Source of the DNA: an uncultured bacterium
GTDB lineage: Bacteria > Patescibacteriota > Minisyncoccia > Moranbacterales > UBA2206
DNA: 64,000 nt
Reading direction: 5' to 3'
NCBI GenBank assembly: GCA_903937035.1
Contig: CAIZXS010000023.1
Span: forward strand, 1,188 to 65,187
Shown here: positions 1 through 64,000 of the stretch, piece by piece
How the letters are laid out: each line of letters starts with the position of its first letter
How positions within the stretch are numbered: the stretch's first letter is position 1
Program-made: the position numbers and the translations under genes
Notes under the pieces: generated by a model
What the model was told of the DNA's origin: nothing
Databases searched by the model: none
What the model saw: only the letters and a program-made list of their open reading frames with translations

Positions 1-2359
1 TATGCAGCGTCAGATATTTTTTGTGCGATTTTTTAGCAAGAGATTTCTCGATCTCTCCCCCACTATCCGGGAAAAAAACGATATTTCTTATTCCAGACTT
101 GTCGATTGCAATTGCTAACTGCGAGAAATCATACCCACGATTCAGCCCTCCTAGAAAGATTGTCTCTGTGTCAGGCAAAGCTAACAGCGCCGCTATTGTC
201 GACTCGGGTGTTGTTGAGATTGCATCATCATAAAATTTTATTTTTCCAAATTCGCCCACAAACTCCAATCGGTGCGAAAGACCTTTGAAATTTTCAATGC
301 CTTTTTTAATTGCAAGTTTCGAAATACCCAAAGAATTGGCAACAGCAATCGCTGCTTTAGTATTCTCCCTATTATGCACTCCCAAAAGCGGAACTTTAAT
401 ATCGCCCAAAATTACAGTACTAAAATCCTTTGCATTTGCAGTCCCTGACCATTTTTTCAACTCCTTGTTTTTTCCATTAAATACGAACGCGTCTTTGGCA
501 TCTTGAAAATTGATAATATTTTTTTTCGCCGCATAGTATTTTTCAATACTACCATGAAAATCCATATGCTCAGGAAAAAGATTGGTTGCAACGGCAATCC
601 GCGGAGAATATTTCAAGTCATCTAACTGATAGCTAGAAAGTTCCACCACAAAAATTTCATCCGCGTCAATAGGTCTCAGAAGGACTTCGAGCATAGGACT
701 GCCAATATTACCAACCAGACACACTTTTTTCCCCGCTTCCTTCAAGATATTATAAATCAGTGAAGCTGTCGTGCTCTTGCCCTTACTCCCTGTCACTCCA
801 ATTGTGATATTTTTTACTTGCGAAAAGAACAAATTCGTTGCGGTTGTATATGGAATTACTAGAAGCTCTTTATTGATACCTGGCGTTTTTATGGCCAAGT
901 CAAAGCTCTTTTGTCTTTTTAGATAATTTTTATCAGTCGTTTTATCCGCGACATCAATCTTTACTTTGGGAAAATATTTCTTGAGATATTTTTCACTTAC
1001 CACGCCCTCCTTGCCATACCCCAAGATTAAAACATGCTTAGCGCCATATAATTTAAACTCGGCTGGCAACGTTTCCGCAGTATTCGCCGTCAAAACTTTT
1101 TCCAAAAGTTTCCCAGGATTCTTTACTTTACCAATAAACTTATTCACAACAAAGCTATCTCGAAATTTGTCTTTAGCTAAAAACAAGGCTGCTCGTGCTT
1201 CGTCAAATGTGCCCACACAATCAAAAGGCTTCATCTTCCCATAGCCTAAGATATCAGAAAATACCGCTAATAATTTTTCATCTTCATATAAATTTTTTCC
1301 AAAAATTTTCACCAATTCCTTTTTTTCAAGGAATGCTGAAAGCAATGTCCAGACAAAAACACATTTAGGACACTCACCGCACCAAAGCGTTTTTGGTCGC
1401 TCCTTTTTAACACGAAAATTCCGATTACAACTCGTGAAAAAGGGAAAATATTTCTCATATCTCGCAAACATCTCCACAATACGAATTTCATAATAGGGAC
1501 GCAAGAGGGAGAAATACAAAATATCTGGACAAATAAATTTCTTAGCATAATCCTGAAAAAGCTTTTCAAATTCTCCCGACTTGCTCCATTGATGATTGAC
1601 TTCTTCTCCGAGATAATCAATATTTCCAAAATTACTGCTATATTCATTACCTACGATCACATATGCGTAATCATACAAAACAGCTGACAAATAGCCTAAA
1701 AAAGCAAAAATAGCCGAGATCGGGATATGACCGTTATAGGCCCCCGGAAGCTCTCCAAAGATTTTCTCGTCCATCTCTCTTGAAATTACCAACTCACCAA
1801 TTTTCAACTTGCTTATAACCGTCCTAGAAATTTGATCATCTTTTTGCGTCTCAATGAGTAGCGCTGTAATATCTAGCCCGTGAGATTTCAAAAACTCCGC
1901 AGCAACGATAGAATCCTTTCCGCCACCAACGCCAACCAGCGCCCTATCTCTCATCTTCATTCTCTGCGCCACTGGTTTCACATTTTTCCCAAAAGGAAAT
2001 TTAATCAAATTTCGCGAGTCAATCTTATTGCGATAAAAAAATTCTCCCAAGCCCTTGCGATAAACCACGTCCCAAAAATCTGCCTGTTCTTTTGAAAGCG
2101 TAAATGCTGTTTTGATTTTTGGCGGACAATATGTCTTATAGTAACTTATGCCCAAAATAAGCTGCAGGCCTGTCAGCAAATTTTCTAAAAGCTCGGCCGG
2201 AATCTTTTTGACTGAAAAATTTTGCGGGAAAATAATGCTTTCCGAGAATCGAATCGCTTCCTGATTACCAAACGTTACTAAATAATCAAAAACAACCCTG
2301 GCTTTTTCTGGCTCCAGGGTAATTTCTTTAAATTCAAATGTTTTGGGGATTGGCTTCAT
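1..2359 (-). CDS. murD: Fusion protein, 3'-partial: an N-terminal ~375-aa PP-loop ATP-pyrophosphatase/QueC-like domain joined in frame to UDP-N-acetylmuramoylalanine--D-glutamate ligase MurD (MurD part begins at internal Met at 1234)
   Basis: Manual translation of the minus strand from ATG at 2359-2357 gives one uninterrupted frame to position 1. The N-terminal part has a PP-loop-like motif (ALVGVGGGKDSIV) and a QueC-style Cys cluster (FTSCN...x13...WCGECPKC). From Met at 1234 the sequence is MurD: Rossmann KHVLILGYGKEGV, P-loop GVTGSKGKSTTASL, LFPEHMDFHGS, and the C-terminal domain. It is missing from the ORF track because it runs off the window edge. Confidence 0.7.
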   Translation of the reverse strand, partial: MKPIPKTFEFKEITLEPEKARVVFDYLVTFGNQEAIRFSESIIFPQNFSVKKIPAELLENLLTGLQLILGISYYKTYCPPKIKTAFTLSKEQADFWDVVYRKGLGEFFYRNKIDSRNLIKFPFGKNVKPVAQRMKMRDRALVGVGGGKDSIVAAEFLKSHGLDITALLIETQKDDQISRTVISKLKIGELVISREMDEKIFGELPGAYNGHIPISAIFAFLGYLSAVLYDYAYVIVGNEYSSNFGNIDYLGEEVNHQWSKSGEFEKLFQDYAKKFICPDILYFSLLRPYYEIRIVEMFARYEKYFPFFTSCNRNFRVKKERPKTLWCGECPKCVFVWTLLSAFLEKKELVKIFGKNLYEDEKLLAVFSDILGYGKMKPFDCVGTFDEARAALFLAKDKFRDSFVVNKFIGKVKNPGKLLEKVLTANTAETLPAEFKLYGAKHVLILGYGKEGVVSEKYLKKYFPKVKIDVADKTTDKNYLKRQKSFDLAIKTPGINKELLVIPYTTATNLFFSQVKNITIGVTGSKGKSTTASLIYNILKEAGKKVCLVGNIGSPMLEVLLRPIDADEIFVVELSSYQLDDLKYSPRIAVATNLFPEHMDFHGSIEKYYAAKKNIINFQDAKDAFVFNGKNKELKKWSGTANAKDFSTVILGDIKVPLLGVHNRENTKAAIAVANSLGISKLAIKKGIENFKGLSHRLEFVGEFGKIKFYDDAISTTPESTIAALLALPDTETIFLGGLNRGYDFSQLAIAIDKSGIRNIVFFPDSGGEIEKSLAKKSHKKYLTLH

Positions 2360-2366
2360 CTTAGGT

Positions 2367-3938
2367 TTAGCGCTTAATCACACGCCCATTCCTGTTCCCG
2401 TTATACACAGAATCAGCAAGCACGATTTCTCCATTGACCATAACAAACTCAACTCCTTGGGAGTATTGATAGGGATTTTCAATTGTAGCTGAACTTTTAA
2501 GCTTATCCCGATCAAGAATCACTATATCAGCAAAATAACCTTTTTTCAAGACCCCTCTTTTTTTAATGCCAAACTTTAATGCTGGCGCTGATGTCATTTT
2601 GCAAATTGCCGATTCCCAGGTTAAAAGTTTCTCTTTTTTAACATATTTTTCCAATACCTTAACAAATGCTCCAAAATTACGCGGATGCACTCGCTCTCCT
2701 GTTTTGGCATGAAAGATGTCATATCCCGAGCCATTCGTTGCAATAAAAGATAGTGGGTGCGCGATAGCTTGTCTCACATTCTCTTCGCTCAGAACCTCCA
2801 CAGAAGTGACCACCATGCCCTCAGAGGCGACTAAGATGTCTATAATTACCTCCTCAACAGATCTTTCCTGACTTTGCGCAATTTCAGAAATACTATGTCG
2901 CGCCAAGGTTTTGTTGAGTGGAGAAATAGCAATCTCAATCTTAGAATAGTCGAAATCTGATTCGCGCATTTCATCGATTATTTTAGCTCGAATAACTGGA
3001 TCCTTCAATCGATGAAGCATTATTCTTTTCCCCCCTTCTGAAATCCAAACCGGCAAAAAAGAATACAAAACTGATCCCGTTGAAGTATAGGGATAGACAT
3101 CAAAGGTCACGTCAATTCCCTCTTCTTTTGCTTTGCCAATCAAATCCAACACCTCGCCCATCTTTGACCAATTCTTTTCCCCAATAACCTTCAAATGTGA
3201 AATTTGCAATCTTACGCCCGATTCCCTAGCAACACGAAGCGCCTCCTCAATCGCTTCAACAATATCTCCTTGCTCCGATCGGATATGTGTCGCATACACC
3301 CCTTTATATTTCTTTACAATTTTGGCTAGTGTCAAAAGCTCATCATAAGGAGCTAGTCTTGCATGGGAATATATTAACCCTGTCGACATCCCAAGCGCTC
3401 CCTCTTTCATAGCATTCTCTAGCGATTTCTTTAGGGCCTCAATCTCTTTTGGTAAAAGACTGCGCACCTCATCACCAATGACTCCTCGACGAAGCGTAGC
3501 GTGCCCGACTAACGTTGCAAAATTTAATGAGATCTTCTTTTCTTCAAGAACTGAAAATAATTCCTCAACTTTCAACCAACTAATATTGATTTTTTTAACA
3601 TCCACCCATTTTTGAATCGCATCAATCGTTGCCGGAGTTGCCAATGGCGCGAGTGATGTCCCGCAATTTCCACCAACAATCGTTGTAATGCCTTGATATA
3701 TCAAACTTTCCAAGTGAGGATTCAAAAAAATCCGCCAATATGTATCACTGTGGTTATTTACATCAATAAATCCAGGGCAAACCATCTTACCCTGAGCATC
3801 AATCTCAACACTCGCTCGCTCATCGCCCAATTCTCCAATTTTTCGAATCTCGTCCTCTTGAATGCCAATATCTGCCCGAAATGCCGCATTTCCAGTTCCA
3901 TCAATAATATTAGCATTTTTAATAATTATATCGTACAT
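2367..3938 (-). CDS. D-aminoacylase / N-acyl-D-amino-acid deacylase family amidohydrolase
   Basis: Motifs GFIDVNNHSD and GGNCGTSLAP match metal-dependent D-aminoacylases. It lies 7 nt upstream of the PP-loop::MurD gene on the same strand. Confidence 0.7.
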   Translation of the reverse strand: MYDIIIKNANIIDGTGNAAFRADIGIQEDEIRKIGELGDERASVEIDAQGKMVCPGFIDVNNHSDTYWRIFLNPHLESLIYQGITTIVGGNCGTSLAPLATPATIDAIQKWVDVKKINISWLKVEELFSVLEEKKISLNFATLVGHATLRRGVIGDEVRSLLPKEIEALKKSLENAMKEGALGMSTGLIYSHARLAPYDELLTLAKIVKKYKGVYATHIRSEQGDIVEAIEEALRVARESGVRLQISHLKVIGEKNWSKMGEVLDLIGKAKEEGIDVTFDVYPYTSTGSVLYSFLPVWISEGGKRIMLHRLKDPVIRAKIIDEMRESDFDYSKIEIAISPLNKTLARHSISEIAQSQERSVEEVIIDILVASEGMVVTSVEVLSEENVRQAIAHPLSFIATNGSGYDIFHAKTGERVHPRNFGAFVKVLEKYVKKEKLLTWESAICKMTSAPALKFGIKKRGVLKKGYFADIVILDRDKLKSSATIENPYQYSQGVEFVMVNGEIVLADSVYNGNRNGRVIKR

Positions 3939-3942
3939 TTTT

Positions 3943-4941
3943 TTATTTATTACTAATATATGCAGCCATTTCTACAAGCCGATTAGAATAGCCCCATTCA
4001 TTGTCATACCAACCGACAACCTTAACCAAATTGCCATTAGCCATCGTAAGTGGAAGGTCTACAATTGCGCTATGCGCATCTCCTTTAAAATCCATAGACA
4101 CTAATCCCTCATCAGTTACTGAGAGAATTCCCTTCATATCATTTTGTGCTGCATCACGAAAGGCATTGTTCAATTCATCTACCGTTGCATCTTTCTTTAA
4201 ATTACAAATAAAATCAACAATGGAAACAACTGGAGTTGGAACACGCAGAGAGATTCCATCCAGCTTACCCTCCAAATGTTTCATAACCTTGCCCACAGTT
4301 TTTGCTGCACCGGTTGTTGTTGGAATAATACTAAGAGCTGCTGCCCTTGCTCGTCGCAGATCTTTATGTGGCAAATCCAAAATGCGCTGATCATTTGTGT
4401 AGGAATGAGTAGTGGTCATAAAACCTTTCTCTAAGCCGAAATTATCATCTAAGATCTTAATTATCGGAGCGAGACAGTTGGTCGTACAAGAACCATTGGA
4501 AATAATCGCTTCGGACGGATCATACTCATTTTCATTAACCCCTAAAAGATAAATTGGAATATCATCTTTTGGTGGCGCACTAAGAATCACTTTCTTCGCG
4601 CCAGCCTCTAGGTGCTTGCTTGCTTTTTCTCGATTCTCAAAAACTCCAGTGCATTCAAGAACAATGTCAATTCCCAACTCTTTCCAAGGTAATTTTTCAG
4701 GGTCCTTCTCGGAAAAAAATTTGATCCTAGTTCCATCTATGATTAATTCTGAATTTTCCTCATCCACATTTACTTCATGAGCATAGCGACCGTAACTAGA
4801 GTCATATTTAAAAAGATGCGCAGCAGTCTTGAGATCAGTAAGATCATTGATCGCGACTACTTCCAAATCTTCTTTTTCAAAGGCGATTTTTAGACTTGGT
4901 CTACCAATTCGACCAAAACCATTGATTGCAATTTTTGTCAT
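3943..4941 (-). CDS. gap: Glyceraldehyde-3-phosphate dehydrogenase
   Basis: INGFGRIGR, SNGSCTTNCLAP, WYDNEWGYS. Start set at MTKIAING; the longer MLHVAYY extension in the ORF track is read through the upstream CATG-heptad element. Confidence 0.95.
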   Translation of the reverse strand: MTKIAINGFGRIGRPSLKIAFEKEDLEVVAINDLTDLKTAAHLFKYDSSYGRYAHEVNVDEENSELIIDGTRIKFFSEKDPEKLPWKELGIDIVLECTGVFENREKASKHLEAGAKKVILSAPPKDDIPIYLLGVNENEYDPSEAIISNGSCTTNCLAPIIKILDDNFGLEKGFMTTTHSYTNDQRILDLPHKDLRRARAAALSIIPTTTGAAKTVGKVMKHLEGKLDGISLRVPTPVVSIVDFICNLKKDATVDELNNAFRDAAQNDMKGILSVTDEGLVSMDFKGDAHSAIVDLPLTMANGNLVKVVGWYDNEWGYSNRLVEMAAYISNK

Positions 4942-5018
4942 GTAGTATGCAACATGTAACATGTAACAATTCTCCTTTTGAGCGTTGCTTCATATTTCAT
5001 GTTTTGTATTATGTAAAT
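4939..5018 (-). promoter_or_regulatory. Bipartite CATG-heptad element upstream of gap. The proximal part abuts the ATG (minus-strand reading TTGTTACATGTTACATGTTGCATACTACATG); a degenerate distal part reads CATGAAATATGAAG
   Basis: 7-nt periodic YTACATG repeats adjoining the start codon, as found at dfx, adk and rpmB. Confidence 0.5.
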
Positions 5019-5020
5019 TA

Positions 5021-5293
5021 TTATACTTCAATATCTGTTATCTTCCAGCTATCCCCCGCTACTTTTTTAATTACAAAGGCCACATTCTCAAATTCCGTAT
5101 TTTTTGCAATACTTGCAAGACCAAACTGCAAATTTTCAACACTAATATCTTCTGTGTGTTCCGGATGACCATCATGCGCCAAACTAATCAAACCAATTTC
5201 AAGATTAACTTTCTTTATTTTCGTCAATGACTTTTCCTTGGCTATCGCGCCAAGCTCATCAATTACTTCTTTTGCCAATATGAAATCATGCAT
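5021..5293 (-). CDS. HypA-like hydrogenase nickel-insertion protein N-terminal domain, lacking the C-terminal CxxC...CxxC zinc finger
   Basis: From the MHD start it aligns with the HypA N-terminus (MHE...L...L...A...KV..V.L.IG). There is no Cys in the C-terminal half. Confidence 0.4.
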   Translation of the reverse strand: MHDFILAKEVIDELGAIAKEKSLTKIKKVNLEIGLISLAHDGHPEHTEDISVENLQFGLASIAKNTEFENVAFVIKKVAGDSWKITDIEV

Positions 5294-5318
5294 ACCGATT
5301 CTTACTTTAACAATTAAC

Positions 5319-5693
5319 CTAGCTGACCCAAAGACCATGAACATTGCAATAAGCCCTCGCTGCAAGGTGCTCTGCCTCCAAGAAAAACTCCACCTGAGGC
5401 TCTGATCCCGGCTCTAGATATTTGCGATATACCCGATGTTCCGTAACAACCTCAATCCATTCAATATAATGTTCACTCTCCATTGGATGAGTAATCTCTC
5501 CGACACGTACAATCACGCCAGTATCATTTCTTTCAATCGTTGGCTTATGTTTCTCCACTCCCTCGTCTTCTGTTTTGGCAAATTGCTGCTCCATCGGGGC
5601 CCCACAGCAAACCAACTCCCCCGCGCCCCCATGTGTCATTTCAACTATGTTCCCACAAATGTTACACTTGTAGATTTGATTTAGTTCAGTCAT
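5319..5693 (-). CDS. dfx: Desulfoferrodoxin (2Fe superoxide reductase)
   Basis: Desulforedoxin-like N-terminus YKCNICGNIVEMTHGGAGELVCCGAPM. SOR domain with EKHKPTIE, HPMESEHYIEWIE and AYCNVHGLW. Start set at MTELNQ. Confidence 0.9.
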   Translation of the reverse strand: MTELNQIYKCNICGNIVEMTHGGAGELVCCGAPMEQQFAKTEDEGVEKHKPTIERNDTGVIVRVGEITHPMESEHYIEWIEVVTEHRVYRKYLEPGSEPQVEFFLEAEHLAARAYCNVHGLWVS

Positions 5694-5824
5694 AGTTATG
5701 TAGCATGAAACATGTAGCATGTAACAATTGAATGCTTCAAGCTTCGTGCGTGTTAAATAATTTTTAATCTTGTCCATCTCCCCCTTGCTCTCTCTGTTTT
5801 ATGTTTCATGTTTCATGTTTCATG
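5691..5824 (-). promoter_or_regulatory. Bipartite CATG-heptad element upstream of dfx. The proximal part reads AATTGTTACATGCTACATGTTTCATGCTACATAACT+ATG; the distal part is (CATGAAA)x3, 67 nt further upstream
   Basis: Direct read of the sequence. The distal array is the reverse complement of a (TTTCATG)n array, so it is inverted relative to the proximal YTWCATG heptads. Confidence 0.55.
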
Positions 5825-5825
5825 A

Positions 5826-7085
5826 CTAATGCACCGCGCAAGAAATGCACGGATCATAGGCACGAATGAACGCGCGCAACTTTTTTTCTTTTTCCTTATC
5901 TTTTAATTTCAAGATTTGAGGAATATATGCGGCGATATCATCTTCCAGATTAGACAAGAACTGAGCGGTTGGAGTAATGATGTTCACGTTTTTAACATAA
6001 CCCTTGGCGTCAACATCGACGTGATAATAGAGTGTTCCGCGTGGCGCTTCCACTGCTGCCGAACCCTCACCTTCTTTAATGGTATATTCTTTTGTCACGA
6101 CTTCTTCCAAATCACTGCTTAACAGCTCCAACATAATTCTTCTTGATTCTTCAATCGAATGAATGACTTCTACCATCTGCGCTAGAATATTATGGAAAGG
6201 ATTATAATCGGGGAAGTTCCATCCCAGACTTTTCAGATATTCTGAGGCCTTCAATCTTAACTTAACTCTATTATTGTTTATTCGCGCAATCGCTCCTATC
6301 ATATAGCTCTTTCCATTGTGCTCCACTCTTTTAATTATCTCGTTCTGTTTTTGCAGTTCCAAAAAGTTAGCTTCAAATTTTTCCACTGGGATATGCAAAC
6401 CAAAATTGGAAATTATATCCCCATCATAAATCGCATATTCTCCTCTCTTGTCCAGTGAAACATATTCAGTCTCTCGCGAAAAATCTGGTATTTTGATGCC
6501 GCGAAAAAATTCCCCTAGCTCCAATGCTATTTGCAAAACATCCTCTGAATTTTTAAGTATTCCTTTTAATAATTCCCTGTCTGGAGCCTTCTTAAACCCA
6601 CCCACCTCATTGGTCAGCGGATGCACAACCCTCCCACCAACCACCCTCACTATCTCCATTCCGAATTCACGAAGTTTGATTGCTTTCTTCGCCTCTTCAG
6701 GGTATTTACTCACGAGCTCAATGTCATTATCCATATCCAAGAAATCAGCTAGAGACAGAAAAAAGAGATGCAGTGAATGAGAATGAATGAACTGCGCATA
6801 TTCCATAAGTGTTCGCAGCTTTTCCGTCTCATATGTTACAGTTACGCCCATGGCATTTTCTAGAGCCTTAATCGAAGTAAGATTGTGTACGACAGGACAA
6901 ATCCCACAAATACGTTGAGCAACAAGAGGCATGTCCTTATACTCCCGCCCAACGAGAACGCCTTCAATAAGACGAATTCCCTCTTGCACCTGCAACTTGG
7001 CCGATTTAACATCACCCTTTATCACGCTTGCCATAAAGCCAGCATGACCTTCCATTTTTGCGATATGATTTATTTTGATATTCAT
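5826..7085 (-). CDS. [NiFe] hydrogenase large (catalytic) subunit, cytoplasmic group 3 type
   Basis: N-terminal RICGICPVVH. The C-terminus has DPCISCAVH, and the protein ends at that His with no C-terminal extension. Confidence 0.9.
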   Translation of the reverse strand: MNIKINHIAKMEGHAGFMASVIKGDVKSAKLQVQEGIRLIEGVLVGREYKDMPLVAQRICGICPVVHNLTSIKALENAMGVTVTYETEKLRTLMEYAQFIHSHSLHLFFLSLADFLDMDNDIELVSKYPEEAKKAIKLREFGMEIVRVVGGRVVHPLTNEVGGFKKAPDRELLKGILKNSEDVLQIALELGEFFRGIKIPDFSRETEYVSLDKRGEYAIYDGDIISNFGLHIPVEKFEANFLELQKQNEIIKRVEHNGKSYMIGAIARINNNRVKLRLKASEYLKSLGWNFPDYNPFHNILAQMVEVIHSIEESRRIMLELLSSDLEEVVTKEYTIKEGEGSAAVEAPRGTLYYHVDVDAKGYVKNVNIITPTAQFLSNLEDDIAAYIPQILKLKDKEKEKKLRAFIRAYDPCISCAVH

Positions 7086-7129
7086 GATTTAATTATACTT
7101 TATTTTTTGCAATAAGACTAGAAAAGAAC

Positions 7130-8068
7130 CTATTTAAAGTTGCAAGTAACCTTTAGCGCATTCAGATCTTCCATCGAAAGCTGCGGATTTTCCATATTTT
7201 GATCAGAGAGCAAATAATACATAATTGATTTAGGATCATCAACATGTCCAATCCCCAATGCATGACCTAATTCATGCACGATCGTTAGTCGCAGATCAGC
7301 AGTTTGTTTAAATTGATAGATATTGATTTCTATCCCGTCATAGAGTCCCTTTTCAAACTCTCGTCCGCCACCATATTTAATCTTATATGTTGATACACTT
7401 GCATTATACTCATTTACAACGCTTTTTTCCTTCGAAACCAGAGCATTTGTCTTTCCAGCCAAACTATTCACCTCCATTCGCTCTTTCTCAAGTTTATCAT
7501 GCAAGTCTCCTAGTGCATTTTTATCCGATTTCAAATCATCATATTTATCATCAGATATTCCGCCATGCTTGTTCCAATAATCCACTTCGTCATTATATTT
7601 TTTCAATTTTTTTTCATATTCTGTAACATTTTGGTTGTATTTAGCGACTTTTTGCGCATATGTCCCACTGAGGTCTTCGTATTGGTTGGCAATTTTTTTG
7701 TGTGACGCCTCTAGCTGTTCAAGACTTTGAGACAGCTCGTCCGCCTCATTAGACGCAGATTGCCGTTCATCAAAAATCAAATTAATTTTAAACTGAGACT
7801 CAGGGTCATACTCAAATAGATTTCTCCCGGATTGTCGATCCCAAGTCTTTTCCGCATCTTTCGCTACAAGCAAGAGATCATCAGTGCTCAAATTAAATCT
7901 CGGGTCAACTGTACCGATGGTATATCTAAATGGCTTAAGGCAAGACAAATTTATTCCAGTAACCTTCTGGATTTTTTCTTCTACTACCAGCTTATTTTGA
8001 GAATACACTCTCCAAAAAGAAAAAGCGATAATAGCGATAATAGCGAAATAATAAAAAAATTTCTTCAT
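7130..8068 (-). CDS. Membrane-anchored metzincin-type zinc metalloprotease with an internal ~130-aa coiled-coil insertion
   Basis: Motif HELGHALGIGH (HExxHxxGxxH) followed by a Met-turn SIMYY. N-terminal TM helix FFYYFAIIAIIAFSFW. K/E-rich heptad-like segment in the middle. Start chosen at MKKFF, which has an upstream GAGAGGA. Confidence 0.6.
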   Translation of the reverse strand: MKKFFYYFAIIAIIAFSFWRVYSQNKLVVEEKIQKVTGINLSCLKPFRYTIGTVDPRFNLSTDDLLLVAKDAEKTWDRQSGRNLFEYDPESQFKINLIFDERQSASNEADELSQSLEQLEASHKKIANQYEDLSGTYAQKVAKYNQNVTEYEKKLKKYNDEVDYWNKHGGISDDKYDDLKSDKNALGDLHDKLEKERMEVNSLAGKTNALVSKEKSVVNEYNASVSTYKIKYGGGREFEKGLYDGIEINIYQFKQTADLRLTIVHELGHALGIGHVDDPKSIMYYLLSDQNMENPQLSMEDLNALKVTCNFK

Positions 8069-8177
8069 TATTGTCCTCTCGACGGACTGTCCGCCCGTGA
8101 GTTTTTTATCCCACTTTTTAAAAATAATTGGCACAAATCTAAAATTATGCACCATAGCGGACTGTCCGCTTTTAATT

Positions 8178-9134
8178 TTATCTTTTTGCTAGCTTATCCT
8201 TCCTTTCTCTCTCTTCTAAATCATCCCTGAGTCCAAAAATTTCAGTCATGTTCTGGAACTGTTCATCACTCATCATGCTTTTTAGCATCATGCGCATCGC
8301 ACTAACATTCCCCGTTGCTCGAAGCCCGCGACAACCCTGGCATTGCGCACGCGAACTTGGACAAGTTGCGTTGCATCCGCCCAAAATCATCGGCCCAAAA
8401 CATGGCTTCTTATCCAGAAGCAAACAACGATTGCCCGCTTTTTTGCATTCCACACAAACTGGCTGATCGGGAATAAGCGGGACATTGCCTTTGAGCAGTT
8501 CTGGGATATATTGCAAAAATTCTTCCCCATTGATGGGACAGCCTGGAAAAACAAAATCCACTTTCACAAAATTATCCAACTCTCGAATCGCTGGATTATT
8601 AATTCCTTGCAAATATTTATAAACATGTTTTATCGTGCTCACACCTTCGTGATAATTTTTCATTTCCGGAATTCCGCCCATCGCCGCGCAGTTTCCAAGA
8701 GCTACGAGTATCTTTGCTCTTTTTCTTGCTTCAAGTAGCGTTTTCTCATTTTCTTTCGTCACAGGATTTCCCTCAATGAGAACCAAGTCTAACATTCCGC
8801 CATCATCCTCCCAGTCTTCAATCAGCCGGAAATCAACCAGCTCAATTATTTCTGTTAGTGCCAAAAAGCGCGTACCAAGATCAAGCAGGACAAACTGGCA
8901 ACCCTCACAAGAAGTCAGACTAATAATCGCTACACGTGGTTTTCCGCTGGCTTTTTTTTCTACCACTTTTGTTTTCGCTCCTGATACTGCTGTTTTCTTT
9001 ATCACCTTAGTCTTGACCACTGCCACTTTTTTTATTGCTTTCGCTTTATCTGTCACTGCCTTTTTCGGTTTAGCTTTTTTTGTTTCTGGTTTATTTTTAA
9101 TTACCATTGTTTTAGAAATATAATTTAACTTCAC
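8178..9134 (-). CDS. [NiFe] hydrogenase small subunit (NuoB/Oxidored_q6 fold) with a ~65-aa Lys/Ala/Val-rich N-terminal tail
   Basis: SLTSCEGCQ, ALGNCAAMGGIP, GCPINGEE, plus distal Cys clusters. The tail reads KKAKPKKAVTDKAKAIKKVAVVKTKVIKK. Confidence 0.85.
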   Translation of the reverse strand: MKLNYISKTMVIKNKPETKKAKPKKAVTDKAKAIKKVAVVKTKVIKKTAVSGAKTKVVEKKASGKPRVAIISLTSCEGCQFVLLDLGTRFLALTEIIELVDFRLIEDWEDDGGMLDLVLIEGNPVTKENEKTLLEARKRAKILVALGNCAAMGGIPEMKNYHEGVSTIKHVYKYLQGINNPAIRELDNFVKVDFVFPGCPINGEEFLQYIPELLKGNVPLIPDQPVCVECKKAGNRCLLLDKKPCFGPMILGGCNATCPSSRAQCQGCRGLRATGNVSAMRMMLKSMMSDEQFQNMTEIFGLRDDLEERERKDKLAKR

Positions 9135-9209
9135 AGCTCTATTCTAGCACATAACAACCATAAATTAAATAAGGGCCGATCATTTGATCTGCCCTTATCG
9201 AAAAACGAC

Positions 9210-9896
9210 TCATTTCTTAACGAAGTGGAGTGGAGAAAGAATTTTTCTGCAATCAACAACACCTCTCCTTGCACATGCTCCATAAATAAGTGAGCTAACT
9301 GCCTGCTCTTCTAGAACAGGCCCATAGATTCTTTTCTCACATGAACTGATTATATAGCCATAGCGAGTAAAAAACATAGGTCCTGCTTCAAGAATATCGG
9401 CATTACCGCAAAGAAGTTGGAGATGCGTAAAGATAACCTCCGCTCCGTTATTGAAATATAAGCCAGAATACCCTTCACCTTTTTTCTCTTTTTTAATTTT
9501 TATCGGCAGAAGCAACCTGAAAAGAAGGAGCGCCATAGCAGCACCATTAACGAAACCCTTCTCTCGAAGATCTGCCTTCACGTACTCAGCGCATTCATCG
9601 CCGCCAAAGAAAAGCGCCACCGTTACACCATCAATATTGGCTTTTCCTAAGTTTTTAGTAAACGCCGCAACTCGATCTTTCACCCCCGCTTCCAATGGGA
9701 AGATTTCTGCAAAGCGCTCTAATGAAAGCATCTTTGGTGCTACAATTAACTCTGCTTGTAGAAGATCGCATTTTTGATTCTTCTTTTCTTTGCGAGCCAT
9801 TTCAACAGCCGCAAAAAGTGCCACACCATTTGGAGTAATTTTCATAGCTTCTCCCTTCGATATAATTTTAAAGGCTTTTTGGCCTATTTCTATCAA
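9210..9896 (-). CDS. Hypothetical protein between hypF-like and the hydrogenase small subunit gene
   Basis: 228-aa ORF with no motif I can assign. Its position suggests a hydrogenase-associated role. Confidence 0.3.
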   Translation of the reverse strand: MIEIGQKAFKIISKGEAMKITPNGVALFAAVEMARKEKKNQKCDLLQAELIVAPKMLSLERFAEIFPLEAGVKDRVAAFTKNLGKANIDGVTVALFFGGDECAEYVKADLREKGFVNGAAMALLLFRLLLPIKIKKEKKGEGYSGLYFNNGAEVIFTHLQLLCGNADILEAGPMFFTRYGYIISSCEKRIYGPVLEEQAVSSLIYGACARRGVVDCRKILSPLHFVKK

Positions 9897-9976
9897 TTTC
9901 GTAAAGTACCCGATATTGCCATATTAAGCAATGTCCAATAATTACCTATCCTGCGACATTTATCGCCATCTGTCAA

Positions 9977-11314
9977 GTGCAACAAAAAAAATCCTCCATG
10001 CTATACTATTCTCATCATATGAACACCCACCCCTTCCCCCAAAAAACCAAGCAGACTATCCTCGCCCTCGGCGCCGAATCCGAAGGAAATTTCTGTTTTT
10101 TTGCACAAAACAAAATTTATTTTTCGGAGAATTTTGGTGATCTCTTGAAAGAAAAAAACTGGCAAAAATATCAAGCGGCGGTTTTGGAATTTTTGAAAAA
10201 AAATAAATTCAAACCGGACCTACTTCTCACCGACCTACATCCTCTCTATTTGACTTCGGTTTGGGGCAAAGCTCTAGGTAAAAAATACAAAGTTAAGCAT
10301 ATTCAAGTTCAACACCACCTAGCGCACCTTTTCTCAACTATCGGCGAAAAAATCATATTAGATACTAAATACCAGATACCAGATACCATTTACGGGATTG
10401 CTATGGATGGAACGGGCTATGGAACTGATGAAAAAATTTGGGGAGGAGAAGTGTTTAAAATCAAAAATCCCATGCCTACCGGCAGGCAGGAAAAATCAAA
10501 AATAAAAATTATCGAACGAATCGGCCATCTTGAAAATCAAGTCTTGATCGGTGGAGATTTAGCAATAAGAGAACCGGCGCGAATGTTGATTAGCATTTTG
10601 GATAAGGTATTGTTACCCCCTCCTTACCAAGGAGAGGGGTTGGGGGTGAGGTTAAAGAGCAATACACAAAGAAAAAATACTACTTACCGCTTCGTAAAAA
10701 ACTACTACACCAAAAACGAATTTGAGTTAATTTACGCCCAGCTCCAGCAAAATTTCAACTGCCTCGAAACTTCCAGCACCAGCCGAGTCCTAGATGCTGT
10801 TTCGCTACTTTTAGGTTTTTGTGAAAATGAGAGAAAATACAAGCACGAACCGATCGCTCCGCTAGAAACCAACTCCACAAGACCCTATGTGGATTTAAAA
10901 CCAAAAATTATACTTTCACAGGGCAAGCGAGTTTTAAACACGACTTTTTTGTTTGAATATTTAATTAAAAATTTGCATAAAGATAAGAAGCGCCTAGCTG
11001 CAACTGCACAACTCTATGTCGCTCGGGGATTATATGAACTCATAAAAAACAGTTGTCATCCTGAGCGAAGTCGAAGCCTGCCTGCCGGTAGGCAGGGATC
11101 TACCTGCAAATACCACCAGCGATATTCTACAGAAGATTCTTCGACTCCGCTGCGCTGCGCTCAGAATGACATTTTTATAGCCGGTGGCATCGCCAATAAC
11201 AAAATTATTTCTGTATATTTAATTTCCCAAGGTGCTTATGCAAGCAAAGAGATCCCCCGCGGCGACGCCGGGCTTTCTTTTGGACAGATTATTTGCTACT
11301 TACTTTCAAAGTAA
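9977..11314 (+). CDS. hypF: HypF-like carbamoyltransferase, Kae1/TsaD-like C-terminal domain only. It lacks the acylphosphatase, Zn-finger and YrdC domains and carries in-frame insertions
   Basis: VQHHLAHLFS (HypF HHxAH motif), ILALGAESEGNFCF, FIAGGIANN. Internal palindromic 16-mer at 10475-10490 and a MITE-like insert at 11055-11170. Confidence 0.6.
   Translation: MQQKKSSMLYYSHHMNTHPFPQKTKQTILALGAESEGNFCFFAQNKIYFSENFGDLLKEKNWQKYQAAVLEFLKKNKFKPDLLLTDLHPLYLTSVWGKALGKKYKVKHIQVQHHLAHLFSTIGEKIILDTKYQIPDTIYGIAMDGTGYGTDEKIWGGEVFKIKNPMPTGRQEKSKIKIIERIGHLENQVLIGGDLAIREPARMLISILDKVLLPPPYQGEGLGVRLKSNTQRKNTTYRFVKNYYTKNEFELIYAQLQQNFNCLETSSTSRVLDAVSLLLGFCENERKYKHEPIAPLETNSTRPYVDLKPKIILSQGKRVLNTTFLFEYLIKNLHKDKKRLAATAQLYVARGLYELIKNSCHPERSRSLPAGRQGSTCKYHQRYSTEDSSTPLRCAQNDIFIAGGIANNKIISVYLISQGAYASKEIPRGDAGLSFGQIICYLLSK
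10475..10490. repeat. Palindromic 16-mer CCTACCGGCAGGCAGG; reverse complement of the 16-mer at 11077-11092
   Basis: Exact inverted match ~600 nt apart inside the hypF-like ORF. A related hairpin, CTGCCGACAGGCAG, lies at 55633-55646. Confidence 0.6.
11055..11170. mobile_element. MITE-like element with terminal inverted repeats GTCATCCTGAGCGAAGTCGAAG / CTTCGACTCCGC..CTCAGAATGAC, inserted in frame within the hypF-like CDS
   Basis: The ends match the intergenic copy at 52587-52714 and the centre differs. It contains the hairpin CCTGCCTGCCGGTAGGCAGG. The host ORF stays open, with encoded insert ...HPERSRSLPAGRQGSTCKYHQRYSTEDSSTPLRCAQNDIF... Confidence 0.65.
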
Positions 11315-11320
11315 CTTATG

Positions 11321-12364
11321 TCAGCATATCCGCGGAATCAACTTTCCTTTTGGCACTTCAATTTTTTTCTCACTACCAAGCTTAGTCTTGAGCCATACAC
11401 CATTGCCTTTTGAAACTACCCCCGTAATCTTAGCCTCACGATTAAATTTCCTAAGAATTTCAATTACTTTGTTGCTGTCTTTTTTTGCAACCGTTGCCAC
11501 AAATCTGCCCTCGGACGGAAAAGAAAACTTATCAATGCCCAAAAGCCCAGAAAGCGCCACGGTTTCCTTGGCAAAAGGTAAATTATTTTCTTCAAGTACG
11601 AATCTCATTTTAGATTTTTCCGCCATTTCGTTGAGCACCGCCGCCACTCCACCACGCGTCGGATCTTTGCAAGAAGTGAGATAGGGTAAGATACTTTGAA
11701 TTTCGGCTGTTACGGGCTGGCAATCACTTTTTATTTTTGTCCGATAATTAAAACGACTAGCCAAAAGCGCCACGGCGTGTTCGCCCAGATTGCCGGAAGC
11801 AATGATCACATCGCCCACTTTTGCTCCGCCATTTTCAATAACCTTCTTAGCGAGCCCCACGCCAGAAGTCGTAATTTCAATCTTGTCAATTTTGCCTTTT
11901 TCGGTCACCTTAGTGTCCCCCGTCACAATCGGCACACCGGTCTCCTTGGAAATTTTTCCAATTGACTGCATTATTTTTTTCAAATCTTCCAGGGGAAAAC
12001 CTTCCTCAATCACAACACTGAGTGATATTCCAATCGGCAGCGCGCCCATCACCGAGAGATCATTAATCGTCCCGCAAATGGCGATTTTCCCAATGTCTCC
12101 GCCCGGAAAAAAAATTGGATCCACAATAAACGCATCAGTTGTGAAGACTAATTTTTCCTTTCCCAGATCATATACAGCCCCATCATCTTTGGTATTTTCC
12201 CATTTTTTTGACACAAGGAAAAACTTCCTAATCTCAGAGATAAGCTTTGATGACTTTTCGCCTCCGCCACCATCTTCCAATTCAATAAATTTCTTTTTAA
12301 ATTTTAAATTGTCATTTTCCATTTTGAGATTTACATTTTCAATTATTATATCGATACTCCACAT
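11321..12364 (-). CDS. hypE: Hydrogenase maturation factor HypE
   Basis: GGDIGKIAICGTINDLSVMGA; C-terminal PRIC. Start chosen at MWSID, which has an upstream GGAGGGGAG. Confidence 0.9.
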   Translation of the reverse strand: MWSIDIIIENVNLKMENDNLKFKKKFIELEDGGGGEKSSKLISEIRKFFLVSKKWENTKDDGAVYDLGKEKLVFTTDAFIVDPIFFPGGDIGKIAICGTINDLSVMGALPIGISLSVVIEEGFPLEDLKKIMQSIGKISKETGVPIVTGDTKVTEKGKIDKIEITTSGVGLAKKVIENGGAKVGDVIIASGNLGEHAVALLASRFNYRTKIKSDCQPVTAEIQSILPYLTSCKDPTRGGVAAVLNEMAEKSKMRFVLEENNLPFAKETVALSGLLGIDKFSFPSEGRFVATVAKKDSNKVIEILRKFNREAKITGVVSKGNGVWLKTKLGSEKKIEVPKGKLIPRIC

Positions 12365-13379
12365 TACAACTCCCCTCCACCGAAACCATGCAAGCCCCCT
12401 GTGGGCTATTCGGCGTGCAAACTTTCCTAAACAGTAAACAATCTTTTGGCTCAAGAAGTCCTTGCAAAACCAATCCGCACCTGCAAGCACTTGTTTTTGG
12501 CCTTATTTCTTTTTTTATTTTTTCGATCAATTTCCCATGCACAAATTCCGCATCTTGTGCCTGATATTTTTTTCGAATTTTTAGTCCAGAATTCTTGATT
12601 TCTCCAAGGCCTCGCCACTTCGCATCACTAACTTCAAAAACTTCGTTGATTAACTTTAGCGCTTTTTTATTTCCTCCCTTTTTCACTAGCCTACCGTAAG
12701 CATTTTCCACACGAGACTTGTTTTCCAAGATCTGTGTAAGCAGCACATTGATTGCAACTAAAACATCTTCACCAGAAAAACCAGCCACGACCTGAGGGAT
12801 ATTGAATTTTTGATAGACTTCTGTGCCAATTATGGCACTCACATGCCCCGGATCGATAAAACCGTCGACTCGGATTTTTTTGTTTTCAAGAAGTGCTTGC
12901 ATCGCCGGAGGAAAGAGTTTATGGGCACTATAAACCGTGAGCCCTTCTTTTATTGCCCAGGCCGTCATTCCCGTCGTCGTTTCAAAACCAAGCCCAAAAA
13001 AAACTAAACCCAGCCCTTCTCTTTGTAACTCAACCGCCTCAGTAATTGAATAAACGATCCGTACATCTGCGCCGCTCCTTCGCGCTTCCTCAAGACTCAT
13101 CGTGCTCCCCGGAACTTGCATCGTATCGCCATAAACAGCAATTGGAATTCCTGTCAGTGCAAGACCAACAACAATATCAATGTCTGATTGATCCGTTACA
13201 CAAACCGGACAACCTGGCCCGGAAACAAGGGTAATGTTTTTCGGCATCAGTTTTTTAATTCCATGTTCCGCGATCGTCTGCGCGTGTGTCCCACAGAGCT
13301 CCATGAACCGCAAAGGTCGACCGATCTGGGTCGCCTTTTTTTGAATATCATCTATGACTTTGTCCGTGGTAGGTTGCAT
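12339..13379 (-). CDS. hypD: Hydrogenase maturation factor HypD
   Basis: MELCGTHAQ, GPGCPVC, FETT, C-terminal Cys cluster. Confidence 0.95.
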   Translation of the reverse strand: MQPTTDKVIDDIQKKATQIGRPLRFMELCGTHAQTIAEHGIKKLMPKNITLVSGPGCPVCVTDQSDIDIVVGLALTGIPIAVYGDTMQVPGSTMSLEEARRSGADVRIVYSITEAVELQREGLGLVFFGLGFETTTGMTAWAIKEGLTVYSAHKLFPPAMQALLENKKIRVDGFIDPGHVSAIIGTEVYQKFNIPQVVAGFSGEDVLVAINVLLTQILENKSRVENAYGRLVKKGGNKKALKLINEVFEVSDAKWRGLGEIKNSGLKIRKKYQAQDAEFVHGKLIEKIKKEIRPKTSACRCGLVLQGLLEPKDCLLFRKVCTPNSPQGACMVSVEGSCNVEYRYNN

Positions 13380-13380
13380 A

Positions 13381-13584
13381 TTACTTTTTCCCCAAATACC
13401 CCATCATCTCTTTTGCATATTCATCATCCATTTTTTCAATCGCAAAACCAGCATGCACCATAACGTATTCACCAATCTTAGCATCCACTAATGAAATATT
13501 GATTTCTTTTTCAATACCATTAAAATCAACTGTCGCCAGTTGATTTTTAATTGCCATAATTTTTCCTGGAATCGCGAGACACAT
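13381..13584 (-). CDS. hypC: Hydrogenase maturation factor HypC
   Basis: MCLAIPGKI N-terminus, 67 aa. Confidence 0.9.
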   Translation of the reverse strand: MCLAIPGKIMAIKNQLATVDFNGIEKEINISLVDAKIGEYVMVHAGFAIEKMDDEYAKEMMGYLGKK

Positions 13585-13593
13585 AGGCCTTAT

Positions 13594-14634
13594 CTAAGCT
13601 TTAATTTTCATTTTCCCCGCTACAATATTTCCTCTATCTCTCACCAACCTCACCACTTCTCGCTCCGATAGGACATAGTCCAAATATTCATTCTTGCGAA
13701 CTTTTTTATAAATTTTAGAAGAAATAAAAAACGTGCAAATATTTTTTGGATCAATTTTTTCTTTTCGAGCATATTCAGTTCTGATATTTTTAATAATCTC
13801 GTCTTCCTCATTTCGCTCTTTTTCTTCTAATTTTATTATTTTTTCAAAACCTAAATCAAAAAATATTTTTTCAAAATTTTGCTCGTGAGAAATATTTTTC
13901 AACTGCTCACTTATTTTTCCGTCCATTTCTAAATCGATGACCGCCACAGAAAACTTTTTCAAATCATCCAAGTCTTTAATTATTTTTGAAAAATCGTTTT
14001 GATCAGTGAGTGCCGCCACAGGACACGCCTCAACACATTTTCCACAAAAACTACAATCCAGCACCTTTTCATATGGCGTCCCGACGACAACATCTCCTGC
14101 GCGATGATTGAAGCCAAATTTTTGCTCCGGACAGATATTAATACATCTTCGGCATTCCACACAAAACTCGGAATTCCTCGAAATACAAGGATTTTCATTT
14201 TCCACAACTACTCGCGACCAATTATCTCTGAGCAATTTTTGCTCTTCGGAACTAGTCATTTCGCCACGCCTGGGCACAAAATGGAAGTTTTCAATTCTAT
14301 ATTCCTCGGCTAATTTCTGCAAATCACACAATCTATTTTTCTTGCAAGTAGCGCACTTCCCCGCATGATCCGCCCATAAAAGCTCTAAGTTAATTCGACG
14401 CGCCTTGGAAATTTTTTCACTCTCAGTCACAAGATCCATATCCTTACAAACTTTTGTATTGCAAGACGTAATAAGACGCCCACTATTTTCCACCACGCAA
14501 ACGCGACACAAACCTTCATGCGAATATTTCGCACCGCAAAGCGTGGGAATTTTTATTCCCTCACGCATGCAAACTTGGAAAATAGTTTCCCCCACTTTCG
14601 CAGCATATTTTTTGTTATTGATTTTGATTTGCAT
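13594..14634 (-). CDS. HoxU/NuoG-like iron-sulfur subunit (N-terminal 2Fe-2S ferredoxin plus 4Fe-4S domains)
   Basis: CxxxxC..CxxC 2Fe-2S pattern near the N-terminus, several CxxCxxCxxxCP ferredoxin motifs, DHAGKCATCKKNRLCDLQ. Confidence 0.8.
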   Translation of the reverse strand: MQIKINNKKYAAKVGETIFQVCMREGIKIPTLCGAKYSHEGLCRVCVVENSGRLITSCNTKVCKDMDLVTESEKISKARRINLELLWADHAGKCATCKKNRLCDLQKLAEEYRIENFHFVPRRGEMTSSEEQKLLRDNWSRVVVENENPCISRNSEFCVECRRCINICPEQKFGFNHRAGDVVVGTPYEKVLDCSFCGKCVEACPVAALTDQNDFSKIIKDLDDLKKFSVAVIDLEMDGKISEQLKNISHEQNFEKIFFDLGFEKIIKLEEKERNEEDEIIKNIRTEYARKEKIDPKNICTFFISSKIYKKVRKNEYLDYVLSEREVVRLVRDRGNIVAGKMKIKA

Positions 14635-14637
14635 AAT

Positions 14638-15825
14638 TTATTTTAAAATTCCTAGTTTATCAATAGCATTTCGCACTGCCGTGGCAGCAAATTTTCCCAA
14701 TGGACAAAAAGTTGTATTCTCTAGTGTCCACAAAATATCATTTAGTGCTTCCTTGTCACGATCAGCTATCTCACCATCTACTAAGCGTTCGGCAATCTCA
14801 TGTAGGCGAAAAGTCCCCTCACGGCATGGCACACATTTTCCACATGATTCTCGCCTGAAAAATCCGGTCCAGGATAATAATAGATCATAAATATCAGCAG
14901 TCCTGTCCACTACCAAAATTGCGCCTGACCCTAGAATTGGCCCACCTAGCTCTTTTTCTAGATATATTCCTCCAGATGCACCACCAACTTGGGCGAACCA
15001 AAATTCCTTACCATCCTGCATTCCTCCTCCCAATTTAGTAATTGCCTCATCTATCGTAGTAGCGATTGGAGCCTCAAACACACCCATATTCTTAACAGAC
15101 CCACCAAGCACAAATAATTTTGTAGCGCACTTGAGATACTTTTTTCCGCCATTTTGGATAATCCAGGGAATGCTAGCAATCGTTTCAGCATTATTCACTA
15201 CCGTAGGTTTTCCAAAAAGTCCACATTCCGTTGGATAAGGTGGCCGCATTTTTGGCTCTCCGCGATTGCCTTCGATGGAACTCAAGAGTGCTGTTTCTTC
15301 TCCGCAGATATAGGCTCCGGCGCCAGAAAAAATTTCAATCTCTAGTGAATATTTTGAGCTCAATATTTTTGTCCCTAAAAATTTACGCTCTTGGGCCTGC
15401 AAAATTGCTCGCGCTAAAACTTCCTTTGCTTTTTCGTAATTTCCATTGAGATAGATATAACTTTTTTTTGCACCAATCGTGAGAGCAGAAAGAACTAACC
15501 CTTCCAAAAGTAAATGCGGGTTATTCTCTGCAATTAACCGATCCTTATACGTCCCCGGCTCTGATTCATCCAGATTACAAACAAAATATTTTTCACCTTT
15601 CTGCGCGGAGACCATTTCCCATTTCACTCCCGTTAAAAAGCCCGCCCCACCTCGCCCAGAAAGTCTCGATAATTTTACTTCTTTCAATGCGCCTTCTGAA
15701 TCTGATTTTTCAATGAATTCTTTGAGCGCCTCATAACCACCGACAGAAACATAGTCCTCTATCTTTAAAGGATTAATTTTGCCCCAATGTTCGGTGATAA
15801 TTTTTATATTATTCATATACTTCAA
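14638..15825 (-). CDS. HoxF/NuoF-like NAD(H)-binding flavoprotein subunit (51-kDa type)
   Basis: GRGGAGF, CNLDESEPGTYKDR, ESCGKCVPCREGT. Confidence 0.9.
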   Translation of the reverse strand: MKYMNNIKIITEHWGKINPLKIEDYVSVGGYEALKEFIEKSDSEGALKEVKLSRLSGRGGAGFLTGVKWEMVSAQKGEKYFVCNLDESEPGTYKDRLIAENNPHLLLEGLVLSALTIGAKKSYIYLNGNYEKAKEVLARAILQAQERKFLGTKILSSKYSLEIEIFSGAGAYICGEETALLSSIEGNRGEPKMRPPYPTECGLFGKPTVVNNAETIASIPWIIQNGGKKYLKCATKLFVLGGSVKNMGVFEAPIATTIDEAITKLGGGMQDGKEFWFAQVGGASGGIYLEKELGGPILGSGAILVVDRTADIYDLLLSWTGFFRRESCGKCVPCREGTFRLHEIAERLVDGEIADRDKEALNDILWTLENTTFCPLGKFAATAVRNAIDKLGILK

Positions 15826-16274
15826 ACATACTCGCCCAGAATTCGATGCACACTACTCACGGTTACTTTTTCAAAAACTTTCCCATTTACAATCATAATT
15901 GGCCCCTCAGCACATCGACCAAGACAGCTGTTTTTTTCCAAACGTACTTTTGGATTAAATTCATCACCAGCCTTAATTCGAAAATAATTTTCAATTTCTT
16001 GGATAATTTCAGCCGAGGAGCCTAAAGCACAATCCCCGCTAGAGCAAACCTTAATTTCCAAATTAGCTGGTTTTCTAGTTTTAATCAAATCATAAAAACT
16101 AGCTACTTCGCAAATTTTCGCTAGCGACAGCCCAAAATACTCCGCAACAATTTCCGCATCTTTGCTGCCAATAAACCCAAAAACAGCACTAATTTTTTTC
16201 AGCACTGGCAATAAATTTTGCACTTCCGGATCATATGAAACTAATATTTTTTCTACTGTCACATTGTTTTGCAT
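15822..16274 (-). CDS. HoxE/NuoE-like thioredoxin-fold 2Fe-2S subunit (24-kDa type)
   Basis: CSSGDCALGSS ... CLGRCAEGP. Confidence 0.85.
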   Translation of the reverse strand: MQNNVTVEKILVSYDPEVQNLLPVLKKISAVFGFIGSKDAEIVAEYFGLSLAKICEVASFYDLIKTRKPANLEIKVCSSGDCALGSSAEIIQEIENYFRIKAGDEFNPKVRLEKNSCLGRCAEGPIMIVNGKVFEKVTVSSVHRILGEYV

Positions 16275-16395
16275 ACATTGATTATATCACGTAAAAAACA
16301 AAAACTGAAGCGCAAGGCCCCAGCTTTTCTGATGCTCATTTTTCTTTTGCCCTATAATATTCTACCTACTTTTTGGACCGAGCGACCTACTAGCA

Positions 16396-17259
16396 TCAAA
16401 CCTTGCCATCACTACCAAATATCTTCATCTTATATTTAACAGTCTCTTTTACTGCGTCCTGAGCCCCACCCAAAAGCTTTCTCAAATCAAATCCTAACTC
16501 ACCCTGACCACTGACGGAATTAATCAGATTATTAACAAAGGCGATACGAATAGCAGTGTCCACATTGAAACAGCTAACGCCATTTTTTATTGCCTCCACG
16601 ACCTTTCCATTCTCCCAATCTGACGCTCCATGCAAGACAAAAGGAAGAGCACAATTCTTATTAATCATCGCCATCCGATCAAAATCTGGCTGAGCTCTTT
16701 CCTTGAGAAACCCATGTGCATTTCCAATCGCCACCGCAAGAGCATCAATTCCAGTCTCTTCAACAAATACTTTCGCCTGAACAGGATCGGTCATATACTT
16801 ATCCCAATCAATATCTCCCATCTGAGCCTCACCGAGATAGGGCACACTGCCCAGCTCCCCCTGGACATCCACCCCACTCTCATGGCAAAACTCAACTACT
16901 TTTTTTGTTATCTCCAAATTATCAGCAAAGACTTTTCGAGATCCATCGTACATAACGGAGGTGAATCCGATCGCAACTGCTCGCTGGATTATTTCCAAAC
17001 TTTTCCCATGATCAAGATGAATCCCAATCGGGATTTCAGCAGCATAAAATTCAGCATCATTTTTTATCAAATGGAAAATCCCCCTTCCTCCAGCATATTC
17101 CATCGTTTTCTCCGTTACTTGGATAATCACGGGAGAGCGCATTTCCTTTGCTGCTGCCACAATCGCCCGCGTCGTCTCAAGATTAACAGTATTAAATGCT
17201 CCTACAGCATAACTACCTTCTTTTGCTTTTGTCAAAATTTCCTTGACTGAAGTAATCAT
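16396..17259 (-). CDS. fba: Class II fructose-bisphosphate aldolase
   Basis: HLDHG, GNAHG, GELG. Confidence 0.9.
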   Translation of the reverse strand: MITSVKEILTKAKEGSYAVGAFNTVNLETTRAIVAAAKEMRSPVIIQVTEKTMEYAGGRGIFHLIKNDAEFYAAEIPIGIHLDHGKSLEIIQRAVAIGFTSVMYDGSRKVFADNLEITKKVVEFCHESGVDVQGELGSVPYLGEAQMGDIDWDKYMTDPVQAKVFVEETGIDALAVAIGNAHGFLKERAQPDFDRMAMINKNCALPFVLHGASDWENGKVVEAIKNGVSCFNVDTAIRIAFVNNLINSVSGQGELGFDLRKLLGGAQDAVKETVKYKMKIFGSDGKV

Positions 17260-17270
17260 AAATTAAATTA

Positions 17271-18053
17271 TTATCCATTAATTATCCTAGCTATTTTCAA
17301 AAACTCCCTCGGCGCCAACGATTCCCTCCCAATCAGAGCACCCTCCATTCCACTTTCAATGCACGCCTGTCCTACAGTCTTCACACTGACCGATCCACCA
17401 TAAATTATACGCATTTTCTGAATCATATTTTGAGAAAAATTCCGTGACAGAATTTTTTGAATCAAAACTTTTGCCTCCATAATCTCATTGCTTGTCGGGA
17501 TACTGTCTGATCCAACTGACCAAATCGGTTCATAGGCTACGACTATTTTTTCCAACTTTCCTGGAGCCACGCCAGCGAAAGCTTCTTTAATTTGCCTGGT
17601 TATTACATGCATTGTCTCGCCAGATTGCCGCTCTTCCTTCGTTTCACCCACGCATATTATTGGACTAAGACCATTTTTAAGACTTGCTAGCACTTTTTGA
17701 TTGATTGATTGATCATTTTCAAAAAAATACTTACGTCTTTCACTATGACCGATAATCACATATTCTGAGCCGAAATTTTTCAGCATTACTGGTGAAATTT
17801 CTCCCGTATACGAGCCCTTTTCTTCCCAAAAACAGTTTTGCCCGCCTAGCGCAACTTTTTTTCCTAGCACCTTTCCGAAACTTTCCAAGTGGATTGCCGG
17901 CGGACAAAGTACAATTTCAGCATTATTTATTTTTTTTCCTGCTAATTCTTTTTTAACCGCACCGAGATACGTCTCTCGCTCAGCTTGAGATAAGATATTC
18001 ATTTTTAAGTTACCGATAATTATTTTTTTCATACTTGTTTTTTCTTTAACCAT
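17271..18053 (-). CDS. tpiA: Triosephosphate isomerase
   Basis: GHSERR, AYEPIWSVGS, YGGSV. The real start is probably the internal MKKIII. Confidence 0.95.
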   Translation of the reverse strand: MVKEKTSMKKIIIGNLKMNILSQAERETYLGAVKKELAGKKINNAEIVLCPPAIHLESFGKVLGKKVALGGQNCFWEEKGSYTGEISPVMLKNFGSEYVIIGHSERRKYFFENDQSINQKVLASLKNGLSPIICVGETKEERQSGETMHVITRQIKEAFAGVAPGKLEKIVVAYEPIWSVGSDSIPTSNEIMEAKVLIQKILSRNFSQNMIQKMRIIYGGSVSVKTVGQACIESGMEGALIGRESLAPREFLKIARIING

Positions 18054-18676
18054 TCTTTTGATATTTTAAATATCGCTGGCAAAACCGAAACCGCAATTAT
18101 TCCCATAATCACAATAGAAAAGTTATCTCTGATAATCGGGATATTACCAAAAAAATACCCTGCCAAAACAAAACCAAAAACCCAAACGAAACCTCCGGAA
18201 ATACTATACAAAAGAAATTTTTGATATTCCATTCTCCCAATTCCCGCCACAAACGGAGCAAATGTCCGAATAATTGGCATAAATCGCGCCAAAAAAACGG
18301 TTTTTCCTCCGTGCTTGTGATAGAATTCTTGTGTCTGGTCAATATGAGTTTGATTAACGGGAATATATTTATTATCAACAATTTTTTTTCCAAAATAAAA
18401 TCCAACCCAATAATTAATATTATCCCCAAGAAAAGCTGCTGCCCAAAGGAGTGGAGCAAGTATCACAATATTAAATGATCCAGTGGCCGAAAACATTCCC
18501 GCCGCAAAAAGAAGCGAATCTCCGGGCAAAAATGGGGTAAAGACAAATCCGGTTTCCGCAAAAACAATCGCAAATAAAATGCCATAAGTCAAACTTCCAT
18601 AATTAGCAATAATTTCTCCCAAATGAACATCTACATTCAAAATAAAATCGATAAAACCCATAAAGCTAAATTTCAA
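18029..18676 (-). CDS. DedA/SNARE-associated family membrane protein
   Basis: Multi-TM protein with the FLPGDS motif. Confidence 0.85.
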   Translation of the reverse strand: MKFSFMGFIDFILNVDVHLGEIIANYGSLTYGILFAIVFAETGFVFTPFLPGDSLLFAAGMFSATGSFNIVILAPLLWAAAFLGDNINYWVGFYFGKKIVDNKYIPVNQTHIDQTQEFYHKHGGKTVFLARFMPIIRTFAPFVAGIGRMEYQKFLLYSISGGFVWVFGFVLAGYFFGNIPIIRDNFSIVIMGIIAVSVLPAIFKISKEWLKKKQV

Positions 18677-18684
18677 TTATTAAT

Positions 18685-19704
18685 CTAAATCTCCCTTAGA
18701 TACTCCGCTGCATCTTCTGGACTAATCGTGACGATTTCAATTCCCGTTGAAACTTCAAATCCTGCCCAAATGTTCAGCTTCGGCAAAATTTCAATATGCC
18801 AATGATAATGTGGGTAATCTTTGCCATCGCAGGGTGATGTATGGATATAGAAATTAAAATCAGGATTATTTAGTGCTTTATCCAGCTTGGCAATCGCTTT
18901 TTGCAAAGCCTCTCCTCCTGCCATTTTTTCCACCTCAGTCATCCTCTCGAAATAGGGCTTGTGCTTTTTTGGCATCACCCACATTTCGAAATTAGACCGC
19001 GCTGCGAAAGGACAAAACACCACAAATTCCTCATTTTCAAAAACAATTCTTTTTTGCACCTCCCTTTCCCATTCCAACATTGCACAATAAACACATTGCT
19101 TATTTGCCTTGTGATACTGTTCGGCTCCATCCAACTCAGACTTCACATAAGGAGAGATTATTGGGATTGCCATCAGCTGTGAATGTGGATGTGAAATTGA
19201 AGCACCAGCCCGCTTTCCATGATTGTGAAAAATATCGATATAATTTACCGACTTCTTATTCATCAAATCAATATAGCGTGATTGGTATGCGTCCAAAACT
19301 TCCGCCACCATGATCTGCTCCATCCTCCCGATATGCTTATCATGATCCCTTGTCACAATCACCTCGTGATAACCGACACTATCCATCCAAAAATAAGGGC
19401 CCTCCTCTTTATGCGTAATCTGTCCTCCTGTCGGACGCGAAAAAGCGGGATACTTATTAGGAAAAACTCGCAAGCTCCAATCATCATCACCCGTTCCATA
19501 AAGCAACACGTCCTTTTCTTGGCCAGAAAGCTTCGGATCACAAAACAAGCAATTAGAAGCATCCTCCTGACCATCGTCTTCCATCTCTTTTTTCGCAAAC
19601 TCATCGGGCCGTTTCGCGCGAATAGTCGACACAACAACCCAATCTCCAGTTATTAGGTCTTGCCTCAATTCAGTCGATTTTGTTTTATTTTTTTCTTTTT
19701 CCAA
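18685..19704 (-). CDS. galT: Galactose-1-phosphate uridylyltransferase (HIT family)
   Basis: CLFCDP...HPHSQ, HWHIEI. Confidence 0.85.
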   Translation of the reverse strand: MEKEKNKTKSTELRQDLITGDWVVVSTIRAKRPDEFAKKEMEDDGQEDASNCLFCDPKLSGQEKDVLLYGTGDDDWSLRVFPNKYPAFSRPTGGQITHKEEGPYFWMDSVGYHEVIVTRDHDKHIGRMEQIMVAEVLDAYQSRYIDLMNKKSVNYIDIFHNHGKRAGASISHPHSQLMAIPIISPYVKSELDGAEQYHKANKQCVYCAMLEWEREVQKRIVFENEEFVVFCPFAARSNFEMWVMPKKHKPYFERMTEVEKMAGGEALQKAIAKLDKALNNPDFNFYIHTSPCDGKDYPHYHWHIEILPKLNIWAGFEVSTGIEIVTISPEDAAEYLREI

Positions 19705-19774
19705 GCTATTACAAACGCCAAATATTTAACACTCGAATACTCCAAAAAAGGTGTTATGTGCAAAACATTTGACT

Positions 19775-20524
19775 CTATTTTTTTATATTATATTTTCCTC
19801 CCCATAGCCGCATTCGTGTTTTTAATAAATCCCAAAGAACTTGAAAATAACCATTTGGTCCCGTGAGGCTCACTGTTGATCCAGCTTCATTTAGCCATCT
19901 CACTGGCATCTGTTTAATCTTAAAGCCAAGCTTCTTGGCCAGTACAACTAATTCAAAATCAAACCCAAATCGATCAACAACCATACGACTTGCTACTGCC
20001 TGGGCGGCTTTCGCATTCAACATTTTGAATCCACACTGCGTGTCTGGATAGCCCCAAAGACCAAGAACAATCCTAATCGCCCAATTACCAGTATCACCGA
20101 ATATTTCCTTCCATTTGGCTTGATGTATCTGCACATAAGCTCCATCAATATCTCGAGAACCCATCACAACATCAAAACCTTTTTCAAACTCAGGGAGAAA
20201 TGTGTCAAGATGAGTAATCGATGTTGATCCATCAGCGTCAAAAAATAACCGATACTCACCCACCGCCTCCAATAATCCCTGTCGTACAACATAACCCTTC
20301 CCATGATTTTCTGGATTATCGATAACCTTAAAATTTTCAAATCTACCCTGGTAAGTCCGAGCCAGTTCGGCAGTATTATCAGGAGAGCCATCAACCACAA
20401 CAACGATTTCATAACTATACGATTTATCCTTAAAATAATTTTCACATTCCTCCAGATTTACACCAATTCTTTTCCCCTCCTTATAGGCAGGTATAATAAC
20501 AGAAAGATACACTTTATTACTCAT
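19775..20524 (-). CDS. GT2 family glycosyltransferase, polyprenol-phosphate sugar transferase-like
   Basis: LSVIIPAYKEG, VVDGSPD, FDADG. Confidence 0.85.
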   Translation of the reverse strand: MSNKVYLSVIIPAYKEGKRIGVNLEECENYFKDKSYSYEIVVVVDGSPDNTAELARTYQGRFENFKVIDNPENHGKGYVVRQGLLEAVGEYRLFFDADGSTSITHLDTFLPEFEKGFDVVMGSRDIDGAYVQIHQAKWKEIFGDTGNWAIRIVLGLWGYPDTQCGFKMLNAKAAQAVASRMVVDRFGFDFELVVLAKKLGFKIKQMPVRWLNEAGSTVSLTGPNGYFQVLWDLLKTRMRLWGGKYNIKK

Positions 20525-20622
20525 GATTTTGACAAAAATATTACTGCTTAAGCATCACCATCATTGTAGCATAAAAAACCCAAAGATGAAACAATTTAGC
20601 ATAAAAATCTTCTATACCCACA

Positions 20623-23001
20623 CTATTCCAACTTCCCCTTGGTAATAGAAAAATCAATTGGAAGATTAGGAGTCACACCGGAGCCATGGGTTGGCGTTAC
20701 TCGAAAATCAGCCTCTCCCTTAAGCGGAATGCGTTTAATCAGATCAAGATTTTCCAATTTATTAATTTGCAAATATTGATCAGATACCGTGTAGAGATTG
20801 TTATCAATATATAGCGAGCGCTTCAAGCCATTATCATAGTAATTATTACTTGATCCCGAATCAATTCCACTGTTCTGGCTGATTTTTCCTTTCAGTTTAA
20901 ATCCGCTATTATCAACACTAAAAACCGCGACGCCATTGAATGAATTCTGCCACGAAGTTGGCATACCAATCGAATTATCCATCAGTGTCACTGGAATTAC
21001 CAATAAATTCTTTTCACGCGAGAAAAGAAAGGCCTTATGATCAAAAAGAGCTAATGAATCGCTACCAGCCGAGCCAAGTTCATATTTATCAATCTCGCGA
21101 GGGCTAGAAACGTTGCTAACATCAAATAGTGAAAGTTTAAGTCCTTTTGTCGTCACTGATCCAGCGCTATTTTCCTCTGTTTCTTTTCCAAGGCCAATAA
21201 GCGTCGTGTCATCATAAGGATGGAGATAGCTAGAAAAACCAGGGACCTTTAACTCTCCAAGAACCCGAGGATTCCTAGTATCCTTCAGATCAATCACAAA
21301 TAAAGGATCTGTTCGCTTATACGTCACAAGATAGGCACGATTTTGCATAAATCTGGCCGAATAGATACGCTCTCCTTTTGCCAAATTCTCTACGCTGCCA
21401 ACCACGCGCAAATTAGCATCCAAAACATAGAGATTACTATACGATTGATTTTGACTAGAACCCTCAGGAAGATTTGTCGGGCTAGAAATTTTCGCCATCT
21501 CTTCTCCCCCAAAATTACTAGAAAAATAAAGCGGAGAAAAGACCTGACTCTTAGTTGTAGCTATGCGGAAATTCCCATTACCATCTTCATCCATCGAGAA
21601 CTGATTGAGTGCTGCCCCAGTTACTTCGCCGAAATTTTTATATTCAATTTTATTTTTATCGATAGCTATCTTATGGATAACCGTTTTTTCCAATTCTTTA
21701 GAAATGTCTGTATATTTTTTTTGCATCTCACCAGACAGTTCTTTTTCCGCCTTCTTTTCTTCCTCATCGGGCAAAGAAGCCAAATAGCGCTCTACAACTA
21801 CACTAATTTTGCTCATTTTCTCCCGCTCACTTAAAATAGAGCCGTCCACAGCTTCAATTTTCTCAACCCTTTCTTGATCTTTCACGCTGAGGCGAGTTAA
21901 AAGCAAATCTTTCGCCATACCCATAAATAGATCGTATTCGCTCAAATGTTTCGTATATGTGATATATAAATTATTCTGCGACGCATAAAAATTTTGTTCA
22001 CCAGACAATAGATAAACTTGATTTGTCACATCACTTTTTTCATCATCAATGTTCACAGCAGCCACATTCACCATATTTATCGACTCATATGGCATATCAA
22101 AATAATAAACATCTGGACACTTGGGACATTTAGCCAAATTCTGACCCGTATATAATTCTTTTCCACTATCAAGTATCCTTGGCACAGGCATTTCTCCATC
22201 ATAATACTGCGCATAAGTCGAGGTAAGGAAATAAACAAAGCCACCAATCATCCTCGAATTCAGATAACTTCCTTCAAAATCTAAATCGCGAATCTGCTTT
22301 GGATTTTTGCGATCCGTAATATCAAAAACCTTAAAAAATGAGTAAGGAGATTTACGCTTAAAACCACGATAATAATCCATCGTCACAACATCTTGATCTC
22401 CGCCAAAAATCACAAGACGATTTCCCTTTAGATAAATGCTTTGTGGGTTAGATTTAAATTCAATTTTTGACTCCACACCGGCTACAGAAACTGGATTTGC
22501 CTTAGTAATAAAAAGAGTTTTATCCGCCACGCTGTAAATGTATTCTCCATCGGTCTTCACTAAATCAGCCTCATCTACACCAGCCACCTGAATATTTGTT
22601 TGGGAATAATCCCCAGAACCAGTGTCGAGCGAAGACTGCGCGCTTTTTTCCGCCATCGGAGTAGCGACGTTTCCAGCAAAACTATCATACATCATCCTTC
22701 CGCCGAAACTATTATTAGAAGAATTGCTTTCCACGAACGCCTGAAGCTCCTCGTAATTAGACATTTTTTTAATCTTAGACTCATTTTTCAGTTTTTCTGC
22801 AAGTGAAATATTCTTCGCGTTTAAACCGTTCATTTGAGTGGTCTCCTTTGCCCCCCTATCATTTTTAGTATAAAAGTAGTTTTGAGCAATCAACAGTGCA
22901 AAAAATAAAAAAGCCAAAACTGGCAAAATTATTTTCATCCTTTGGTCCTTTTTTTCAACTACTACAATATTATTATCTTCCAATTTATTTCCAGTTTCCA
23001 T
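20623..23001 (-). CDS. Secreted/membrane-anchored protein with a beta-propeller domain (COG4880/Beta_propel-like)
   Basis: N-terminal TM segment; QVAGVDEADLVKTDGEYIYS signature; 792 aa. Confidence 0.55.
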   Translation of the reverse strand: METGNKLEDNNIVVVEKKDQRMKIILPVLAFLFFALLIAQNYFYTKNDRGAKETTQMNGLNAKNISLAEKLKNESKIKKMSNYEELQAFVESNSSNNSFGGRMMYDSFAGNVATPMAEKSAQSSLDTGSGDYSQTNIQVAGVDEADLVKTDGEYIYSVADKTLFITKANPVSVAGVESKIEFKSNPQSIYLKGNRLVIFGGDQDVVTMDYYRGFKRKSPYSFFKVFDITDRKNPKQIRDLDFEGSYLNSRMIGGFVYFLTSTYAQYYDGEMPVPRILDSGKELYTGQNLAKCPKCPDVYYFDMPYESINMVNVAAVNIDDEKSDVTNQVYLLSGEQNFYASQNNLYITYTKHLSEYDLFMGMAKDLLLTRLSVKDQERVEKIEAVDGSILSEREKMSKISVVVERYLASLPDEEEKKAEKELSGEMQKKYTDISKELEKTVIHKIAIDKNKIEYKNFGEVTGAALNQFSMDEDGNGNFRIATTKSQVFSPLYFSSNFGGEEMAKISSPTNLPEGSSQNQSYSNLYVLDANLRVVGSVENLAKGERIYSARFMQNRAYLVTYKRTDPLFVIDLKDTRNPRVLGELKVPGFSSYLHPYDDTTLIGLGKETEENSAGSVTTKGLKLSLFDVSNVSSPREIDKYELGSAGSDSLALFDHKAFLFSREKNLLVIPVTLMDNSIGMPTSWQNSFNGVAVFSVDNSGFKLKGKISQNSGIDSGSSNNYYDNGLKRSLYIDNNLYTVSDQYLQINKLENLDLIKRIPLKGEADFRVTPTHGSGVTPNLPIDFSITKGKLE

Positions 23002-23033
23002 AATTTTATTTTAAAATATTTTATAGTACCATT

Positions 23034-23753
23034 CTAGCACATCTTTAAATATTTTTCCCGCTCTTTCTGATCAAACTTTTCTATCGCATAGCGCAGGGCG
23101 GTTCTGGGCATATTTCCGGCATATTTATCCAAAAATGCTACCTCAACTTTCCTGTCTCGCTTGCCAATCTCTCTAAGCATCCATCCCACCGCCTTATGAA
23201 TCAAGTCATGTTCATCAAAGAGCAAGGACCTAGCTATCCTTAAGGCATCAGTAAAGTCACCTTTTTTAATAAAACCGAAAGTCGAAAGCATTGCAACGCG
23301 CCGCACCCAAATATTTTCAGACCCTATCAATTCATACAAAGCAGCCTTGTCTTTCTCGAAAAAATAATCTCCAAGAATTTGTGGGGCAGAAAGATCGACC
23401 AAATCCCAATTATTCACTCTTTTTAAATTACGCAGATAAAAGTTAGCGATCCGCTTCTTTTCTTTCAAATCTCCATTTTGATATTTCATAACCAAGATAG
23501 CGATGGCCATGAAGCGCAGCTCATGCACTTTTTGCCTTAGCAAATATTGCAAATCAATAAAATTAACTTCTTGAAAATATTTTCGTGCAACAATTCTTTG
23601 TTTTGGCACAACAATTCCCCAGAAAATATCCCCTTCGCCATATTCGCCTTTGCCCGTCTTAAAAAATCCTGCCAGAATTTTAGCCTTGATAGGATTTTTC
23701 AGTTTTTCTGCATCAGCTAGGAGATCTTTTAAACAAGCCATAAAAAAAATCAA
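23034..23753 (-). CDS. DNA alkylation repair protein, AlkD/AlkC-like HEAT-repeat glycosylase family
   Basis: GWMLREIGK; helical repeat protein of ~240 aa. Confidence 0.75.
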   Translation of the reverse strand: MIFFMACLKDLLADAEKLKNPIKAKILAGFFKTGKGEYGEGDIFWGIVVPKQRIVARKYFQEVNFIDLQYLLRQKVHELRFMAIAILVMKYQNGDLKEKKRIANFYLRNLKRVNNWDLVDLSAPQILGDYFFEKDKAALYELIGSENIWVRRVAMLSTFGFIKKGDFTDALRIARSLLFDEHDLIHKAVGWMLREIGKRDRKVEVAFLDKYAGNMPRTALRYAIEKFDQKEREKYLKMC

Positions 23754-23768
23754 AACTGAAATAAATAC

Positions 23769-25349
23769 CTACATCTTCTCCGGCGCGCTAATCCCAATCA
23801 ATCGCAAAGTTTCACCCAAGACGACTTTGGTCGCACTGACCAACTCCCTTCTCGCTGCCGCCAAACTCCTTTCTTCATCTAAAATCCGACAAGCGTGATA
23901 GAAGCTGTGGAATTTATCAGCCAGTTTAATAGCATAATGTGTAAGCCTATGAACTTCAAAATTCTCAGAAATCTCTAAAACTAAATCGGGAAAACGCATT
24001 AAATGGCGAATAAGCTCAACCTCTTCCTTGGCCATAAGTTGTGAGTAATCAGCTTTTGCTACAGCCTCCTTTTCTGTTTTTCGTAAAATCCCCGCCATTC
24101 GAGCATGGGCATATTGGACATAGAAAACTGGGTTTTTGTTAGATTTTTCGCGTGCTAAATCAATGTCAAAAATCATTGGAGAATTAGCACTGTAGGCTAA
24201 GAAAATAAACCGCACAGCGTCTCTTCCAACCTCATCAAGTAAGTCTTCTAGGCAAATATATTGACCCTTGCGCTTTGACATTTTAAATTCTTCGCCATTC
24301 TTAATTACAGTCAGATTCTGAGTTAGAAGTACTCTTACTTTCCCTGCATACCCAAAGGCCTCCATCGCACCCTCCACTCTTTTGACGTCACCATGATGAT
24401 CTGCACCCCAGATATCCACAGCTAAATCAAATCCTCTCTTTTTCAATTTATTTAAATGATAAGCAATGTCTCCTCCGAAATATGTTATTTCTCCAGTAGT
24501 CTTTCTAATCACGCGGTCCTTTTCATCACCAAATTTTTCCGCACGAAACCACAGTGCGCCCTCCTTCTCGTAAAGGAAATCTCTTACTCTTAACTCTTCA
24601 AGAGCTTCTTCCACCTCACCACTTTTATGCAATGAGCTTTCTCGAAAATACTCATCAAAATTAACACCCAGACTTTCCATCGCCGGCTTAATCATTTCTT
24701 CCAATATTGTCTTTGTCGCCTCTTGCCCCACTAAAAAAGGATCCAGTTCTTTATTTTTATTCGCCAGCATATCGATATACTCTCCTCGGTATTGAGCCTC
24801 CTCATTTTTGAGGATAGAATGACCTAAAATTTTAATTTGATTGCCAAAATCGTTCACATAATATTCTCGCCAAACAGAATAACCACTTTTTATAAGAATA
24901 TTCGCAAGCACGTCGCCAAGCGGCCCACCACGACCATTGCCAAGATGAATCGGTCCAGTCGGGTTAGCACTTACAAAATCCAAATGAATTTTAGTCTTAT
25001 TCCCCAAAACGTTATTGCCGTAATTAGCACCAGAATTAATAATTTTTTCAATTTCACCTCCACGCGCTTCCGCGGACAAGCTAAAATTAAGAAAGCCCGC
25101 ACCTGCTACCTCAATTTTGGAAAATATCCCCTTTTGAGAATCATCTTTCTCTAGTTCGGTCTTGATATTCTCAGCAATTCTAAATGGGTTCTCTTTTACT
25201 TTCTTGGCCAATCTGAGAGCCACATTGGTCGAATAATCGCCAAATTCTTCTGGTGGATAGTTGATCTCAAAATCCGTCCTCGAAAGCAAAACATCCGGAT
25301 AAATCCGGGAAAAAATAGCTTGTAATTTTTCAATCAAAAAATCTCTCAT
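23769..25349 (-). CDS. argS: Arginine--tRNA ligase
   Basis: HLGNGRGGPLGD, KMSKRKG. Confidence 0.95.
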   Translation of the reverse strand: MRDFLIEKLQAIFSRIYPDVLLSRTDFEINYPPEEFGDYSTNVALRLAKKVKENPFRIAENIKTELEKDDSQKGIFSKIEVAGAGFLNFSLSAEARGGEIEKIINSGANYGNNVLGNKTKIHLDFVSANPTGPIHLGNGRGGPLGDVLANILIKSGYSVWREYYVNDFGNQIKILGHSILKNEEAQYRGEYIDMLANKNKELDPFLVGQEATKTILEEMIKPAMESLGVNFDEYFRESSLHKSGEVEEALEELRVRDFLYEKEGALWFRAEKFGDEKDRVIRKTTGEITYFGGDIAYHLNKLKKRGFDLAVDIWGADHHGDVKRVEGAMEAFGYAGKVRVLLTQNLTVIKNGEEFKMSKRKGQYICLEDLLDEVGRDAVRFIFLAYSANSPMIFDIDLAREKSNKNPVFYVQYAHARMAGILRKTEKEAVAKADYSQLMAKEEVELIRHLMRFPDLVLEISENFEVHRLTHYAIKLADKFHSFYHACRILDEERSLAAARRELVSATKVVLGETLRLIGISAPEKM

Positions 25350-25447
25350 ATAAAGCCAGTATAGCTTAAAAAGCGAATAAAATCAATGCATTTAAGCAAA
25401 ATGCGAGTCTTTGAGCTCAATAATTAATCGAGCGCTGTGCTAAATTT

Positions 25448-26521
25448 TTATTGAATCAATCTAAAAGAGCTTTTCGCTTTAATAATAACGGAAAAAGGAG
25501 TTCCGTATAAATTATCCACTTTATTAATGGGATAAAAGATACACATCTCTGAACCGATCTGTTTAGCATTAAACTTAAACAAATACCCCTTGTCAGTACA
25601 CGCATTGAATAATCCACTTGCCCTGCAATCCAAATCACTGAGAAACCATGCCCCCCGGTCAATAATAACTGGTCCCGATAGACAAGCAGCCTCTAATTTT
25701 GAGGCGGCGTGTGATGACCATGTTAGATACACAGAACTGGGCACGCTAACGACTGAAACACTAGCGCTAACTTCTCCTGAGGCACAATTTTCAATCCTAC
25801 CGCCAGGAGTATATTTGATCCCATCCCAACAAGAGTTGCCAAGACAAGTATTTTTAGCGCATTCGGAAGTGTCCCCCTTCCAATCAACCAATTGATACAG
25901 ATTTTCCCCAACAAAATTTTGACCAACCATGCTCAAATGCAAATGGCCACCATCGTCGTATTTGGGCAATAACGTGTTGACGCGTTGTGGGTCTTCTAGG
26001 CGCACCTTCATGTCAATCCTATAATCAACATCAATTGCCGAATTCGCAATCCAACTATTTACTGAATCTGCAATCAATTGCCTTTCAGATGAATAATGAC
26101 TACTATCACCCTTAAAAGGAATTAAATTAACTGACACAACCTTAATTCCCGCCTCATGAGCCATGGTGTACATAATCTGAAGTCGCTCCTCAATCGATTG
26201 AGCGGGAATATGCTGACCAACATCATTTATACCGCCCCAAATTATAACATAGTCAGGTTTAGCAGTTAAAATATCAGCCTCAAATCTACCAAGCATTTCT
26301 ACTGTCGTATTTCCACCCCTGCCTTTATTGACAACCAAATAAGAAGAGCCCAATAAAACATTCAGCTTTCCCGTATAAGAAGGCGCCAAATCATTTCCAG
26401 CAGTCAGACTGTCCCCAATAGCATATATCTTCGTTAAATTACTGGCTTCCACAGCCGAGCAAGATACAAAAAAACAAACCACAACAACAAAAAAAAATAT
26501 TCCAAATAAACTTTTACCCAT
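25448..26521 (-). CDS. Secreted SGNH/GDSL hydrolase with a Cys-rich C-terminal domain
   Basis: GDSLTAG, GGNT, GINDV, DGGHL; N-terminal signal/TM. Confidence 0.8.
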   Translation of the reverse strand: MGKSLFGIFFFVVVVCFFVSCSAVEASNLTKIYAIGDSLTAGNDLAPSYTGKLNVLLGSSYLVVNKGRGGNTTVEMLGRFEADILTAKPDYVIIWGGINDVGQHIPAQSIEERLQIMYTMAHEAGIKVVSVNLIPFKGDSSHYSSERQLIADSVNSWIANSAIDVDYRIDMKVRLEDPQRVNTLLPKYDDGGHLHLSMVGQNFVGENLYQLVDWKGDTSECAKNTCLGNSCWDGIKYTPGGRIENCASGEVSASVSVVSVPSSVYLTWSSHAASKLEAACLSGPVIIDRGAWFLSDLDCRASGLFNACTDKGYLFKFNAKQIGSEMCIFYPINKVDNLYGTPFSVIIKAKSSFRLIQ

Positions 26522-26579
26522 TTTGTTTTAAGCTAAATAGTTCCGTATGAATATATTCTATCACAGAGAAGAGATAAAC

Positions 26580-26999
26580 TCACAGACTTCTTTTCTCCAT
26601 CCAGCTATTCAAAATTATCCGCGCTGATTCGGCGTCATCAAAGCGATTGATATCCCGAAGACCTTTTTCTTTCAAATTCTCTCTGGCAATTTTTGTTGAA
26701 TACATTTCGTCCTGATATTCAACGGCAATTTTTGCTGTTTTTTCCAAATACTGACCCAGCTTTTCTCCAGCATAGGCTGTTTCCTTGCGATTGATTCTAG
26801 CGGGAATGCCAATAATAACTTGCTCGATTTTTTCTTTCTTAATTATATCTAAGATATTTTCTAAAAAATTTTTGTCATTTGCGACAACACCATAAGCAAA
26901 AGCAATCCGCGTTTCGCTATCAGCAATCGCCAGGCCAATTTTTGACTCACCATAATCAACACCGAGATAATATTTTGTTTTGGTTGAATCTTTTGGCAT
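26580..26999 (-). CDS. ruvX: Holliday junction resolvase-like RuvX/YqgF
   Basis: YLGVDYGESKIGLAIAD. Confidence 0.9.
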   Translation of the reverse strand: MPKDSTKTKYYLGVDYGESKIGLAIADSETRIAFAYGVVANDKNFLENILDIIKKEKIEQVIIGIPARINRKETAYAGEKLGQYLEKTAKIAVEYQDEMYSTKIARENLKEKGLRDINRFDDAESARIILNSWMEKRSL

Positions 27000-27011
27000 A
27001 AATATAAATAA

Positions 27012-27221
27012 TTGTCATCCCCGCGACCGCGTGCCGCCTTAGCTTTAGCGGTGGAGCAAGGCGGAGATCCAGGTTCCACTAGTTTTAAACTCTGGAAAAT
27101 CGAATTATAAATCTTTTAACTTCTATTTTTTAACTAACAAATCCTGTTTTTCTTTTTTTTATAGCCTGAGGTGCCTGGGTCCCCGACTTCTCGAGGATGA
27201 CACTGTGCTAAACTCTAGTTA
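27012..27221. repeat. Candidate degenerate MITE-like element or structured non-coding region between ruvX and map
   Basis: Its right end (reverse complement TGTCATCCTCGAGAAGTCGG) resembles the MITE terminal repeat. Its left end begins TGTCATCC, inverted. 7-bp stem CCGCCTT...AAGGCGG. No tRNA features. Confidence 0.3.
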
Positions 27222-27969
27222 AAATCTCAACACCATTTTTTGTGACCACAATAGTATCTTCAAAATGCGCACTAAGCCTTCCGTCTTTCGTCGCATATGT
27301 CCAACCATCCCCCAATACCTTTATATAATGAGTGCCCGCATTAATCATCGGCTCAAGCGCTAGCGTCATTCCTTCCTGCAGAATTATTTCTCGCATCGCA
27401 GAGGAATAGTTCGGAATTTGCGGATCTTCATGCAATTCCCTGCCTACTCCATGCCCAACTAATTCGCGCACCACGGAAAAACCCTGCAATTTAGCGTGCT
27501 TCTCAACTGCCTTCCCGTAATCACTCAATTTTGATCCAGCTTTGATTGTCCCCAATCCTTCATCAAGGCATTCTCGAGTTGTATCTAAAATTCTCTGCGC
27601 TTCAGTCGAAATCCTCCCAACGGAATATGTACGAGCCATATCAGTAATCATGCCTTTATACGTCATCCCGATATCTATTTTTACTAAATCACCATCATGA
27701 ACAATCCTACTTTTCTTGGGAATACCATGCACGATCTCATTATTTATAGAGGTGCAAATAGCGGCTGGAAAGGCATTACCCGGAGCTCCATAGCCCTCAA
27801 AAATTGGAAATCCTCCATTATCAAAAACAAGCTTTCTTGCTAGCTTGTTAATCTCGAAAGTATTTTGCCCGGGAATAATTATACCGCTTAATTGCTCCAT
27901 AATCTGAGCTAACAGTTTTCCGCCTTCGCGCATCGCATCTATTTCTTTTTTTGATTTGATGATAATCAT
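27208..27969 (-). CDS. map: Methionine aminopeptidase type I
   Basis: Conserved metal-ligand context (D..D..H..E..E) and overall match to map. Confidence 0.95.
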   Translation of the reverse strand: MIIIKSKKEIDAMREGGKLLAQIMEQLSGIIIPGQNTFEINKLARKLVFDNGGFPIFEGYGAPGNAFPAAICTSINNEIVHGIPKKSRIVHDGDLVKIDIGMTYKGMITDMARTYSVGRISTEAQRILDTTRECLDEGLGTIKAGSKLSDYGKAVEKHAKLQGFSVVRELVGHGVGRELHEDPQIPNYSSAMREIILQEGMTLALEPMINAGTHYIKVLGDGWTYATKDGRLSAHFEDTIVVTKNGVEILTRV

Positions 27970-28601
27970 AGTATTTTTAAAATATCCTCAAAAACTTCAT
28001 TTGGACTTTTAGATCCATCAATTCTGGAAACCAATTTCTTATTTTCAAAATATTCAATCACTGGAATCGTTTCCTCCATAAAAATACTCAATCTTTTTTC
28101 AATACCTTCCTTCGTATCATCCACTCTTTGGACCAACTTCCCGGAGCATTTTAAACAAATAAGATTTTGGTCATCCTCTTTCAAGACTACCGCTTCTTTG
28201 CATTTTTCGCAAGAAAACCGCTTTCCAATTCTTTTCAGCGACTCCTCTTTAGAAATATCCACAAAAATAACTCGATCAATCTTCCGGCCAAATTCCCCCA
28301 GTGCTTGCTCAAAATATCCTGCTTGATCAATATTTCTTGGAACTCCATCGAAAACGACTCCCTGTTCCCGTCCGAGATCATCAAGGCGAATATGCAAAAT
28401 TTCTCGCAATATTCGACTTGGCACAAGCGTTTTTGTCACATTCTGAATCTCGTAAACCTCACGCCCCAAAGGAGTGTCTAATTTAGCAACTTGACGCAAA
28501 GCGCAGCCAGTATCAAAATGATCCAAGCCAAATTTTTCTGCCAAAAGTTTTGCCTGTGTGCCTTTGCCTGAGCCTTGGGGACCCAAAATCACTAAATTCA
28601 T
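27966..28601 (-). CDS. adk: Adenylate kinase (zinc-lid type)
   Basis: GPQGSGKGTQ; lid CEKC...CLKC. Start set at MNLVILGP; the ORF-track extension MRRSLFCQNCYMVHAICY is read through the upstream element. Confidence 0.95.
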   Translation of the reverse strand: MNLVILGPQGSGKGTQAKLLAEKFGLDHFDTGCALRQVAKLDTPLGREVYEIQNVTKTLVPSRILREILHIRLDDLGREQGVVFDGVPRNIDQAGYFEQALGEFGRKIDRVIFVDISKEESLKRIGKRFSCEKCKEAVVLKEDDQNLICLKCSGKLVQRVDDTKEGIEKRLSIFMEETIPVIEYFENKKLVSRIDGSKSPNEVFEDILKIL

Positions 28602-28704
28602 ATAACATATAGCATGAACCATGTAACAATTCTGGCAAAACAAACTTCTCCGCATTAAGATTTAAGAGAAAGTTGTTTCATGTTTCATGTTTCATGCTGC
28701 ATGA
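28599..28704 (-). promoter_or_regulatory. Bipartite CATG-heptad element upstream of adk, immediately after the secY stop. Distal part CATGCAGCATGAAACATGAAACATGAAA; 43-nt spacer; proximal part AATTGTTACATGGTTCATGCTATATGTTAT+ATG
   Basis: Direct read of the sequence; same architecture as the dfx and rpmB copies. Confidence 0.55.
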
Positions 28705-29979
28705 TTAAAAGCCTTCATAATCCCGCATCGCGAGTTGTCCTTGCACCTGCTTGATTGTTTCAATCACAACCGAAACAACGATTAAGAGTCCAGTTCCACC
28801 AATAGAGATAGACCCGATATTAGTAAAGCTTTCCACAAAAAAAGGCAATATTGCGATAAGACCTAAAAAAACTGCGCCAGAAAGAGTAATCCGATTCATA
28901 ATACGATAGAGATAATCAGCGGTATTTTTTCCTGGACGAATTCCGAGAATGTAACCACCTTGCTTTTGCAAACTTTCAGCAATTTTATTTGGATCAAAAA
29001 CAACTGCGGTATAAAAATAAGTAAAGGCGACAACAAGAATAAAATAAAACAACCAATAGAACCAATTGCTTGGAGAAAAAAGCGCACTCACCTTCACAGC
29101 CAAGTTGGCAAGAGTAGTGTTGGAACTTTTCGTAAGAAAATTAGCAATCATTCCTGGAAAAAGCATAATAGAAAGTGCGAAAATAATCGGAATCACGCCA
29201 GCCTGATTGATGCGCAGTGGCAAATGCGTTGAAGTTCCGCCGTACATTTTATTACCCTTAATTCTTTTTGCGTAAGAAACGGGCATATTGCGCTGCCCCT
29301 CTGTCATAAAGACCACAGCAGAAATTGCCAAAATCAAAATAGCACCCAAGATCAAATAAGTAAAAATTTGTGACGAATCCGCTGTCGCATAAGTCTTGGC
29401 TATTGTCGAGGGAATGGCAGAAACGATTCCAGCAAAAATGATGAGCGAAACTCCATTGCCAACACCTTTTTCCGTGATTAGCTCGCCTAGCCACATAAGG
29501 AATATCGTTCCGGCAGTGGCAATTACCATCATCGAGATCACGCTTGTCGCTCCAGTCGCGGCAATAATTCCTTGCGAACGAAAAAGTGCAATCATGCCAA
29601 AAGTCTGCATCGCAGCGAGAGGCACCGTTGCCCAGCGTGTCCATTGATTAAATTTCTGTCGCCCAGCCTCTCCCTCTTCCTTATATATTTTTTCCAATGT
29701 TGGAACAATCATCGTAAGCAGCTGCATGATAATCGAGGCGGTAATATAGGGTCCCACGCCAAGCATTACCAGGGAAATACTCGACAATCCTTGCCCAGAA
29801 AAAAGATTAAGTAAACCAAAAAGCTCATTGCTCTCAAAAAATGCCTTGAGCCGATCCTGATCAACACCAGGGATAGGAATGTTGGCTGCCAAACGAAATA
29901 CGACCAAAAGAGCCAGAATAAAAAATATCTTATTCCTGAGCTCTTTAATACGAAAGATTTGAGTGATTTTAGCTAGCAT
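28705..29979 (-). CDS. secY: Preprotein translocase SecY
   Basis: 10-TM SecY sequence. Confidence 0.97.
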   Translation of the reverse strand: MLAKITQIFRIKELRNKIFFILALLVVFRLAANIPIPGVDQDRLKAFFESNELFGLLNLFSGQGLSSISLVMLGVGPYITASIIMQLLTMIVPTLEKIYKEEGEAGRQKFNQWTRWATVPLAAMQTFGMIALFRSQGIIAATGATSVISMMVIATAGTIFLMWLGELITEKGVGNGVSLIIFAGIVSAIPSTIAKTYATADSSQIFTYLILGAILILAISAVVFMTEGQRNMPVSYAKRIKGNKMYGGTSTHLPLRINQAGVIPIIFALSIMLFPGMIANFLTKSSNTTLANLAVKVSALFSPSNWFYWLFYFILVVAFTYFYTAVVFDPNKIAESLQKQGGYILGIRPGKNTADYLYRIMNRITLSGAVFLGLIAILPFFVESFTNIGSISIGGTGLLIVVSVVIETIKQVQGQLAMRDYEGF

Positions 29980-30001
29980 ACCCTAGTCACTGCTTTATTT
30001 T

Positions 30002-30457
30002 TTATTTCTCCAATTCCTCAACCTTCACCTCGCCACCCGCAGATATAATCGCTTTTTTGACTGTAACGCTCACAAAGATTTCTTTTTCAAAGATAAACTT
30101 TTTTGTCAGTTTAGCATTTCCGAGAACTTTTATTCCCAAGGGAATATTTTTCCGTGCGACAAGTTTCATATTCACCAAAGACTCCACACTGATTATAGCA
30201 CCATTTTCAAAATTCTTTTCGATGTCCGCAATTTGCACGATACTTCTTTTTTTAGTTCTCGAAGTGAAGCCACGTTTTTTCTTCATGTGATCAATCAGCG
30301 TTGAGCGTCCACCTTCAAACAAAGGATCAACATGTGCGCCAGAGCGCGCTTTTTGTCCCTTATTTCCCTTGCCGGAATATGTGCCTTTTTTGCCTCCACG
30401 TCCGATGGTTTTTTTCTTCTTCCTCGGCTGGCTCATTTGTAAATCTTGTCTTAACAT
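30002..30457 (-). CDS. rplO: Ribosomal protein uL15
   Basis: GRGGKKGTYSGKGNKGQKARSG. Confidence 0.9.
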   Translation of the reverse strand: MLRQDLQMSQPRKKKKTIGRGGKKGTYSGKGNKGQKARSGAHVDPLFEGGRSTLIDHMKKKRGFTSRTKKRSIVQIADIEKNFENGAIISVESLVNMKLVARKNIPLGIKVLGNAKLTKKFIFEKEIFVSVTVKKAIISAGGEVKVEELEK

Positions 30458-30484
30458 AAAATTGTAATATCAAATTGCGTATAA

Positions 30485-30988
30485 TTAATTGGCTTTAGCG
30501 ATTCTTTCCTTTCTTGTCTTTGATTCACTCAGCATTCCCAAGGCTTCCACAGTTGCCCGTGCCACATTAAGCTTATTAGCTGTTCCAAGGGACTTAGAAA
30601 CAATATCGCGAATTCCAGCGAAATCAACCACAGCGCGCACTGCCCCTCCAGCCACGATACTTCTTCCTTCCTTAGCTGGTTTCAAAATTACTTTTGCGCT
30701 GCCTTTTTTGTGATGCACTTCGTGTGCAATCGTATTATTTTTAATTGCAACAGTAATCATATTTTTCTTAGCATCATCAAAAGCCTTGCCAATTGCATCT
30801 GTCACATCCGATCCTTTGCCGACTCCAACACCAACCTTGCCTTTGCGATTTCCGATTACAAGAGTTGCGCGAAAACGAAATCGTCTTCCTCCCTTCACCA
30901 CGCGAGTAACACGGGCAAGATCCAGGAGTTTTTGTTCAAATTCCGGCTTTTCTTTTTTTCCTCTAAATTTTCTATCGTTCTTTGCCAT
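30485..30988 (-). CDS. rpsE: Ribosomal protein uS5
   Basis: Sequence match to uS5. It directly precedes rplO with no L30 gene between them. Confidence 0.95.
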   Translation of the reverse strand: MAKNDRKFRGKKEKPEFEQKLLDLARVTRVVKGGRRFRFRATLVIGNRKGKVGVGVGKGSDVTDAIGKAFDDAKKNMITVAIKNNTIAHEVHHKKGSAKVILKPAKEGRSIVAGGAVRAVVDFAGIRDIVSKSLGTANKLNVARATVEALGMLSESKTRKERIAKAN

Positions 30989-31010
30989 ATAGTTTAGTAA
31001 CTAAAAGAGT

Positions 31011-31358
31011 TTAAAATTTTAAGCCGCCTTCTCTGGCGCCTTCAGCCAAAGCTTTGACTTTTCCATGATATCTATATCCTGCTCTATCAAAAACTACTTC
31101 CGCGATTTTCTGTTCTAAGCATTTCGTAGCAATGAGCATTCCAACTGCCTTCGCCCCCGCAACATCATTTTTCACGTTTGCTGCTTTCGTATCAGCTGCT
31201 ACAAGCGTCTTTCCTGCTACGTCATCAATTACTTGAGCTTTCATTGAAAGCAAGCTACGAAAAACATTCAGTCGTGGCACGCTAGCAGATCCAGAAATCT
31301 TAGCGCGCACGCGTCTTTTTCGGTGTAATCTTAAATTGTTTTGGCTAATTTTATTCAT
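31011..31358 (-). CDS. rplR: Ribosomal protein uL18
   Basis: Sequence and position in the spc cluster. Confidence 0.9.
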   Translation of the reverse strand: MNKISQNNLRLHRKRRVRAKISGSASVPRLNVFRSLLSMKAQVIDDVAGKTLVAADTKAANVKNDVAGAKAVGMLIATKCLEQKIAEVVFDRAGYRYHGKVKALAEGAREGGLKF

Positions 31359-31377
31359 CTTCGTAAAAATATATTAC

Positions 31378-31920
31378 TTATTTGGCTCCAGCTTTCTTTC
31401 CAGCTTTTCGCCTAACTTTTTCTCCCGCATAGCGAAAGCCCTTGCCTTTATATGGCTCAACTTTTTTCAAATCCTTTATATTTGCTGCAAATTGCCCAAC
31501 CGCTTGCTTGTCAATTCCACTAATAAGCAGCCCATTATTCTCTTCCAGTTTTGCCACAATTCCATCAGGAATCTCAACTTCAACTGGATGAGAGAATCCA
31601 AGTGCCATCACAATTTTCTTGCCTTGAATCGCCATGCGAAAACCGACACCTTGAAGCTCCAACTTTTTCTCATAACCAGCGCTCACTCCAATAATAATAT
31701 TATTAACAAGTGAACGAGTCAGACCCCAAATTGCATTAGAACTACCATCTTCCTTGGCTTTTTTGACAATGATCGTTCCTTCAGATATTTCTACTAAGGC
31801 ATCCGGATGAACATTTAAAGTGAGCTCCCCTTTGGGGCCTTTTGCTTTTAATACATCCCCCTCGAGTACCACAGTCACTCCGTCAGGAATAGCTATTAAT
31901 TTTTTTCCGATTTTACTCAT
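31378..31920 (-). CDS. rplF: Ribosomal protein uL6
   Basis: Sequence and position. Confidence 0.95.
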   Translation of the reverse strand: MSKIGKKLIAIPDGVTVVLEGDVLKAKGPKGELTLNVHPDALVEISEGTIIVKKAKEDGSSNAIWGLTRSLVNNIIIGVSAGYEKKLELQGVGFRMAIQGKKIVMALGFSHPVEVEIPDGIVAKLEENNGLLISGIDKQAVGQFAANIKDLKKVEPYKGKGFRYAGEKVRRKAGKKAGAK

Positions 31921-31947
31921 AAAATTGATCTGCTCTTTAAATGTAAA

Positions 31948-32352
31948 TTACCACACCTCACAAATATACTCCCCGCCTAATCCTGTCTTTTTCGCATCAT
32001 GATCAGTCATCACGCCCTTGGAAGTAGAAATAAGCGCAACGCCATAATTATTTTTAACGCTTCTAACATCCTTACTTTTAACATAAATTCTTTGCCCTTC
32101 CTTGCTGATTCTTCTGATTCCCTTGATTGCTGGTGTTTTATTTGTATTAGAAATGATATAATATTTCAAAGTTATTTTTATCACATCAAAATCACCCTGC
32201 TTTTCTTTCGCAACGGCTTCGACGAAACCTTCTTTTTCCAAAATCTTAGCTAAAGCCATTTTTAACTTAGAAGCACTAATGGTGACAGTTTTATGTTCTG
32301 CCATCTGAGCATTCCTAATTTTGGTTAACATTTCTGAGATTGGGTCTAACAT
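31948..32352 (-). CDS. rpsH: Ribosomal protein uS8
   Basis: MLDPISEMLTKIRNA. Confidence 0.95.
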   Translation of the reverse strand: MLDPISEMLTKIRNAQMAEHKTVTISASKLKMALAKILEKEGFVEAVAKEKQGDFDVIKITLKYYIISNTNKTPAIKGIRRISKEGQRIYVKSKDVRSVKNNYGVALISTSKGVMTDHDAKKTGLGGEYICEVW

Positions 32353-32425
32353 ACTCTTTAAAATTCAAAATTTAATATCAAATCAAACTATACAATTACT
32401 CTTAATTTATTCTAATGAAAAATCT

Positions 32426-32611
32426 CTACCAGCTTGATCGCTTTACGCCAGGCAATTGCCCAGTACTAGCAAGCTCTCGAAAGCAGATCCTGCAGAGATC
32501 AAACTTGCGCATATAACCATGTTTTCTTCCACATTTCCAACAACGTCTCACGATTCTCGTGGAAAACTTTGGTTTCTTTTTTGCTCTAACTTCAACTGAT
32601 AATTTGGCCAT
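32426..32611 (-). CDS. rpsZ: Ribosomal protein uS14, zinc-binding type Z
   Basis: 61 aa; [20 protein letters not shown]. Confidence 0.95.
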
Positions 32612-32644
32612 TTTGCTCTATTTAATACTTATTATAAAAACTCT

Positions 32645-33193
32645 CTATTTATCGCGCTTCTCAAGAGGAAATCCGAGTAATTTGAAAAGCATCATTCCTT
32701 TTTCTTGAGTCTTTGCGTTCGTCACGACATTCACCTGCATTCCGAAAGTAGTCTTAACCTGCTCCGGGAGAATTTCTGGGAATATGAGGTGTTCCTTGAT
32801 TCCAAGATTAAGATTTCCGCCCTTATCCACTGATCCCAGTTTGATTCCATGAAAGTCTCTAATACGTGGAATAGAGGCGCCAACCAATTTTTCCAAAAAA
32901 TCCCACTTTCTCTTTCCGCGCAGAGTCACCTTGATTCCAATTTCCAACCCTTCTCTTGTCTTGAAGCCAGCAATTGACTGCTTTGCTTTTGTCATTACTG
33001 GCTTTTGCCCGGTAATCGCCTTTAGGGAATTAAAAATATCAGTGACCAAAGCAGAATCTTTAATGAATTTTCCAATTCCAACATTAACAACCACCTTTTC
33101 AATTTTTGGCACTTGCAAAACATTGCTCAGATTAAGACTTTTCTTCATTTCTGCGGCTACTTCGGTCTTATATTTTTCGTAAATAGTTGACAT
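32645..33193 (-). CDS. rplE: Ribosomal protein uL5
   Basis: Sequence and position. Confidence 0.95.
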   Translation of the reverse strand: MSTIYEKYKTEVAAEMKKSLNLSNVLQVPKIEKVVVNVGIGKFIKDSALVTDIFNSLKAITGQKPVMTKAKQSIAGFKTREGLEIGIKVTLRGKRKWDFLEKLVGASIPRIRDFHGIKLGSVDKGGNLNLGIKEHLIFPEILPEQVKTTFGMQVNVVTNAKTQEKGMMLFKLLGFPLEKRDK

Positions 33194-33218
33194 ACTTGTC
33201 TTTTAATTAACTTCTAAA

Positions 33219-33524
33219 TTAAATTTCTGCTTGACATTTCTTGCATACCCGGACCTTCTTCTCTCCCTCTGTTTTGTAAGCAATTCTTGAAGGCTTTCCA
33301 CACTTAGGGCAAACTATCATAGCATTAGAAATATCAATCTTTCTTGGTATCTCCACTCTTTGACCTTTTTCTCCTTCTTTTCTAGGTTTATTGTGTTTTT
33401 TGAGCATATTCAGACCATCCACAACTACTTTTTTCTCTGCAGGATAGACACGCAGAACTTTCCCAGTTTTGCCACTGTCTTTACCTGCAAGCATCTTGAC
33501 TAAATCGTTTTTCTTAATTTTCAT
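33219..33524 (-). CDS. rplX: Ribosomal protein uL24 with a C-terminal CxxC...CxxC zinc ribbon
   Basis: N-terminal KOW motif (KDSGKTGKVL); C-terminus CPKCGKPSRIAYKTEGEKKVRVCKKC. Confidence 0.9.
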   Translation of the reverse strand: MKIKKNDLVKMLAGKDSGKTGKVLRVYPAEKKVVVDGLNMLKKHNKPRKEGEKGQRVEIPRKIDISNAMIVCPKCGKPSRIAYKTEGEKKVRVCKKCQAEI

Positions 33525-33558
33525 ATAATTATAACTGCATCTTAAATCGTTTTCTTAT

Positions 33559-33924
33559 TTATAATACCTCTGGAGCAAGAGAAGCAATCTTAGCATATCC
33601 TCTATCTCTAATCTCTCTGGCAATTGGGCCAAAAATTCGAGTCCCCTTTGGTTCTTTGGCTTCCACAATCACAGCAGCATTTTCATCAAAACGAATATAT
33701 GAGCCATCCTTTCGACGAAACTCTTTTCTTTGGCGAACAATCACAGCCCGTACCTTATCACCCTTTTTCACCATTCCTCGAGGCTCAGCTGATTTAACGC
33801 TTGCAACGATAATGTCCCCAATTTGAGCAAATCTTCTTTTGCTTCCACCGAGAACCTTGAAGCATTTAATAACCTTAGCGCCGCTATTATCAGCTACATT
33901 CAATTTTGATTCTGCTTGTATCAT
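33559..33924 (-). CDS. rplN: Ribosomal protein uL14
   Basis: [17 protein letters not shown]. Confidence 0.95.
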
Positions 33925-33928
33925 ATAT

Positions 33929-34180
33929 TTAAACTACTCGATAATTTTTATCCTTGCTAATTGGCTTGCATGGAACAATTTCCACGGTATCTCCAATCTT
34001 AAATTTATTCTCCTCATCATGAGCCTTGTATTTCTTGGTTGAACGGTATTTCTTCTTGTATTTAGGGTGCGTTTTAAGAGTATCAACGGCTACAACTATT
34101 GTCTTTTGCATCTTGTCAGAAACAACAACGCCCTTTTTGCGTGTAATGATCTTGGTTTTTTCAACTTTTTGACTATCCAT
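33929..34180 (-). CDS. rpsQ: Ribosomal protein uS17
   Basis: Sequence and position. Confidence 0.9.
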
Positions 34181-34190
34181 AAAATTATCT

Positions 34191-34415
34191 TTAAACTAAC
34201 TTATCTTCCTGACCAATTAATGTTATAATCCTAGCAACATCACGCTTGGCAGTCCTGATCTGTCTTATCCCCTTTACTTGCTTTGTTGCCAGCTCAAATC
34301 TGAATTTGCGAATACCTTCTTCTTTTTCAGCAAGAAGCTTTTTTAGTTCGGCAATATTTTTTTCTCTCAATTCCTTGATTTTCATAACAATATTCTTATT
34401 CCTCTTTAGTAACAA
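34191..34415 (-). CDS. rpmC: Ribosomal protein uL29
   Basis: Sequence and position. Confidence 0.85.
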
Positions 34416-34809
34416 ATTTAGTTTTCAAATTTAACTTATGAGATGCAAGTCGCATAGCTTCCTTTGCAATCTCTATTTTCACACCATCCATCTCAAACAT
34501 AACAGTCCCAGGCTTCACCACAGCAACAAAATGATCCACAGCTCCCTTTCCCTTACCCATTGGAGTTTCATCACCCTTTTTTGTCATTGGCTTATCAGGA
34601 AAAATCCGAATCCAAATCTTTCCTCCTCTTTGCACATATCTTGTCATCGCGCGACGAGCAGCTTCAATCTGCCTTGAGGATACGAGACTGGCGCTAACTG
34701 CTTTCAAACCAAAACTACCAAAACTGATTGAGTTCCCTCGCATTGCATTGCCACGGATTGCTCCGCCTCTCTGCACTTTTCTATGTTTTACTTTCTTTGG
34801 CATCAACAT
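34396..34809 (-). CDS. rplP: Ribosomal protein uL16
   Basis: Sequence and position. Confidence 0.95.
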
Positions 34810-34821
34810 ACGCTTTTTACT

Positions 34822-35481
34822 TTAATTCGTTTTTTTAGTATCAAACACTTCACCCTTATAGAGCCACGCTTTCACTCCGATTGCTCCATATGTTGTAAAC
34901 GCTGTCGCTCTAGCGAAATCAATATTCGCTCGCAATGTGTGAAGTGGTAATGTTCCCTTCGAAAGCCACTCTCTTCGTGACATCTCAGCTCCACCCAATC
35001 TTCCTGACATCTCAATCTTAACTCCTTTGATCATGGTATTTTTCATGGCTTGCTCCAGCATCATTTTCATCGCCCTCCTAAATGGGATTCTTTTCTCTAG
35101 TTGCTCCGCAACATTCTGAGCTACAATCATGGCACTTTCTTCAAAGTTCTTGATTTCTTGTATTTCAATTCTCAGATCAGCTCTTCGATTACTTTTAAAA
35201 AAAGTGTTTTGAATATAGTGCTTAATATCTTCGACTCCGCTTCCACCGCGTCCAATTAAAACTCCTGGACGAGCAGTCTTTATAATAATCTTCACGGCCG
35301 CTTGAGATCTTTCAATTTCAACTTCACCAATAAAAGCTGCTTTCCATTTTTTCATCACTTCCAAGCGAATCTCAATATCTTGCTTGAGGTTTTTATTATA
35401 ATCTTTTTTGCTGAACCATTTGGATTTCCAATCTTGAGTGATTCCCAAGCGCAGTCCAACTGGATTTACTTTATGTCCCAT
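34822..35481 (-). CDS. rpsC: Ribosomal protein uS3
   Basis: KH domain; sequence and position. Confidence 0.95.
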   Translation of the reverse strand: MGHKVNPVGLRLGITQDWKSKWFSKKDYNKNLKQDIEIRLEVMKKWKAAFIGEVEIERSQAAVKIIIKTARPGVLIGRGGSGVEDIKHYIQNTFFKSNRRADLRIEIQEIKNFEESAMIVAQNVAEQLEKRIPFRRAMKMMLEQAMKNTMIKGVKIEMSGRLGGAEMSRREWLSKGTLPLHTLRANIDFARATAFTTYGAIGVKAWLYKGEVFDTKKTN

Positions 35482-35503
35482 AGGTATTTGCGTTTAAATA
35501 AAT

Positions 35504-36079
35504 TTACATTGACTTCCGTCTAAATATCTTATTTTTCCAACTCTTCGGTTCTTCGGCAGTTTTCTTCGTCTTGTCCGCACTCTTTGTTTTGACTTCAGCT
35601 ATCTTTTCTGTCTTAGCATCCTTGACCTCATCTTTCTTCTCTTCTTTTTTTCTTTCCTCTTCTTTTCTCAGCTCTTGAGTTGCTTTTTTAACTTTTTCAG
35701 CTTTTTCTTTCTCCATCTGATCCTTACTCTTCCTATCCTTGCCTTCAACTCTTTCTTCTAGGACAATCCGCACCTTCGAAGTTCTTTTTAAAATCTGTCC
35801 GGCACGGCCATATGCTTTTGGCATCCACCGCTTAAGCGTTGGTCCAGCACCGACGACCGCGTCTAATACATAAAGATTGCTTTTCGAAAGGCCAAAATTG
35901 TTCTCAGCATTGGCAATAGCACTCAATAAGAGTTTTTGCATGTACCCGCTAGTTTTCTTAATCGCTACATCAAGTTGAGCAACCGCCTCGATAGCGTCCA
36001 TTCCCTTAATCAAATCAGCGACCAATTTCACTTTGCGCGGAGAGATTCTTAAATTGTTTAATTCTGCTGTAACTTTCAT
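35504..36079 (-). CDS. rplV: Ribosomal protein uL22 with a ~70-aa K/E-rich C-terminal tail
   Basis: L22 core followed by EEERKKEEKKDEVKDAK... Confidence 0.9.
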   Translation of the reverse strand: MKVTAELNNLRISPRKVKLVADLIKGMDAIEAVAQLDVAIKKTSGYMQKLLLSAIANAENNFGLSKSNLYVLDAVVGAGPTLKRWMPKAYGRAGQILKRTSKVRIVLEERVEGKDRKSKDQMEKEKAEKVKKATQELRKEEERKKEEKKDEVKDAKTEKIAEVKTKSADKTKKTAEEPKSWKNKIFRRKSM

Positions 36080-36091
36080 GTGATTTCTCTA

Positions 36092-36436
36092 TTATTTCTT
36101 CTTAGTAGTATCTGACGCCTTGGCAGCCTTAGACGCATCAGCTTCTTTTTGTTTCGCAGCTGTTTCCATTTCCTTTTGCATCTTGCCTCCGTGCCGAGTA
36201 AATTTACGTGTTGGGGAAAATTCTCCGAGTCGGTGCCCTACCATCTCTTCTGTCGGGGTTACGGAAATAAATATTTTTCCATTGTAGACACCAAAAGTAA
36301 AACCAACCATTTCCGGAGAGATAACTGCTGCGCGAATCCATGTCTTTATCACGCTTCGATCTCCTGGCTTCTTATCAAGCACTTTTTTGATTAATCTTTC
36401 GTCCACATAAGGACCTTTTTTCAGGCTTCGTGTCAT
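36092..36436 (-). CDS. rpsS: Ribosomal protein uS19 with a short charged C-terminal tail
   Basis: S19 core plus the tail [20 protein letters not shown]. Confidence 0.9.
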
Positions 36437-36439
36437 ATA

Positions 36440-37273
36440 TTATTTCCGCTTAACTCTTCTTTTGATTATATACTTATTGCTATATTTTTTCCTCTTTCTT
36501 GTCTTCTTTCCAAGTGCTGGCTTTCCCCAAGGAGTTTTAGGATGTTTAAGCCCGATTCCTTGGCGTCCTTCGCCTCCTCCGTGTGGATGATCAACTGGAT
36601 TCATCGCCGATCCACGAACAGCGGGGCGTTTATTAAGCCAGCGACTCTTACCAGCTTTTCCAAGATTTATAGAATTACTTTCGAAATTGCTAGCTTGTCC
36701 AATTGTTGCATAGCATTCATTGCTAACGAGTCGGATTTCCCCAGAAGGCAATTTGATCTGAGCTGTTTTATCATCCACAGCCGTAAGACTAGCTGAGCTT
36801 CCAGCGCTTCGAACAATTTGTCCACCATGCCCTGGAAACAGCTCCAAATTACAGATAGTCGTTCCAACTGGAATATTTTTTACCTTAGCACGATTCCCCG
36901 GCTTTACTGGAGCATTTTCCGCAGACATCACCTCTTGTCCCTCTCGCATTCCTTCTGTCGCTAAGATATAACGCTTTTCCCCATCAGCATAATTCACAAG
37001 AGCAATAAAGGCTTTTCTGTTGGGGTCTTTTTCGATTGCAGCTACTCGTCCAGGTATACCAAGCTTGTCTTGTAAAAAGTCTACAATACGATATCGCTGT
37101 TTATTTCCACCTCCCTGATGACGAACTGAAATTTTTCCATGTGAACGCCCAGCTAATTTACCTTGTTTTGCTAAAAGGGCTTTTTCCGGCTTTTTCTTTG
37201 AAATATAATCAACCTTAACAATCGACATATTTCGACGTCCAGCGGTATTTTTTTTGTAAATCTTAATTGCCAT
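36440..37273 (-). CDS. rplB: Ribosomal protein uL2
   Basis: Sequence and position. Confidence 0.95.
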   Translation of the reverse strand: MAIKIYKKNTAGRRNMSIVKVDYISKKKPEKALLAKQGKLAGRSHGKISVRHQGGGNKQRYRIVDFLQDKLGIPGRVAAIEKDPNRKAFIALVNYADGEKRYILATEGMREGQEVMSAENAPVKPGNRAKVKNIPVGTTICNLELFPGHGGQIVRSAGSSASLTAVDDKTAQIKLPSGEIRLVSNECYATIGQASNFESNSINLGKAGKSRWLNKRPAVRGSAMNPVDHPHGGGEGRQGIGLKHPKTPWGKPALGKKTRKRKKYSNKYIIKRRVKRK

Positions 37274-37294
37274 ATTTGCACTCTTTAGACTAAA

Positions 37295-37609
37295 TTATTT
37301 TCCTTCAAAAACATCAATCTTATTACCTTCCTTTAGTGTTACGATAGCTTTTCTGTAACCTGGCTTCCAACCAGGAATTCTTCCTCGACTACGAAATTTT
37401 CTTGGCACACTAACAGTGTTAACCTTTTCAACCTTAACATTATAAATCTTTTCAATTGCCATCTTAACTTGCAATTTAGTCGCACGAGAAGATATTTTGA
37501 AAATATATTTATTATTCTCAATAAGCACAGTGGCCGCTTCAGTTACAATCGGCTCAATGAGAACTTTTGAGAGAATATTTTCTTGATTGGGGTTTACGTT
37601 ATTTTCCAT
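37295..37609 (-). CDS. rplW: Ribosomal protein uL23
   Basis: Sequence and position. Confidence 0.9.
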   Translation of the reverse strand: MENNVNPNQENILSKVLIEPIVTEAATVLIENNKYIFKISSRATKLQVKMAIEKIYNVKVEKVNTVSVPRKFRSRGRIPGWKPGYRKAIVTLKEGNKIDVFEGK

Positions 37610-38250
37610 TATTTTAATTCAGCTTGTTTATACTTTTCCTCGAGATACATTACAGACTCCTTGCTCATAAATAAATTCTTGTTTCTTAGCATATCAAGAA
37701 CATTGAGTTGTGGTGTTAAAATATTTTCTACCTTAGCAAGATTTCTACTTACAATACGAAATTCTTTCTCAGAATCACAAAAAGCCATCAAAGTTTTGCC
37801 TTTAATTTTGAAATTCAAAAGCATCTCGGCAACTTGTTTAGTCTTCTTCTGCGAAAAACTCAACTTATCAATCACAAAAATCTCCTGATCCTTAAGTTTT
37901 CCACTAAGCACGGTTGCAATCGCCTTTTGATTCATCTTCTTGTTGATCTTTTGTTTGTAGTTTCTGTCATTGCTTGGTCCGAAAACAACGCCTCCTTTTT
38001 TCCAAAGCGGAGTTCTTCTTGAACCAACACGAGCGCGACCCGTTCCTTTTTGCTTCCAAGGCTTTATTCCGCTACCAGCTCTTTCTCCTCGAGTTTTCGT
38101 ATCTGCGAGCACCTGTCTCTTGTTAGCATCCATTGCTACAACGATTTGATGAACTAAATCGTCATTTTTTGGCAAACCAAAAACAGAATCAGAAATTTGC
38201 ATTTCCTCAATTTCTTTCCCTTCAAGATTGTAAACCTTTAGTGTTGCCAT
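37609..38250 (-). CDS. rplD: Ribosomal protein uL4
   Basis: Sequence and position. Confidence 0.95.
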   Translation of the reverse strand: MATLKVYNLEGKEIEEMQISDSVFGLPKNDDLVHQIVVAMDANKRQVLADTKTRGERAGSGIKPWKQKGTGRARVGSRRTPLWKKGGVVFGPSNDRNYKQKINKKMNQKAIATVLSGKLKDQEIFVIDKLSFSQKKTKQVAEMLLNFKIKGKTLMAFCDSEKEFRIVSRNLAKVENILTPQLNVLDMLRNKNLFMSKESVMYLEEKYKQAELK

Positions 38251-38260
38251 ACTTTTAAGA

Positions 38261-38815
38261 TTAGATTGCTTTAATTTCCACTATTCCGCCTGGAATACCC
38301 GGAACTGCTCCTTTTATACCTAATATATTCTTTTCCACATCAATAAAAACCACCTTCAAGTTTTTTGTTGTTATTCGCTCTCCACCCATTCTCCCTGCCA
38401 TTCGCTTTCCTTTCACCACGTGCTCTGGGAAACCAGAACCGATTGATCCAGGAGCGCGCAAGTCATGCTTATGCCCATGGGAAGCGCATCCGCCCTTAAA
38501 GCCATATCTTTTGACTACACCCTGAAATCCTTTTGCCTTACTTGTTCCACTGACAATCACCTTCTCGTTAATTTCAAAAATAGAAACATCTACAACATCA
38601 TCTTTTTTAAGTTCACTTCCTTCAACGCGGAATTCTTTCTTCTTTGATTTATTTTTTGTCTTAGCAATCAACATCTGGACAGCACTATAGCCATCTTTCA
38701 CCTTCTCCTTGATCAAAGAAACTTTTGAACCACACTCCAAAAGAGTCACGTTCAATGCGCCTTTTTCATCATAAATCGTTGTCATTCCAATTTTTTTTCC
38801 TAAAATGAATTTCAT
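38261..38815 (-). CDS. rplC: Ribosomal protein uL3
   Basis: Sequence and position. Confidence 0.95.
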   Translation of the reverse strand: MKFILGKKIGMTTIYDEKGALNVTLLECGSKVSLIKEKVKDGYSAVQMLIAKTKNKSKKKEFRVEGSELKKDDVVDVSIFEINEKVIVSGTSKAKGFQGVVKRYGFKGGCASHGHKHDLRAPGSIGSGFPEHVVKGKRMAGRMGGERITTKNLKVVFIDVEKNILGIKGAVPGIPGGIVEIKAI

Positions 38816-38827
38816 TGCTTTTCTTTA

Positions 38828-38858
38828 AATAAAATAAAAAACGGCTCAATACCAGCCG
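38828..38858 (-). terminator. Intrinsic terminator-like hairpin between rpsJ and rplC (minus-strand reading CGGCTGGTATTGAGCCG + TTTTTTATTTT)
   Basis: 5-bp GC-containing stem with a 7-nt loop, followed by a T-run on the coding strand, inside an unusual 140-nt S10-L3 spacer. Confidence 0.45.
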
Positions 38859-38954
38859 AAAACCCCTCTCAAGGTTCAAGAAATTTCTTTCTTGGCTAGA
38901 TTAGTATCCTATCGACTCATGAAAGTCGTCTGGACTTTAACTAGATATCTCTAA

Positions 38955-39281
38955 TTACATTTTAATTTCTATATCCACTCCTGCTGGCAAATCCAGATTT
39001 GTCAAACTATCAATCGTCTTTGGTGTTGGGCTCATGATATCAATAAGACGTTTGTGAATTCTCATTTCGTATTGATCACGGGCATCCTTGTGCACAAAAG
39101 TCGATTTGTTGACCGTAAATTTGCGAATTTCTGTCGGCAATGGAACTGGTCCTACGACGCTTGCGCCAGATCTCTCAGCTGTTTCCACAATTTGACGGGC
39201 TGATTGGTCAATAATCTTATGATCATAAGCCTTGATCTTAATTCTGATTCTTGTTTTTACCTCTTCTTCATTCTTTGACAT
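38955..39281 (-). CDS. rpsJ: Ribosomal protein uS10
   Basis: S10 sequence. ATG at 39281; the ORF-track first codon is TTG. Confidence 0.95.
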
Positions 39282-39555
39282 CAATTTGTTCGAATTTTTA
39301 ATCCTCCTTCGCCCCGAACACTCGGGTCTATGGCGGGACGAGCTCGCTGGTTAACCCTTTCTAGTATCTAGAAACAATTAACTTAAAACTTGCTCTGGAG
39401 TTAAACTTTTTTATTATAAAACTAACAATTTCCTCTATAATCTGGCCCTTGCCCCTACAATAAAATATCTTAGCATGGAATATTTGAACAGTCAAATTTT
39501 ATGCTTTTTATCCTACTTTGAGCAGAGCCAGACAAAGAAAAAACTCGTTTATTGA

Positions 39556-40749
39556 CTATTTTACAATCTTAGTAGCAACACCAGCGCCTACTGTTCTTCC
39601 GCCTTCTCGGATTGCAAAACGCATTCCTTCCTCCATAGCAACAGGAGCTCCTAAGACAACCTTAAAGCTTACAGTGTCTCCAGGCATTACCATTTCAGTT
39701 CCCTCTGGAAGCATAACCTCCCCAGTCACATCAGTAGTTCTAACATAAAATTGTGGCTTATAACCTTTAAAGAAAGGAGTATGTCGTCCACCTTCTTCTT
39801 TGGTAAGGATATAAACTTCACATTCAAATTCTGTGTGAGGAGTGATTGATCCTGGCTTAGCGAGGACCTGACCTCTTTCAACATCTTCCTTTTTGATTCC
39901 ACGAATCAAAATTCCAGCATTATCACCACATTCCCCTCTATCAAGCGTTTTATTAAACATTTCAATTCCAGTTACAACTGTTTTTTGAGTTGGGCGAAGT
40001 CCGATAATTTCCACTTCTTCATTAATATTGATCACACCTCTTTCAATTCTTCCAGTCACAACAGTTCCGCGGCCTTCAATTGTAAAAATATCTTCGATTG
40101 GCAAGAGAAATGGCTTATCCATTTCACGAACTGGATCTGGAATTTTTGAGTCAAGTGCCGCAATCAAGTCAATAACAGGCTTTGCAGCTTCTTCTTCAGC
40201 TGATTTAGACTCTAGGGCTTTAAGGGCTGAACCACGAATAACGATTGCATTATCTCCGTCAAACTCATATTTTGTCAAAAGTTCTCTCACCTCTGCCTCA
40301 ACTAGGTCAACCAACTCCGCATCATCCACCATATCAACCTTATTAAGGAAAACTACGATTTCTGGAACACCCACCTGCTTAGCCAAAAGAATGTGCTCTC
40401 GAGTTTGTGGCATAGGACCATCAGTCGCAGCTACAACTAAAATAGCTCCGTCCATTTGAGCAGCACCTGTGATCATGTTTTTGATGTAGTCAGCATGTCC
40501 TGGGCAATCAACATGAGCGTAATGCCTCTTGTCAGATTCATATTCGCAATGTGCAGTGGCGATTGTAATTCCACGCTCTCTCTCTTCTGGAGCTTTGTCA
40601 ATTTCATCAATACTCTTTTCCTTGGCATGTCCCAAGAAACTGAGAACATGAAGGATTGCCGCAGTCAATGTCGTTTTTCCATGGTCAACATGACCGATAG
40701 TTCCAACATTAACATGAGGCTTGGTTCTTGCAAATTTTTCTGCTGCCAT
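39556..40749 (-). CDS. tuf: Elongation factor Tu
   Basis: [21 protein letters not shown]. Confidence 0.98.
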
Positions 40750-40928
40750 ATGTTTGGTAACTTACGCATAGTTATTGTGGTGACTTCTTTTTAGAAAAAA
40801 AATCAATCCCGCAACAGCTTGCGATTTTTTGTTATTATTAAATTTAATTAGATTTTAACACAACGTCTACTCTACCCTAAAAAAATACTTTTGACAAATA
40901 AAAAATGTTCTCAAACTGTGGATAACTC

Positions 40929-41213
40929 CTATGACTGAAGAACACTCTCATAGCGCACCTCGTCATTCTTTATCTCACCCAGAGTTTCCAGTTCAATTTC
41001 AACTGCTTTGTCTTCTTCCTGAGAAAACTTCCAACTTGCAATATCGTTGTTTATCTTATCAACTAATTCTTGCTTTGTCAACCCCAAAACTCCCTCTTGT
41101 TTAATTTTTCTAAATTCTCGCAAAGTGAGTAAAATGTAGTGCTCATCCTGGTCTTTAATCACCGCTCGCCCGCCCAAAAGTTCCAACGCTTCTTTCAGTT
41201 TTTTATCCAACAT
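40929..41213 (-). CDS. Hypothetical small acidic protein
   Basis: 94-aa ORF between purQ and tuf. A hairpin plus T-run follows it downstream. Confidence 0.3.
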   Translation of the reverse strand: MLDKKLKEALELLGGRAVIKDQDEHYILLTLREFRKIKQEGVLGLTKQELVDKINNDIASWKFSQEEDKAVEIELETLGEIKNDEVRYESVLQS

Positions 41214-41327
41214 AAAAAAGTCAGCTACTTTATTATTTCTTCAATCAAATCTTATCGCAGATGTTATTTTGTGTCAATAGTGCTTTTATTAAATTATGCA
41301 AAAATTGCACCGCTAACTTATTCGTGC

Positions 41328-41371
41328 CAAAAAAAGAAGAACCCCGCCCAGTCATTTGACTGAGGGGGTTC
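41328..41371 (-). terminator. Intrinsic terminator after purQ (GAACCCC...GGGGTTC long hairpin, then T-run on the minus strand)
   Basis: ~14-bp imperfect stem GAACCCCGCCCAGTCA/TGACTGAGGGGGTTC, followed by CTTCTTTTTTT. Confidence 0.6.
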
Positions 41372-41394
41372 ATTCCTCCTTAATAAAATTTAAT

Positions 41395-42039
41395 TCATAC
41401 GGTAGACATGCCACTTTTGAAAATTAACTGACCGTCCGGATTGTCATATGGCCTCTCTGGGTGATCCATGAGAACCGCTATAAGGCCAGAGTCGTCCGTA
41501 ATCATAGCAATTTTTCCCCCGTTGGGAGAAGCGCCAACATATTCCATGACCACATTAAGATCTCCGTCTCCCGTAAATCTTCCATATCCATGAGCGGAAG
41601 GAAACGAGAGCACTCTTCCCTCCAATCCCTTTGTCCAAACACAGTGAGACGGAAGGACTCGATGTCGACTTGGTCGACTGCGAAAAACCTTGGATTTATT
41701 TTGGATCATAGCCACACCAGCTCCGAACAATCCTGACCGAACAAGAGTTTGGTCACCGTTACAAATTCCGAGCATAGGAACTTTTGCTTCCTCAAGAAGC
41801 CCGAAATAATCCTCCAGAAAAGTTGCCACCGATACACCGGTTTCAAGATGATCACCGAAAGAAAATCCACCTGGAGCAATAAACAGGTCGCAATCTGTGA
41901 TCCGCTCCTTTTTATGATAGATGTCCCAAAGAAAAACCAAACGCGGATTGCCCCCGGCTAATTCTACCGCTGCCATTGTCTCTTCTTCACAATTAGTTCC
42001 TGGCGCATAAAGCACTGAAACCTTTTTTCTTGTTTTCAT
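41395..42039 (-). CDS. purQ: Phosphoribosylformylglycinamidine synthase glutaminase subunit PurQ
   Basis: Class I GATase: GICNGDQ, MDHPER. Start at MKTRKK forms an ATGA overlap with the purL stop. Confidence 0.85.
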   Translation of the reverse strand: MKTRKKVSVLYAPGTNCEEETMAAVELAGGNPRLVFLWDIYHKKERITDCDLFIAPGGFSFGDHLETGVSVATFLEDYFGLLEEAKVPMLGICNGDQTLVRSGLFGAGVAMIQNKSKVFRSRPSRHRVLPSHCVWTKGLEGRVLSFPSAHGYGRFTGDGDLNVVMEYVGASPNGGKIAMITDDSGLIAVLMDHPERPYDNPDGQLIFKSGMSTV

Positions 42040-44804
42040 GCGACCATTTCCTCCATTGCATTTTTGCCCCAAAGTGCCTGTTGAAAAGTTCCATTCCAGG
42101 CAGCTCTGAGAAGATTAAAATTGAGTTTATTCCCTTGAACGGTTATGCCTTTTCTTGGCACGATTGTACCAATAATCCTGGGTTTGATTCCGGGGAAAGT
42201 CCTTTGCAGGTCACCAACAGCATCCCGTTTAACTTCAAGAAGGACGGCTCCAAAACTTTCCGGAAAAAGATCCTGACAAAGTATTGTTTCGAAGCCGAAT
42301 CCCGATGCTTCCACTCCCTCAAAGAGGCGCAGAAAAATTCCGCCCCGATTGATAGGTACCGCCGATTCAATCATGCCGCTTTGGGAAAGATGAAACAATT
42401 GGCTGAGATAAAATCCCGGATCAATTGAAAGCATACTTTCCAAGCGCGCTCCTGAAATACCCAGTGCTGATGACAGAATCGATCCATCTAGCCGCGTTGC
42501 TTGCGGGCCAACACACACCAAAACATTCCCGGGTTTTTTCCATTGATGTAATAATAACTTTTGAACATTCCGAATTTTCCCCATTCCTGTGATACAAACA
42601 CCAGGAAGAACACAGACTATCTTTCCTCCGAAAGTTCCCCGTCCCGATGAACTGTCTTTTCCGACCATAAAGGGGGTTCCGGTTTTGATTGAAAGACTCG
42701 TAATCGCCTTAACCTGCTCCCGCAGATACCAGCGCGCTTCCGGATCATCACCATCGGTGTAAAAGTTATCCGCCAAAGCAATATCGCCAGGATAAACTCC
42801 GGCCGCGACTTGCGTCACCAATGTATCCATCATGGCATTTTCTGCCGCCCGTACAGGATCGACTTCAAATTGCCAAGGTGAGAAACTGAGGCTGACAGTA
42901 AGCCCTTGATTTTTTCCATAAACAGGCCTCAGCGCAGCTAAAGAAGACGCAACATTATAGTTACTACCATAAAGTGGTCCCTGCCAAGTTATCCCCTGGA
43001 CAGTTGAGTCATATCTAGTAGTTGCTTTCGCCTGATTGCAAACATCAAAATGCCCCACCACTGAAAGCCCCATATTCATGACGTTGGATTGGTCAATTTT
43101 TGGATGAGCCATTGTGTCTAATTTGATTTTCGGTTCCACCACTTCAATCATATCCAACGGACATTCATCAAAAAAGGCATAAGGCACGTCGATACAAATT
43201 TCGCCGGACATTTTCATTTCCAGAGAAAATTCCTGGTTTTTGTCATAAAACATTTGAAAACATCCGCTGTCGGTAAACAAACCGATTGGCGTAGCTTCCA
43301 AGCCATATTTGGCGTATATTGCCATTGCCTCAGCATATTTTTCCGGCTTTACCGCATGCGCAAAGCGTTCCTGACTTTCTGAAATTGCAATCTGCCAGTT
43401 AGCTAGACCAGCGCATTTTAATTTCACGAGAGCCAAATTGCAAATAAAACCGCCAGAATTATCTTCGTTTTTAGCCATTTCCCCAAACGCCGACGGGATG
43501 CCATGTGCGCCAAAGTCATTCCGAGCACTCAGGCATCCAGTGTCCCTCAATTCTAATCCAGCTCGCATCATAAGTTGTTCGATAAATGGCATGCCGATTT
43601 GAACATGGGTTGCGTCGCCAGTGTCGGTCTTTTCCGTGATTCCACCAGAGCTAACTGTCGCTCCGTGAAGTCCATCATTACCCGTTTTACCTCCAACCAA
43701 TACCGCAATATCTCCGACCCGCGGCTTACCTTTTGTAGCTGCTTCGCGAATAGTAACTCCCACTGATCCACCAAGCGCAAATGGCTTTCCGCTGTAATTC
43801 GGATGTGACATCATTCGGGCAAGCATCATTGGAATTCCCATTGGATTTCCGTAATCAGCAATCGCCCGCACGGTTTCTCGTCCGATAAGTGCTGCTGTCA
43901 AAGTTTTGCCGGTAAATTCCGGATGGCGCAAACGCTCCAGTTCGCCAATAACCGTCATTTCAATGTTTCCAATTGGTTTGGCGCCCAGACCATTTTCAAA
44001 GATATCCCGCAAAACTCCGCCCAGCTTTGTCATTTGTCCGCCGTAGGGCTCTTTTTGAGTCGGCGAATTATGCGTTTCCAGTTTGAATAGAATACACAAT
44101 CCGTCATAGAAATCCCAGACTCCGGCATTATCGACAAATGCGGAAATAAGATTGGGGTTGCCAATTTTTTCCGTCGCCCCTTTGAGCAATTTAAACAGCT
44201 CAAGACTCTTCCATAGATCATGAAAGCAATGCCCAGACCAAGAGCCCGCGAAAGTTTCCAGTAAAACGTCCGTTACACTTTCCAGCTTTAATCTTTCTTG
44301 AAACTCCACCAGCTTTTTCATCTTGCTTAGCGACAGATGCATTTCACGCTTCTCGCTAAAGTCGCAAAGTTCCTGATCACTCATAGACCGAAGGTCATAG
44401 CGTTGCATTGATTGACGCACACCACGTGGCTTTAATGTTTCCAAAATTGGCTCGTCAGTAAAAGCGGTATGAACCAGCTTGTTTACATACAAGCCGTTCA
44501 TTTTTTTACCATAATAGCGGTAGCTGACTTTAGCTGCCACAACGTTTACTCCCTTGTGAGCACATAGCTTGATGATGCTTTCCTGCTCCGGATCAATGAC
44601 CGCGTTGTTATACATAACTTCTTTAAATCCACGCTTAGCTGTTTTTTTCGGCATTCGATCAATAACTCGCATCGTTTCCGGATTAGCCAGCACGGAATAC
44701 AGCACGGAAAGATCCGGCGCTTCACCATCAATTTCCAAGTTGATAATTTTGAAAACGTCTGGGCGCTTTTTTTTCGGCGCCACAATAATTCGGTGAATAG
44801 ACAT
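42036..44804 (-). CDS. purL: Phosphoribosylformylglycinamidine synthase PurL with a ~170-aa N-terminal extension (possibly PurS-like)
   Basis: PurM-like duplicated domains; the TFAGSWSGHCFHDLW region matches the PurL N-terminal motif. 922 aa versus ~740 for typical small PurL. Confidence 0.85.
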   Translation of the reverse strand: MSIHRIIVAPKKKRPDVFKIINLEIDGEAPDLSVLYSVLANPETMRVIDRMPKKTAKRGFKEVMYNNAVIDPEQESIIKLCAHKGVNVVAAKVSYRYYGKKMNGLYVNKLVHTAFTDEPILETLKPRGVRQSMQRYDLRSMSDQELCDFSEKREMHLSLSKMKKLVEFQERLKLESVTDVLLETFAGSWSGHCFHDLWKSLELFKLLKGATEKIGNPNLISAFVDNAGVWDFYDGLCILFKLETHNSPTQKEPYGGQMTKLGGVLRDIFENGLGAKPIGNIEMTVIGELERLRHPEFTGKTLTAALIGRETVRAIADYGNPMGIPMMLARMMSHPNYSGKPFALGGSVGVTIREAATKGKPRVGDIAVLVGGKTGNDGLHGATVSSGGITEKTDTGDATHVQIGMPFIEQLMMRAGLELRDTGCLSARNDFGAHGIPSAFGEMAKNEDNSGGFICNLALVKLKCAGLANWQIAISESQERFAHAVKPEKYAEAMAIYAKYGLEATPIGLFTDSGCFQMFYDKNQEFSLEMKMSGEICIDVPYAFFDECPLDMIEVVEPKIKLDTMAHPKIDQSNVMNMGLSVVGHFDVCNQAKATTRYDSTVQGITWQGPLYGSNYNVASSLAALRPVYGKNQGLTVSLSFSPWQFEVDPVRAAENAMMDTLVTQVAAGVYPGDIALADNFYTDGDDPEARWYLREQVKAITSLSIKTGTPFMVGKDSSSGRGTFGGKIVCVLPGVCITGMGKIRNVQKLLLHQWKKPGNVLVCVGPQATRLDGSILSSALGISGARLESMLSIDPGFYLSQLFHLSQSGMIESAVPINRGGIFLRLFEGVEASGFGFETILCQDLFPESFGAVLLEVKRDAVGDLQRTFPGIKPRIIGTIVPRKGITVQGNKLNFNLLRAAWNGTFQQALWGKNAMEEMVA

Positions 44805-44822
44805 TATTCAGCTCCTTTCCCC

Positions 44823-45626
44823 TTAAATAGCATTGGGGTGATTATGCATTTCCGCAATCCAAACAACCTTTCTTCCATCATCATTTTTCACAACCTGGAG
44901 CCGTTTTTCCGCAAAAAGCTGGATACAAGCTGGAAACAATAAATATTCCTCCTGTAATCCTCTTTTCTTGACTTCGTCCAGCGTGTCTCCAGTGTAAATC
45001 GGAAATGTCCGCTGGCCGATGATCGGTCCAGAATCCTCGCCGTAGTCCACAAAATGCACAGTGCATCCACCGACCCTACAACCATGACGAAAGGTATCGC
45101 TATAGCCATCAGTTCCGGGAAATGCCGGCAGCAATGCCGGATGAATGTTCATGATTCGCATATCGTCGCCCTGATTCATATTATCGATGAGGTACGACGT
45201 ACAGATTTGCATGAATCCGGCAAGCACAAGAAGGTCTATCTTCGCTTCCCTGATTTTCATTAACAACTCGGTTTCCGCCACAACTTTCCAGCAAATATGT
45301 TCGAGTTGCTTTTCCTTATCCCCATTAAAAAGCTCATGGACATAAACGCTTTTCTCGAATACCGCCTGAACCAGATCGCTGTTCGAATAATCATTACTCA
45401 AACAAGCATGCTTCAGGTTATCCCGAAATACCCGATAGTCCACGACAAAAGTCGGTATTTCTTGGCCTCTCGCCCAAACAAGTCCGCCCGCATCTGGATT
45501 ATCAGCACCGACAAAAACAACGTCGGCATCCACCAATCCATCTCTGCAAGCATTTACAATCGCTTGCATATTCGTTCCTCCACCGGAAATCAAGATCCCA
45601 ATTCTCAGTTTTTCTTTCATGCCCAA
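44823..45626 (-). CDS. purN: Phosphoribosylglycinamide formyltransferase PurN (with insertion)
   Basis: IGILISGGGTNMQAI, NIHPALLPAF; AAGGAGA Shine-Dalgarno upstream. Confidence 0.9.
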   Translation of the reverse strand: MGMKEKLRIGILISGGGTNMQAIVNACRDGLVDADVVFVGADNPDAGGLVWARGQEIPTFVVDYRVFRDNLKHACLSNDYSNSDLVQAVFEKSVYVHELFNGDKEKQLEHICWKVVAETELLMKIREAKIDLLVLAGFMQICTSYLIDNMNQGDDMRIMNIHPALLPAFPGTDGYSDTFRHGCRVGGCTVHFVDYGEDSGPIIGQRTFPIYTGDTLDEVKKRGLQEEYLLFPACIQLFAEKRLQVVKNDDGRKVVWIAEMHNHPNAI

Positions 45627-45909
45627 TTCTCCTTTTCAACTCATTATTATGATATTCAACATAGTCCGCCATATACCCAAACAGAATTTTCTAAAAAACT
45701 CTTCTGTTGTTAAAGAATGGAAAACAAAAAAGCCAACCCTCCTTAGTGGTCTAGCTTTTTGTTTTATGCCTATACCATAGCAAATTGAGGCTAGACGTCA
45801 AATAGAGCCAAAAATCAAGGCCAATACAAGACACCAGTCTTTGCTAGAAATTTTTCATGACATCAAAAATAATCTAGCCATGCCAGCTTCTCCCAAGGTA
45901 AGAAGATAA

Positions 45910-47517
45910 TCATTGGGCACCTGTAACTCTAAAATGATCCTGCGACATTTCAAATCGAGAAATCAAATCTTTGTTTTTCTCATTACGCTTAAGAAAAATA
46001 ATTGCATAATCATCTGCAAAAACTGGTGCCCACTCGGGGTCTTTTATTCTTTTCACCAAAAACTCTTGTCCCCAATTAGTGCCATCACTAGTGGCAAAAT
46101 AAATTGCATTAAAAGCATATTCCTTAGACACCCGATTCCAAATTTCATTATTTTCTTGCATTGGAATATAGACTTCTTGAAAAAACACATCAGCATAGGC
46201 TTCTGGTCGATTATCCACAAACACTCTCTCCTGAGGAAAAAGATGAAAAATTAAGTAGCCACCAATATCATAGTTATTAAAAATTGGCCCGGAAAGATTA
46301 TTGGCTTTGAAAAAGATAGCTGAGGCATTTTGAGCTTGCGTTTGGACTGTGGAATTAACTCTATCCTCACGCAATAACTTCCCTTGAAACAGATAGCTAG
46401 AAAATAGAAAAAATAGAGAAGCCAAAGAAAAAACAATAATCTTAGCCCAACCATCATTGAGATTAACTTTATTTCTGAGACCAAATTTTAAGCCATAAGC
46501 AATCGCCGGGAGAGCAAGGTAACCAAACAGGGCAAAATTACGCAAAGCACTCCAACCCAAGATACTAACTACAATTGAAAGTCCCAAGAGAGGCCAGTTT
46601 ATTTTTTTTCGATTGGTCAAAAACAACAAAACAATACTAGCTAGAAGAATAAATAAAACTATTTTAAAAATTAAAAGATTAGGATTATTAATAAACCCAA
46701 TTCTCGTCAGAAAACTAACCGACTGATTTTCCAGCACGCGATAACCGTAATTGCGGAAAATGTTCAAGGGATAAAGTACCGCTTTCAAGCCGAAAGGATT
46801 AGCTAAGCTTGCACTAAAAGATAAAATTAAGACAAAAAACAACGTCTTGAATTTTGACCAGTCTTTTTCTCGCAGCGTATCAATGAGAAATAGACCAATA
46901 AGTCCAAGACCAAAAATAAAATAGATATGCAAATTGACCCACAAAAAACTTAGCACCGGCAAAACAAAAAGTATCCTTTTTTTCAACTCGCCTTCTTGGA
47001 ACTTCCAAAGCAAAATAAAATATATAGCCGCAAAAAAATAACTAAACACTTCCGGCCGGATTTCTGTTCGTTCTCCAATAAGCGGAATAACTAGCACCGC
47101 CGAAAGCGTTGCCAATGCCAATCCCGCGAATTTCTTCGTCTCAAAGAATAAAAGACCAAAAGTCAAAAAACTCAGCGCCACATAAAGAAAAGATAAACCG
47201 GAAAGTCCGGTAACCTTCCAAATCAAATAAAAAACAACGCCTGAGCCCCAGTGATGGTTAATAAAGGGAGTGTCAGGATAAGTATAGGAATATAAGTTTG
47301 TGTCAGGAATTTGATGTGTTTCAAAAAAATAGCGCCCGTTTTCAATGTGGCGGCCCAAATCAGTGATTACCAAATTAACCGGTTGTGCCAAAAAAACGCC
47401 CAGCCAAAAAAGCAGCAGTGCAAAAACGAATAGCGCACCCGCATTTTTTTCGATTTTTTGCTTCAGCCTAAAAAACCACAAACTGATTTTAGGAAAGTTT
47501 TGTTCATCTTCTTGCAT
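45910..47517 (-). CDS. Polytopic integral membrane protein, possibly a GT-C-type glycosyltransferase or DUF-type
   Basis: 535 aa with >10 predicted TM helices; no diagnostic motif. Confidence 0.4.
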   Translation of the reverse strand: MQEDEQNFPKISLWFFRLKQKIEKNAGALFVFALLLFWLGVFLAQPVNLVITDLGRHIENGRYFFETHQIPDTNLYSYTYPDTPFINHHWGSGVVFYLIWKVTGLSGLSFLYVALSFLTFGLLFFETKKFAGLALATLSAVLVIPLIGERTEIRPEVFSYFFAAIYFILLWKFQEGELKKRILFVLPVLSFLWVNLHIYFIFGLGLIGLFLIDTLREKDWSKFKTLFFVLILSFSASLANPFGLKAVLYPLNIFRNYGYRVLENQSVSFLTRIGFINNPNLLIFKIVLFILLASIVLLFLTNRKKINWPLLGLSIVVSILGWSALRNFALFGYLALPAIAYGLKFGLRNKVNLNDGWAKIIVFSLASLFFLFSSYLFQGKLLREDRVNSTVQTQAQNASAIFFKANNLSGPIFNNYDIGGYLIFHLFPQERVFVDNRPEAYADVFFQEVYIPMQENNEIWNRVSKEYAFNAIYFATSDGTNWGQEFLVKRIKDPEWAPVFADDYAIIFLKRNEKNKDLISRFEMSQDHFRVTGAQ

Positions 47518-47640
47518 AGCTGGATTATACCAAACAAGTCATATTTAAACAAAAAATGCTATTCACAATTTCACACTCCATAAACAAAGGGTTATGATGA
47601 AATTCACCATAACCCTTAATGCAGAATCATTGCGCGACAA

Positions 47641-47952
47641 TTATTCTCGCCGCTGCAATTCAGTGGCCGGATTACTCAATACTCCTTCAAGCTTATCGGC
47701 CATTTTTTCGAACGATTCCTGCTTATTCCTGTCGTGAATATAACCATCGACAAGAGCCATTTCCAAGGTGTGTTCCCTGACAAAACTCGCGACATCATAA
47801 GTATCGGAAAGTTTTCCAAGCCTGCTCAATGCAGCCAGGCAACGCCCCCTTACTTGCGCTATTTTTTTTTGGCGAGACATGCGGTTGATAAGCCACACAA
47901 CACCTTTAATCAATAGAAAGATTAATCCTATTATTATCAAAATATTCCACAT
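47641..47952 (-). CDS. Hypothetical membrane-anchored small protein
   Basis: N-terminal TM helix; 103 aa. Confidence 0.3.
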   Translation of the reverse strand: MWNILIIIGLIFLLIKGVVWLINRMSRQKKIAQVRGRCLAALSRLGKLSDTYDVASFVREHTLEMALVDGYIHDRNKQESFEKMADKLEGVLSNPATELQRRE

Positions 47953-48116
47953 ACACCATCCCTCCCCTCATAAATTTTGCAATTGCGTTTATTCGCGCCT
48001 AATTCCAAAAAAGAACAAAAAATCCGCTAGTTTCCCAACAAACCTTAATTTAACATAGGCAAAACTAGCCAAAAAGTCAATAGACTGGCCGCATAAATAA
48101 CCGCAACTCTCTTTTG

Positions 48117-48146
48117 AACAAAAAAAACAACCCCTCCCGGAGTTGT
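48117..48146 (-). terminator. Intrinsic terminator after fusA
   Basis: On the minus strand: ACAACTCCGGGAGGGGTTGT hairpin followed by TTTTTTTT. Confidence 0.55.
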
Positions 48147-48175
48147 CTTTTAAAAAAAGTTTACAAATTTTAAGA

Positions 48176-50263
48176 TTATTTCTTCCCTCCCGAAATCTCT
48201 TCCGCCACGTTTTTTGGCACTTCGGCGTAATGGGAAAATTCCATCGCATAGTTGGCACGACCTTGTGACATTGAACGAAGTTGTGTTGCATAGCCAAACA
48301 TAGAAGAAAGCGGCACTTCGGCATCGATAATTTTCACACGCGCATTGCCTTCTCCACGGTCTCCCATTTCTTTGATGATTCCACGCTTAGCATTAAGATC
48401 TCCAACCACATCACCCATAAAGTTTTCTGGTGTAATGGTTTGCACCTTCATAATTGGTTCGAGAAGCATTGGTTTAGCCCTTCGACATGCTTCTTTAAAC
48501 GCCATTGATCCGGCAATTTTGAAAGCCGCCTCTGAGGAGTCCACTTCATGATATGATCCATCATAAACTGTCGCTTTGATGTCCACCATTGGGTAACCCG
48601 CCACCACCCCAGAGTCCATCGCTTCTTTGGCACCCTTCTCAATTGGAGTGATATATTCTTGCGGGATGATTCCTCCTTTGATTTCACTAACAAATTCAAA
48701 GCCCTTGCCCGCTTCTTGCGGTTCAACGCGCATCCAACAATGTCCGTATTGTCCACGACCTCCAGATTGTTTGATATATTTACCTTCCGCTTCCGCTTTA
48801 ACACGAATCGTTTCACGATAAGCCACTTGTGGTTGTCCAATATTGGCTTCCACCTTGAATTCACGCTTCATCCGATCCACAATAATATCCAAATGCAACT
48901 CGCCCATGCCAGAAATAATTGTTTGGCCCGTTTCTTCATCGGTACGCACTTTGAAAGTTGGATCTTCTTCGGCTAGCTTTCGCAAAGCAAATCCCATTTT
49001 TTCTTGGTCAGCTTTCGTTTTTGGTTCAATCGCAATCGAAATCACTGGTTCTGGGAAAGTGATTGTTTCCAAAAGCACTGGTTTTTCAATATCGCAAAGA
49101 GTGTCTCCGGTTGTCGTATTTTTCATTCCGACGAGTGCGCCAATTCCACCAGCATAAATCTCCGAGATTTCTTCACGGTGGTTAGCATGCATTTGCAAAA
49201 TTCGTCCGATGCGTTCTTTTTCATTTTTAGAAGAGTTCAAAACATATGATCCCGCCTTCAAGACTCCGGAATAAACGCGGAAAAAGGTCAGCTGTCCAAC
49301 ATATGGGTCGGTCGCCACCTTAAAAGCCAAAGCGGCAAAAGGCGCATCGTCTTGTTGCTTTACTTCAATTTCAATTGTTTCGTCGCGAACATCCGTTGCT
49401 TTAATGGCTGGCACATCCAAGGGGGAAGGAAGATAATCGATAACGGCATCAAGTACTAATTGAACGCCCTTATTTCGCAAAGCTGTTCCAGTGAACACTG
49501 GCACCAATTTTGTGGCAATTGTTGCACGACGAATGGCTGCCTTCAATTCATCTTGCGAAATTTCTTCGCCATTTAGAAATTTTTCTGTGAGCGCATCATC
49601 CGTTTCAGAAACTTTTTCCACCATTTTTTCTCGCCATTCTTTCGCTTTATCCAAAAGTTCCGCAGGGATTTCTCCTTCAATCACTTCAATACCCATTTCA
49701 CCTGCAAAAGTATAGCCCTTCATTTTGATGAGATCCACTACACCAGCAAAATCGCCACGCTCTCCGATTGGAATTTGCAAGGCGACAGCGTTTGGAGTCA
49801 AACGATCCCAGATGGTTTTGAGGGCATAATAGAAATCCGCCCCTTCTTTGTCAATTTTATTAATAAAACAAACGCGTGGTACGCTGTATTTGTCCGCCTG
49901 ACGCCACACAGTTTCCGATTGAGGCTCCACCCCTTCTTTTCCATCAAACACGACCACACCGCCATCTAGAACGCGCAGTGACCGCTCAACTTCAACTGTA
50001 AAGTCCACATGTCCCGGAGTATCAATAATGTTCACCTGACAATCTTTCCAAAAACAAGTTGTCGCAGCTGAAGTAATAGTAATTCCACGCTCTTGCTCTT
50101 GTTCCATCCAGTCCATCGTGGCTGCGCCCTCATGCACTTCACCGATTTTGTGAGTAACTCCAGTATAGAACAAAACGCGCTCAGTCGTGGTAGTTTTTCC
50201 CGCATCGATATGCGCGATGATTCCGATATTACGATACTTTTCAATTGGATATTGTCTAGCCAT
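48176..50263 (-). CDS. fusA: Elongation factor G
   Basis: [17 protein letters not shown], full length 695 aa. Confidence 0.98.
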
Positions 50264-50289
50264 TTCTTTTTGTTTATAAGAATTTAAAA

Positions 50290-50757
50290 CTAAGCGAAGT
50301 GAGCAAACGCCTTATTAGCATCCGCCATTCTGTGCACATCATCTCTCTTTTTCATTGCTGCGCCAGTTTTGTTGGAAGCCTCAATCAACTCATCAGCCAA
50401 TTTTTCTGCCATTCTCTTGCCTTTTTTTGAAGAAATTGCGGCTTTAAGCCAACGAATCGCCAATGTTGTACGTCTTTCACCCAAAACTGGAACTGGAACT
50501 TGATAGTTGGCACCACCAACACGACGAGATTTCAACTCAACGAGTGGTGCGACATTTTTCAAAGCTTGTTCGAAAATGTTCAGTCCGCCTTTTTTGGTTT
50601 TTTCATGAATAACATCAAATGCTTCATAAACAATCCGTTCAGCTGTAGTTCTCTTGCCATCTTGCAAAATACTATTAATAAATTTACCTACAAGTAAATT
50701 ATCGTATCTTGTGTCAGGCTTAACATGCTTTTTAAATACTCTTTTTCTTCTTGCCAT
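50290..50757 (-). CDS. rpsG: Ribosomal protein uS7
   Basis: Sequence and position. Confidence 0.95.
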
Positions 50758-50870
50758 AATATTTATCCCCTACCACCTTCTCACTCATAATTACAATGTG
50801 GCTGGGTAATGTTCTTATAAATTATTTATATACTAAATTAGAATTCAAAAACTGAAAAAGTGGTGAGGGA

Positions 50871-51290
50871 TTATTTCTTATCTTTCTCCACCTTAGCGCC
50901 ATATTTACTGCGACCTTGTTTGCGATTCGCCACTCCGGCGCTATCCAAAACTCCTCGCACGATATGATAACGCACACCAGGAAGATCTTTTACGCGACCT
51001 CCACGAAGCATTACGATGGAATGCTCCTGCAGGTTATGTCCGATTCCTGGGATATAAGCAGTTACTTCCATTCCATTTGTAAGACGAACTCTAGCAATCT
51101 TACGTAAAGCCGAGTTTGGTTTTTTAGGTGTAGTAGTACTAACCTTCAAACATACTCCGCGCTTAAATGAGCTATTTGTAAGAACTGGCTTATTTTTCAA
51201 AGTATTAAAAACATGCTTAAAGGCAGGTGTTTTTGATTTACTCTTCAATGATGTTCTGGACTTTCGCTTTAATTGATTGATTGTTGGCAT
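50871..51290 (-). CDS. rpsL: Ribosomal protein uS12
   Basis: PTINQL...PNSALRK...GVRYHIVRG. Confidence 0.95.
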
Positions 51291-51508
51291 TTTATGAGAT
51301 CTTTACTAATTATGAATCAAGTGAATATACGGATAATCTAAGCCCAGCTAAAAGCTTGATTTGGCGCATTTTCGTCGATTTCACAGTTTGCAAAAAATAA
51401 TTTAACTTAAAATATCTAAACATTATCACACTCGCAACTCCTAGTGAGTATAATAAAAAAACTGCCAGTTGTCTAGCAAAATAAGCATAAACGACAATTG
51501 AATATATG

Positions 51509-52198
51509 TCAAATCGCCACCCGCAAAAAGGCGTTAATTGCCGTGCCCAGAAAAACGCGCAAAGGAGAGGAAAAAAAGAATATAAAAAACAAAAGCATAA
51601 TAAAGCCAAACTGCTCAAGCATCGCCTGAGTTTCAATTTTAATCGGAAAGACGGAAAACAAGATCTTGGATCCGTCAAGCGGTGGGATAGGGATCAAATT
51701 AAAAAAAGCCAAAAAAACGTTAATAATAACCACGATAATCAAGAGTTCATAAAATATCGCCCCGACTGATCCAGCAATAACGCCTGAAACTGTCGACCAT
51801 TCATTAAAGTGATTAATAATATCTTTCTTCAAATGCAATGGCAACGCGATAAATCTCGCTCCTAGCGCGGCCAAAAAGGCTACTGTTAAATTTATCCCGG
51901 GTCCCGCCATAGCAACAAGCGCTGGTCCCCATTTCTGATTTTTCAAATTATAGGGATTATAAGGCACTGGTTTTGCCCAGCCAAAAGCAAAGCCAAAAGA
52001 AAGATACATAAAAAGCGGAGCCAAAAATGAGCCAACCAAATCAAGATGACTAAAGGGATTAGCAGTAAGGCGTCCGGCATATTTAGCAGTATTATCCCCA
52101 AGCCAAAGCGCCATCAGCCCATGAAAAACTTCATGGATGATTACGGAGTAAAGCAAAATGGCAACATAAAAAACGATTAACACCACATCATTAGACAT
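51509..52198 (-). CDS. M50 family (site-2 protease-like) zinc metalloprotease
   Basis: HEVFHGL (HExxH) and NLIPIPPLDGSKIL in a multi-TM protein. Confidence 0.85.
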   Translation of the reverse strand: MSNDVVLIVFYVAILLYSVIIHEVFHGLMALWLGDNTAKYAGRLTANPFSHLDLVGSFLAPLFMYLSFGFAFGWAKPVPYNPYNLKNQKWGPALVAMAGPGINLTVAFLAALGARFIALPLHLKKDIINHFNEWSTVSGVIAGSVGAIFYELLIIVVIINVFLAFFNLIPIPPLDGSKILFSVFPIKIETQAMLEQFGFIMLLFFIFFFSSPLRVFLGTAINAFLRVAI

Positions 52199-52260
52199 AC
52201 ATTTTCTTGCTAAAATTATATTCCTATGCTACCTTATATCTTGTAATAAATCAACCAATT

Positions 52261-52354
52261 CATGAAACATGTAACATGAAACACGCAACAAGAGAATCAC
52301 TTCTCTTCGCTGGATACCGCGTGCTACATGCTATATGCTTCATGCTACATGTCT
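52261..52354 (+). promoter_or_regulatory. Bipartite CATG-heptad element upstream of rpmB. Distal part CATGAAACATGTAACATGAAACACG; 36-nt spacer; proximal part TGCTACATGCTATATGCTTCATGCTACATGTCT+ATG
   Basis: Plus-strand copy of the element family; it causes the artefactual [10 protein letters not shown]-terminal extension. Confidence 0.55.
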
Positions 52355-52528
52355 ATGAGTCGAGTTTGTGAAGTTTGCGGACGCGGTCCAGGAACAGGGC
52401 ACACCGTCAGCCATTCTAATGTAAAAACCTTGCGAAAATTTCAAATCAATTTGCAAAGCAAGAAAATTGACGGCGCAAAAACTAGAGTTTGCACCCGTTG
52501 TATCAAAACTGCTAACAAAGAAAAGTAA
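52355..52528 (+). CDS. rpmB: Ribosomal protein bL28 (zinc-binding form)
   Basis: [22 protein letters not shown]...RVCTRC. Confidence 0.85.
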
Positions 52529-52586
52529 TTTTCTTTTCGTGAAAACTAAAAAATCCTCCTTGCGAAAGCTTGGAGGATTTTTTTGT

Positions 52587-52714
52587 GTCATCCTGAGCGA
52601 AGTCCGTACTCGGACACAGTCGAAGGATCTGCTAGCGGTAATCGTAGTTTTTACTATTTACCACAACACTAGCAATAATTGAAAGCAGATTCTTCGACTC
52701 CGCTCAGAATGACA
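52587..52714. mobile_element. MITE-like element, intergenic copy (terminal repeats GTCATCCTGAGCGAAGTC... / ...AGATTCTTCGACTCCGCTCAGAATGAC)
   Basis: Its ends match the copy at 11055-11170 and the centre differs (contains GTCCGTACTCGGAC hairpin). Located between rpmB and ndk. Confidence 0.65.
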
Positions 52715-52757
52715 ACTATAATTGTTTTTACTACTGATATCGTCCGTCTTATTTAAT

Positions 52758-53369
52758 CTACTCCAAAATCCCATCCAAATTTACGTCATACAAAATCTGC
52801 TCCTGGATAAGACGGTAATTAATAATCTCTTCTGGCGTAAACCAGAGTGCAATTTCTTTTTCTGCCTCCTCCGATGATTCACTACAATGGATTAAGTTGC
52901 GCACAGCTCTTCCGTCTACGCTCGTAATTTCATATGAATCTATCGTTAAATCTCCACGAATTGTTCCCACATCCGAAGTTGTTGGTTCAGTTGTACCGAC
53001 TATTTTTGTCACAACACCAGCCGCCTTGTTGCCCTCCCAGATCATGGCGACAACTGGACCAGACGTCATATATTTAACTAAAACTTCAATAATTTCCTTG
53101 CCGTAATCAATTGCGCTTTTGTCTACAGTCAAACCATTAGCTTTCCGCTCTTCAATGCTACGACTGCCTTTTTTTTCATACCACGCATCATCTTTATTAT
53201 AGTGCTTCCAACATCTCTCTGCGTCTAAAACTGTCAATTTCAAACTAACTAGTTTTAGCCCTGTACGCTCAAAGCGTTTAACCACCTCTCCGATTAAACT
53301 ACGCTGCACTCCATCAGGTTTAATGAAAACCATTGTTCTTTCTTTTTTTGGATGTCTCTTTTGCTCCAT
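52758..53369 (-). CDS. ndk: Nucleoside diphosphate kinase (with insertion)
   Basis: FIKPDG, NLIHCSES. Likely start at the internal MVFIKPDG (around 53333). Confidence 0.85.
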   Translation of the reverse strand: MEQKRHPKKERTMVFIKPDGVQRSLIGEVVKRFERTGLKLVSLKLTVLDAERCWKHYNKDDAWYEKKGSRSIEERKANGLTVDKSAIDYGKEIIEVLVKYMTSGPVVAMIWEGNKAAGVVTKIVGTTEPTTSDVGTIRGDLTIDSYEITSVDGRAVRNLIHCSESSEEAEKEIALWFTPEEIINYRLIQEQILYDVNLDGILE

Positions 53370-53399
53370 ACTATTTTTAATAAAATAAATAATTATTGC

Positions 53400-54437
53400 T
53401 TATTCCTTACTTGCCTCCACCTCCAACTCCGCCACTTTCTTAAATATTCCCTTCGCAATTTCTGCTTGAATTTTTTTGTCACTTTTCAAAAACGCCTTGG
53501 CTGGCTCGCGACCAACTCCCAATTTAACTTCTCCGTAAGTATAGGAATTGCCTTTTTTGGTCACCACCTCATATTTCACACCAGTGTCTAAAACATCTCC
53601 TGCAGCCGAAATTCCTTCGTTATACATGATATCAAACTCGGCCGTCCTGAAAGGTGGCGCTACTTTATTTTTCACAATTTTCACTTTTGTCCGATTGCCC
53701 ACGATATCTTCGCCTTTTTTGATTTGCGCGCTACGTCTCACTTCCACGCGCACTGAAGCATAAAACTTCAAAGCGTTTCCTCCTGTCGTTGTTTCTGGAT
53801 TACCAAAAACCACACCAATTTTCATTCTAATTTGATTGATAAAAATCACGGTACAATTGGATCGAGAAATGATCGCCGTCAGTTTACGCAATGCTTGTGA
53901 CATCAAACGTGCTTGACGTCCCATGTGACTATCGCCCATGTCTCCTTCGATTTCTGCCTTTGGCACGAGTGCCGCCACACTGTCCACTACAACCACGTCA
54001 ATTGCTCCAGAATTGACCAGCGCATCCACGACATCAAGCGCTTGCTCGCCATTATCTGGTTGAGAAATCAAAAGATCATTTATATTCACTCCGATTCTTT
54101 TGGCATATTCAGGATCAAGTGCATGCTCCGCATCGATAAACGCAGCTACTCCACCAGCACGCTGCGTATTGGCGATAATATGCAAAGTTAAGGTTGTTTT
54201 CCCTGAAGACTCTGGCCCATATACTTCCACCACGCGCCCTCTCGGGATTCCTCCAATGCCCAAGGCTAAGTCTAGCGAAATTGAACCAGTCGGGATTGAA
54301 GCCACATCAACATGCTTAACATCTCCCAGTTTCATGATCACACCTTCTCCAAATTTTTCTCTAATTTCAGACACAACATTATCCACGCCCTTTTCTTGCT
54401 CTTTGTTTTTCCCCTCCTTTTTTTCTTCGTCTTTCAT
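53400..54437 (-). CDS. recA: Recombinase RecA
   Basis: GPESSGKTT, full-length RecA core. Confidence 0.98.
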
Positions 54438-54542
54438 AATAGTTTTGTTAGTTTATTATTATTTTCTCAAACTATCTACTAAGTAAATTTTGTTTATTTC
54501 CCCTCCCCCTCTCAGAAGAAAAGAAAGCTAACCTTAGTAATT

Positions 54543-55565
54543 TTACTGCTTTTTATCTCCTTTTGCAAAAACAACTCCCTTTATTGCTCCGATTTCCTTC
54601 CCTAGCGTCCCTTTTTCTTCACCATTAAGCTTGATGTAAGTTGCATTTGCCTGTCCGGAACTAATAGTAATTTTATCATGAGCACTAAATTTTTGCACAG
54701 CGCCAGCAAGGACCGTCCCACTAAAAATCAAATTGCCATCCGCTTCAGCACTAATCCAAACTGGTCCTGGATCAACTCTAAGCTCAATTTGAACCGCCAT
54801 ATCATCCGCTTGCAAAACATCTTGGCCGGATGAGTCATTAGCTATTCCCTCTTCTTTTTGCGAATCAGCACTTTCATCAACATATTTCGATTGTACTGTA
54901 ATATTTTCTGCCGCCTCCTTTTGAAATTTATTCACCGCCCTCACATGTATAACATTTATCCCTGATTGCACAGAAATATCTTCTCGAAATTTACCATCGT
55001 CGTCAACTAAAACAAGCTGATCATTGATAAAAACTCGCGCGTCTTTATCGGTTTTCCCTTCAAGTAAGACAGTTTTACTATCTACCTGAGAATTTGAACC
55101 AGGATTAAGAATAATCAAGCGTGGAGTATCAGTGAGTGACCCAGCTTCTCTGTAGAGATAGAAAAATACGCCCAGCACAAGGATACCAACAAAAAATAGT
55201 ACTATCTTTTTTGGTGTAAAAACAAAGGTAGAAATATTGAGCGGCTTTATCTTGGATTTTTTCTGATCAGGATTCTTGCTTTTTTCAAGATTTTTTTTTA
55301 TACCCTTTTCTTTTTCGAAAAGCTTCACAAGGCTTCTCTCGTCAACACCCAAAAAATCACCATAACTCTTCAAAAATCCGCGCACATAAACGTCCGCAGG
55401 AAGTTCATCATACCTACCCTCTTCTAGGTGCTGCAAATATTCCACCCGGATTTTTGTAACACGCGACACCTCATTGAGAGCAATCCGCTTGTCGCTGCGC
55501 AGCTTACGCAGCTTCTCGCCAAGCGTCAGAGTGCCAACTTTTCTTTTTGTGAAGCCATTAGTCAT
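54543..55565 (-). CDS. RodZ-like cytoskeleton protein (HTH_XRE, TM, DUF4115-like C-terminus)
   Basis: N-terminal HTH LTLGEKLRKLRSDKRIALNEVSRVTKI, a single TM, and a C-terminal beta-rich domain. Confidence 0.7.
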   Translation of the reverse strand: MTNGFTKRKVGTLTLGEKLRKLRSDKRIALNEVSRVTKIRVEYLQHLEEGRYDELPADVYVRGFLKSYGDFLGVDERSLVKLFEKEKGIKKNLEKSKNPDQKKSKIKPLNISTFVFTPKKIVLFFVGILVLGVFFYLYREAGSLTDTPRLIILNPGSNSQVDSKTVLLEGKTDKDARVFINDQLVLVDDDGKFREDISVQSGINVIHVRAVNKFQKEAAENITVQSKYVDESADSQKEEGIANDSSGQDVLQADDMAVQIELRVDPGPVWISAEADGNLIFSGTVLAGAVQKFSAHDKITISSGQANATYIKLNGEEKGTLGKEIGAIKGVVFAKGDKKQ

Positions 55566-55671
55566 AACTTAATAAAATAAAAAACATAGATTAACTCAAA
55601 ACCTTTGTTTTATGTTTTTATCTTTATTTTTTCTGCCGACAGGCAGATATTTTTGTTTTTTTTATTTTGCC

Positions 55672-58089
55672 CTACATCTCCCATTTGTCCCGCTTTTCTT
55701 GATCACTCACATCATCATTATAGACCGTTCCAACTTCTTCGGGAAGCCCATAGATTTCTCTTGGCTTAGCACCATCAGACGGACCAACGACACCCTTCTC
55801 TTCTAGGATATCCAATAGTCTCGCTGCCCGCGCATAACCCACACGCAGGCGTCTCTGCAAGAATGATGCGGAAGCCTTCTTGGACTGCAAGATTTCTTTT
55901 TTTGCAGCTTCATATAAATCATCATTGTTCTCATCACTGAAACCGTTAAAATTATCCAGCTCAGTTGCTGTGGATATGGATTTTCCCGCCGTGATTTCTT
56001 CCGCATCATCTTCGGTTATATCCTTGCTTTCGTTTTCTTCTTTAATAAAATTCACAATCTCTTTTACCTCTTTTTCCGTCACAAAGACACCTTGAATTCT
56101 TTGTGGTTTGGGAGAATTTGCACTCAGATAAAGAGAGTCGCCATTGCCCAGTAGTTTTTCTGCTCCAGCCATATCCAAAATGGTACGCGAATCAATTTGC
56201 GTTGCCACTTGAAAAGAAATTCTGGTTGTAATATTGGCTTTAATAAGTCCGGTAATCACTTCCACTGAGGGACGCTGAGTTGAAACAATCAAATGAATTC
56301 CCACCGCACGCGCCATCTGAGCAATTCGCACAATCGCACCCTCCACTTCTTTACCATGGCTACCCATCAGATCAGCAAGTTCATCCACGACAATCACGAT
56401 GTAAGGAATGTTGCTATAATCCTCCTCGCTCACCTCGCCAGTTTCTGCGTCAACCAATTTTCTTTTCTCACCTCTTTTGAGTTTCTCCTTGAATGAAATA
56501 ATATCTCGCACGCCCGCTTCTTGAAATAGCTTGTACCGCTTCTCCATTTCACTGACCGCCCATTTCAAAGTATTAACAACCTTAGCATTCTCCACGATTA
56601 CTGGCGTAAGCAGATGTGCGATACCATTGTAGAGTGACAGTTCGACTCTTTTCGGATCAACCATGATAAATTTCAGATCTTCGGGGGAGTTTTGATATAA
56701 AAGCATTGTGATAATCGAATTGACACAAACCGATTTCCCCGTTCCCGTTGCACCAGCAACCATAAGGTGTGGCATCTTATCCAAGCTACCAAAAATATAA
56801 TTGCCACTCACATCTTCACCCAGCGCAATGCTCAGATTAGACTTTCTATTTTTGAAGTCCTTGCTTTCCAAAATTGAACGCAAGCGCACAAAAGAAGAAC
56901 TCTTATTTGGAACCTCAATACCTATGAGAGATTTTCCTGGAATTGGCGCCTCAATTCGAATTGGAGCAGCCAGGGCCAAAGAAAGATCGTTTTGCAGAGC
57001 CAATATTTTAGCAATCTTAACTCCGACTGCTGGACGAAAACTATATTGCGTCACAGAGGGACCAGTTTTAATTTCGCCTCTTTCAACTTCAATTCCAAAA
57101 TTACGCAAAGCATCCTCGATCAGTTGTGCATTCAAATCCACATCGCCTCCCTTTGCTACGCCAGTCGCTTTTTCCAAAATATCCACTGGTGGAAATTTCC
57201 ATTTCAACGCTCTCGCCTTTTTCTTTGTCGAATGGCTAGAATTTTCATCTGACAAGGTTTTTTTAGAAAAAAGCAAATCTCCTTCCTCTTCATCATCAGA
57301 TAGCTCGGATGAGATAAATTGATCTCGCCCTTCGACAAATTTTATCTTCGCGATATTCTCTTTTGCCAACATTTCAATTTCCTTCTGCTCATCACGCACC
57401 AGCTCTAGCTCACTCTGTCCAATTCCTTCCGTGTCGTTCTGCATTTCTTCTACGTCATTCTGTGTTTCAAATTCTGTGTTGTTCTGCATTTCTTCTACAC
57501 CTTCTTCTGTGCTCTTTCTCTTGAAGCGCTCAATAAAACTAACGATAGAAAATTCAAAAGCCGTAATCACACCCAACAAAAGAAGTGCCATAATAACCAC
57601 TAAACTGCCAGCATTGCCCAAATATTTTATAGAAAAATAGGCCACAGCATAACCAGCATAGCCACCACCCCTCCCGGCCTCAGCGACTGCCTGCATCTTA
57701 GAAGGATCAAAAAACCAGTGAAAGAGTCCGGTTATACTAACAAAAACAACAAAAAGACCAGCTAATTTTGTAACATAAAAAATTGTTTCCTTTCTAAAAA
57801 AGAGCACGACACCTGCCAAAACCAAAAAGAGCGGAAAAATTAACTTCGCCCAACCGATCGCTTGTCCAATCAATCTATTTAAAAATTCACCGACTACACC
57901 AGCATACCCAAGGAAACCCAGGGCCGTCAAAACAGCCAAAGTAAACAATATTACTCCAGCCACATTTCTTCTGACGTCCGAGGAAAGAGAAAAGTCGAAT
58001 TTGCTTTTTGGCTCATCGCCAGTCTCATTTTCTTTTATTTTTTTCCCATTTGAACTATTTTCTTTTTGCCCGTTTTTTCTTCGTCCCAT
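55672..58089 (-). CDS. ftsK: DNA translocase FtsK/SpoIIIE
   Basis: N-terminal TM helices; motor domain with AGATGTGKS Walker A; C-terminal gamma wHTH. Confidence 0.95.
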   Translation of the reverse strand: MGRRKNGQKENSSNGKKIKENETGDEPKSKFDFSLSSDVRRNVAGVILFTLAVLTALGFLGYAGVVGEFLNRLIGQAIGWAKLIFPLFLVLAGVVLFFRKETIFYVTKLAGLFVVFVSITGLFHWFFDPSKMQAVAEAGRGGGYAGYAVAYFSIKYLGNAGSLVVIMALLLLGVITAFEFSIVSFIERFKRKSTEEGVEEMQNNTEFETQNDVEEMQNDTEGIGQSELELVRDEQKEIEMLAKENIAKIKFVEGRDQFISSELSDDEEEGDLLFSKKTLSDENSSHSTKKKARALKWKFPPVDILEKATGVAKGGDVDLNAQLIEDALRNFGIEVERGEIKTGPSVTQYSFRPAVGVKIAKILALQNDLSLALAAPIRIEAPIPGKSLIGIEVPNKSSSFVRLRSILESKDFKNRKSNLSIALGEDVSGNYIFGSLDKMPHLMVAGATGTGKSVCVNSIITMLLYQNSPEDLKFIMVDPKRVELSLYNGIAHLLTPVIVENAKVVNTLKWAVSEMEKRYKLFQEAGVRDIISFKEKLKRGEKRKLVDAETGEVSEEDYSNIPYIVIVVDELADLMGSHGKEVEGAIVRIAQMARAVGIHLIVSTQRPSVEVITGLIKANITTRISFQVATQIDSRTILDMAGAEKLLGNGDSLYLSANSPKPQRIQGVFVTEKEVKEIVNFIKEENESKDITEDDAEEITAGKSISTATELDNFNGFSDENNDDLYEAAKKEILQSKKASASFLQRRLRVGYARAARLLDILEEKGVVGPSDGAKPREIYGLPEEVGTVYNDDVSDQEKRDKWEM

Positions 58090-58167
58090 AAAACTAGTTT
58101 AACACAGATTTGAAAAATATAAAAAGCCTCTTTTGAAAAGGCTTTTTATAATAACTTTCTCTACTTT

Positions 58168-58317
58168 TTAAAAAAATCCAGTATTACTTAGGAAAGTAAT
58201 TGTTAGCGCTGGCATCAAAGCCAGGAGGATTGCGAAATTCATCGTTTCCGACTCCTGATGCTCAGCCAATCTGGCTTCGCAATCTGGACATTCGCATTTT
58301 TTTTCGAGCTGTTCCAT
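58168..58317 (-). CDS. Small 49-aa Cys-rich single-TM protein (MEQLEKKCECPDCEARLAEHQESETMNFAILLALMPALTITFLSNTGFF)
   Basis: Hand-translated; below the ORF-track size cutoff. Followed by a hairpin plus T-run at 58124-58147. Confidence 0.25.
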   Translation of the reverse strand: MEQLEKKCECPDCEARLAEHQESETMNFAILLALMPALTITFLSNTGFF

Positions 58318-58377
58318 ATTTTTGTTTTTGTCCAAGCTCGAGAATTAAACTCCCGATCACTTGGATTTTTTAATATA

Positions 58378-58406
58378 AATAAAAAGAAAGCGGGCTCACC
58401 CGCTCT
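58378..58406 (-). terminator. Intrinsic terminator after the response-regulator gene
   Basis: Minus-strand hairpin AGCGGGTGAGCCCGCT followed by TTCTTTTT. Confidence 0.55.
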
Positions 58407-58464
58407 CTTTATTACCTTTATAGTATACACCATCTAAATGAAAAAGTCAAGCATCCGTCGACGA

Positions 58465-58911
58465 CTAGCAACCCACTCCCAGCAAATCTTTTGCTTCCCT
58501 CGATAAATCACTCGGCGTAATACGTGTTTTAACAAAAAAGGCCTGTATGCCCATTTGCTCCACACGCTTTTGCGTTTCTTCATCAACTGACGCAGAGAGA
58601 ACGATAATCGGAATATTCCTAGTTTTTTCCTCCATTCTCAGTTTCGCCACCACTTCTTCTCCATTCATAGCTGGCATCACCATATCAATGATGAGCAAAT
58701 CAAAATCTTCGTGCATCGCCTCCTTAATTCCCCAGGCACCATTTCTTGCAGCAGAAACAGAAAAACCATCCTGCTTTAATTTTCCCCCAAACATTTCAAT
58801 GAAAACCTCCTGGTCTTCAATAATCAGAATTTTTTTACTTTCAGTTTTCTTTGTTTTATTTTCCATAGTGCTTTCAATCAAGAAACTTACTATGCTACCC
58901 CCATCCTCCAT
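58465..58911 (-). CDS. Stand-alone response regulator receiver (CheY-like)
   Basis: KILIIEDQ...DLLIIDMVMP...IPIIVLSA...K; no output domain. Confidence 0.9.
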   Translation of the reverse strand: MEDGGSIVSFLIESTMENKTKKTESKKILIIEDQEVFIEMFGGKLKQDGFSVSAARNGAWGIKEAMHEDFDLLIIDMVMPAMNGEEVVAKLRMEEKTRNIPIIVLSASVDEETQKRVEQMGIQAFFVKTRITPSDLSREAKDLLGVGC

Positions 58912-59037
58912 TCCTTATAATAAAAATATAGCAAGCATCGAAGTTTAACGCAAGCAGCTATTTACATAGAGAAAATTGCTTTTATCTCGCAGCTAAACTA
59001 AAATTAATTCAGTCAATAAAACTCTAAGTCATAAAAA

Positions 59038-59568
59038 ATGGAGCAACTAATTCTAGTCAACAAGCAAGATGAGCCAATTGGTTTCCAAGAAAAGCTGAAA
59101 GCACATCAATTGGGCCAACTACACAGAGCCTTTTCCATTTTTGTTTTCAACCAGAAAGGTCAATTATTGCTGCAAAAAAGAGCACGAAGCAAATATCATT
59201 GCGGAGGCCTATGGAGCAACACTTGCTGCGGACACCCAAGACCCAATGAAGAGTTGGAAAAAGCAGCTCATCGCAGACTCAAAGAAGAGTTAGTCTTTGA
59301 TTGTTCTCTCTGGAAAGCTTTCGAATTTATCTATAAAATCAAATTTGAAAATGAGCTTTGGGAAAATGAATATGTCCATGTCATCTTTGGCCAATACACA
59401 AAGTCACCAATACTCAATCCAGAAGAAGTTTCTGACTGGAAATGGATCGATCTATCAACTCTCAAAAGGGAAATTCGAGCCAACCCCAAAAAATTCACCT
59501 ACTGGCTAGAAAAGGAGTTATCCAATCCTGAATTCATGTCCCGCTTTAAGAAGATAAAATCGCACTAG
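59038..59568 (+). CDS. idi: Isopentenyl-diphosphate delta-isomerase type 1 (Nudix)
   Basis: HRAFSIFVFN...LLLQKRARSKYHCGGLWSNTCCGHP. Confidence 0.9.
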   Translation: MEQLILVNKQDEPIGFQEKLKAHQLGQLHRAFSIFVFNQKGQLLLQKRARSKYHCGGLWSNTCCGHPRPNEELEKAAHRRLKEELVFDCSLWKAFEFIYKIKFENELWENEYVHVIFGQYTKSPILNPEEVSDWKWIDLSTLKREIRANPKKFTYWLEKELSNPEFMSRFKKIKSH

Positions 59569-60668
59569 CATTCCCTTTCTAGTAAATAGTCACTAATACC
59601 TAGGATAAACGATTTGCCTTTTTCGCGGTAATTTTGGCGAGAAATAATCTTTTTTGAATCCAGGATCAAGTCCTTGGCATAGTTTACGCAATAATCATAA
59701 GCACCAGTCTTAAGCATTATCTCCTTGATTCGATTAACAGTCTTTTCTGACATATTTCTAGCACCTAAATTTTTCATGATAAAAGCACCCTCCTCTTTTG
59801 TTGCCAGCTCTAAAGCTTTTAGCAATAGCAATGTTTTTTTACCTTCCTTCAGATCAGAACCAGTTGGTTTACCGAATTTTTCTTTTTTCCCAAAAAGTCC
59901 CAAGATGTCGTCTTGAATATTAAAAGCTATTCCTAGTGGTTCAGCATAAGATTTAATTTTATCAATTTCGCGATTAGTCGCGCCAGCTAGGACGGCACCA
60001 ATTCGCAAGGGAACTTCGATAGTATAAGCTGCGGTTTTCAACCTGTATATCTTTAGCGTCTTTTGAAGCGTACTTTCCGGAACAATCTCGCAATAACTTG
60101 ACTCCGAATCAATTATTTGGCCAAAAGTCGTGTTTCGGATTACCCGATTCAATTCATAGCTCGCCCTGGTTTTATTTTCAAATTTAACCTCCGCCAAAGC
60201 CATGTTTGCTAGTGCGACACAAACGTCCCCGACCAGAATTGCCGCCGATCGTCCAAAATGCTCTTTTTCTTTGATGTTTTTTCCAAAAGAAAACTTTTTC
60301 TCTCCCATTTTTTCAAAAATTTTATGTACAGTATCCTCCCCTCTTCGAAGCTCATCCCGATCGACAATATCATCATGGATCAATAAAAATGACTGCACCA
60401 ATTCCATGGCCATTGAAGCTCGCAGCAAATCTTTGCCTGGTTTTTCTTTTGAAAAACATAAAAAACCATAATAGATAAGCGCCGCCCGTATGCGCTTTCC
60501 GCCCCTCAAGCTGAAATCTTCCAGTGCAGAAATGGCCGCGCAAGCAGTCTCATCAATGTCCTTGCATTCATCAAGTTGCCTTGCAAAAAACAATCCCAAC
60601 TCTTTGTCTACAACTTTTTTATACGCCTTCAATTTTACAATCGCCTCCTTAGCAAGATTCTTATTCAT
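59565..60668 (-). CDS. Polyprenyl diphosphate synthase (FPP/GGPP synthase family)
   Basis: FARM motif LIHDDIVD and SARM motif NIQDDILG. Confidence 0.9.
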   Translation of the reverse strand: MNKNLAKEAIVKLKAYKKVVDKELGLFFARQLDECKDIDETACAAISALEDFSLRGGKRIRAALIYYGFLCFSKEKPGKDLLRASMAMELVQSFLLIHDDIVDRDELRRGEDTVHKIFEKMGEKKFSFGKNIKEKEHFGRSAAILVGDVCVALANMALAEVKFENKTRASYELNRVIRNTTFGQIIDSESSYCEIVPESTLQKTLKIYRLKTAAYTIEVPLRIGAVLAGATNREIDKIKSYAEPLGIAFNIQDDILGLFGKKEKFGKPTGSDLKEGKKTLLLLKALELATKEEGAFIMKNLGARNMSEKTVNRIKEIMLKTGAYDYCVNYAKDLILDSKKIISRQNYREKGKSFILGISDYLLEREC

Positions 60669-60714
60669 TTATTTGACCAATTAACCATTTATCATTTTCA
60701 CTATACCACGCACA

Positions 60715-61578
60715 TCATTTTCCCCAAAATAACCAGATAATTCCGATATAAAACAGGAGCGAGATAAAATAGAATATCGGTGTGAGAGCTAGAAAAAACA
60801 TCCCAATAAAAATCAACGAAACAATTGAAAAAGAAAACCACTTCCGCGGAAGAACCCCAAAATCGAACAGGTCATATTCGATAATATTAAAAGCAATGAG
60901 CACAATAAAAATTAGGTTGCCAAGAATAAAATAGGGGGAAATTTCAATGCCTATATCCGTCACCACATTTAGCACGTCTATAATTTCATAAGCCACACTC
61001 CACAATACGGAAAACATTATGGCGAAAACCAAAAGTCGTATTTGCGATTTGTTACTATATCGCACAAGAGTATTGCGATACCCCTTGAGAAGTATGCAGG
61101 AAGCCCAAATAGCATAACCCACATTAAAGATGAGGCTAGGAAAGATATACCAGCCAACATTGGTGATGCACGTACTTGAGTCATACGTGCCAACGCCAAA
61201 TCCACCAGCCACAGCAAAAACAGTAAGGAATAATGGCAAAGCAAAAATCAATTTCTTTTTCCAAATCAATTTCTCTCCCACAAAATCATAGGCAAAATAC
61301 AAAATAAACAGAAAAATGAAATCTGCTAAATAGGATAAACGTGAAAAAACATAACTAACTAAGGGACTCGTCGTTTCCCATTGCACCAAATCACCAAGTG
61401 TCCAAAGAACAATTGCTAGCATAAAATAAAAAGCATTCCGATTAACAGAATGCTCTTTGTTTTTAAATAAAATACTGATAGCAACAACAAGGCCCAAGAT
61501 AATCACTGAGCTATAAGAATAAACGATAAATAATGGTACGTCAGTTGGACACATATATTTGCACTTAGACGGTATCAA
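60715..61578 (-). CDS. Stand-alone 7TM membrane sensor-like domain protein, paralog of the adjacent histidine kinase N-terminal domain
   Basis: N-terminus MIPSKCKYMCPTDVPLFIVYSYSS aligns with the kinase N-terminus MICPTYPDPQYLIFSSDVPALLYYSHLP; similar TM topology. Confidence 0.6.
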   Translation of the reverse strand: MIPSKCKYMCPTDVPLFIVYSYSSVIILGLVVAISILFKNKEHSVNRNAFYFMLAIVLWTLGDLVQWETTSPLVSYVFSRLSYLADFIFLFILYFAYDFVGEKLIWKKKLIFALPLFLTVFAVAGGFGVGTYDSSTCITNVGWYIFPSLIFNVGYAIWASCILLKGYRNTLVRYSNKSQIRLLVFAIMFSVLWSVAYEIIDVLNVVTDIGIEISPYFILGNLIFIVLIAFNIIEYDLFDFGVLPRKWFSFSIVSLIFIGMFFLALTPIFYFISLLFYIGIIWLFWGK

Positions 61579-61640
61579 CCGAAACTAAACTACCACCACA
61601 TTTTCGATTCTATCCTACACCTGCTTTTCATTTTTAGCAA

Positions 61641-61678
61641 ATAAAAACCAGCTATTTCTAGCTGGTTTTCTTTTTTAG
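61641..61678. terminator. Bidirectional terminator-like hairpin between the histidine kinase gene and the 7TM paralog
   Basis: AACCAGCTATTTCTAGCTGGTT flanked by an A-run and a T-run. Confidence 0.55.
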
Positions 61679-61695
61679 GCCAATGCAAGCTTTAT

Positions 61696-63519
61696 CTACC
61701 CATTCCTCTCCAAAGTCTCTTTTTCTTGCTCCAGCGGGAGCTCAAGAATGAATTTCGTGCCCATGCCGGCGCCGGGTGATTCAATCCAGACTCGGCCGCC
61801 ATTGGCAGTTGTGATCATTTTCACCACATAAAGCCCAAGGCCCGTACCACCCGTATTGAGTCGCGTAATATCTTTACCACGGGAAAATTTTGCAAACAAA
61901 TAGGGAATTTCTTCCGCTGGGATGCCAATACCAGTATCAGACACAGTCACGCGCAGATGTGGCGCAGAAAGACAGTTCACTTGATTCTTTTTGCACAATT
62001 CAACAGAAAGCGTTACTCCACCCTTTATGGTATATTTGAGCGCATTATCAACTAAGTTAGAAATCACTTCGCGAATTTTTGCTCCATCGATTGTCAATTC
62101 CGGCAAAATTTCAGCCGGGACACGATAATCCAGATAGAGATCTTTATCCTTAGCCTTAAGCGCCAAATTGTTGATCACATCTTGACAGAGCTCTCCAATT
62201 TGTTGCTTTTTAAATTCAAATTTCATACTGCCCGATTCGATGCGCGACACACTTAAGAGATCTTCCACGAAAGCAATTTGCTGGTTATTGGCGTTATAGA
62301 TATTTTCCACCGCGCTTCTTTGCTCGGCGTTCAACTCTCCATATGAACCTTCCAAAAGCATTGACGAATAACCCTTAATTGGCGTTGGTGGTGTGCGCAG
62401 TTGGTGCGAGGCCATGGAAACAAACTCTGTTTTGGCATTATCCAATTTTTTAAGCTTATCGTTAGCCACCGCAAGACTATCAGAAATTTTCTGCAATTGA
62501 TCCTTTCTTTCGCTAATTTCCTTGTTAGCCACCTTGAGTTTTTTGTTACGATTTTCAATTTCCTTGTTTCGTTTTTCAATTTCTGTGTTAGCAATTTCCA
62601 GTTCCTCCCTCTGTTCGATCTCTTTTTTAACCGAACGTACCAATATCCAACCAAAAATCACCACGATTACCAAGGTGATCGCAGTGAGAACCCTATTGGT
62701 GTTATTTTGAATGAAAGCAAATTGAGAGCCAATGATGATAATAAGTAAAACAACAAGTGCCTGAGCACCAATTAGTTTAACCTCAAAAGCTTTGAACTTT
62801 ACGATTAAATAGGCAATCATACCCATAAAAAAAACCATCCCGAAGAGTCCATATTGGTCAAGCGAATAATCAGTCGTTGCGCCATTTTCAATTAAATAGC
62901 TTGCTAAAAATCCAGTCACAAAAAATGTCAGCAAAAAAAACTCGATTCCAAAAGCCATTATTATTAGTTGTTTTTTGAATGAATTTTCAACTTTCCGGTA
63001 TCTGTTAATTGCTAAAATCAAAGCCCACACAAACATTAAAAGTCCAATTCCATAGTAATAATTCGTGAAATAATGTCCTTCCAAGGCGGAACAGCGAGGA
63101 ACATTAAAGCCTGTGACATTATGGCTAGTTGAGGTTAGAAAAATAACTGGAAGTAAAAGTAACATAAAAATTATCTTTTGAGGGAGACCCACATCCTTCT
63201 TATCAATAAAAACGTATAAAAAATACACTGAGAGAATATAAACAAGCGCGTAGGCTATTCCAAGTAATGACCAAGCTAGCATTATATTGCCACTGTCGTT
63301 GCTGGTCCAGGTTATCAGATTTAAAAATGCCCAGAACGAAAAAGTGATTGAAATCGACAGTAAAATCTTATTTAGCAAAGAATGTCTATTATTATAATAA
63401 ACAAAAAAACCAATCAACAGTGAAATGATTATTGCCGGTAAATGGGAATAATAAAGCAACGCCGGAACGTCAGAGGAAAATATTAAGTATTGCGGATCAG
63501 GGTAAGTTGGACAAATCAT
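61696..63519 (-). CDS. Sensor histidine kinase with an N-terminal 7TM sensor domain, coiled coil, HisKA and HATPase_c
   Basis: SHQLRTP H-box, DNALKYT, DTGIGI, GGTGLGL. Confidence 0.9.
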   Translation of the reverse strand: MICPTYPDPQYLIFSSDVPALLYYSHLPAIIISLLIGFFVYYNNRHSLLNKILLSISITFSFWAFLNLITWTSNDSGNIMLAWSLLGIAYALVYILSVYFLYVFIDKKDVGLPQKIIFMLLLLPVIFLTSTSHNVTGFNVPRCSALEGHYFTNYYYGIGLLMFVWALILAINRYRKVENSFKKQLIIMAFGIEFFLLTFFVTGFLASYLIENGATTDYSLDQYGLFGMVFFMGMIAYLIVKFKAFEVKLIGAQALVVLLIIIIGSQFAFIQNNTNRVLTAITLVIVVIFGWILVRSVKKEIEQREELEIANTEIEKRNKEIENRNKKLKVANKEISERKDQLQKISDSLAVANDKLKKLDNAKTEFVSMASHQLRTPPTPIKGYSSMLLEGSYGELNAEQRSAVENIYNANNQQIAFVEDLLSVSRIESGSMKFEFKKQQIGELCQDVINNLALKAKDKDLYLDYRVPAEILPELTIDGAKIREVISNLVDNALKYTIKGGVTLSVELCKKNQVNCLSAPHLRVTVSDTGIGIPAEEIPYLFAKFSRGKDITRLNTGGTGLGLYVVKMITTANGGRVWIESPGAGMGTKFILELPLEQEKETLERNG

Positions 63520-63575
63520 TTTTTATTTTTTATTTAATTATCTTTTATCGTACCAAAAAACATATAAGCTTAATA

Positions 63576-63953
63576 TTAATGATTCTGCGTAAATCCATTT
63601 ATCAAAAGAAACAAGCTGTCCTTAAAACTCAAATCTATGAACAACCTACTTAATATTATACCACCTTTTGCCTGAAAGGAAACACCATCAAAACGGACTG
63701 TAATTTGACCATCTTGCCCACTCAAGGAATCCTTTTTAAACATTGCGCCTCTTAGCTCTATTCTTTTTTCCCCAAGATAAAAATAACAATAAACTCCTGG
63801 TTCGATATAAGGATATGCCATAATCTTATTGAAAATATCCATCGCTCGCTCATTTTTCCAATCAACAAGACGATATGCTTCATATTTTCCGGTCATTGAA
63901 GCTAGCGACTCATCTTGTTCATACGGGACAATTTTACCATCAAGATAATCCAA
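63576..63953 (-). CDS. Hypothetical protein
   Basis: 125-aa ORF with no assignable motif. Confidence 0.3.
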   Translation of the reverse strand: MDYLDGKIVPYEQDESLASMTGKYEAYRLVDWKNERAMDIFNKIMAYPYIEPGVYCYFYLGEKRIELRGAMFKKDSLSGQDGQITVRFDGVSFQAKGGIILSRLFIDLSFKDSLFLLINGFTQNH

Positions 63954-64000
63954 GACATCGATATTGAGATGTTTCTTTAAAATACGATCTATTTTACGTT

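Follow-up and report, generated by a model that had tools for sequence, protein, structure and literature searches.

Heptamer repeats near start codons have been noted for decades in a few phyla, and a mechanism for them has been missing. Mazel and colleagues are said to have described the heptanucleotide STRR repeats of cyanobacteria in 1990; the STRR units, which occur in heterocystous cyanobacteria, are CCCCAAT, TTGGTCA or CAACAGT. Transcribed spacers also harbor imperfect palindromes, namely the REP/BIME, ERIC and Correia elements, coupling hairpins that sequester a ribosome-binding site (RBS), and intercistronic RNase III sites. Direct repeats of the heptamer TAACTGA are found in marine Beggiatoaceae, some Cyanobacteria, and Bacteroidetes (MacGregor 2015, PMC4679880), where they cover the expected RBS in spacers devoid of a Shine-Dalgarno (SD) sequence, those of ribosomal-protein operons included, and translational regulation has been proposed for them; the Beggiatoa genome holds 169 direct TAACTGA sets and one indirect set (PMC4679880). 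In Nostoc PCC 7120, TTTTGAA/TTCAAAA repeats lie near start codons (bioRxiv 10.1101/2022.06.06.494920). As reported in PMC4679880, a survey of long simple sequence repeats with 5- to 11-nt units in prokaryotes found heptanucleotides to be the commonest and proposed slippage (Mrazek et al. 2007). A binding site of heptanucleotide size is known for CspB (PMC1904285).

We analyzed a 64,000-nt stretch of DNA, hereafter the window, from an uncultured groundwater bacterium of the Moranbacteria, Candidate Phyla Radiation (CPR). Four of its genes, dfx, gap, adk, and rpmB, are each preceded by a bipartite element in which two arrays of a 7-base CATG repeat face each other in inverted orientation. The A-rich 5′ arm, (CATGAAA)n, begins 0 to 20 nt past the upstream stop codon, and the last unit of the pyrimidine-rich 3′ arm, (YTWCATG)n, either is the start codon or ends 3 nt short of it, so that the element occupies the whole stop-to-start spacer; the loop between the arms measures 16 to 67 nt and differs in sequence and length among the four elements. 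The elements are thus stop-to-start spacers built from two inverted heptanucleotide simple-sequence repeat arrays that form hairpins in prediction. The earlier note on this DNA had placed this architecture before the same four genes, where we find it at every one of the positions given; the strand assignment had to be corrected, since three elements (dfx, gap, adk) lie on the minus strand and one (rpmB) on the plus strand, and the distal array of three to four CATGAAA units that the note described shrinks at gap to two units, the second of them degenerate. The note had also not recognized the motif as a known operator. It is in fact of a kind already described, that of the heptamer repeats which precede start codons in Beggiatoaceae, Cyanobacteria, and Bacteroidetes (PMC4679880; bioRxiv 10.1101/2022.06.06.494920); what is new here is the pairing of inverted CATG-heptad arrays in CPR bacteria into a predicted stop-to-start hairpin.

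The dfx, gap, and adk elements are situated between co-directional genes. At dfx, the distal arm (CATGAAA three times plus CATAAAA, 5797 to 5824, minus strand; TRF period 7, 4.3 copies, 95% match) starts 1 nt past the stop codon (TAG, 5828 to 5826) of the NiFe-hydrogenase large subunit. It is followed by a 67-nt loop (5730 to 5796) that is shared with no other element and holds GGGGGAG and the ATG from which a spurious 152-aa open reading frame (ORF) starts, by the proximal arm AATTG TTACATG CTACATG TTTCATG CTACATA (5729 to 5697) and ACT, and by the true ATG (5693 to 5691), which the gene call MTELNQ in the related strain L129 confirms. The short distal arm of the gap element (CATGAAA TATGAAG, 4988 to 5001, minus strand) lies 20 nt past the stop codon of a hypA-like gene (TAA, 5023 to 5021). 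A 16-nt loop containing AAAAGGAG and the proximal arm together span 4939 to 4987, and the arm itself, AATTG TTACATG TTACATG TTGCATA CTACATG (4971 to 4939), ends in the GAPDH start codon (4941 to 4939), most orthologues beginning MTKIAING. The adk distal arm (CATGCAG plus three CATGAAA units, 28676 to 28703, minus strand) starts 1 nt past the secY stop codon (TAA, 28707 to 28705), the 44-nt loop (28632 to 28675) forms a small hairpin of its own (CUUUCUC...GAGAAG), and the proximal arm, AATTG TTACATG GTTCATG CTATATG TTATATG (28599 to 28631), likewise supplies the start as its last ATG (28601 to 28599). The gene upstream of rpmB is divergent, and the rpmB element therefore lies in a 5′ leader; on the plus strand it comprises the distal arm CATGAAA CATGTAA CATGAAA CACGCAA (52261 to 52288), a 35-nt loop (52289 to 52323) within which AAGAGAA...UUCUCUU forms a small hairpin, and the proximal arm CTACATG CTATATG CTTCATG CTACATG (52324 to 52351), separated by TCT from the ATG (52355 to 52357).

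Gene callers run ORFs through the arrays, yielding 229 aa for Adk (211 in truth), 339 for GAPDH (332), and 152 for Dfx (124), and assemblies may also break at heptad arrays. The orthologues begin MTKIAING, MN(L/I)V, or MTELNQ, which bears out the earlier view that extensions such as MLHVSCYIT are spurious. In favor of the arrays being translated into a conserved N-terminal tag (M-L/V-H/Y-V/A-x-C/Y-Y), the first array ATG is in the gene frame at all four loci, 21 or 27 nt upstream, with AAGGAG 9 nt before it at gap only. The shared frame, however, follows from 3 × 7 = 21; ATGs are present in both other frames too, and no SD-like motif precedes the first ATG of dfx, adk, or rpmB. The canonical Met is the start in most orthologues, and the “peptide” is gone from L129 dfx, where the cassette has been swapped (see below). 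On the strength of the orthologue starts and the swap we rejected a coding tag, which is scarcely credible.

The arrays stand well above chance. In the 64-kb window, CATGAAACATGAAA with up to one mismatch has 7 matches against 0.12 expected, TACATGYTWCATG has 13 against 0.28, and CATGN3CATGN3CAT has 32 against 1.22. The window contains 13 CATG pairs spaced 7 nt apart, 12 of them in the four loci, and at most 4 pairs at any other spacing save the multiples 14 and 21. TRF reports period 7 with 3.3 to 4.3 copies at all eight arms, and the dfx arms constitute the longest inverted repeat of the whole window (34 nt, 79% complementary). Chance is therefore excluded, and the elements are neither a coding feature nor random intergenic DNA. 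The identical element sequence occurs in at least 10 independent assemblies and so is no assembly artifact. Several other origins were considered and discarded. Copy number and gene spacing do not vary within the population, as seen in at least 10 contigs (L122 to L125, L131 to L136), contrary to a phase-variable repeat. Against a restriction-modification or methylation hotspot, CATG is not depleted outside the arrays (151 sites against 148.6 expected), and the other heptad families have no CATG. Integron attC sites and invertible promoters were dismissed by inspection, as the genes are housekeeping genes, core sites are absent, and the spacers are too short.

Canonical SD sites are almost absent from the host. 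No AGGAGG-type motif was found at −5 to −15 of the well-defined true starts in the window; the usual motif before window genes is TAAAGAG or nothing, and the heptad genes have no TAAAGAG near the ATG. A search for sigma-70 −35/−10 hexamers returned nothing on the coding strand within the elements, with counts at the level of shuffled sequence, and the only candidate promoter at rpmB (52192 to 52219) is upstream of the distal arm. An internal promoter giving a leaderless mRNA was thus rejected: no sigma-70-like coding-strand site exceeds chance, and the −10 candidates picked out by eye do not have the key bases. The covariance models of Rfam 15 gave no match at the gathering threshold in the window, and in E-value scans of the four element regions no hit with E < 0.4 or above 19 bits overlapped an element, gathering scores being 70 to 100 bits for comparison. 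A tRNA search was negative, and a motif search detected no cold-shock gene in the window.

Our best guess, advanced tentatively and at somewhat less than even confidence, is that each element is an SD-independent initiation region gated by a heptad hairpin. Because SD sites are almost absent from this genome, we propose the U-rich, single-stranded 3′ arm as a ribosome landing region, which would also supply the AUG. The 5′ arm would fold back on the 3′ arm, hiding the start codon and bringing it beside the upstream stop codon, and translation of the downstream gene would then require the hairpin to open. At dfx, adk, and gap it may be opened by the ribosome terminating upstream, a translational coupling across a spacer of 75 to 135 nt; RNase III might alternatively cut the long imperfect stem, and for the rpmB leader, which has no upstream ORF, a single-strand RNA chaperone could serve. 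Coupling cannot be the general mechanism, because no co-directional ORF precedes the rpmB or the rpsT element. The 7-nt period would suit a protein with a heptanucleotide binding site, for instance a cold-shock domain, which we offer as a lead only.

Folding predictions agree with such a gate in part. Long imperfect hairpins are predicted for all four elements (z = −2.5, −2.5, −3.4, and −4.0), whether leader or intercistronic, in keeping with the earlier suggestion that the two halves could pair as a leader hairpin, and the orthologous or analogous elements of relatives give the same kind of predicted fold. The start codon is predicted to pair with a CAU of the distal arm in dfx, rpmB, and L129 dfx (with the first CAU in dfx and rpmB), and in the dfx and adk folds the start codon or RBS is in the stem and the upstream stop codon is within the stem base. 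In the gap hairpin, whose arm begins 20 nt past the upstream stop, the true AUG is unpaired. The sense strand has the better minimum free energy (MFE) in 13 of 25 elements, that is, no overall preference, and within the CATG family the antisense strand folds better in 9 of 12, because mismatches on the sense strand are A·C and not G·U. This strand comparison neither proves nor excludes a role as RNA, and it is unlike what strong selection on a sense helix would lead one to expect. As the repeat register is ambiguous and MFE structures slip register, pair counts carry no meaning for covariation. Among the matches listed, an inverted partner is present in about a quarter to a third of the CATG arrays of CPR genomes, so the hairpin is not obligatory. 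The absence of a sense preference, the frequently missing partner, and the unpaired gap AUG all weigh against a gated initiation region, as does the waste that out-of-frame upstream AUGs in the 3′ arm would represent if exposed.

Relatives of the host show that Moranbacteria use several heptad families interchangeably, CATG among them, and, judging from genome sequences, that the CATG architecture spans several CPR phyla. Period 7 accounts for 64 of 110 short tandem repeats in the Moranbacteria clade, with many unrelated heptads, and in each genome one family prevails at a number of loci, namely CATG in the window and TACGAAT, at 10 or more sites, in L003. In strain L129, whose GAPDH is 99% identical, a hairpin of AACAGYG/CACTGTT heptads stands in place of the spacer between the hydrogenase gene and dfx, its limits falling precisely at the stop and start codons. 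Between flanks of ~100% identity the two arms have changed together, and the position and fold of the element are kept; at gap, L129 retains CATG heptads. Between secY and adk, a relative whose Adk is 94% identical has AATTTYN heptads, and across the closest adk relatives (94%, and 77 to 80% amino acid identity) the place of CATG is taken by heptads of the AATTTYN, AAATTTG, or TACGAAT families; the secY-adk spacers of the window and L126 are nonhomologous. Farther away the CATG element recurs at orthologous sites, before adk in L116 and rpmB in L009, both more distant Moranbacteria, and before gap in L112, of the Paceibacterota, so that the test of conservation put forward earlier gives a mixed answer: the element is missing before the orthologues of the closest relatives and present in L116, L009, L112, and, at gap, L129. 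In L072 an element follows the hydrogenase large subunit.

These swaps bear on the suggestion, implicit in the earlier note, of a sequence-specific operator and regulon, in which the heptads are iterated DNA or RNA sites of one dedicated factor co-regulating dfx, gap, adk, and rpmB. Three of the four elements (dfx, gap, adk) share the 12-mer AATTGTTACATG letter for letter, one family dominates several loci in the window as in L003, and the 7-nt period equals the size of a cold-shock-domain binding site, all of which such a factor would explain. Judged by eye, the AATTGTTACATG heptads are unlike the Rex, Fur, or PerR boxes. No curated RNA family matches, however. A near-identical strain has CATG at gap but another family at dfx, other heptads stand at adk in the closest relatives, many heptads circulate in the clade, and a 7-bp period sets successive sites on different faces of B-DNA. 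The element-bearing genes, moreover, change from genome to genome and include ribosomal-protein genes, FBA, holA, tatD, and rpsT. A sequence-specific operator or regulon is therefore not supported, and a single dedicated factor appears improbable.

The same exchange of spacers could reflect a mobile or selfish palindrome (MITE-, REPIN-, or ERIC-like) that settles in intergenic spacers and carries along an initiation region of its own. In L003, a TACGAAT-family element of ~115 nt is identical, loop included, in at least nine spacers, and it is insertion-polymorphic among L001, L002, and L003, with empty sites in the window. Against this, the loops in the window (16 to 67 nt) are unrelated and only the arms are shared, target-site duplications are absent, the ancestral spacer is replaced and not interrupted, no transposase is linked to the elements within the window, and the heptad periodicity of the arms is foreign to known MITEs and REPINs. 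Mobility of this sort is an explanation we consider very doubtful.

The main rival is a non-adaptive one, which we judge unlikely, if deserving of serious weight: arrays would be born by replication slippage, would acquire quasi-palindromic partners by template switching, and would persist only in those spacers, few in so compact a genome, that tolerate them. Their link to start codons would follow from ATG heptads expanding out of the start context (TTTC-ATG / C-ATG-AAA) with the start left intact. Such a by-product would account for the dominance of period 7 among unrelated heptads, for a turnover fast enough to replace whole spacers between near-identical strains, for the lack of a strand preference in folding, and for the many partnerless arrays; the heptamer excess of other bacteria has been ascribed to polymerase slippage, according to PMC4679880 (Mrazek 2007). 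The element is also missing from the same sites in some relatives, whose spacers measure 33 to 35 nt, which also speaks against an SD-independent initiation region, and one array (L060) that apparently lies within a coding region would fit a by-product.

Other observations are harder to reconcile with slippage alone. A metagenome scan with Adk gave three loci. The secY-adk spacer is long (100 to 240 nt) in all eight cases examined, and most of these carry heptad arrays; the genomes are otherwise compact, and neighboring gaps in the adk operon of the window are 10 to 30 nt. Among the matches listed, Moranbacteria at a greater distance have the CATG architecture before adk, rpmB, gap, rpsT, and holA, and it also occurs in Saccharibacteria, Azambacteria, Falkowbacteria, and Paceibacterota, so the same heptad with the same polarity recurs before the same genes across CPR phyla. 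Orientation is biased relative to the downstream gene: of 30 CPR arrays among the matches listed, a long ORF starts at or just after the array in 17 in the TTTCATG orientation and in 7 in the other. Of 29 arrays, 8 have a strong complementary arm on their upstream side and 2 on their downstream side, and in every bipartite element with an identifiable downstream gene the A-rich arm comes first and the U-rich arm second, read 5′ to 3′, again among the matches listed. Freely slipping repeats would be expected to vary in copy number, yet no such polymorphism appears in at least 10 contigs of one population, and at L129 dfx both arms changed together with the fold preserved.

An SD-independent initiation region is favored by several of these points. 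Structure and position are kept while sequence is swapped between the hydrogenase gene and dfx, and the same genes (gap, adk, rpmB) are preceded by an element in distant CPR bacteria; the transcribed context, the biased orientation, the long secY-adk spacers, the absence of SD sites, and the TAACTGA precedent add to these. It is tempting to go further and to suppose that inverted heptanucleotide arrays across the CPR are undescribed, modular, SD-independent initiation cassettes, in which a protein whose footprint spans 7 nt, for example S1 or a cold-shock-domain chaperone, would recognize the AUG-bearing U-rich arm, the complementary arm would act as a gate, and whole stop-to-start cassettes would be exchanged between strains; this is speculation to which we give only a small chance. 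If it were true, the heptamer repeats of Beggiatoaceae and cyanobacteria, long without an explanation, would gain a testable mechanism. In either case a vague “repeat” becomes a defined, assayable object: it lies in SD-poor, reduced CPR genomes, embeds the start codon, has a complementary arm abutting the upstream stop codon, and differs in heptad family at one site between near-identical strains.

Set beside known systems, the elements share with REP/BIME, ERIC, and Correia elements and with RBS-sequestering hairpins a long imperfect stem, here a predicted one, near a stop codon that could occlude the next initiation region or be processed. The arms of REP/BIME, ERIC, and Correia elements, in contrast, are not built of heptads and are conserved in sequence within a family. 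MITEs and REPINs are a poor match for the window, where loops are unrelated and target-site duplications absent, although the TACGAAT family of L003 does share its loops. The survey of Mrazek et al., as represented in PMC4679880, was statistical and genome-wide, and an inverted hairpin arrangement with an embedded start is outside its scope.

The cyanobacterial repeats are closer: they too are contiguous, noncoding heptamers near promoters or starts, overlap the start at times, and come in several families per genome, and, as here, involvement in transcription or translation has been suspected. They differ in sequence and phylum (for the STRR repeats, in units and phylum alike), and the bipartite stop-to-start hairpin and the replacement of cassettes have not been described there. 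The AACAGTG variant in L129 is one base per unit from CAACAGT arrays.

The TAACTGA and CATG repeats have most in common: tandem 7-nt units in 2 to 6 copies, intergenic and mostly in one orientation, a few nucleotides from a start codon and over the expected RBS, no canonical SD, ribosomal-protein operons among their sites, and a patchy distribution across phyla. In the window, the units are tandem and 7 nt long, the proximal arms end 0 to 3 nt from the ATG, orientation is preferred, and SD sequences are rare; the units are CATGAAA and YTWCATG and not TAACTGA, hence the same kind of repeat but another family. Unlike TAACTGA repeats, the CATG elements have a palindromic core, CATG, with the start codon inside it, belong to CPR bacteria, and form inverted pairs predicted to fold into a stop-to-start hairpin, with heptad families that replace each other between strains.

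Four genes in the window, dfx, gap, adk, and rpmB, carry on their coding strands the common bipartite plan that the earlier note had described, consisting of a distal CATGAAA-type heptad arm, a spacer (67, 16, 44, and 35 nt, respectively), and a proximal YTWCATG heptad arm, which in three of the four elements opens with the identical 12-mer AATTGTTACATG. The distal arm, given as (CATGAAA)x3-4, has four units before dfx, adk, and rpmB, but the gap arm is short (two units) and degenerate, and three elements rather than two lie on the minus strand. The start codons of gap (4941) and adk (28601) are the ATG of the last heptad, and those of dfx (5693) and rpmB (52355) lie 3 nt past it. Heptad pattern searches of the window yielded 7, 13, and 32 matches versus 0.12, 0.28, and 1.22 in dinucleotide shuffles. 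Among the 173 CATG sites, 12 of the 13 pairs spaced at exactly 7 nt fall within the four elements; Tandem Repeats Finder called period 7 for all eight arms, and the longest inverted repeat of the 64-kb window is formed by the dfx arms (5693-5726 and 5795-5828). Because these counts far exceed the shuffles and the element sequences recur identically in many independent assemblies, the observation is confirmed as real and nonrandom. No phase variation of the arrays was visible across the assemblies compared, and no Rfam family matched the elements. In the rest of the window, CATG is about as frequent as expected (ratio of 1.02), which argues against a restriction-modification link.

The dfx element is flanked by the gene for the NiFe-hydrogenase large subunit (stop codon at 5826-5828) and by dfx. 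A hypA-like gene precedes the gap element, and secY (stop codon at 28705-28707) precedes the adk element, which is part of the ribosomal-protein operon; the remaining gaps of that operon measure 3 to 34 nt except for 73 nt before the S8 gene. For dfx and adk, the distal arm begins 1 nt past the upstream stop codon. The rpmB element lies within the leader of a monocistronic gene ending in a terminator-like hairpin (52545-52586). Since no sigma-70-like site above chance was found inside the four elements, and the sole candidate rpmB promoter is upstream of the distal arm, the elements should be part of mRNAs. Canonical Shine-Dalgarno (SD) sequences are nearly absent upstream of about 60 gene starts in the window (examples at 31948-32352, 36440-37273, 38261-38815, and 50871-51290); well-defined ribosomal-protein starts are preceded by a TAAAGAG/TAAAGA-like motif or by plain A/T-rich sequence. 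Directly upstream of rpsH, AATTTTG AATTTTA AAGAGT-ATG (32353-32380) is kept in the related locus L003, and an A/T-only (ATTTTTT)x4 array (63518-63548) directly precedes the gene starting at 63519.

That the two halves could pair as a leader hairpin is borne out by the predictions: in all four elements, the distal and proximal arms are predicted to form a long imperfect hairpin (-27.2, -30.0, -30.9, and -19.6 kcal/mol; z-scores of -2.5, -2.5, -3.4, and -4.0). In the predicted dfx and rpmB folds, the first CAU of the distal arm is the pairing partner of the start codon, and in those of dfx and adk, the upstream stop codon sits in the stem base; in the predicted gap fold, the true AUG is unpaired and the loop contains AAAAGGAG. 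Pairing is systematically imperfect, with AAA opposite YUA producing a periodic A.A or A.C mismatch.

The array ATG is in frame with the gene because 3 x 7 = 21, and public gene calls for this population run through the heptads, a systematic annotation artefact (Dfx, 5319-5777, 152 instead of 124 aa; Adk, 27966-28655, 229 instead of 211 aa; GAPDH, 3943-4962, 339 instead of 332 aa). Orthologues begin at the canonical Met, in agreement with the earlier view of these extensions as spurious, and a translated N-terminal tag, to which the conserved frame might otherwise point, was rejected as highly improbable. Repeats within coding sequence do occur: (AGATACC)x4 heptads (10360-10388) lie in apparent coding sequence of a long plus-strand ORF (9977-11314), 21- and 45-nt tandem repeats (57410-57498 and 62543-62590) are in frame in two long minus-strand ORFs, and a CATGGAA/CATGAAA array is apparently in frame within a Moranbacteria coding region (L060:2594-2623; ...KDFFKSWNMKHETWNNDEKEKY...).

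The window belongs to a member of the Moranbacteria (Parcubacteria), within the Candidate Phyla Radiation (CPR); homologues of Adk and GAPDH, 77 to 99% identical, are found in metagenome-assembled genomes (MAGs) bearing that name. The secY-adk spacer is long (100 to 240 nt) in all eight genomes examined, most with heptad arrays. Its unit is CATG in the window and also in L116, a more distant relative whose adk start is the last ATG of a proximal (TTTCATG)x4 arm; AATTTCT in L001, L127, and L128; AAATTTG or AATTTYN in L002 and L126; and TACGAAT in L003. Between the window and L126 (Adk identity of 94%), secY and adk are ~93% identical, and the sequence is nonhomologous exactly between the stop and start codons. 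In L129 (GCA_037132035.1; GAPDH 99% identical), the hydrogenase and dfx coding flanks are essentially those of the window, and the spacer (L129:3132-3262) has, precisely between the stop and start codons, given way to AACAGYG/CACTGTT heptad arms, the distal one reading AACAGCT AACAGTG ATCAGAA ACCAGCG AACAGTA and the proximal one TTGTTCA CTGTTTC TTGCTCA CTGTCTA TTGTTT-ATG; a hairpin of the same kind, with the AUG paired, is predicted. The last five codons of the L129 hydrogenase gene carry four synonymous changes, after 60 nt identical to the window, which suggests that the exchanged tract, or coevolution with the stem, extends into the coding end. At gap, L129 keeps the CATG heptads with few substitutions, two of which relocate a G.U wobble between helix segments, and L130 (GAPDH 88% identical) has TTCACTG heptads; one further relative has gaps of just 33 to 35 nt at both sites. 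Upstream of orthologues, CATG is retained before adk of L116, but L126 adk and L129 dfx have other heptads; across relatives, position and architecture persist and sequence does not. Period 7 was found in 64 of 110 short tandem arrays of many different units in 227 kb of Moranbacteria DNA, a count somewhat inflated by the choice of 12 surveyed loci for a CATG array. The sequence-specific operator, or single regulon, that the earlier note implied is contradicted by the swap of heptad families between strains that are nearly identical and by how varied the genes and units are, and a dedicated binding factor is unlikely.

L003 contains, in at least nine intercistronic gaps, a ~115-nt imperfect palindrome with TACGAAT/ATTCGTA arms, laid out as TAG-(G)TCTTTACTAATTACGAATT...loop...AATTAGTAAAGAGAA-N3-5-ATG (L003:821-7300 and 17528-17668). 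An SD-like AAAGAG is buried in its stem, and the 3' end reads AAAGAG, N3-5, and ATG. Related elements occupy other gaps in L001 (2905-3020 and 3476-3588) and L002 (2710-2841), and the window has none. That the L003 copies are near-identical, loop included, and insertion-polymorphic between relatives speaks for a mobile element, a quite improbable origin for the window copies, whose loops are unrelated, which lack a target-site duplication, and in which the ancestral spacer is replaced; on these points, the window copies do not resemble a classical MITE. At the ~115-nt element sites too, the ancestral spacer is gone, not interrupted. The 5' end of this element, GUCUUUA, matches the CspB heptanucleotide consensus GTCTTTG/T at six of seven positions (PMC1904285). 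What looks like a second, REP-like repeat family consists of GC-rich palindromes, GCCTGCCTGCCGGYAGGCAGG and CTCTTCTCCCTTCGGGAGAGG..., shared by spacers of different Moranbacteria genomes of high AT content (L001:9950-9990, L003:9775-9800, and L075:2500-2560).

A scan for CATGAAACATGAAACATG, with one genome per species, returned at least 118 loci. The matches listed include at least 12 Moranbacteria loci; other CPR (Saccharibacteria, Azam-, Nomura-, Roizman-, Falkow-, and Staskawiczbacteria, and Paceibacterota); and many Bacteroidota, some cyanobacteria, and Tepidisphaeraceae. The CATG family would accordingly seem CPR-wide. Among the CPR matches listed, a long ORF begins at the array or no more than 25 nt beyond it in 17 of 30 cases in the TTTCATG orientation versus 7 of 30 in the opposite one. 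Recognizable downstream genes are adk (L116), rpmB (L009), rpsT (L004 and L023), tatD (L092), holA (L004), and gap (L112, Paceibacterota), where (TTTCATG)x5 ends in the start of MTRVAINGFGRIG; GAPDH orthologue calls beginning MLYVTCYM or MFRVSCFM revealed further arrays before gap. The full bipartite plan, (CATRWAA)n-CA...loop...TTG-(TTTCATG)n-ATG, occurs in Saccharibacteria (L031), Azambacteria (L025, twice), Falkowbacteria (L101), and, downstream of a hydrogenase large subunit gene, a Patescibacteria MAG (L072). A strong complement within 150 nt lies upstream in 8 of 29 of the CPR arrays listed (downstream in 2 of 29), so that the partner arm is frequent but not obligatory. Every CPR element with a known gene has its A-rich arm on the 5' side and its U-rich arm on the 3' side. 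In one Bacteroidetes MAG (UBA1952), CATGAAA arrays are present at 15 loci or more (UBA1952/Bacteroidota examples: L006, L016, L052, L082, L084, and L109). Among the Bacteroidota matches listed, arrays in the (TTTCATG)n orientation often follow a long ORF, beginning 0 to 7 nt past its stop codon, and partner arms are downstream in 11 of 57 versus upstream in 5 of 57, a polarity opposite to that in CPR. Long arrays of CATG-type heptads also occur in unrelated contexts: at least 12 CATGTYY units in a Saccharibacteria contig (L074:2031 onward) and an 18-mer repeated five times at 21-nt spacing in Proteus terrae (L030:1439-1540).

From the stop-to-start cassette, the predicted hairpin, the start codon inside the repeat unit, the fixed arm polarity, the retention of the site while its sequence is swapped, and the SD-poor genome, we infer that the U-rich arm may serve as ribosome landing and initiation region, gated by the A-rich arm. 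Opening of the hairpin would fall to a ribosome finishing the upstream gene (coupling), to RNase III, or to a chaperone; binding by a cold-shock domain, with its heptanucleotide site, could explain the 7-nt period, which is only a lead. We favor this gating of initiation tentatively, at somewhat short of an even chance. A strongly selected sense-RNA helix is opposed by several facts: the sense fold is better than the antisense one in only 13 of 25 elements (the antisense is better in 9 of 12 of the CATG family), many arrays have no partner arm, rpmB and rpsT have no upstream ORF, and some relatives lack the element. For these reasons, the main rival is a nonadaptive origin, possible if rather doubtful, by slippage together with the formation of quasi-palindromes, tolerated in the small number of spacers available. 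The heptad cassettes are now characterized well enough for a proposed function to be put to the test.

The elements belong to a known kind, heptamer repeats at start codons. Our literature search turned up no report of such repeats in CPR and no paper with the CATG array sequences. Closest among the described cases are the TAACTGA direct repeats of marine Beggiatoaceae, present also in cyanobacteria and a few Bacteroidetes. One genome has 169 sets, most of them situated immediately before start codons and covering the expected ribosome-binding site; their spacers, including those of ribosomal-protein operons, rarely have an SD sequence, and S1, Csp, or CsrA have been proposed as binders (PMC4679880). 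According to the same paper, heptanucleotide units are generally overrepresented among long simple-sequence repeats, with slippage as the explanation. Contiguous heptamers that lie close to start codons or overlap them affect reporter output in Nostoc (bioRxiv 10.1101/2022.06.06.494920), and the cold-shock domain binds a heptanucleotide, consensus GTCTTTG/T (PMC1904285). Distinctive here are the palindromic CATG core that supplies the start codon, the inverted partner arm with its predicted stop-to-start hairpin, and the apparent cassette-like exchange of heptad families between near-identical strains.

What the first reader, a model, noticed from the sequence alone, without database searches (positions are those of the whole stretch)
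11055..11170. MITE-like element inserted in frame inside the hypF-like coding sequence
A ~116-nt segment is bounded by imperfect terminal inverted repeats (GTCATCCTGAGCGAAGTCGAAG ... CTTCGACTCCGC-CTCAGAATGAC) and contains a GC hairpin (CCTGCCTGCCGGTAGGCAGG). A second element with the same ends and a different centre sits intergenically at 52587-52714. Here the insertion keeps the host reading frame open and adds roughly 39 residues (HPERSRSLPAGRQGSTCKYHQRYSTEDSSTPLRCAQNDIF). That means it is either tolerated as a protein insertion or marks hypF as decaying.
Basis: seen in the sequence. Interest (0 to 1): 0.7.

Follow-up and report, generated by a model that had tools for sequence, protein, structure and literature searches.

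The report
In-frame hairpin repeat inside hypF gene
A 117-base selfish hairpin repeat, which looks like the gene-less remnant of a small mobile unit encoding a nuclease that probably cuts single-stranded DNA, sits in frame in a surface loop of a hydrogenase-maturation gene of a Moranbacteria (CPR) bacterium, where it appears to have been tolerated for a long evolutionary time.

Summary
Window 11055-11170 is bounded by GTCATCCTGAGCG / CGCTCAGAATGAC. A second copy lies at 52587-52713. The 117-nt insert adds 39 in-frame residues to a stand-alone Kae1-like HypF gene in an intact NiFe-hydrogenase/hyp cluster.

The element is not private to this genome. The same termini occur in many phyla. In CPR metagenome contigs they also bound 408-429-bp units that encode a 93-aa single-domain GIY-YIG protein. 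That protein is 45% identical to the NTS-flanked gonococcal SsnA ortholog; SsnA is a site-specific ssDNA nuclease (Chenal 2025). The short copies equal this unit minus its ORF.

Eight diverged HypF orthologs examined at DNA level (54-78% amino-acid identity) carry the element at the same codon. Among the five first compared, third codon positions in the termini are 96/96 identical, against 57% in the host gene. AlphaFold places the insert in a disordered loop, and the downstream catalytic motifs stay in frame. The gene is therefore tolerated, not decaying.

Copies also sit in frame in RecG and RsmA of other CPR bacteria, as Rickettsia palindromic elements do. The GC hairpin is a separate nested palindrome. 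No target-site duplication was found, and the published SRM pattern is not matched. How the element moves is inferred only.

The parts
10019..11314 (+). Host gene: a stand-alone HypF C-terminal (Kae1-like) carbamoyltransferase-domain protein of 431 aa (the ORF is open from GTG 9977).
   Evidence: Pfam PF17788 and PF22521 match. TIGR00143 matches only positions 387-686 and scores below its cut-off. P0001 is 100% identical and is seen on 8 contigs. The gene sits in a hyp/NiFe-hydrogenase cluster. The AF2 model best matches HypF crystal structures, 3VTH at E = 2.6e-22.
11054..11170 (+). Inserted unit of 117 nt (39 codons, C360-D398). It is an ORF-less hairpin element of the GTCATYCTGAGCG family.
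   Evidence: It is absent from short orthologs. It is homologous to both ends of the GIY-YIG units. pLDDT is below 50 for residues 363-392.
11055..11076 (+). Left terminus, GTCATCCTGAGCGAAGTCGAAG.
   Evidence: Third codon positions are identical in all ortholog pairs.
11077..11097 (.). Nested GC palindrome CCTGCCTGCCGGTAGGCAGG(G), a secondary insertion into the left terminus.
   Evidence: I3; I12. It is absent from the L157 ortholog, which instead carries the 17-nt GTCCGTACTCGGAC module; the net difference is +3 nt.
11098..11138 (+). Centre of the element (ATCTACCTGCAAATACCACCAGCGATATTCTACAGAAGATT). It is shared with the copies in other HypF orthologs and resembles the RecG copy.
11139..11170 (+). 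Right terminus, CTTCGACTC(CGCTG)2CGCTCAGAATGAC.
52587..52713 (+). Second copy, 127 nt, intergenic. It has the same termini, carries the GTCCGTACTCGGAC module, and has a different, longer centre. It has a stop codon in the CHPERS frame.
10470..10490 (.). Second copy of the small GC palindrome, also in frame in the host gene (encodes ..PTGRQ..), at another variable loop.
   Evidence: (I12). The site is variable in A2. pLDDT is below 50 at residues 167-175.

Best explanation
The segment is a non-autonomous, ORF-less derivative of a small inverted-repeat-bounded unit. The full form of that unit (about 410-430 bp) encodes a 93-aa single-domain GIY-YIG nuclease homologous to SsnA, the site-specific single-strand DNA nuclease of Neisseria. 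One such derivative became fixed in a surface loop of the Kae1-like HypF protein in an ancestor of several Moranbacteria lineages. It survived for three reasons. First, the element is open in the CHPERS...AQND frame in either orientation. Second, its length with one flanking base is a multiple of three. Third, the loop between the long helix and the IFxAGG strand tolerates extra disordered residues. It has since been inherited vertically as 38-52 extra residues. Small hairpin modules were swapped in and out of its termini, always in multiples of three in net effect; in this window a 17-nt module is replaced by a 20-nt GC palindrome.

Shown here: the identity of the termini, the homology to the GIY-YIG unit, the SsnA homology of that ORF, the shared insertion site, the conservation at synonymous sites, the loop location, and the in-frame copies in RecG and RsmA.

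Inferred: that the Ssn-like nuclease recognises these termini and drives their spread, for example by nicking single-stranded DNA next to the termini followed by repair or recombination. It is also inferred that the high nucleotide conservation reflects constraint on hairpin or terminus sequence, or concerted evolution.
For: The termini are exact and non-random. The metagenome scan with the CPR-type left end gave 57 loci. Most copies are 113-157 nt and intergenic. Three loci (L128 9257-9664, L148 305-729, L166 998-1426) have the same termini 408-429 bp apart around a 93-aa ORF. That ORF matches Pfam GIY-YIG at 1.2e-14. Alignment A4 shows that the short copies equal the unit minus its ORF.

The ORF is 45% identical (E = 6e-28) to a 94-aa gonococcal ORF surrounded by 9 NTS repeats. 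This fits SsnA as described in PMC11893778: 94 aa, cd10448, with an SRM-ssn-SRM architecture. In unrelated phyla, 6 of 7 loci that contain small GIY-YIG ORFs have those ORFs abutting the same termini.

Eight other HypF-ortholog loci examined at DNA level (L003/L174, L004, L005, L006, L157, L184, L185, L186) carry the element after the same codon; L185 is partly decayed. Third-position identity is 96/96 in the terminus codons against 1444/2550 in the host gene. Over the whole element it is 93-100% against 60-64%. A compensatory change, AGCCGAAG/CTTCGGCT, is present in L003.

The AF2 model has pTM 0.80 with the insert at pLDDT below 50, and its best fold matches are HypF structures. The C-terminal residues after the insert are invariant. 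In-frame copies occur in RecG (L145) and RsmA (L136).
Against: The termini do not match the published degenerate SRM pattern. Their local hairpin is weak, at -1.5 to -2.7 kcal/mol and no better than shuffles, against -8.9 for NTS. No ssn/GIY-YIG ORF lies in the 64-kb window, so a cognate nuclease in this genome is unproven. GIY-YIG enzymes are not known to catalyse strand transfer, and no transposition of any Ssn unit has been shown. No target-site duplication was seen. The NJ tree places element-bearing and element-free orthologs as sisters, so a single ancient insertion requires several losses or replacements, or the tree is poorly resolved. No transcript or protein data exist.
Confidence: 0.72

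Rival explanations
1. It is the same element family, but the copies in the HypF orthologs are not one ancient insertion. They would result from repeated site-specific insertion, or from ongoing gene conversion from other genomic copies, and that would explain the near-identical termini.
For: The element is patchy on the ortholog tree, with element-free sisters. The same loop carries at least three different GTCAT-hairpin families in different lineages, within 1-3 codons of each other. Flank composition is non-random: T at -1 and A at +1 in 56/59 copies each, with an A-rich left flank and a T-rich right flank. This hints at target preference. The element is far more conserved than host synonymous sites.
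Against: All family-A copies sit after exactly the same codon position. They also share lineage-specific centres and modules that track the host clades: the H->R change is shared by P0021 and P0024, and the GVYPARSG module by P0014, P0021 and P0024. Decayed versions (P0017/P0027, L185) and a deletion (P0039) nest within element-bearing clades. The intergenic copy in the same window has a different centre, so conversion from it did not occur.
Confidence: 0.12
2. It is a classical MITE: an internally deleted insertion sequence mobilised in trans by a DDE or HUH transposase, for example a Tc1/IS630-like element with a TA target or an IS200/IS605/RAYT-like element.
For: It has terminal inverted repeats, small size and many copies, and nearly every copy is flanked by T...A.
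Against: Across about 1.4 Mb of fetched loci, the only conserved gene family recognised between a pair of these termini is the GIY-YIG gene; other wide pairs enclose ordinary host genes. No duplicated target was found. Transposase families were not searched for explicitly.
Confidence: 0.06
3. The insertion marks a decaying hypF pseudogene.
For: The host gene carries three repeat-derived inserts and lacks the N-terminal half of canonical HypF.
Against: The frame is open to a conserved C-terminus, with invariant G403 G404 N408 K409 ... G429 D430 G432 S434 F435 G436 Q437. The truncated architecture is family-wide in about 120 homologs. The insert has been kept in frame in lineages down to 54% amino-acid identity despite module swaps. 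The neighbouring hypC/D/E and hydrogenase genes are intact. The identical protein is seen on 8 contigs.
Confidence: 0.04
4. The segment is a native, functional part of the protein, and its inverted repeats are incidental.
For: The amino-acid motifs CHPERS and AQNDIF are conserved in several orthologs.
Against: The same nucleotide sequence occurs intergenically, in RecG, in RsmA and around GIY-YIG genes. Many orthologs lack it. Synonymous positions are frozen. The predicted structure is disordered there.
Confidence: 0.02

Closest known systems
Ssn nucleases with their NTS/SRM hairpin repeats (Neisseria meningitidis SsnA; Chenal et al. 2025, PMC11893778), and the dRS3/NTS-bounded Neisseria intergenic mosaic elements
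   Same: A single-domain GIY-YIG gene of about 94 aa is flanked on both sides by inverted copies of a repeat that begins GTCAT. Many ORF-less inverted pairs of the repeat enclose 100-150 nt elsewhere in the genome (one search shows this for the gonococcus; for CPR). The CPR protein is 45% identical to the NTS-flanked gonococcal protein. The terminus shares 5' GTC, then a palindrome AT(C/T)C..G(G/A)AT, then C. The paper reports these positions as critical for cleavage and binding.
   Different: The terminus GTCATYCTGAGCG..GAAGRATC fails the published SRM pattern, and its local hairpin is weak. NTS repeats are only 2% intragenic in N. meningitidis, whereas here copies are translated in frame in conserved genes. 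Nuclease activity of the CPR protein is untested.
Rickettsia palindromic elements (RPEs; Ogata et al. 2000 and 2002, as summarised in PMC10969869)
   Same: Both are palindromic repeats of about 100-150 bp, inserted in frame in unrelated housekeeping genes. Both encode a conserved peptide and sit at positions compatible with the protein fold (here).
   Different: The host phylum differs (CPR/Patescibacteria), and no sequence relationship to RPEs was tested. A candidate autonomous parent unit (GIY-YIG) is identified here. The termini are shared across many phyla.
REP/BIME elements with RAYT (IS200/IS605-like Y1) transposases
   Same: Both are hairpin repeats with a single small enzyme gene flanked by inverted copies, no target duplication, and clusters or tandem arrays (L113). 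The analogy is drawn by Chenal et al..
   Different: The associated enzyme is GIY-YIG, not an HUH/Y1 enzyme. REPs are extragenic by definition.
Classical bacterial MITEs (for example the Correia element, ERIC, Nezha)
   Same: All have terminal inverted repeats, are under 200 bp, are non-coding and multi-copy, and are occasionally inserted in frame within genes.
   Different: There is no target-site duplication and no transposase-encoding parent was found.

Membership tests
MITE (strict sense) | Small (under about 500 bp), non-coding, bounded by terminal inverted repeats. | tested here: met
   The element is 116 nt between GTCAT and ATGAC. Arms of 13-17 nt are 88-92% complementary.
MITE (strict sense) | Multiple copies per genome or lineage. 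| tested here: met
   There are 2 copies in the 64-kb window. The metagenome scan gave 57 loci with the CPR-type left end. The whole-genome count is unknown.
MITE (strict sense) | Target-site duplication flanking the element. | tested here: not met
   No direct repeat was found in 59 copies. The only regularities are T at -1 and A at +1 (56/59 each) and A-rich / T-rich flanks.
MITE (strict sense) | Derived from an autonomous IS that encodes a transposase with the same termini. | tested here: not met
   The only conserved gene family recognised between these termini is a 93-101-aa GIY-YIG gene. Transposase families were not searched for explicitly.
Ssn / SRM system (Chenal 2025) | The repeat matches the degenerate SRM pattern HGTCWYN(0-2)YYVSBRHN(0-5)WNVSBRGN(0-2)RNCYNB. 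| tested here: not met
   There are no hits in the window or on the consensus termini. An NTS-identical SRM does sit in the same HypF loop in another CPR lineage (L189 6006-6033).
Ssn / SRM system (Chenal 2025) | A single-domain GIY-YIG gene of about 94 aa is flanked on both sides by inverted copies of the repeat. | tested here: met
   Seen in L128, L148 and L166 from CPR, and in L009, L020, L076, L082, L099 and L116 from other phyla.
Ssn / SRM system (Chenal 2025) | The flanked protein is homologous to SsnA (cd10448). | tested here: met
   It is 45% identical over 89 aa (E = 6e-28) to a 94-aa N. gonorrhoeae ORF surrounded by 9 NTS repeats. CDD assignment itself could not be run.
Ssn / SRM system (Chenal 2025) | The repeat forms a stable local hairpin preceded by GTC and followed by C. 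| tested here: inconclusive
   GTC + ATCCT..AGGAT + C is present, but the 5-bp stem is no better than shuffles, whereas NTS and the L190-type terminus fold strongly.
Ssn / SRM system (Chenal 2025) | The nuclease cuts single-stranded DNA next to the repeat. | not testable with these tools
   This needs biochemistry.
Ssn / SRM system (Chenal 2025) | An ssn gene is present in the genome that carries the repeats. | tested here: inconclusive
   None was found in the 64-kb window. The rest of the genome is not available.
RPE-like protein-coding palindromes | The same palindromic repeat is inserted in frame in unrelated conserved genes. | tested here: met
   Seen in HypF-like (window, L003-L006, L157, L174, L184, L186), RecG (L145/L028) and RsmA/KsgA (L136).
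RPE-like protein-coding palindromes | The insertion lies at a surface position compatible with the fold and function of the host protein. | tested here: met
   In the AF2 model, the insert residues 363-392 have pLDDT below 50 and lie between helix 337-360 and strand 399-402. The rest of the model matches HypF structures. Function itself is untested.
RPE-like protein-coding palindromes | Sequence homology to the Rickettsia RPE families. | not tested
   No RPE sequences were compared.
HypF carbamoyltransferase (TIGR00143, host gene) | Full-length architecture: acylphosphatase, Zn fingers, YrdC-like domain and Kae1-like domain. | tested here: not met
   Only profile positions 387-686 of 741 match, at 197 bits against a cut-off of 466. 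Pfam finds only HypF_C and HypF_C_2. The same holds for about 120 homologs.

The most novel reading that the evidence does not exclude
GIY-YIG (Ssn-type) units bounded by GTCAT termini may be a pan-bacterial class of mobile DNA that acts on single-stranded DNA, with MITE-like ORF-less derivatives. In CPR bacteria these derivatives would colonise coding sequences in frame and then be kept under nucleotide-level selection. That would mean the hairpins inside genes such as hypF, recG and rsmA are maintained as functional nuclease or recombination sites, for example to gate replacement of genes by transformation. They would then be functional sites rather than neutral passengers.
Probability: 0.22. 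Interest if true: 0.8.

Novelty: new variant of a known kind. Interest (0 to 1): 0.6.

Why it matters
It ties three things together that the literature searched here treats separately: Rickettsia-style 'protein-coding palindromes', Neisseria NTS/Ssn hairpin repeats, and the very common GTCATYCTGAGCG...GCTCAGRATGAC hairpins seen in many phyla. It suggests that the last group is the ORF-less form of an Ssn-type GIY-YIG unit. It also shows that in reduced CPR genomes such repeats are translated as loop insertions in conserved enzymes.

There are three practical consequences. First, gene callers and domain models split or truncate these proteins; the Pfam match of HypF stops at the insert. Second, many small 'hypothetical proteins' with VILSE.., HPERS.., ..AQDD or ..LRMT peptides are probably translations of these repeats. 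Third, the termini give a testable substrate for a new Ssn specificity. If the frozen synonymous sites reflect selection, this would be a case of a DNA-level signal embedded in a protein-coding loop.

Tried and rejected
- **Rfam.** A permissive scan of both copies found no family covering the element. The only hits were terminator-like matches beside copy 2.
- **Literature.** Searches for the terminus sequence itself returned only unrelated primer or shRNA hits. Searches for CPR/Patescibacteria with MITE or palindromic elements found nothing relevant.
- **Four-helix-bundle idea.** I first thought the termini might flank four-helix-bundle '23S rRNA IVS protein' genes. The IVP and 84-aa GIY-YIG genes in L005 are not flanked by them, and that GIY-YIG belongs to a different subfamily. 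I dropped the idea.
- **Published SRM pattern.** It gave no match.
- **Peptide-profile search (A3).** This was meant to find other host proteins carrying the element. It returned only 11 tiny ORFs and missed even the HypF orthologs, so it was uninformative.
- **Group I/II intron or intein.** Rejected: the segment is 117 nt, has no Rfam hit and has no splicing domain.
- **Assembly artefact.** Rejected: the identical protein is seen on 8 contigs from several sources.
- **Other solo hairpins in the window.** A scan for GTCAT plus hairpin found only one weak candidate, at 27365-27407, probably chance.
- **Long spanning ORFs in high-GC genomes.** Most are wrong-frame artefacts. Only L016 looked like a genuine in-frame copy.
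Full report
**Observation**

GTCATCCTGAGCGAAGTCGAAG begins at 11055 and ...CTTCGACTCCGCTGCGCTGCGCTCAGAATGAC ends at 11170. The repeat finder reports inverted arms at 11054-11070/11155-11171 and 11064-11076/11139-11151, and a GC palindrome around 11077-11097. The 18-nt terminus occurs three times in the window against 0.01 expected. The 13-nt half-site occurs exactly four times, at both ends of two elements: 11055-11170 and 52587-52713. Both copies fold much better than shuffled controls.

The second copy lies between convergent ORFs, just after a terminator-like hairpin. The ORF 9977-11314 reads through the first copy and gains SCHPERS...CAQNDIF. The gene as called elsewhere starts at 10019. 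With one flanking base, the insert is 117 nt, or 39 codons.

**The host gene**

The gene encodes only the Kae1-like C-terminal half of HypF, and this holds for all of about 120 homologs of 360-505 aa. Where the homologs are named, they come mostly from Candidatus Moranbacteria and other Patescibacteria. The gene sits between the NiFe-hydrogenase small and large subunit genes and hypE, hypD and hypC.

An AlphaFold model built on 23 homologs has pTM 0.80. Its best structural matches are the HypF crystal structures 3VTH, 3VTI, 3TSP and 4G9I. Apart from the N-terminal 11 residues, the low-confidence stretches are 167-175, 216-225 and 363-392. These are exactly the three places where this protein carries repeat-derived extra residues relative to short orthologs. 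The residues after the insert (GG..NKIIS...GDAGLSFGQ) are invariant across the family. The gene therefore looks functional, and the insert looks like a tolerated loop.

**Orthologs**

The alignment shows the same segment at the same place in some orthologs and not in others. I fetched the DNA of eight other element-bearing ortholog loci: L003/L174, L004, L005, L006, L157, L184, L185 and L186. All carry the element after the same codon, with TGTCATCCTGAGCGAAGTC... and ...GCTCAGAATGACAT intact at the nucleotide level; L185 is partly decayed.

Among the five orthologs first compared, third codon positions at identical amino acids agree in 1444 of 2550 comparisons (57%) in the host gene. In the ten terminus codons they agree in 96 of 96. 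Over the whole element the figure is 93-100%, against 60-64% for the host.

One copy (L003/L174) has a two-sided change that keeps a stem pair: AGCCGAAG / CTTCGGCT. Decayed versions (P0017, P0027, L185) and a deletion (P0039) nest among element-bearing relatives. Lineage-specific details track host clades, for example the H->R change and the GVYPARSG module. I read this as one old insertion, or a few, inherited vertically. The element is under some nucleotide-level constraint or undergoes homogenisation. The NJ tree is patchy, so repeated insertion or conversion is kept as a rival.

**Modular ends**

Comparison of copies shows a core: GTCATCCTGAGCG-(module)-GTCGAAGGATCT ... AGATTCTTCGAC-(CGCTN)n-CGCTCAGAATGAC. 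The module slot holds different small hairpins: GTCCGTACTCGGAC in most CPR copies, CCCGAGTACTCTCGGG in L004, and others in L148 and L166.

In the window's hypF copy the 17-nt module is missing. Instead, a 20-nt GC palindrome sits four bases further in. The net change is +3 nt relative to L157, the closest ortholog with DNA in hand, whose aligned centre is otherwise identical. The same palindrome occurs once more in the window, at 10470-10490, again in frame in this gene. The 'GC hairpin' is thus a second, nested repeat family and not part of the element.

**What the element is**

These came from Bacteroidota, Acidobacteriota, Firmicutes, Planctomycetota, Chloroflexota, Verrucomicrobiota, Actinobacteria, Patescibacteria and other phyla. 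All show the same architecture. No Rfam family covers the element, and the sequence does not appear in the searchable literature.

In these loci, 6 of the 7 that contain small GIY-YIG ORFs have those ORFs abutting the termini, and in L009 and L020 a pair of termini encloses the ORF. A metagenome scan with the CPR-specific left end gave 57 loci. Most copies are 113-157 nt (mode 137) and intergenic. In three loci the termini lie 408-429 bp apart and enclose a 93-aa ORF that is a single GIY-YIG domain. Alignment A4 shows that the short elements, including both window copies, are this unit with the ORF removed.

Chenal et al. 2025 (PMC11893778) describe SsnA of Neisseria meningitidis as a 94-aa single-domain GIY-YIG site-specific ssDNA nuclease. 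Its gene is flanked by NTS hairpin repeats (CGTCATTCCCGCG..GCGGGAATC). The same holds for thousands of homologs flanked by 'SRM' repeats, an architecture they call identical to an insertion sequence. A tblastn search found the CPR protein's relative in two gonococcal chromosomes filed as plasmids. That 94-aa ORF is surrounded by nine NTS copies and is 45% identical to the CPR protein, E = 6e-28.

The CPR unit is therefore an Ssn-type unit. The window element is its ORF-less derivative. Its architecture parallels the inverted NTS pairs visible in the gonococcal locus.

**Limits of that assignment**

- The termini do not match the published SRM pattern.
- They share GTC + AT(C/T)C...G(G/A)AT + C with NTS, but their local hairpin is weak. 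NTS and the L190-type terminus fold strongly.
- No ssn gene lies in the 64-kb window.
- No target-site duplication exists. Instead, 56 of 59 copies have T before and 56 of 59 have A after the element, and the flanks are A-rich on the left and T-rich on the right.
- No one has shown that Ssn units move.

**In-frame copies elsewhere, and a hot spot**

In the 57 CPR loci the element is read through in frame in RecG (L145, the same contig as L028), in RsmA/KsgA (L136, opposite orientation but the same HxERS...AQDD reading), and in two HypF orthologs. One non-CPR MAG has a likely in-frame copy in a TrmH-like ORF. This is the behaviour described for Rickettsia palindromic elements.

The HypF loop is a hot spot. 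Across 120 homologs it holds the GAGCG-type element and a GTCATCCTGAA-type mini-element (L190). It also holds a single hairpin that matches the Neisseria NTS pattern at every base but the first and fits the SRM pattern (L189 6006-6033), and many short heptad-like repeats. All GTCAT-type inserts are read as C-H-P/S... because the third frame contains TGA.

**Verdict**

The refinement is that the element belongs to a very widespread family of hairpin repeats associated with Ssn-type GIY-YIG genes. It is old and tolerated in hypF rather than a sign of decay.

In-frame palindromic repeats and Ssn/SRM repeats are each known. What I did not find in the literature searched is the following combination:

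- a terminus variant outside the published pattern;
- ORF-less derivatives translated in conserved CPR genes;
- a recurrent insertion loop;
- frozen synonymous sites.

I rate it a new variant of a known kind, with interest 0.6.

Noticed in passing
window 10470-10490 and 11077-11097: A 20-21-nt GC palindrome (CCTGCCGGTAGGCAGG core, peptide PAGRQ/PTGRQ) occurs only twice in 64 kb. Both copies are in frame in the hypF-like gene, one of them nested inside the element. Orthologs show the same palindrome at other spots (CLPARQ in P0013, CLPAGRL in P0044). It looks like a separate family of tiny insertions.
   Followed up: partly
window about 10607-10660: This is a third in-frame repeat insert, LLPPPYQGEGLGVRLKS, encoded by a hairpin CCCCTCCTTACCAAGGAGAGGGG. 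At the same site, orthologs carry SPLLTKERVRVRL or SPSPFGRGWRGAPGEG, which look like other frames or the other strand of the same repeat. Short orthologs have a 26-residue gap there.
   Followed up: partly
L189 6006-6033; L190 3946-4044: Two other CPR HypF orthologs carry different GTCAT hairpins in the same loop. L189 has TGTCATTCCCGCGCAGGCGGGAATCCAG, which fits the Neisseria NTS pattern at every base but the first and matches the published SRM pattern. L190 has a 57-nt pair of unlike hairpins, GTCATCCTGAATTTATTTCAGGATC ... GATGCCGAACAAGTTCGGCATGAC.
   Followed up: partly
window 10019-11314 and about 120 homologs: HypF in these Patescibacteria is only the Kae1-like C-terminal half. There is no acylphosphatase, zinc-finger or YrdC-like domain, yet it sits in a full hypA/C/D/E and NiFe-hydrogenase cluster. 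How carbamoyl-adenylate would be made is unclear.
   Followed up: no
window 4921-4973, 5679-5731, 5795-5829, 28598-28708, 52260-52356: These are intergenic inverted repeats built from ATGTAAC/ATGAAAC heptamers, such as TCATGAAACATGTAACATG... paired with ...CATGTTTCATGTTTCATGA. They form another hairpin repeat family in this genome. Related heptad-like peptides fill the HypF loop in other orthologs.
   Followed up: no
59 CPR copies (loci L127-L183 and the window): Flanks are non-random. T is at -1 in 56/59 copies and A is at +1 in 56/59. There is an A-run on the left and a T-run on the right, so the flanks themselves are complementary. There is no target duplication. All copies that are read through in genes have a GTCAT..ATGAC length equal to 2 modulo 3.
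   Followed up: partly
L113 6309-7224: Six 101-nt elements lie in tandem with a period of about 136 nt in one genome, a BIME-like array.
   Followed up: no
L005 192-548 and 6289-6543; L187 5173-5329: Relatives have small '23S rRNA IVS protein' (four-helix-bundle) genes and an 84-aa GIY-YIG gene of another subfamily lodged in or next to the hyp cluster. These genes are not flanked by the GAGCG-type termini.
   Followed up: partly
PLSDB records NZ_CP119140.1 and NZ_CP119142.1 (L188): Two records labelled as plasmids are 2.17-Mb Neisseria gonorrhoeae chromosomes. The ssnA-like ORF there is unannotated in the table and lies among nine NTS repeats arranged as inverted pairs.
   Followed up: yes
L191-L207 (IMG/VR contigs): Seventeen viral-collection contigs carry complete paired termini, and one contig carries at least six copies. 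It was not examined whether these are phages, prophage flanks or misclassified DNA.
   Followed up: no
L016 971-1075: In a non-CPR MAG (Candidatus Gilichinskyi gelida) a 105-nt copy is read through within what looks like a TrmH/SpoU-type methyltransferase ORF. In-frame copies may therefore not be limited to CPR.
   Followed up: no

What the first reader, a model, noticed from the sequence alone, without database searches (positions are those of the whole stretch)
9977..11314. HypF reduced to its C-terminal Kae1-like carbamoyltransferase domain and transcribed divergently from hypCDE
Canonical HypF is ~750 aa, with acylphosphatase, two Zn fingers, a YrdC domain and a Kae1-like domain. Here only the Kae1-like domain with the HHLAH motif is present (445 aa), and it carries three insertions: the 16-mer palindrome, a G-rich stretch PPPYQGEGLGVRLKS, and the MITE. 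Either the missing N-terminal domains are encoded elsewhere, making a split HypF, or carbamoyl-phosphate processing is done differently, or the gene is decaying.
Basis: partly seen in the sequence, partly recalled or inferred. Interest (0 to 1): 0.55.

Follow-up and report, generated by a model that had tools for sequence, protein, structure and literature searches.

The report
Kae1-only HypF with in-frame repeat insertions
This is an intact, conserved hydrogenase-maturation gene of ultra-small (CPR/Patescibacteria) bacteria. It keeps only the last of HypF's four domains and tolerates three mobile-repeat insertions in surface loops, so it is a real but already precedented oddity, not a decaying gene.

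Summary
The ORF is real. The likely CDS is 10019-11314 (431 aa); the GTG at 9977 gives 445 aa. It contains only the two Pfam sub-domains of the HypF Kae1-like carbamoyltransferase domain, with the QHHLAH, DGTG and GDAGxSFGQ motifs intact.

It is not TsaD/Kae1 or NodU, and it is not decaying. More than 1000 homologues were found, and in 80 species-level Patescibacteria genomes the gene is Kae1-only in the same place in the hydrogenase cluster. The window's gene falls in an all-short clade in 199 of 200 bootstraps.

The closest full-length HypFs (43-47% identity) occupy the same cluster position. This points to loss of the N-terminal ~380 residues in situ.

No acylphosphatase, Zn-finger or YrdC coding sequence was found in the 64-kb window or in about 1.2 Mb of flanking DNA from relatives.

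All three insertions are real dispersed repeats. They lie in frame in hypervariable loops, which AlphaFold2 models as disordered.

The geometry needs correcting: the gene is convergent with hypE (6-nt gap), not divergent from hypCDE.

The same architecture is known from Cupriavidus necator HypF1.

Most likely the protein only transfers carbamoyl from carbamoyl-AMP to HypE. The source of carbamoyl-AMP is unresolved.

The parts
10019..11314 (+). hypF-C: stand-alone HypF Kae1-like carbamoyltransferase domain, 431 aa. The longest ORF starts at GTG 9977 (445 aa).
   Evidence: ORF. Pfam HypF_C + HypF_C_2 only. 100% identical to P0001, 431 aa. AlphaFold2 pLDDT 76; best PDB folds are HypF 3VTI/3VTH/4G9I, E about 1e-20.
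10310..10327 (+). QHHLAH metal-binding motif (HxxxH of the Kae1-like site).
   Evidence: Invariant H99, H100 and H103 in alignment A1. Aligned to VQHHxAH of T. kodakarensis and C. subterraneus HypF.
10406..10423 (+). DGTGYG motif (Asp ligand / nucleotide loop).
   Evidence: D130-G133 are invariant in A1 and aligned to the PDB HypFs.
11261..11287 (+). GDAGLSFGQ C-terminal motif (second Asp ligand).
   Evidence: Invariant in A1. It served as a family-specific search pattern.
10471..10490 (.). Insertion 1: 20-nt near-palindrome CATGCCTACCGGCAGGCAGG, encoding MPTGRQ, in variable loop 1.
   Evidence: One mismatch from the copy inside the MITE when read on the other strand; 0 expected by chance. Loop is 20 aa here against a family median of 13. 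pLDDT <50 at residues 153-158. The element occurs 12 times in 11 sources, 4 of them inside hypF-C.
10617..10651 (+). Insertion 2: G-rich hairpin repeat, encoding PPPYQGEGLGVR, in variable loop 2.
   Evidence: Loop is 5 aa in 47 of 82 family members and 24 aa here. pLDDT <50 at residues 203-212. Related copies occur in other loci outside hypF-C.
11054..11171 (+). Insertion 3: MITE with terminal inverted repeats, read through in frame (CHPERS...LRCAQND). The 20-nt palindrome is nested at 11077-11096.
   Evidence: The same MITE sits at the same loop in P0002, P0013, P0024 and P0028 and in further species. pLDDT <50 at residues 351-381. The palindrome block differs from the 95%-identical orthologue L005 by an in-frame 24-to-27-nt swap.
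11321..12364 (-). hypE, the acceptor of the carbamoyl group. It ends in PRIC and is convergent with hypF-C.
   Evidence: Pfam AIRS/AIRS_C. Translation ends ...LIPRIC. Called gene of 347 aa. Downstream and on the opposite strand in 72 of 72 loci.
12339..13379 (-). hypD.
   Evidence: Pfam HypD, E 2.7e-122.
13381..13584 (-). hypC (starts MCLAIPGK).
   Evidence: Pfam HupF_HypC; translation.
13594..16274 (-). NuoG-like, NuoF-like and NuoE-like diaphorase subunits of the hydrogenase.
   Evidence: Pfam.
8178..9134 (-). [NiFe] hydrogenase small subunit.
   Evidence: Pfam Oxidored_q6.
5826..7085 (-). [NiFe] hydrogenase large subunit with RICGICPVVH and a C-terminal DPCISCAVH, without an extension. This is the client that needs the Fe(CN)2CO cofactor.
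   Evidence: Pfam NiFeSe_Hases; translation.
5021..5365 (-). HypA-like protein, just below the Pfam cut-off.
   Evidence: PF01155, 27.1 bits against a cut-off of 28.9. Conserved upstream in 43 loci.

Best explanation
hypF-C is a functional, lineage-wide minimal HypF of Patescibacteria (Moranbacteria/Parcubacteria group). It is a stand-alone Kae1-like S-carbamoyltransferase.

It arose when a full-length HypF, already sitting convergent to hypEDC in the hydrogenase cluster, lost its N-terminal ~380 residues (acylphosphatase, Zn fingers, YrdC-like domain).

Inferred mechanism: it performs only the third HypF half-reaction. [quoted passage not shown] HypE then dehydrates it to thiocyanate for the Fe(CN)2CO cofactor.

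Carbamoyl-AMP must therefore come from elsewhere. The most likely source is an unlinked YrdC-family adenylate-forming enzyme such as the housekeeping TsaC/Sua5. This would resemble t6A synthesis, where separate YrdC-type and Kae1-type enzymes pass a labile adenylate between them.

The three 'insertions' are dispersed palindromic/MITE repeats. They have landed, or been retained, in frame in surface loops that tolerate extra disordered peptide. This is comparable to Rickettsia palindromic elements.

Shown here: domain content, motif conservation, family size, synteny, the truncated clade, and the placement of the insertions in loops.
Inferred: catalytic activity, the HypE substrate, and the source of carbamoyl-AMP.
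For: Domain content and motifs.

HypF-type rather than TsaD-type: PDB sequence hits are to HypF only. Foldseek gives HypF E about 1e-20 against TsaD/Kae1 about 1e-7.

Family and synteny:
- More than 1000 homologues; the top 120 are all Kae1-only, 360-505 aa.
- 80 species-level genome loci; stop-to-stop ORFs are 347-518 aa.
- Neighbours are conserved: HypE, HypD/C, small and large subunits, HypA-like.

Truncation in situ:
- The closest full-length HypFs are P0144 (47% identity) and P0151 (43%). They carry all five Pfam domains and occupy the same position: divergent from hoxY-hoxH-hypA, convergent with hypEDC.
- The other hyp/hox proteins of those loci are 42-47% identical to the window's.
- In an NJ tree the window sits in an all-short clade of at least 23 representatives in 199 of 200 bootstraps.

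Purifying selection: dN/dS 0.28 against L005.

Clients are intact: HypE ends in PRIC, HypC starts MC, and the large subunit has both CxxC motifs.

Insertions in tolerant loops: AlphaFold2 low-confidence segments coincide with the three insertions, and loop lengths vary family-wide.

Precedent:
- C. necator HypF1 has the identical two-sub-domain architecture.
- TsaC/Sua5 and TsaD work as separate enzymes passing an unstable adenylate (PMC9654439).
- In-frame MITE/RPE insertions are documented (PMC10969869).
Against: - No activity data exist for this family.
- The one studied Kae1-only HypF (HypF1) was inactive in E. coli hypF mutants and under anaerobic conditions (PMC5350229; PMC9100943), yet these CPR bacteria are presumably anaerobic fermenters.
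- In canonical HypF, carbamate and carbamoyl-AMP are labile and are passed through an internal channel (PMC6022934). A free-diffusing intermediate is therefore not obviously efficient.
- TsaC/Sua5 is not known to make unsubstituted carbamoyl-AMP.
- No YrdC-family gene was found in the window or in any flank. Its presence elsewhere in these genomes is assumed, not shown.
Confidence: 0.6

Rival explanations
1. Split HypF. The acylphosphatase/Zn-finger/YrdC half survives as a dedicated separate gene elsewhere in the genome and works in trans with HypF-C, perhaps as a complex.
For: In a sister lineage, HypF is called as two adjacent overlapping ORFs. In L095 the break lies exactly at the YrdC/Kae1 boundary, and the C-half starts with ATG six residues before the GxGAE motif. 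L094 is similar. A two-polypeptide HypF is therefore conceivable. Only one contig of about 68 kb of this genome could be examined.
Against: - There is no hit to E. coli HypF residues 1-385 or to TsaC in the window or in about 1.2 Mb of flanks from 80 species.
- There is no PF00708, PF07503 or PF01300 among the called genes of the whole window.
- No conserved unknown neighbour family was found.
- The search with the N-half of the closest full-length relative gave no Moranbacteria-labelled or free-standing N-half. All four N-half-only hits checked had the Kae1 half immediately downstream, and two of these lie in visibly frameshifted long-read assemblies.
Confidence: 0.15
2. Self-sufficient minimal HypF. 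The Kae1-like (ASKHA) domain alone binds ATP plus carbamate or carbamoyl phosphate, or uses carbamoyl phosphate directly, and carbamoylates HypE without any YrdC-type partner.
For: The family has been retained without any linked partner over deep divergence, down to about 40% identity. The nucleotide- and metal-binding motifs are invariant. The Kae1-like sites of solved HypFs bind nucleotides (descriptions of the PDB entries; PMC6022934).
Against: In every characterised member (HypF, TobZ, t6A system) adenylate formation is done by the YrdC-type domain (PMC9654439; PMC6022934). HypF1 is thought to need pre-formed carbamoyl adenylate. No new conserved motif suggesting an added activity was identified.
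Confidence: 0.17
3. Decaying or non-functional remnant of hypF, riddled with repeat insertions. The hydrogenase is then inactive or matured by other means.
For: About half of the canonical protein is missing. Three mobile-repeat insertions lie in one gene. HypF1 is inactive in some assays.
Against: - The ORF is intact here and in 80 species.
- More than 100 columns are invariant, including the catalytic motifs.
- dN/dS is 0.28.
- Insertions occur only in variable loops and always in frame.
- hypCDE and both hydrogenase subunits are intact.
Confidence: 0.03
4. A repurposed Kae1-like enzyme. It may carbamoylate something other than HypE, or act mainly as a scaffold for HypE/HypCD.
For: The channel-forming domains are lost. 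The surface loops are hypervariable.
Against: Linkage to hypE is strict, tail to tail in 72 of 72 loci. The best sequence and fold matches are HypF, including the HypE-HypF complex 3VTI. HypE keeps its C-terminal PRIC.
Confidence: 0.05

Closest known systems
Cupriavidus necator (Ralstonia eutropha) H16 HypF1, pHG1 megaplasmid, 394 aa
   Same: The domain architecture is identical: only HypF_C + HypF_C_2. It is encoded inside a hyp operon next to hypC/D/E. The literature describes it as one of the three canonical domains and as probably needing pre-formed carbamoyl adenylate (PMC9100943).
   Different: It is only 25% identical, no closer than full-length HypFs, and it branches far from the CPR clade in the NJ tree. 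The truncation is therefore independent. C. necator also has a full-length HypF2; no full-length copy was seen here. HypF1 is co-directional in its operon, whereas the CPR gene is convergent with hypE. HypF1 carries no repeat insertions.
Canonical HypF (E. coli b2712, 750 aa; T. kodakarensis 4G9I; C. subterraneus 3VTH/3VTI)
   Same: The Kae1-like domain is homologous, with the same HxxxH...D...D motifs. PDB sequence E-values run from 1.8e-31 to 3.5e-12 and Foldseek E is about 1e-20. It is linked to hypCDE and a [NiFe] hydrogenase.
   Different: It lacks the acylphosphatase, the two Zn fingers and the YrdC-like domain that E. coli HypF shows in the same scan. Two of the three active sites and the internal channel (PMC6022934) are therefore missing.
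t6A pathway: TsaC/Sua5 (YrdC family) + TsaD/Kae1/Qri7
   Same: The logic is the same: a stand-alone Kae1-type transferase uses an acyl-adenylate made by a separate YrdC-type enzyme (PMC9654439). The fold is also the same, ASKHA/Kae1.
   Different: It is not a TsaD. There is no PF00814 hit, and the fold matches to TsaD are 13 orders of magnitude weaker than those to HypF. The substrate is a protein thiol, not tRNA A37.
Rickettsia palindromic elements (RPEs) and other in-frame MITEs (for example Coxiella QMITE)
   Same: Short palindromic mobile repeats are inserted in frame in housekeeping genes and are compatible with the protein fold (PMC10969869).
   Different: The repeat families are different. 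Here several unrelated repeat families repeatedly occupy the same few loops of one protein family across many species.

Membership tests
HypF (carbamoyltransferase HypF, TIGR00143 equivalog) | N-terminal acylphosphatase domain (PF00708) | tested here: not met
   Absent from the protein and from every called gene of the window. Present in E. coli HypF in the same kind of scan.
HypF (carbamoyltransferase HypF, TIGR00143 equivalog) | Two HypF zinc-finger motifs (PF07503) | tested here: not met
HypF (carbamoyltransferase HypF, TIGR00143 equivalog) | YrdC-like domain (PF01300) that forms carbamoyl-AMP | tested here: not met
   No phmmer hit of E. coli HypF residues 1-385 or TsaC in the window or in 84 related loci.
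HypF (carbamoyltransferase HypF, TIGR00143 equivalog) | Kae1-like domain (PF17788 + PF22521) with HxxxH / D / D metal site | tested here: met
   Pfam E 2.7e-23 and 4.1e-37. Motifs are invariant. HypF is the best fold match.
HypF (carbamoyltransferase HypF, TIGR00143 equivalog) | Whole-protein score above the curated equivalog cut-off | tested here: not met
   197.4 bits against a cut-off of 466.1; only profile positions 387-686 are matched.
HypF (carbamoyltransferase HypF, TIGR00143 equivalog) | Genomic association with hypC/D/E and a [NiFe] hydrogenase; HypE with a C-terminal cysteine | tested here: met
HypF (carbamoyltransferase HypF, TIGR00143 equivalog) | ATP- and carbamoyl-phosphate-dependent carbamoylation of HypE | not testable with these tools
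   A biochemical assay is needed.
Truncated Kae1-only HypF (HypF1 type) | Only the Kae1-like domain, encoded within a hyp cluster | tested here: met
   Same two Pfam sub-domains as C. necator HypF1; hyp context.
Truncated Kae1-only HypF (HypF1 type) | Common descent with HypF1 | tested here: not met
   25% identity. HypF1 branches apart from the CPR clade. The closest relatives of the CPR clade are full-length HypFs.
Truncated Kae1-only HypF (HypF1 type) | Coexistence with a full-length HypF paralogue (as HypF2 in C. necator) | not testable with these tools
   Only one contig of about 68 kb of this genome is available. None was found in the window or the flanks.
TsaD/Kae1/Qri7 (t6A transferase) | PF00814 match and best structural similarity to TsaD/Kae1 | tested here: not met
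   No PF00814 hit at E <= 1. TsaD/Kae1 folds score E about 1e-7 against about 1e-20 for HypF.
NodU/CmcH/TobZ O-carbamoyltransferases | N-terminal Kae1-like domain (PF02543) plus C-terminal YrdC-like domain (PF16861) | tested here: not met
   Neither family is hit in the window protein. No C-terminal YrdC-like domain: the protein ends at the GDAGxSFGQ helix.
MITE / palindromic repeat inserted in frame (RPE-like) | Terminal inverted repeats, multiple dispersed copies, in-frame read-through in a host ORF | tested here: met
   Terminal inverted repeats and fold. Second copy in intergenic DNA. The palindrome and G-rich elements are dispersed in other loci. In frame in several species.
MITE / palindromic repeat inserted in frame (RPE-like) | Target-site duplication and evidence of transposition | tested here: inconclusive
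   No close relative with an empty site was available to define the junctions. The only recent change seen is the in-frame 24-to-27-nt block swap against L005.

The most novel reading that the evidence does not exclude
These ultra-small bacteria build the cyanide ligands of [NiFe] hydrogenase with a HypF that has only the transferase module and no dedicated partner. In that case, either the universal t6A enzyme TsaC/Sua5 doubles as the carbamoyl-AMP supplier, or the Kae1-like domain alone suffices. Either way this would define the minimal CN-ligand pathway and a natural cross-talk between tRNA modification and metallo-cofactor synthesis.
Probability: 0.3. Interest if true: 0.65.

Novelty: new member of a known kind. 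Interest (0 to 1): 0.4.

Why it matters
HypF is regarded as an obligatory four-domain enzyme that channels labile carbamate and carbamoyl-AMP. A large, old clade that retains only the last domain, while keeping intact hypCDE and hydrogenase genes, suggests that the first two half-reactions can be outsourced or bypassed. This matters for three reasons:
- It bears on minimal heterologous maturation systems for hydrogenases.
- It offers a possible context for the poorly understood HypF1 of C. necator.
- It affects metabolic annotation of CPR genomes, where such genes fail the curated HypF cut-off and are often labelled 'hypothetical'.

The loops, which repeatedly carry different in-frame palindromic repeats, also offer a clean natural example of RPE-like selfish DNA tolerated inside an enzyme, outside Rickettsia.

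Tried and rejected
1. The 211-aa ORF next door (9210-9845) as a hidden YrdC substitute.
- It has no Pfam hit even at E <= 10 and only 4 homologues.
- It is not conserved in other species. L003 has two unrelated 230-aa genes there.
- The AlphaFold2 model has pLDDT 49 and is unusable.
- It is rejected as a general partner. Its fold remains unknown.

2. phmmer of E. coli TsaC and of the HypF N-terminal half against all six-frame ORFs of the window plus 84 loci gave nothing.

3. Clustering all flank ORFs to find a conserved unknown neighbour turned up only known hyp, hox and glycolysis genes and antisense shadow ORFs.

4. A search with the N-half of the closest full-length HypF (P0144) returned many 'N-half only' proteins.
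- In all four I checked, the Kae1 half lies immediately downstream.
- Two of these are in long-read assemblies in which other genes are also fragmented.
- This gives no evidence for a free-standing N-half.

5. Intermediate-length hits of 440-614 aa in the representative search proved to be genes cut by the ends of 2.5-kb contigs.

6. An Rfam scan of 9000-12500 found nothing.

7. Promoter and terminator scans were no better than shuffled sequence.

8. The literature searches found no description of truncated HypF in CPR bacteria. The CPR hydrogenase paper read here does not discuss HypF architecture. This covers only the open-access library.

Full report
**Observation**

The window is AT-rich (about 40% GC) with nearly all genes on the minus strand. 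An uninterrupted plus-strand ORF runs 9977-11314. Alignment with homologues, and the identical database protein P0001 (431 aa), place the start at ATG 10019.

Pfam finds only the two sub-domains of the HypF Kae1-like domain: PF17788 at E 2.7e-23 and PF22521 at E 4.1e-37. NCBIfam TIGR00143 (hypF) aligns only to profile positions 387-686 of 741. Its score of 197 bits is far below the cut-off of 466. In the same kind of scan, E. coli HypF shows acylphosphatase, zf-HYPF, YrdC and both Kae1 sub-domains.

The QHHLAH (10310-10327), DGTGYG and GDAGLSFGQ motifs are present and invariant in the family.

**What surrounds it**

On the minus strand, in order of transcription, lie:
- NuoE-, NuoF- and NuoG-like diaphorase genes
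- hypC, hypD, hypE
- [hypF-C on the other strand]
- an orphan 211-aa ORF
- the hydrogenase small subunit
- an M10 peptidase
- the large subunit
- desulfoferrodoxin
- a HypA-like gene
- GAPDH

HypE ends in PRIC, HypC starts with MC, and the large subunit has both CxxC motifs. The clients of HypF therefore look functional.

hypF-C is tail to tail with hypE, with 6 nt between the stop codons. It is convergent with hypE, not divergent from hypCDE as the finding says. The same arrangement is seen in 72 of 72 related loci where HypE was found.

**It is a family, not an accident**

A search of 5.8 billion proteins gave more than 1000 hits. The best 120 are all Kae1-only proteins of 360-505 aa, named Moranbacteria, Kuenenbacteria, Terrybacteria, Parcubacteria or Patescibacteria where named at all.

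A scan of species-representative genomes returned 80 loci, nearly all Patescibacteria. In all of them:
- The stop-to-stop ORF is 347-518 aa.
- Alignments to E. coli HypF begin at residue 377 or later.
- Nothing in about 1.2 Mb of flanks matches HypF residues 1-385 or TsaC.

Synteny with hypE/D/C, both hydrogenase subunits and the HypA-like gene is conserved. No conserved unknown neighbour emerges. The whole 64-kb window, annotated through three look-ups, has no PF00708, PF07503 or PF01300 gene.

**Is it HypF-type?**

Yes. PDB sequence hits are exclusively HypF, with T. kodakarensis 4G9I best at E 1.8e-31. An AlphaFold2 model (pLDDT 76) matches HypF structures, including the HypE-HypF complex 3VTI, at E about 1e-20. 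TsaD/Kae1/Qri7 come at about 1e-7.

**Origin**

An exhaustive profile-free search of 1.84 billion representatives found 4413 relatives. The closest full-length HypFs, P0144 (47% identity) and P0151 (43%), have all five Pfam domains. They sit in the same cluster position:
- P0144 is divergent from hoxY-hoxH-hypA.
- P0151 is convergent with hypE-hypD-hypC.

Their neighbouring Hox and Hyp proteins are 42-47% identical to the window's. In a rough NJ tree of Kae1 domains, the window protein falls in a clade of at least 23 cluster representatives that are all short, in 199 of 200 bootstraps. The exact clade limits are not resolved.

The simplest reading is a single old loss of the N-terminal ~380 residues in situ, followed by long retention. 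In a sister lineage, HypF is called as two overlapping ORFs. In L095 the break is exactly at the YrdC/Kae1 boundary. This could be an intermediate or an assembly error.

**Not decaying**

- The ORF is intact in every species examined.
- More than 100 alignment columns are invariant.
- dN/dS against the 95%-identical orthologue is 0.28, based on about 32 substitutions.

**The three insertions**

(i) A 20-nt near-palindrome lies at 10471-10490 (MPTGRQ). The same element, read on the other strand, is nested in the MITE at 11077-11096. It occurs nowhere else in the window, but 12 times in 11 sources overall.

(ii) A G-rich hairpin element lies at 10617-10651 (PPPYQGEGLGVR).

(iii) A MITE with terminal inverted repeats lies at 11054-11171 (CHPERS...LRCAQND). 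Its DNA fold has z = -5, and a second copy sits in intergenic DNA near 52.6 kb.

Each insertion lies in a loop whose length varies across 82 family members:

| Loop | Window | Family |
|---|---|---|
| 1 | 20 aa | median 13 aa |
| 2 | 24 aa | 5 aa in 47 of 82 |
| 3 | 44 aa | median 15 aa |

Relatives carry other recognisable repeat-derived peptides at the same loops: CHPELVSGS..QVRHD, CHSGLDPESS..FHGND, SPFGRGC..GEG, FQFPISN and TRYQIP.

The only AlphaFold2 segments with pLDDT below 50 are residues 153-158, 203-212 and 351-381. These coincide with the three insertions.

The 95%-identical orthologue L005 has all three insertions. It differs by an in-frame 24-to-27-nt block swap that introduces the palindrome into the MITE. 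This behaviour resembles Rickettsia palindromic elements (PMC10969869).

**Mechanism**

Canonical HypF works in three steps:
1. It hydrolyses carbamoyl phosphate to carbamate (ACP domain).
2. It adenylates the carbamate (YrdC domain).
3. It transfers the carbamoyl group to the HypE cysteine (Kae1 domain).

The labile intermediates pass through an internal channel (PMC6022934; PMC9633730; PMC9654439).

HypF-C retains only the third site. I infer that it transfers carbamoyl from carbamoyl-AMP to HypE, and that the adenylate is made elsewhere. The t6A pathway shows that separate YrdC-type and Kae1-type enzymes can pass an unstable adenylate between them.

The only studied Kae1-only HypF is C. necator HypF1. 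It has the same two-sub-domain architecture but only 25% identity. It is likewise thought to need pre-formed carbamoyl adenylate, and it was inactive in E. coli hypF mutants and under anaerobic conditions.

Alternatives that remain open are a dedicated N-half gene elsewhere in the genome and a self-sufficient Kae1 domain. The last homologue search, using the N-half of P0144, found no free-standing N-half: the four N-half-only hits I checked all had the Kae1 half immediately downstream. Only the best 120 hits are visible, and the rest of this genome could not be searched.

**Verdict**

The thing itself is a new, large and independently truncated lineage of an architecture already known from HypF1. 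It is decorated with in-frame selfish repeats. It is moderately interesting. It would become more so if whole-genome censuses show that no HypF-type N-terminal half exists in these organisms.

Noticed in passing
window 7130-8155 (-): A matrixin-like M10 metallopeptidase gene with an N-terminal membrane anchor sits between the hydrogenase large- and small-subunit genes. This placement is conserved in at least 16 related species loci and in L003/L004. Its role is unknown. The large subunit has no C-terminal extension to cleave.
   Followed up: partly
window 5826-7085 (-) and the whole cluster: The large subunit ends right at DPCISCAVH, with no C-terminal extension. No maturation endopeptidase or HypB (cobW) gene lies in the window. 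The HypA-like gene (5021-5365) scores just below the Pfam cut-off. The maturation toolkit looks reduced.
   Followed up: partly
L003:11117-12536 (also L004:8969-10388): In a related Patescibacteria genome, a reverse transcriptase (RVT_1) plus a bAvd-like gene lie between hypF-C and hypE. This looks like a diversity-generating retroelement inserted there.
   Followed up: no
window 52598-52714 (-): A second copy of the MITE (same terminal inverted repeats, different interior) lies in intergenic DNA just upstream of a terminator-like hairpin.
   Followed up: partly
window 10473-10488 (- strand): On the minus strand, the loop-1 palindrome followed by a T-run scores as an intrinsic-terminator-like site. 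It lies inside hypF-C, in the path of any read-through from hypCDE towards hoxY. The scan as a whole was not enriched over shuffles.
   Followed up: no
window 9210-9845 (-): An orphan 211-aa ORF lies between the small subunit and hypF-C. It has no Pfam hit, only 4 homologues (59-100% identity) and a low-confidence AlphaFold2 model. Other species have unrelated genes at this position.
   Followed up: yes
L005-L084 (hypF-C genes of 80 species): Beyond the three loops of the window gene, at least three further loops of the family are length-hypervariable, reaching 69, 47 and 21 aa. They are filled with different repeat-derived peptides in different species. The enzyme family acts as a recurrent landing pad for in-frame palindromic repeats.
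   Followed up: partly
L095:219-2376 and L094:4043-6231: In relatives of the closest full-length HypF, the gene is called as two overlapping ORFs: ACP-Zn-YrdC, then Kae1. In L095 the break is exactly at the domain boundary, and the second ORF starts with ATG. This is either a genuine split HypF or a frameshift error.
   Followed up: partly
window 5319-5777 (-): A desulfoferrodoxin (superoxide reductase) gene is embedded in the hydrogenase cluster between the large subunit and the HypA-like gene. It is present in 18 related loci.
   Followed up: no
window 1-64000: Strand bias is extreme. GC skew is negative throughout and almost every gene is on the minus strand. hypF-C and a NUDIX gene (59038-59568) are the only called plus-strand genes.
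   Followed up: no
L059 and L066: Two different contigs of one MAG (SRP231805_co4_149) each carry a hypF-C gene. This could be a duplication, strain mixture or bin contamination.
   Followed up: no
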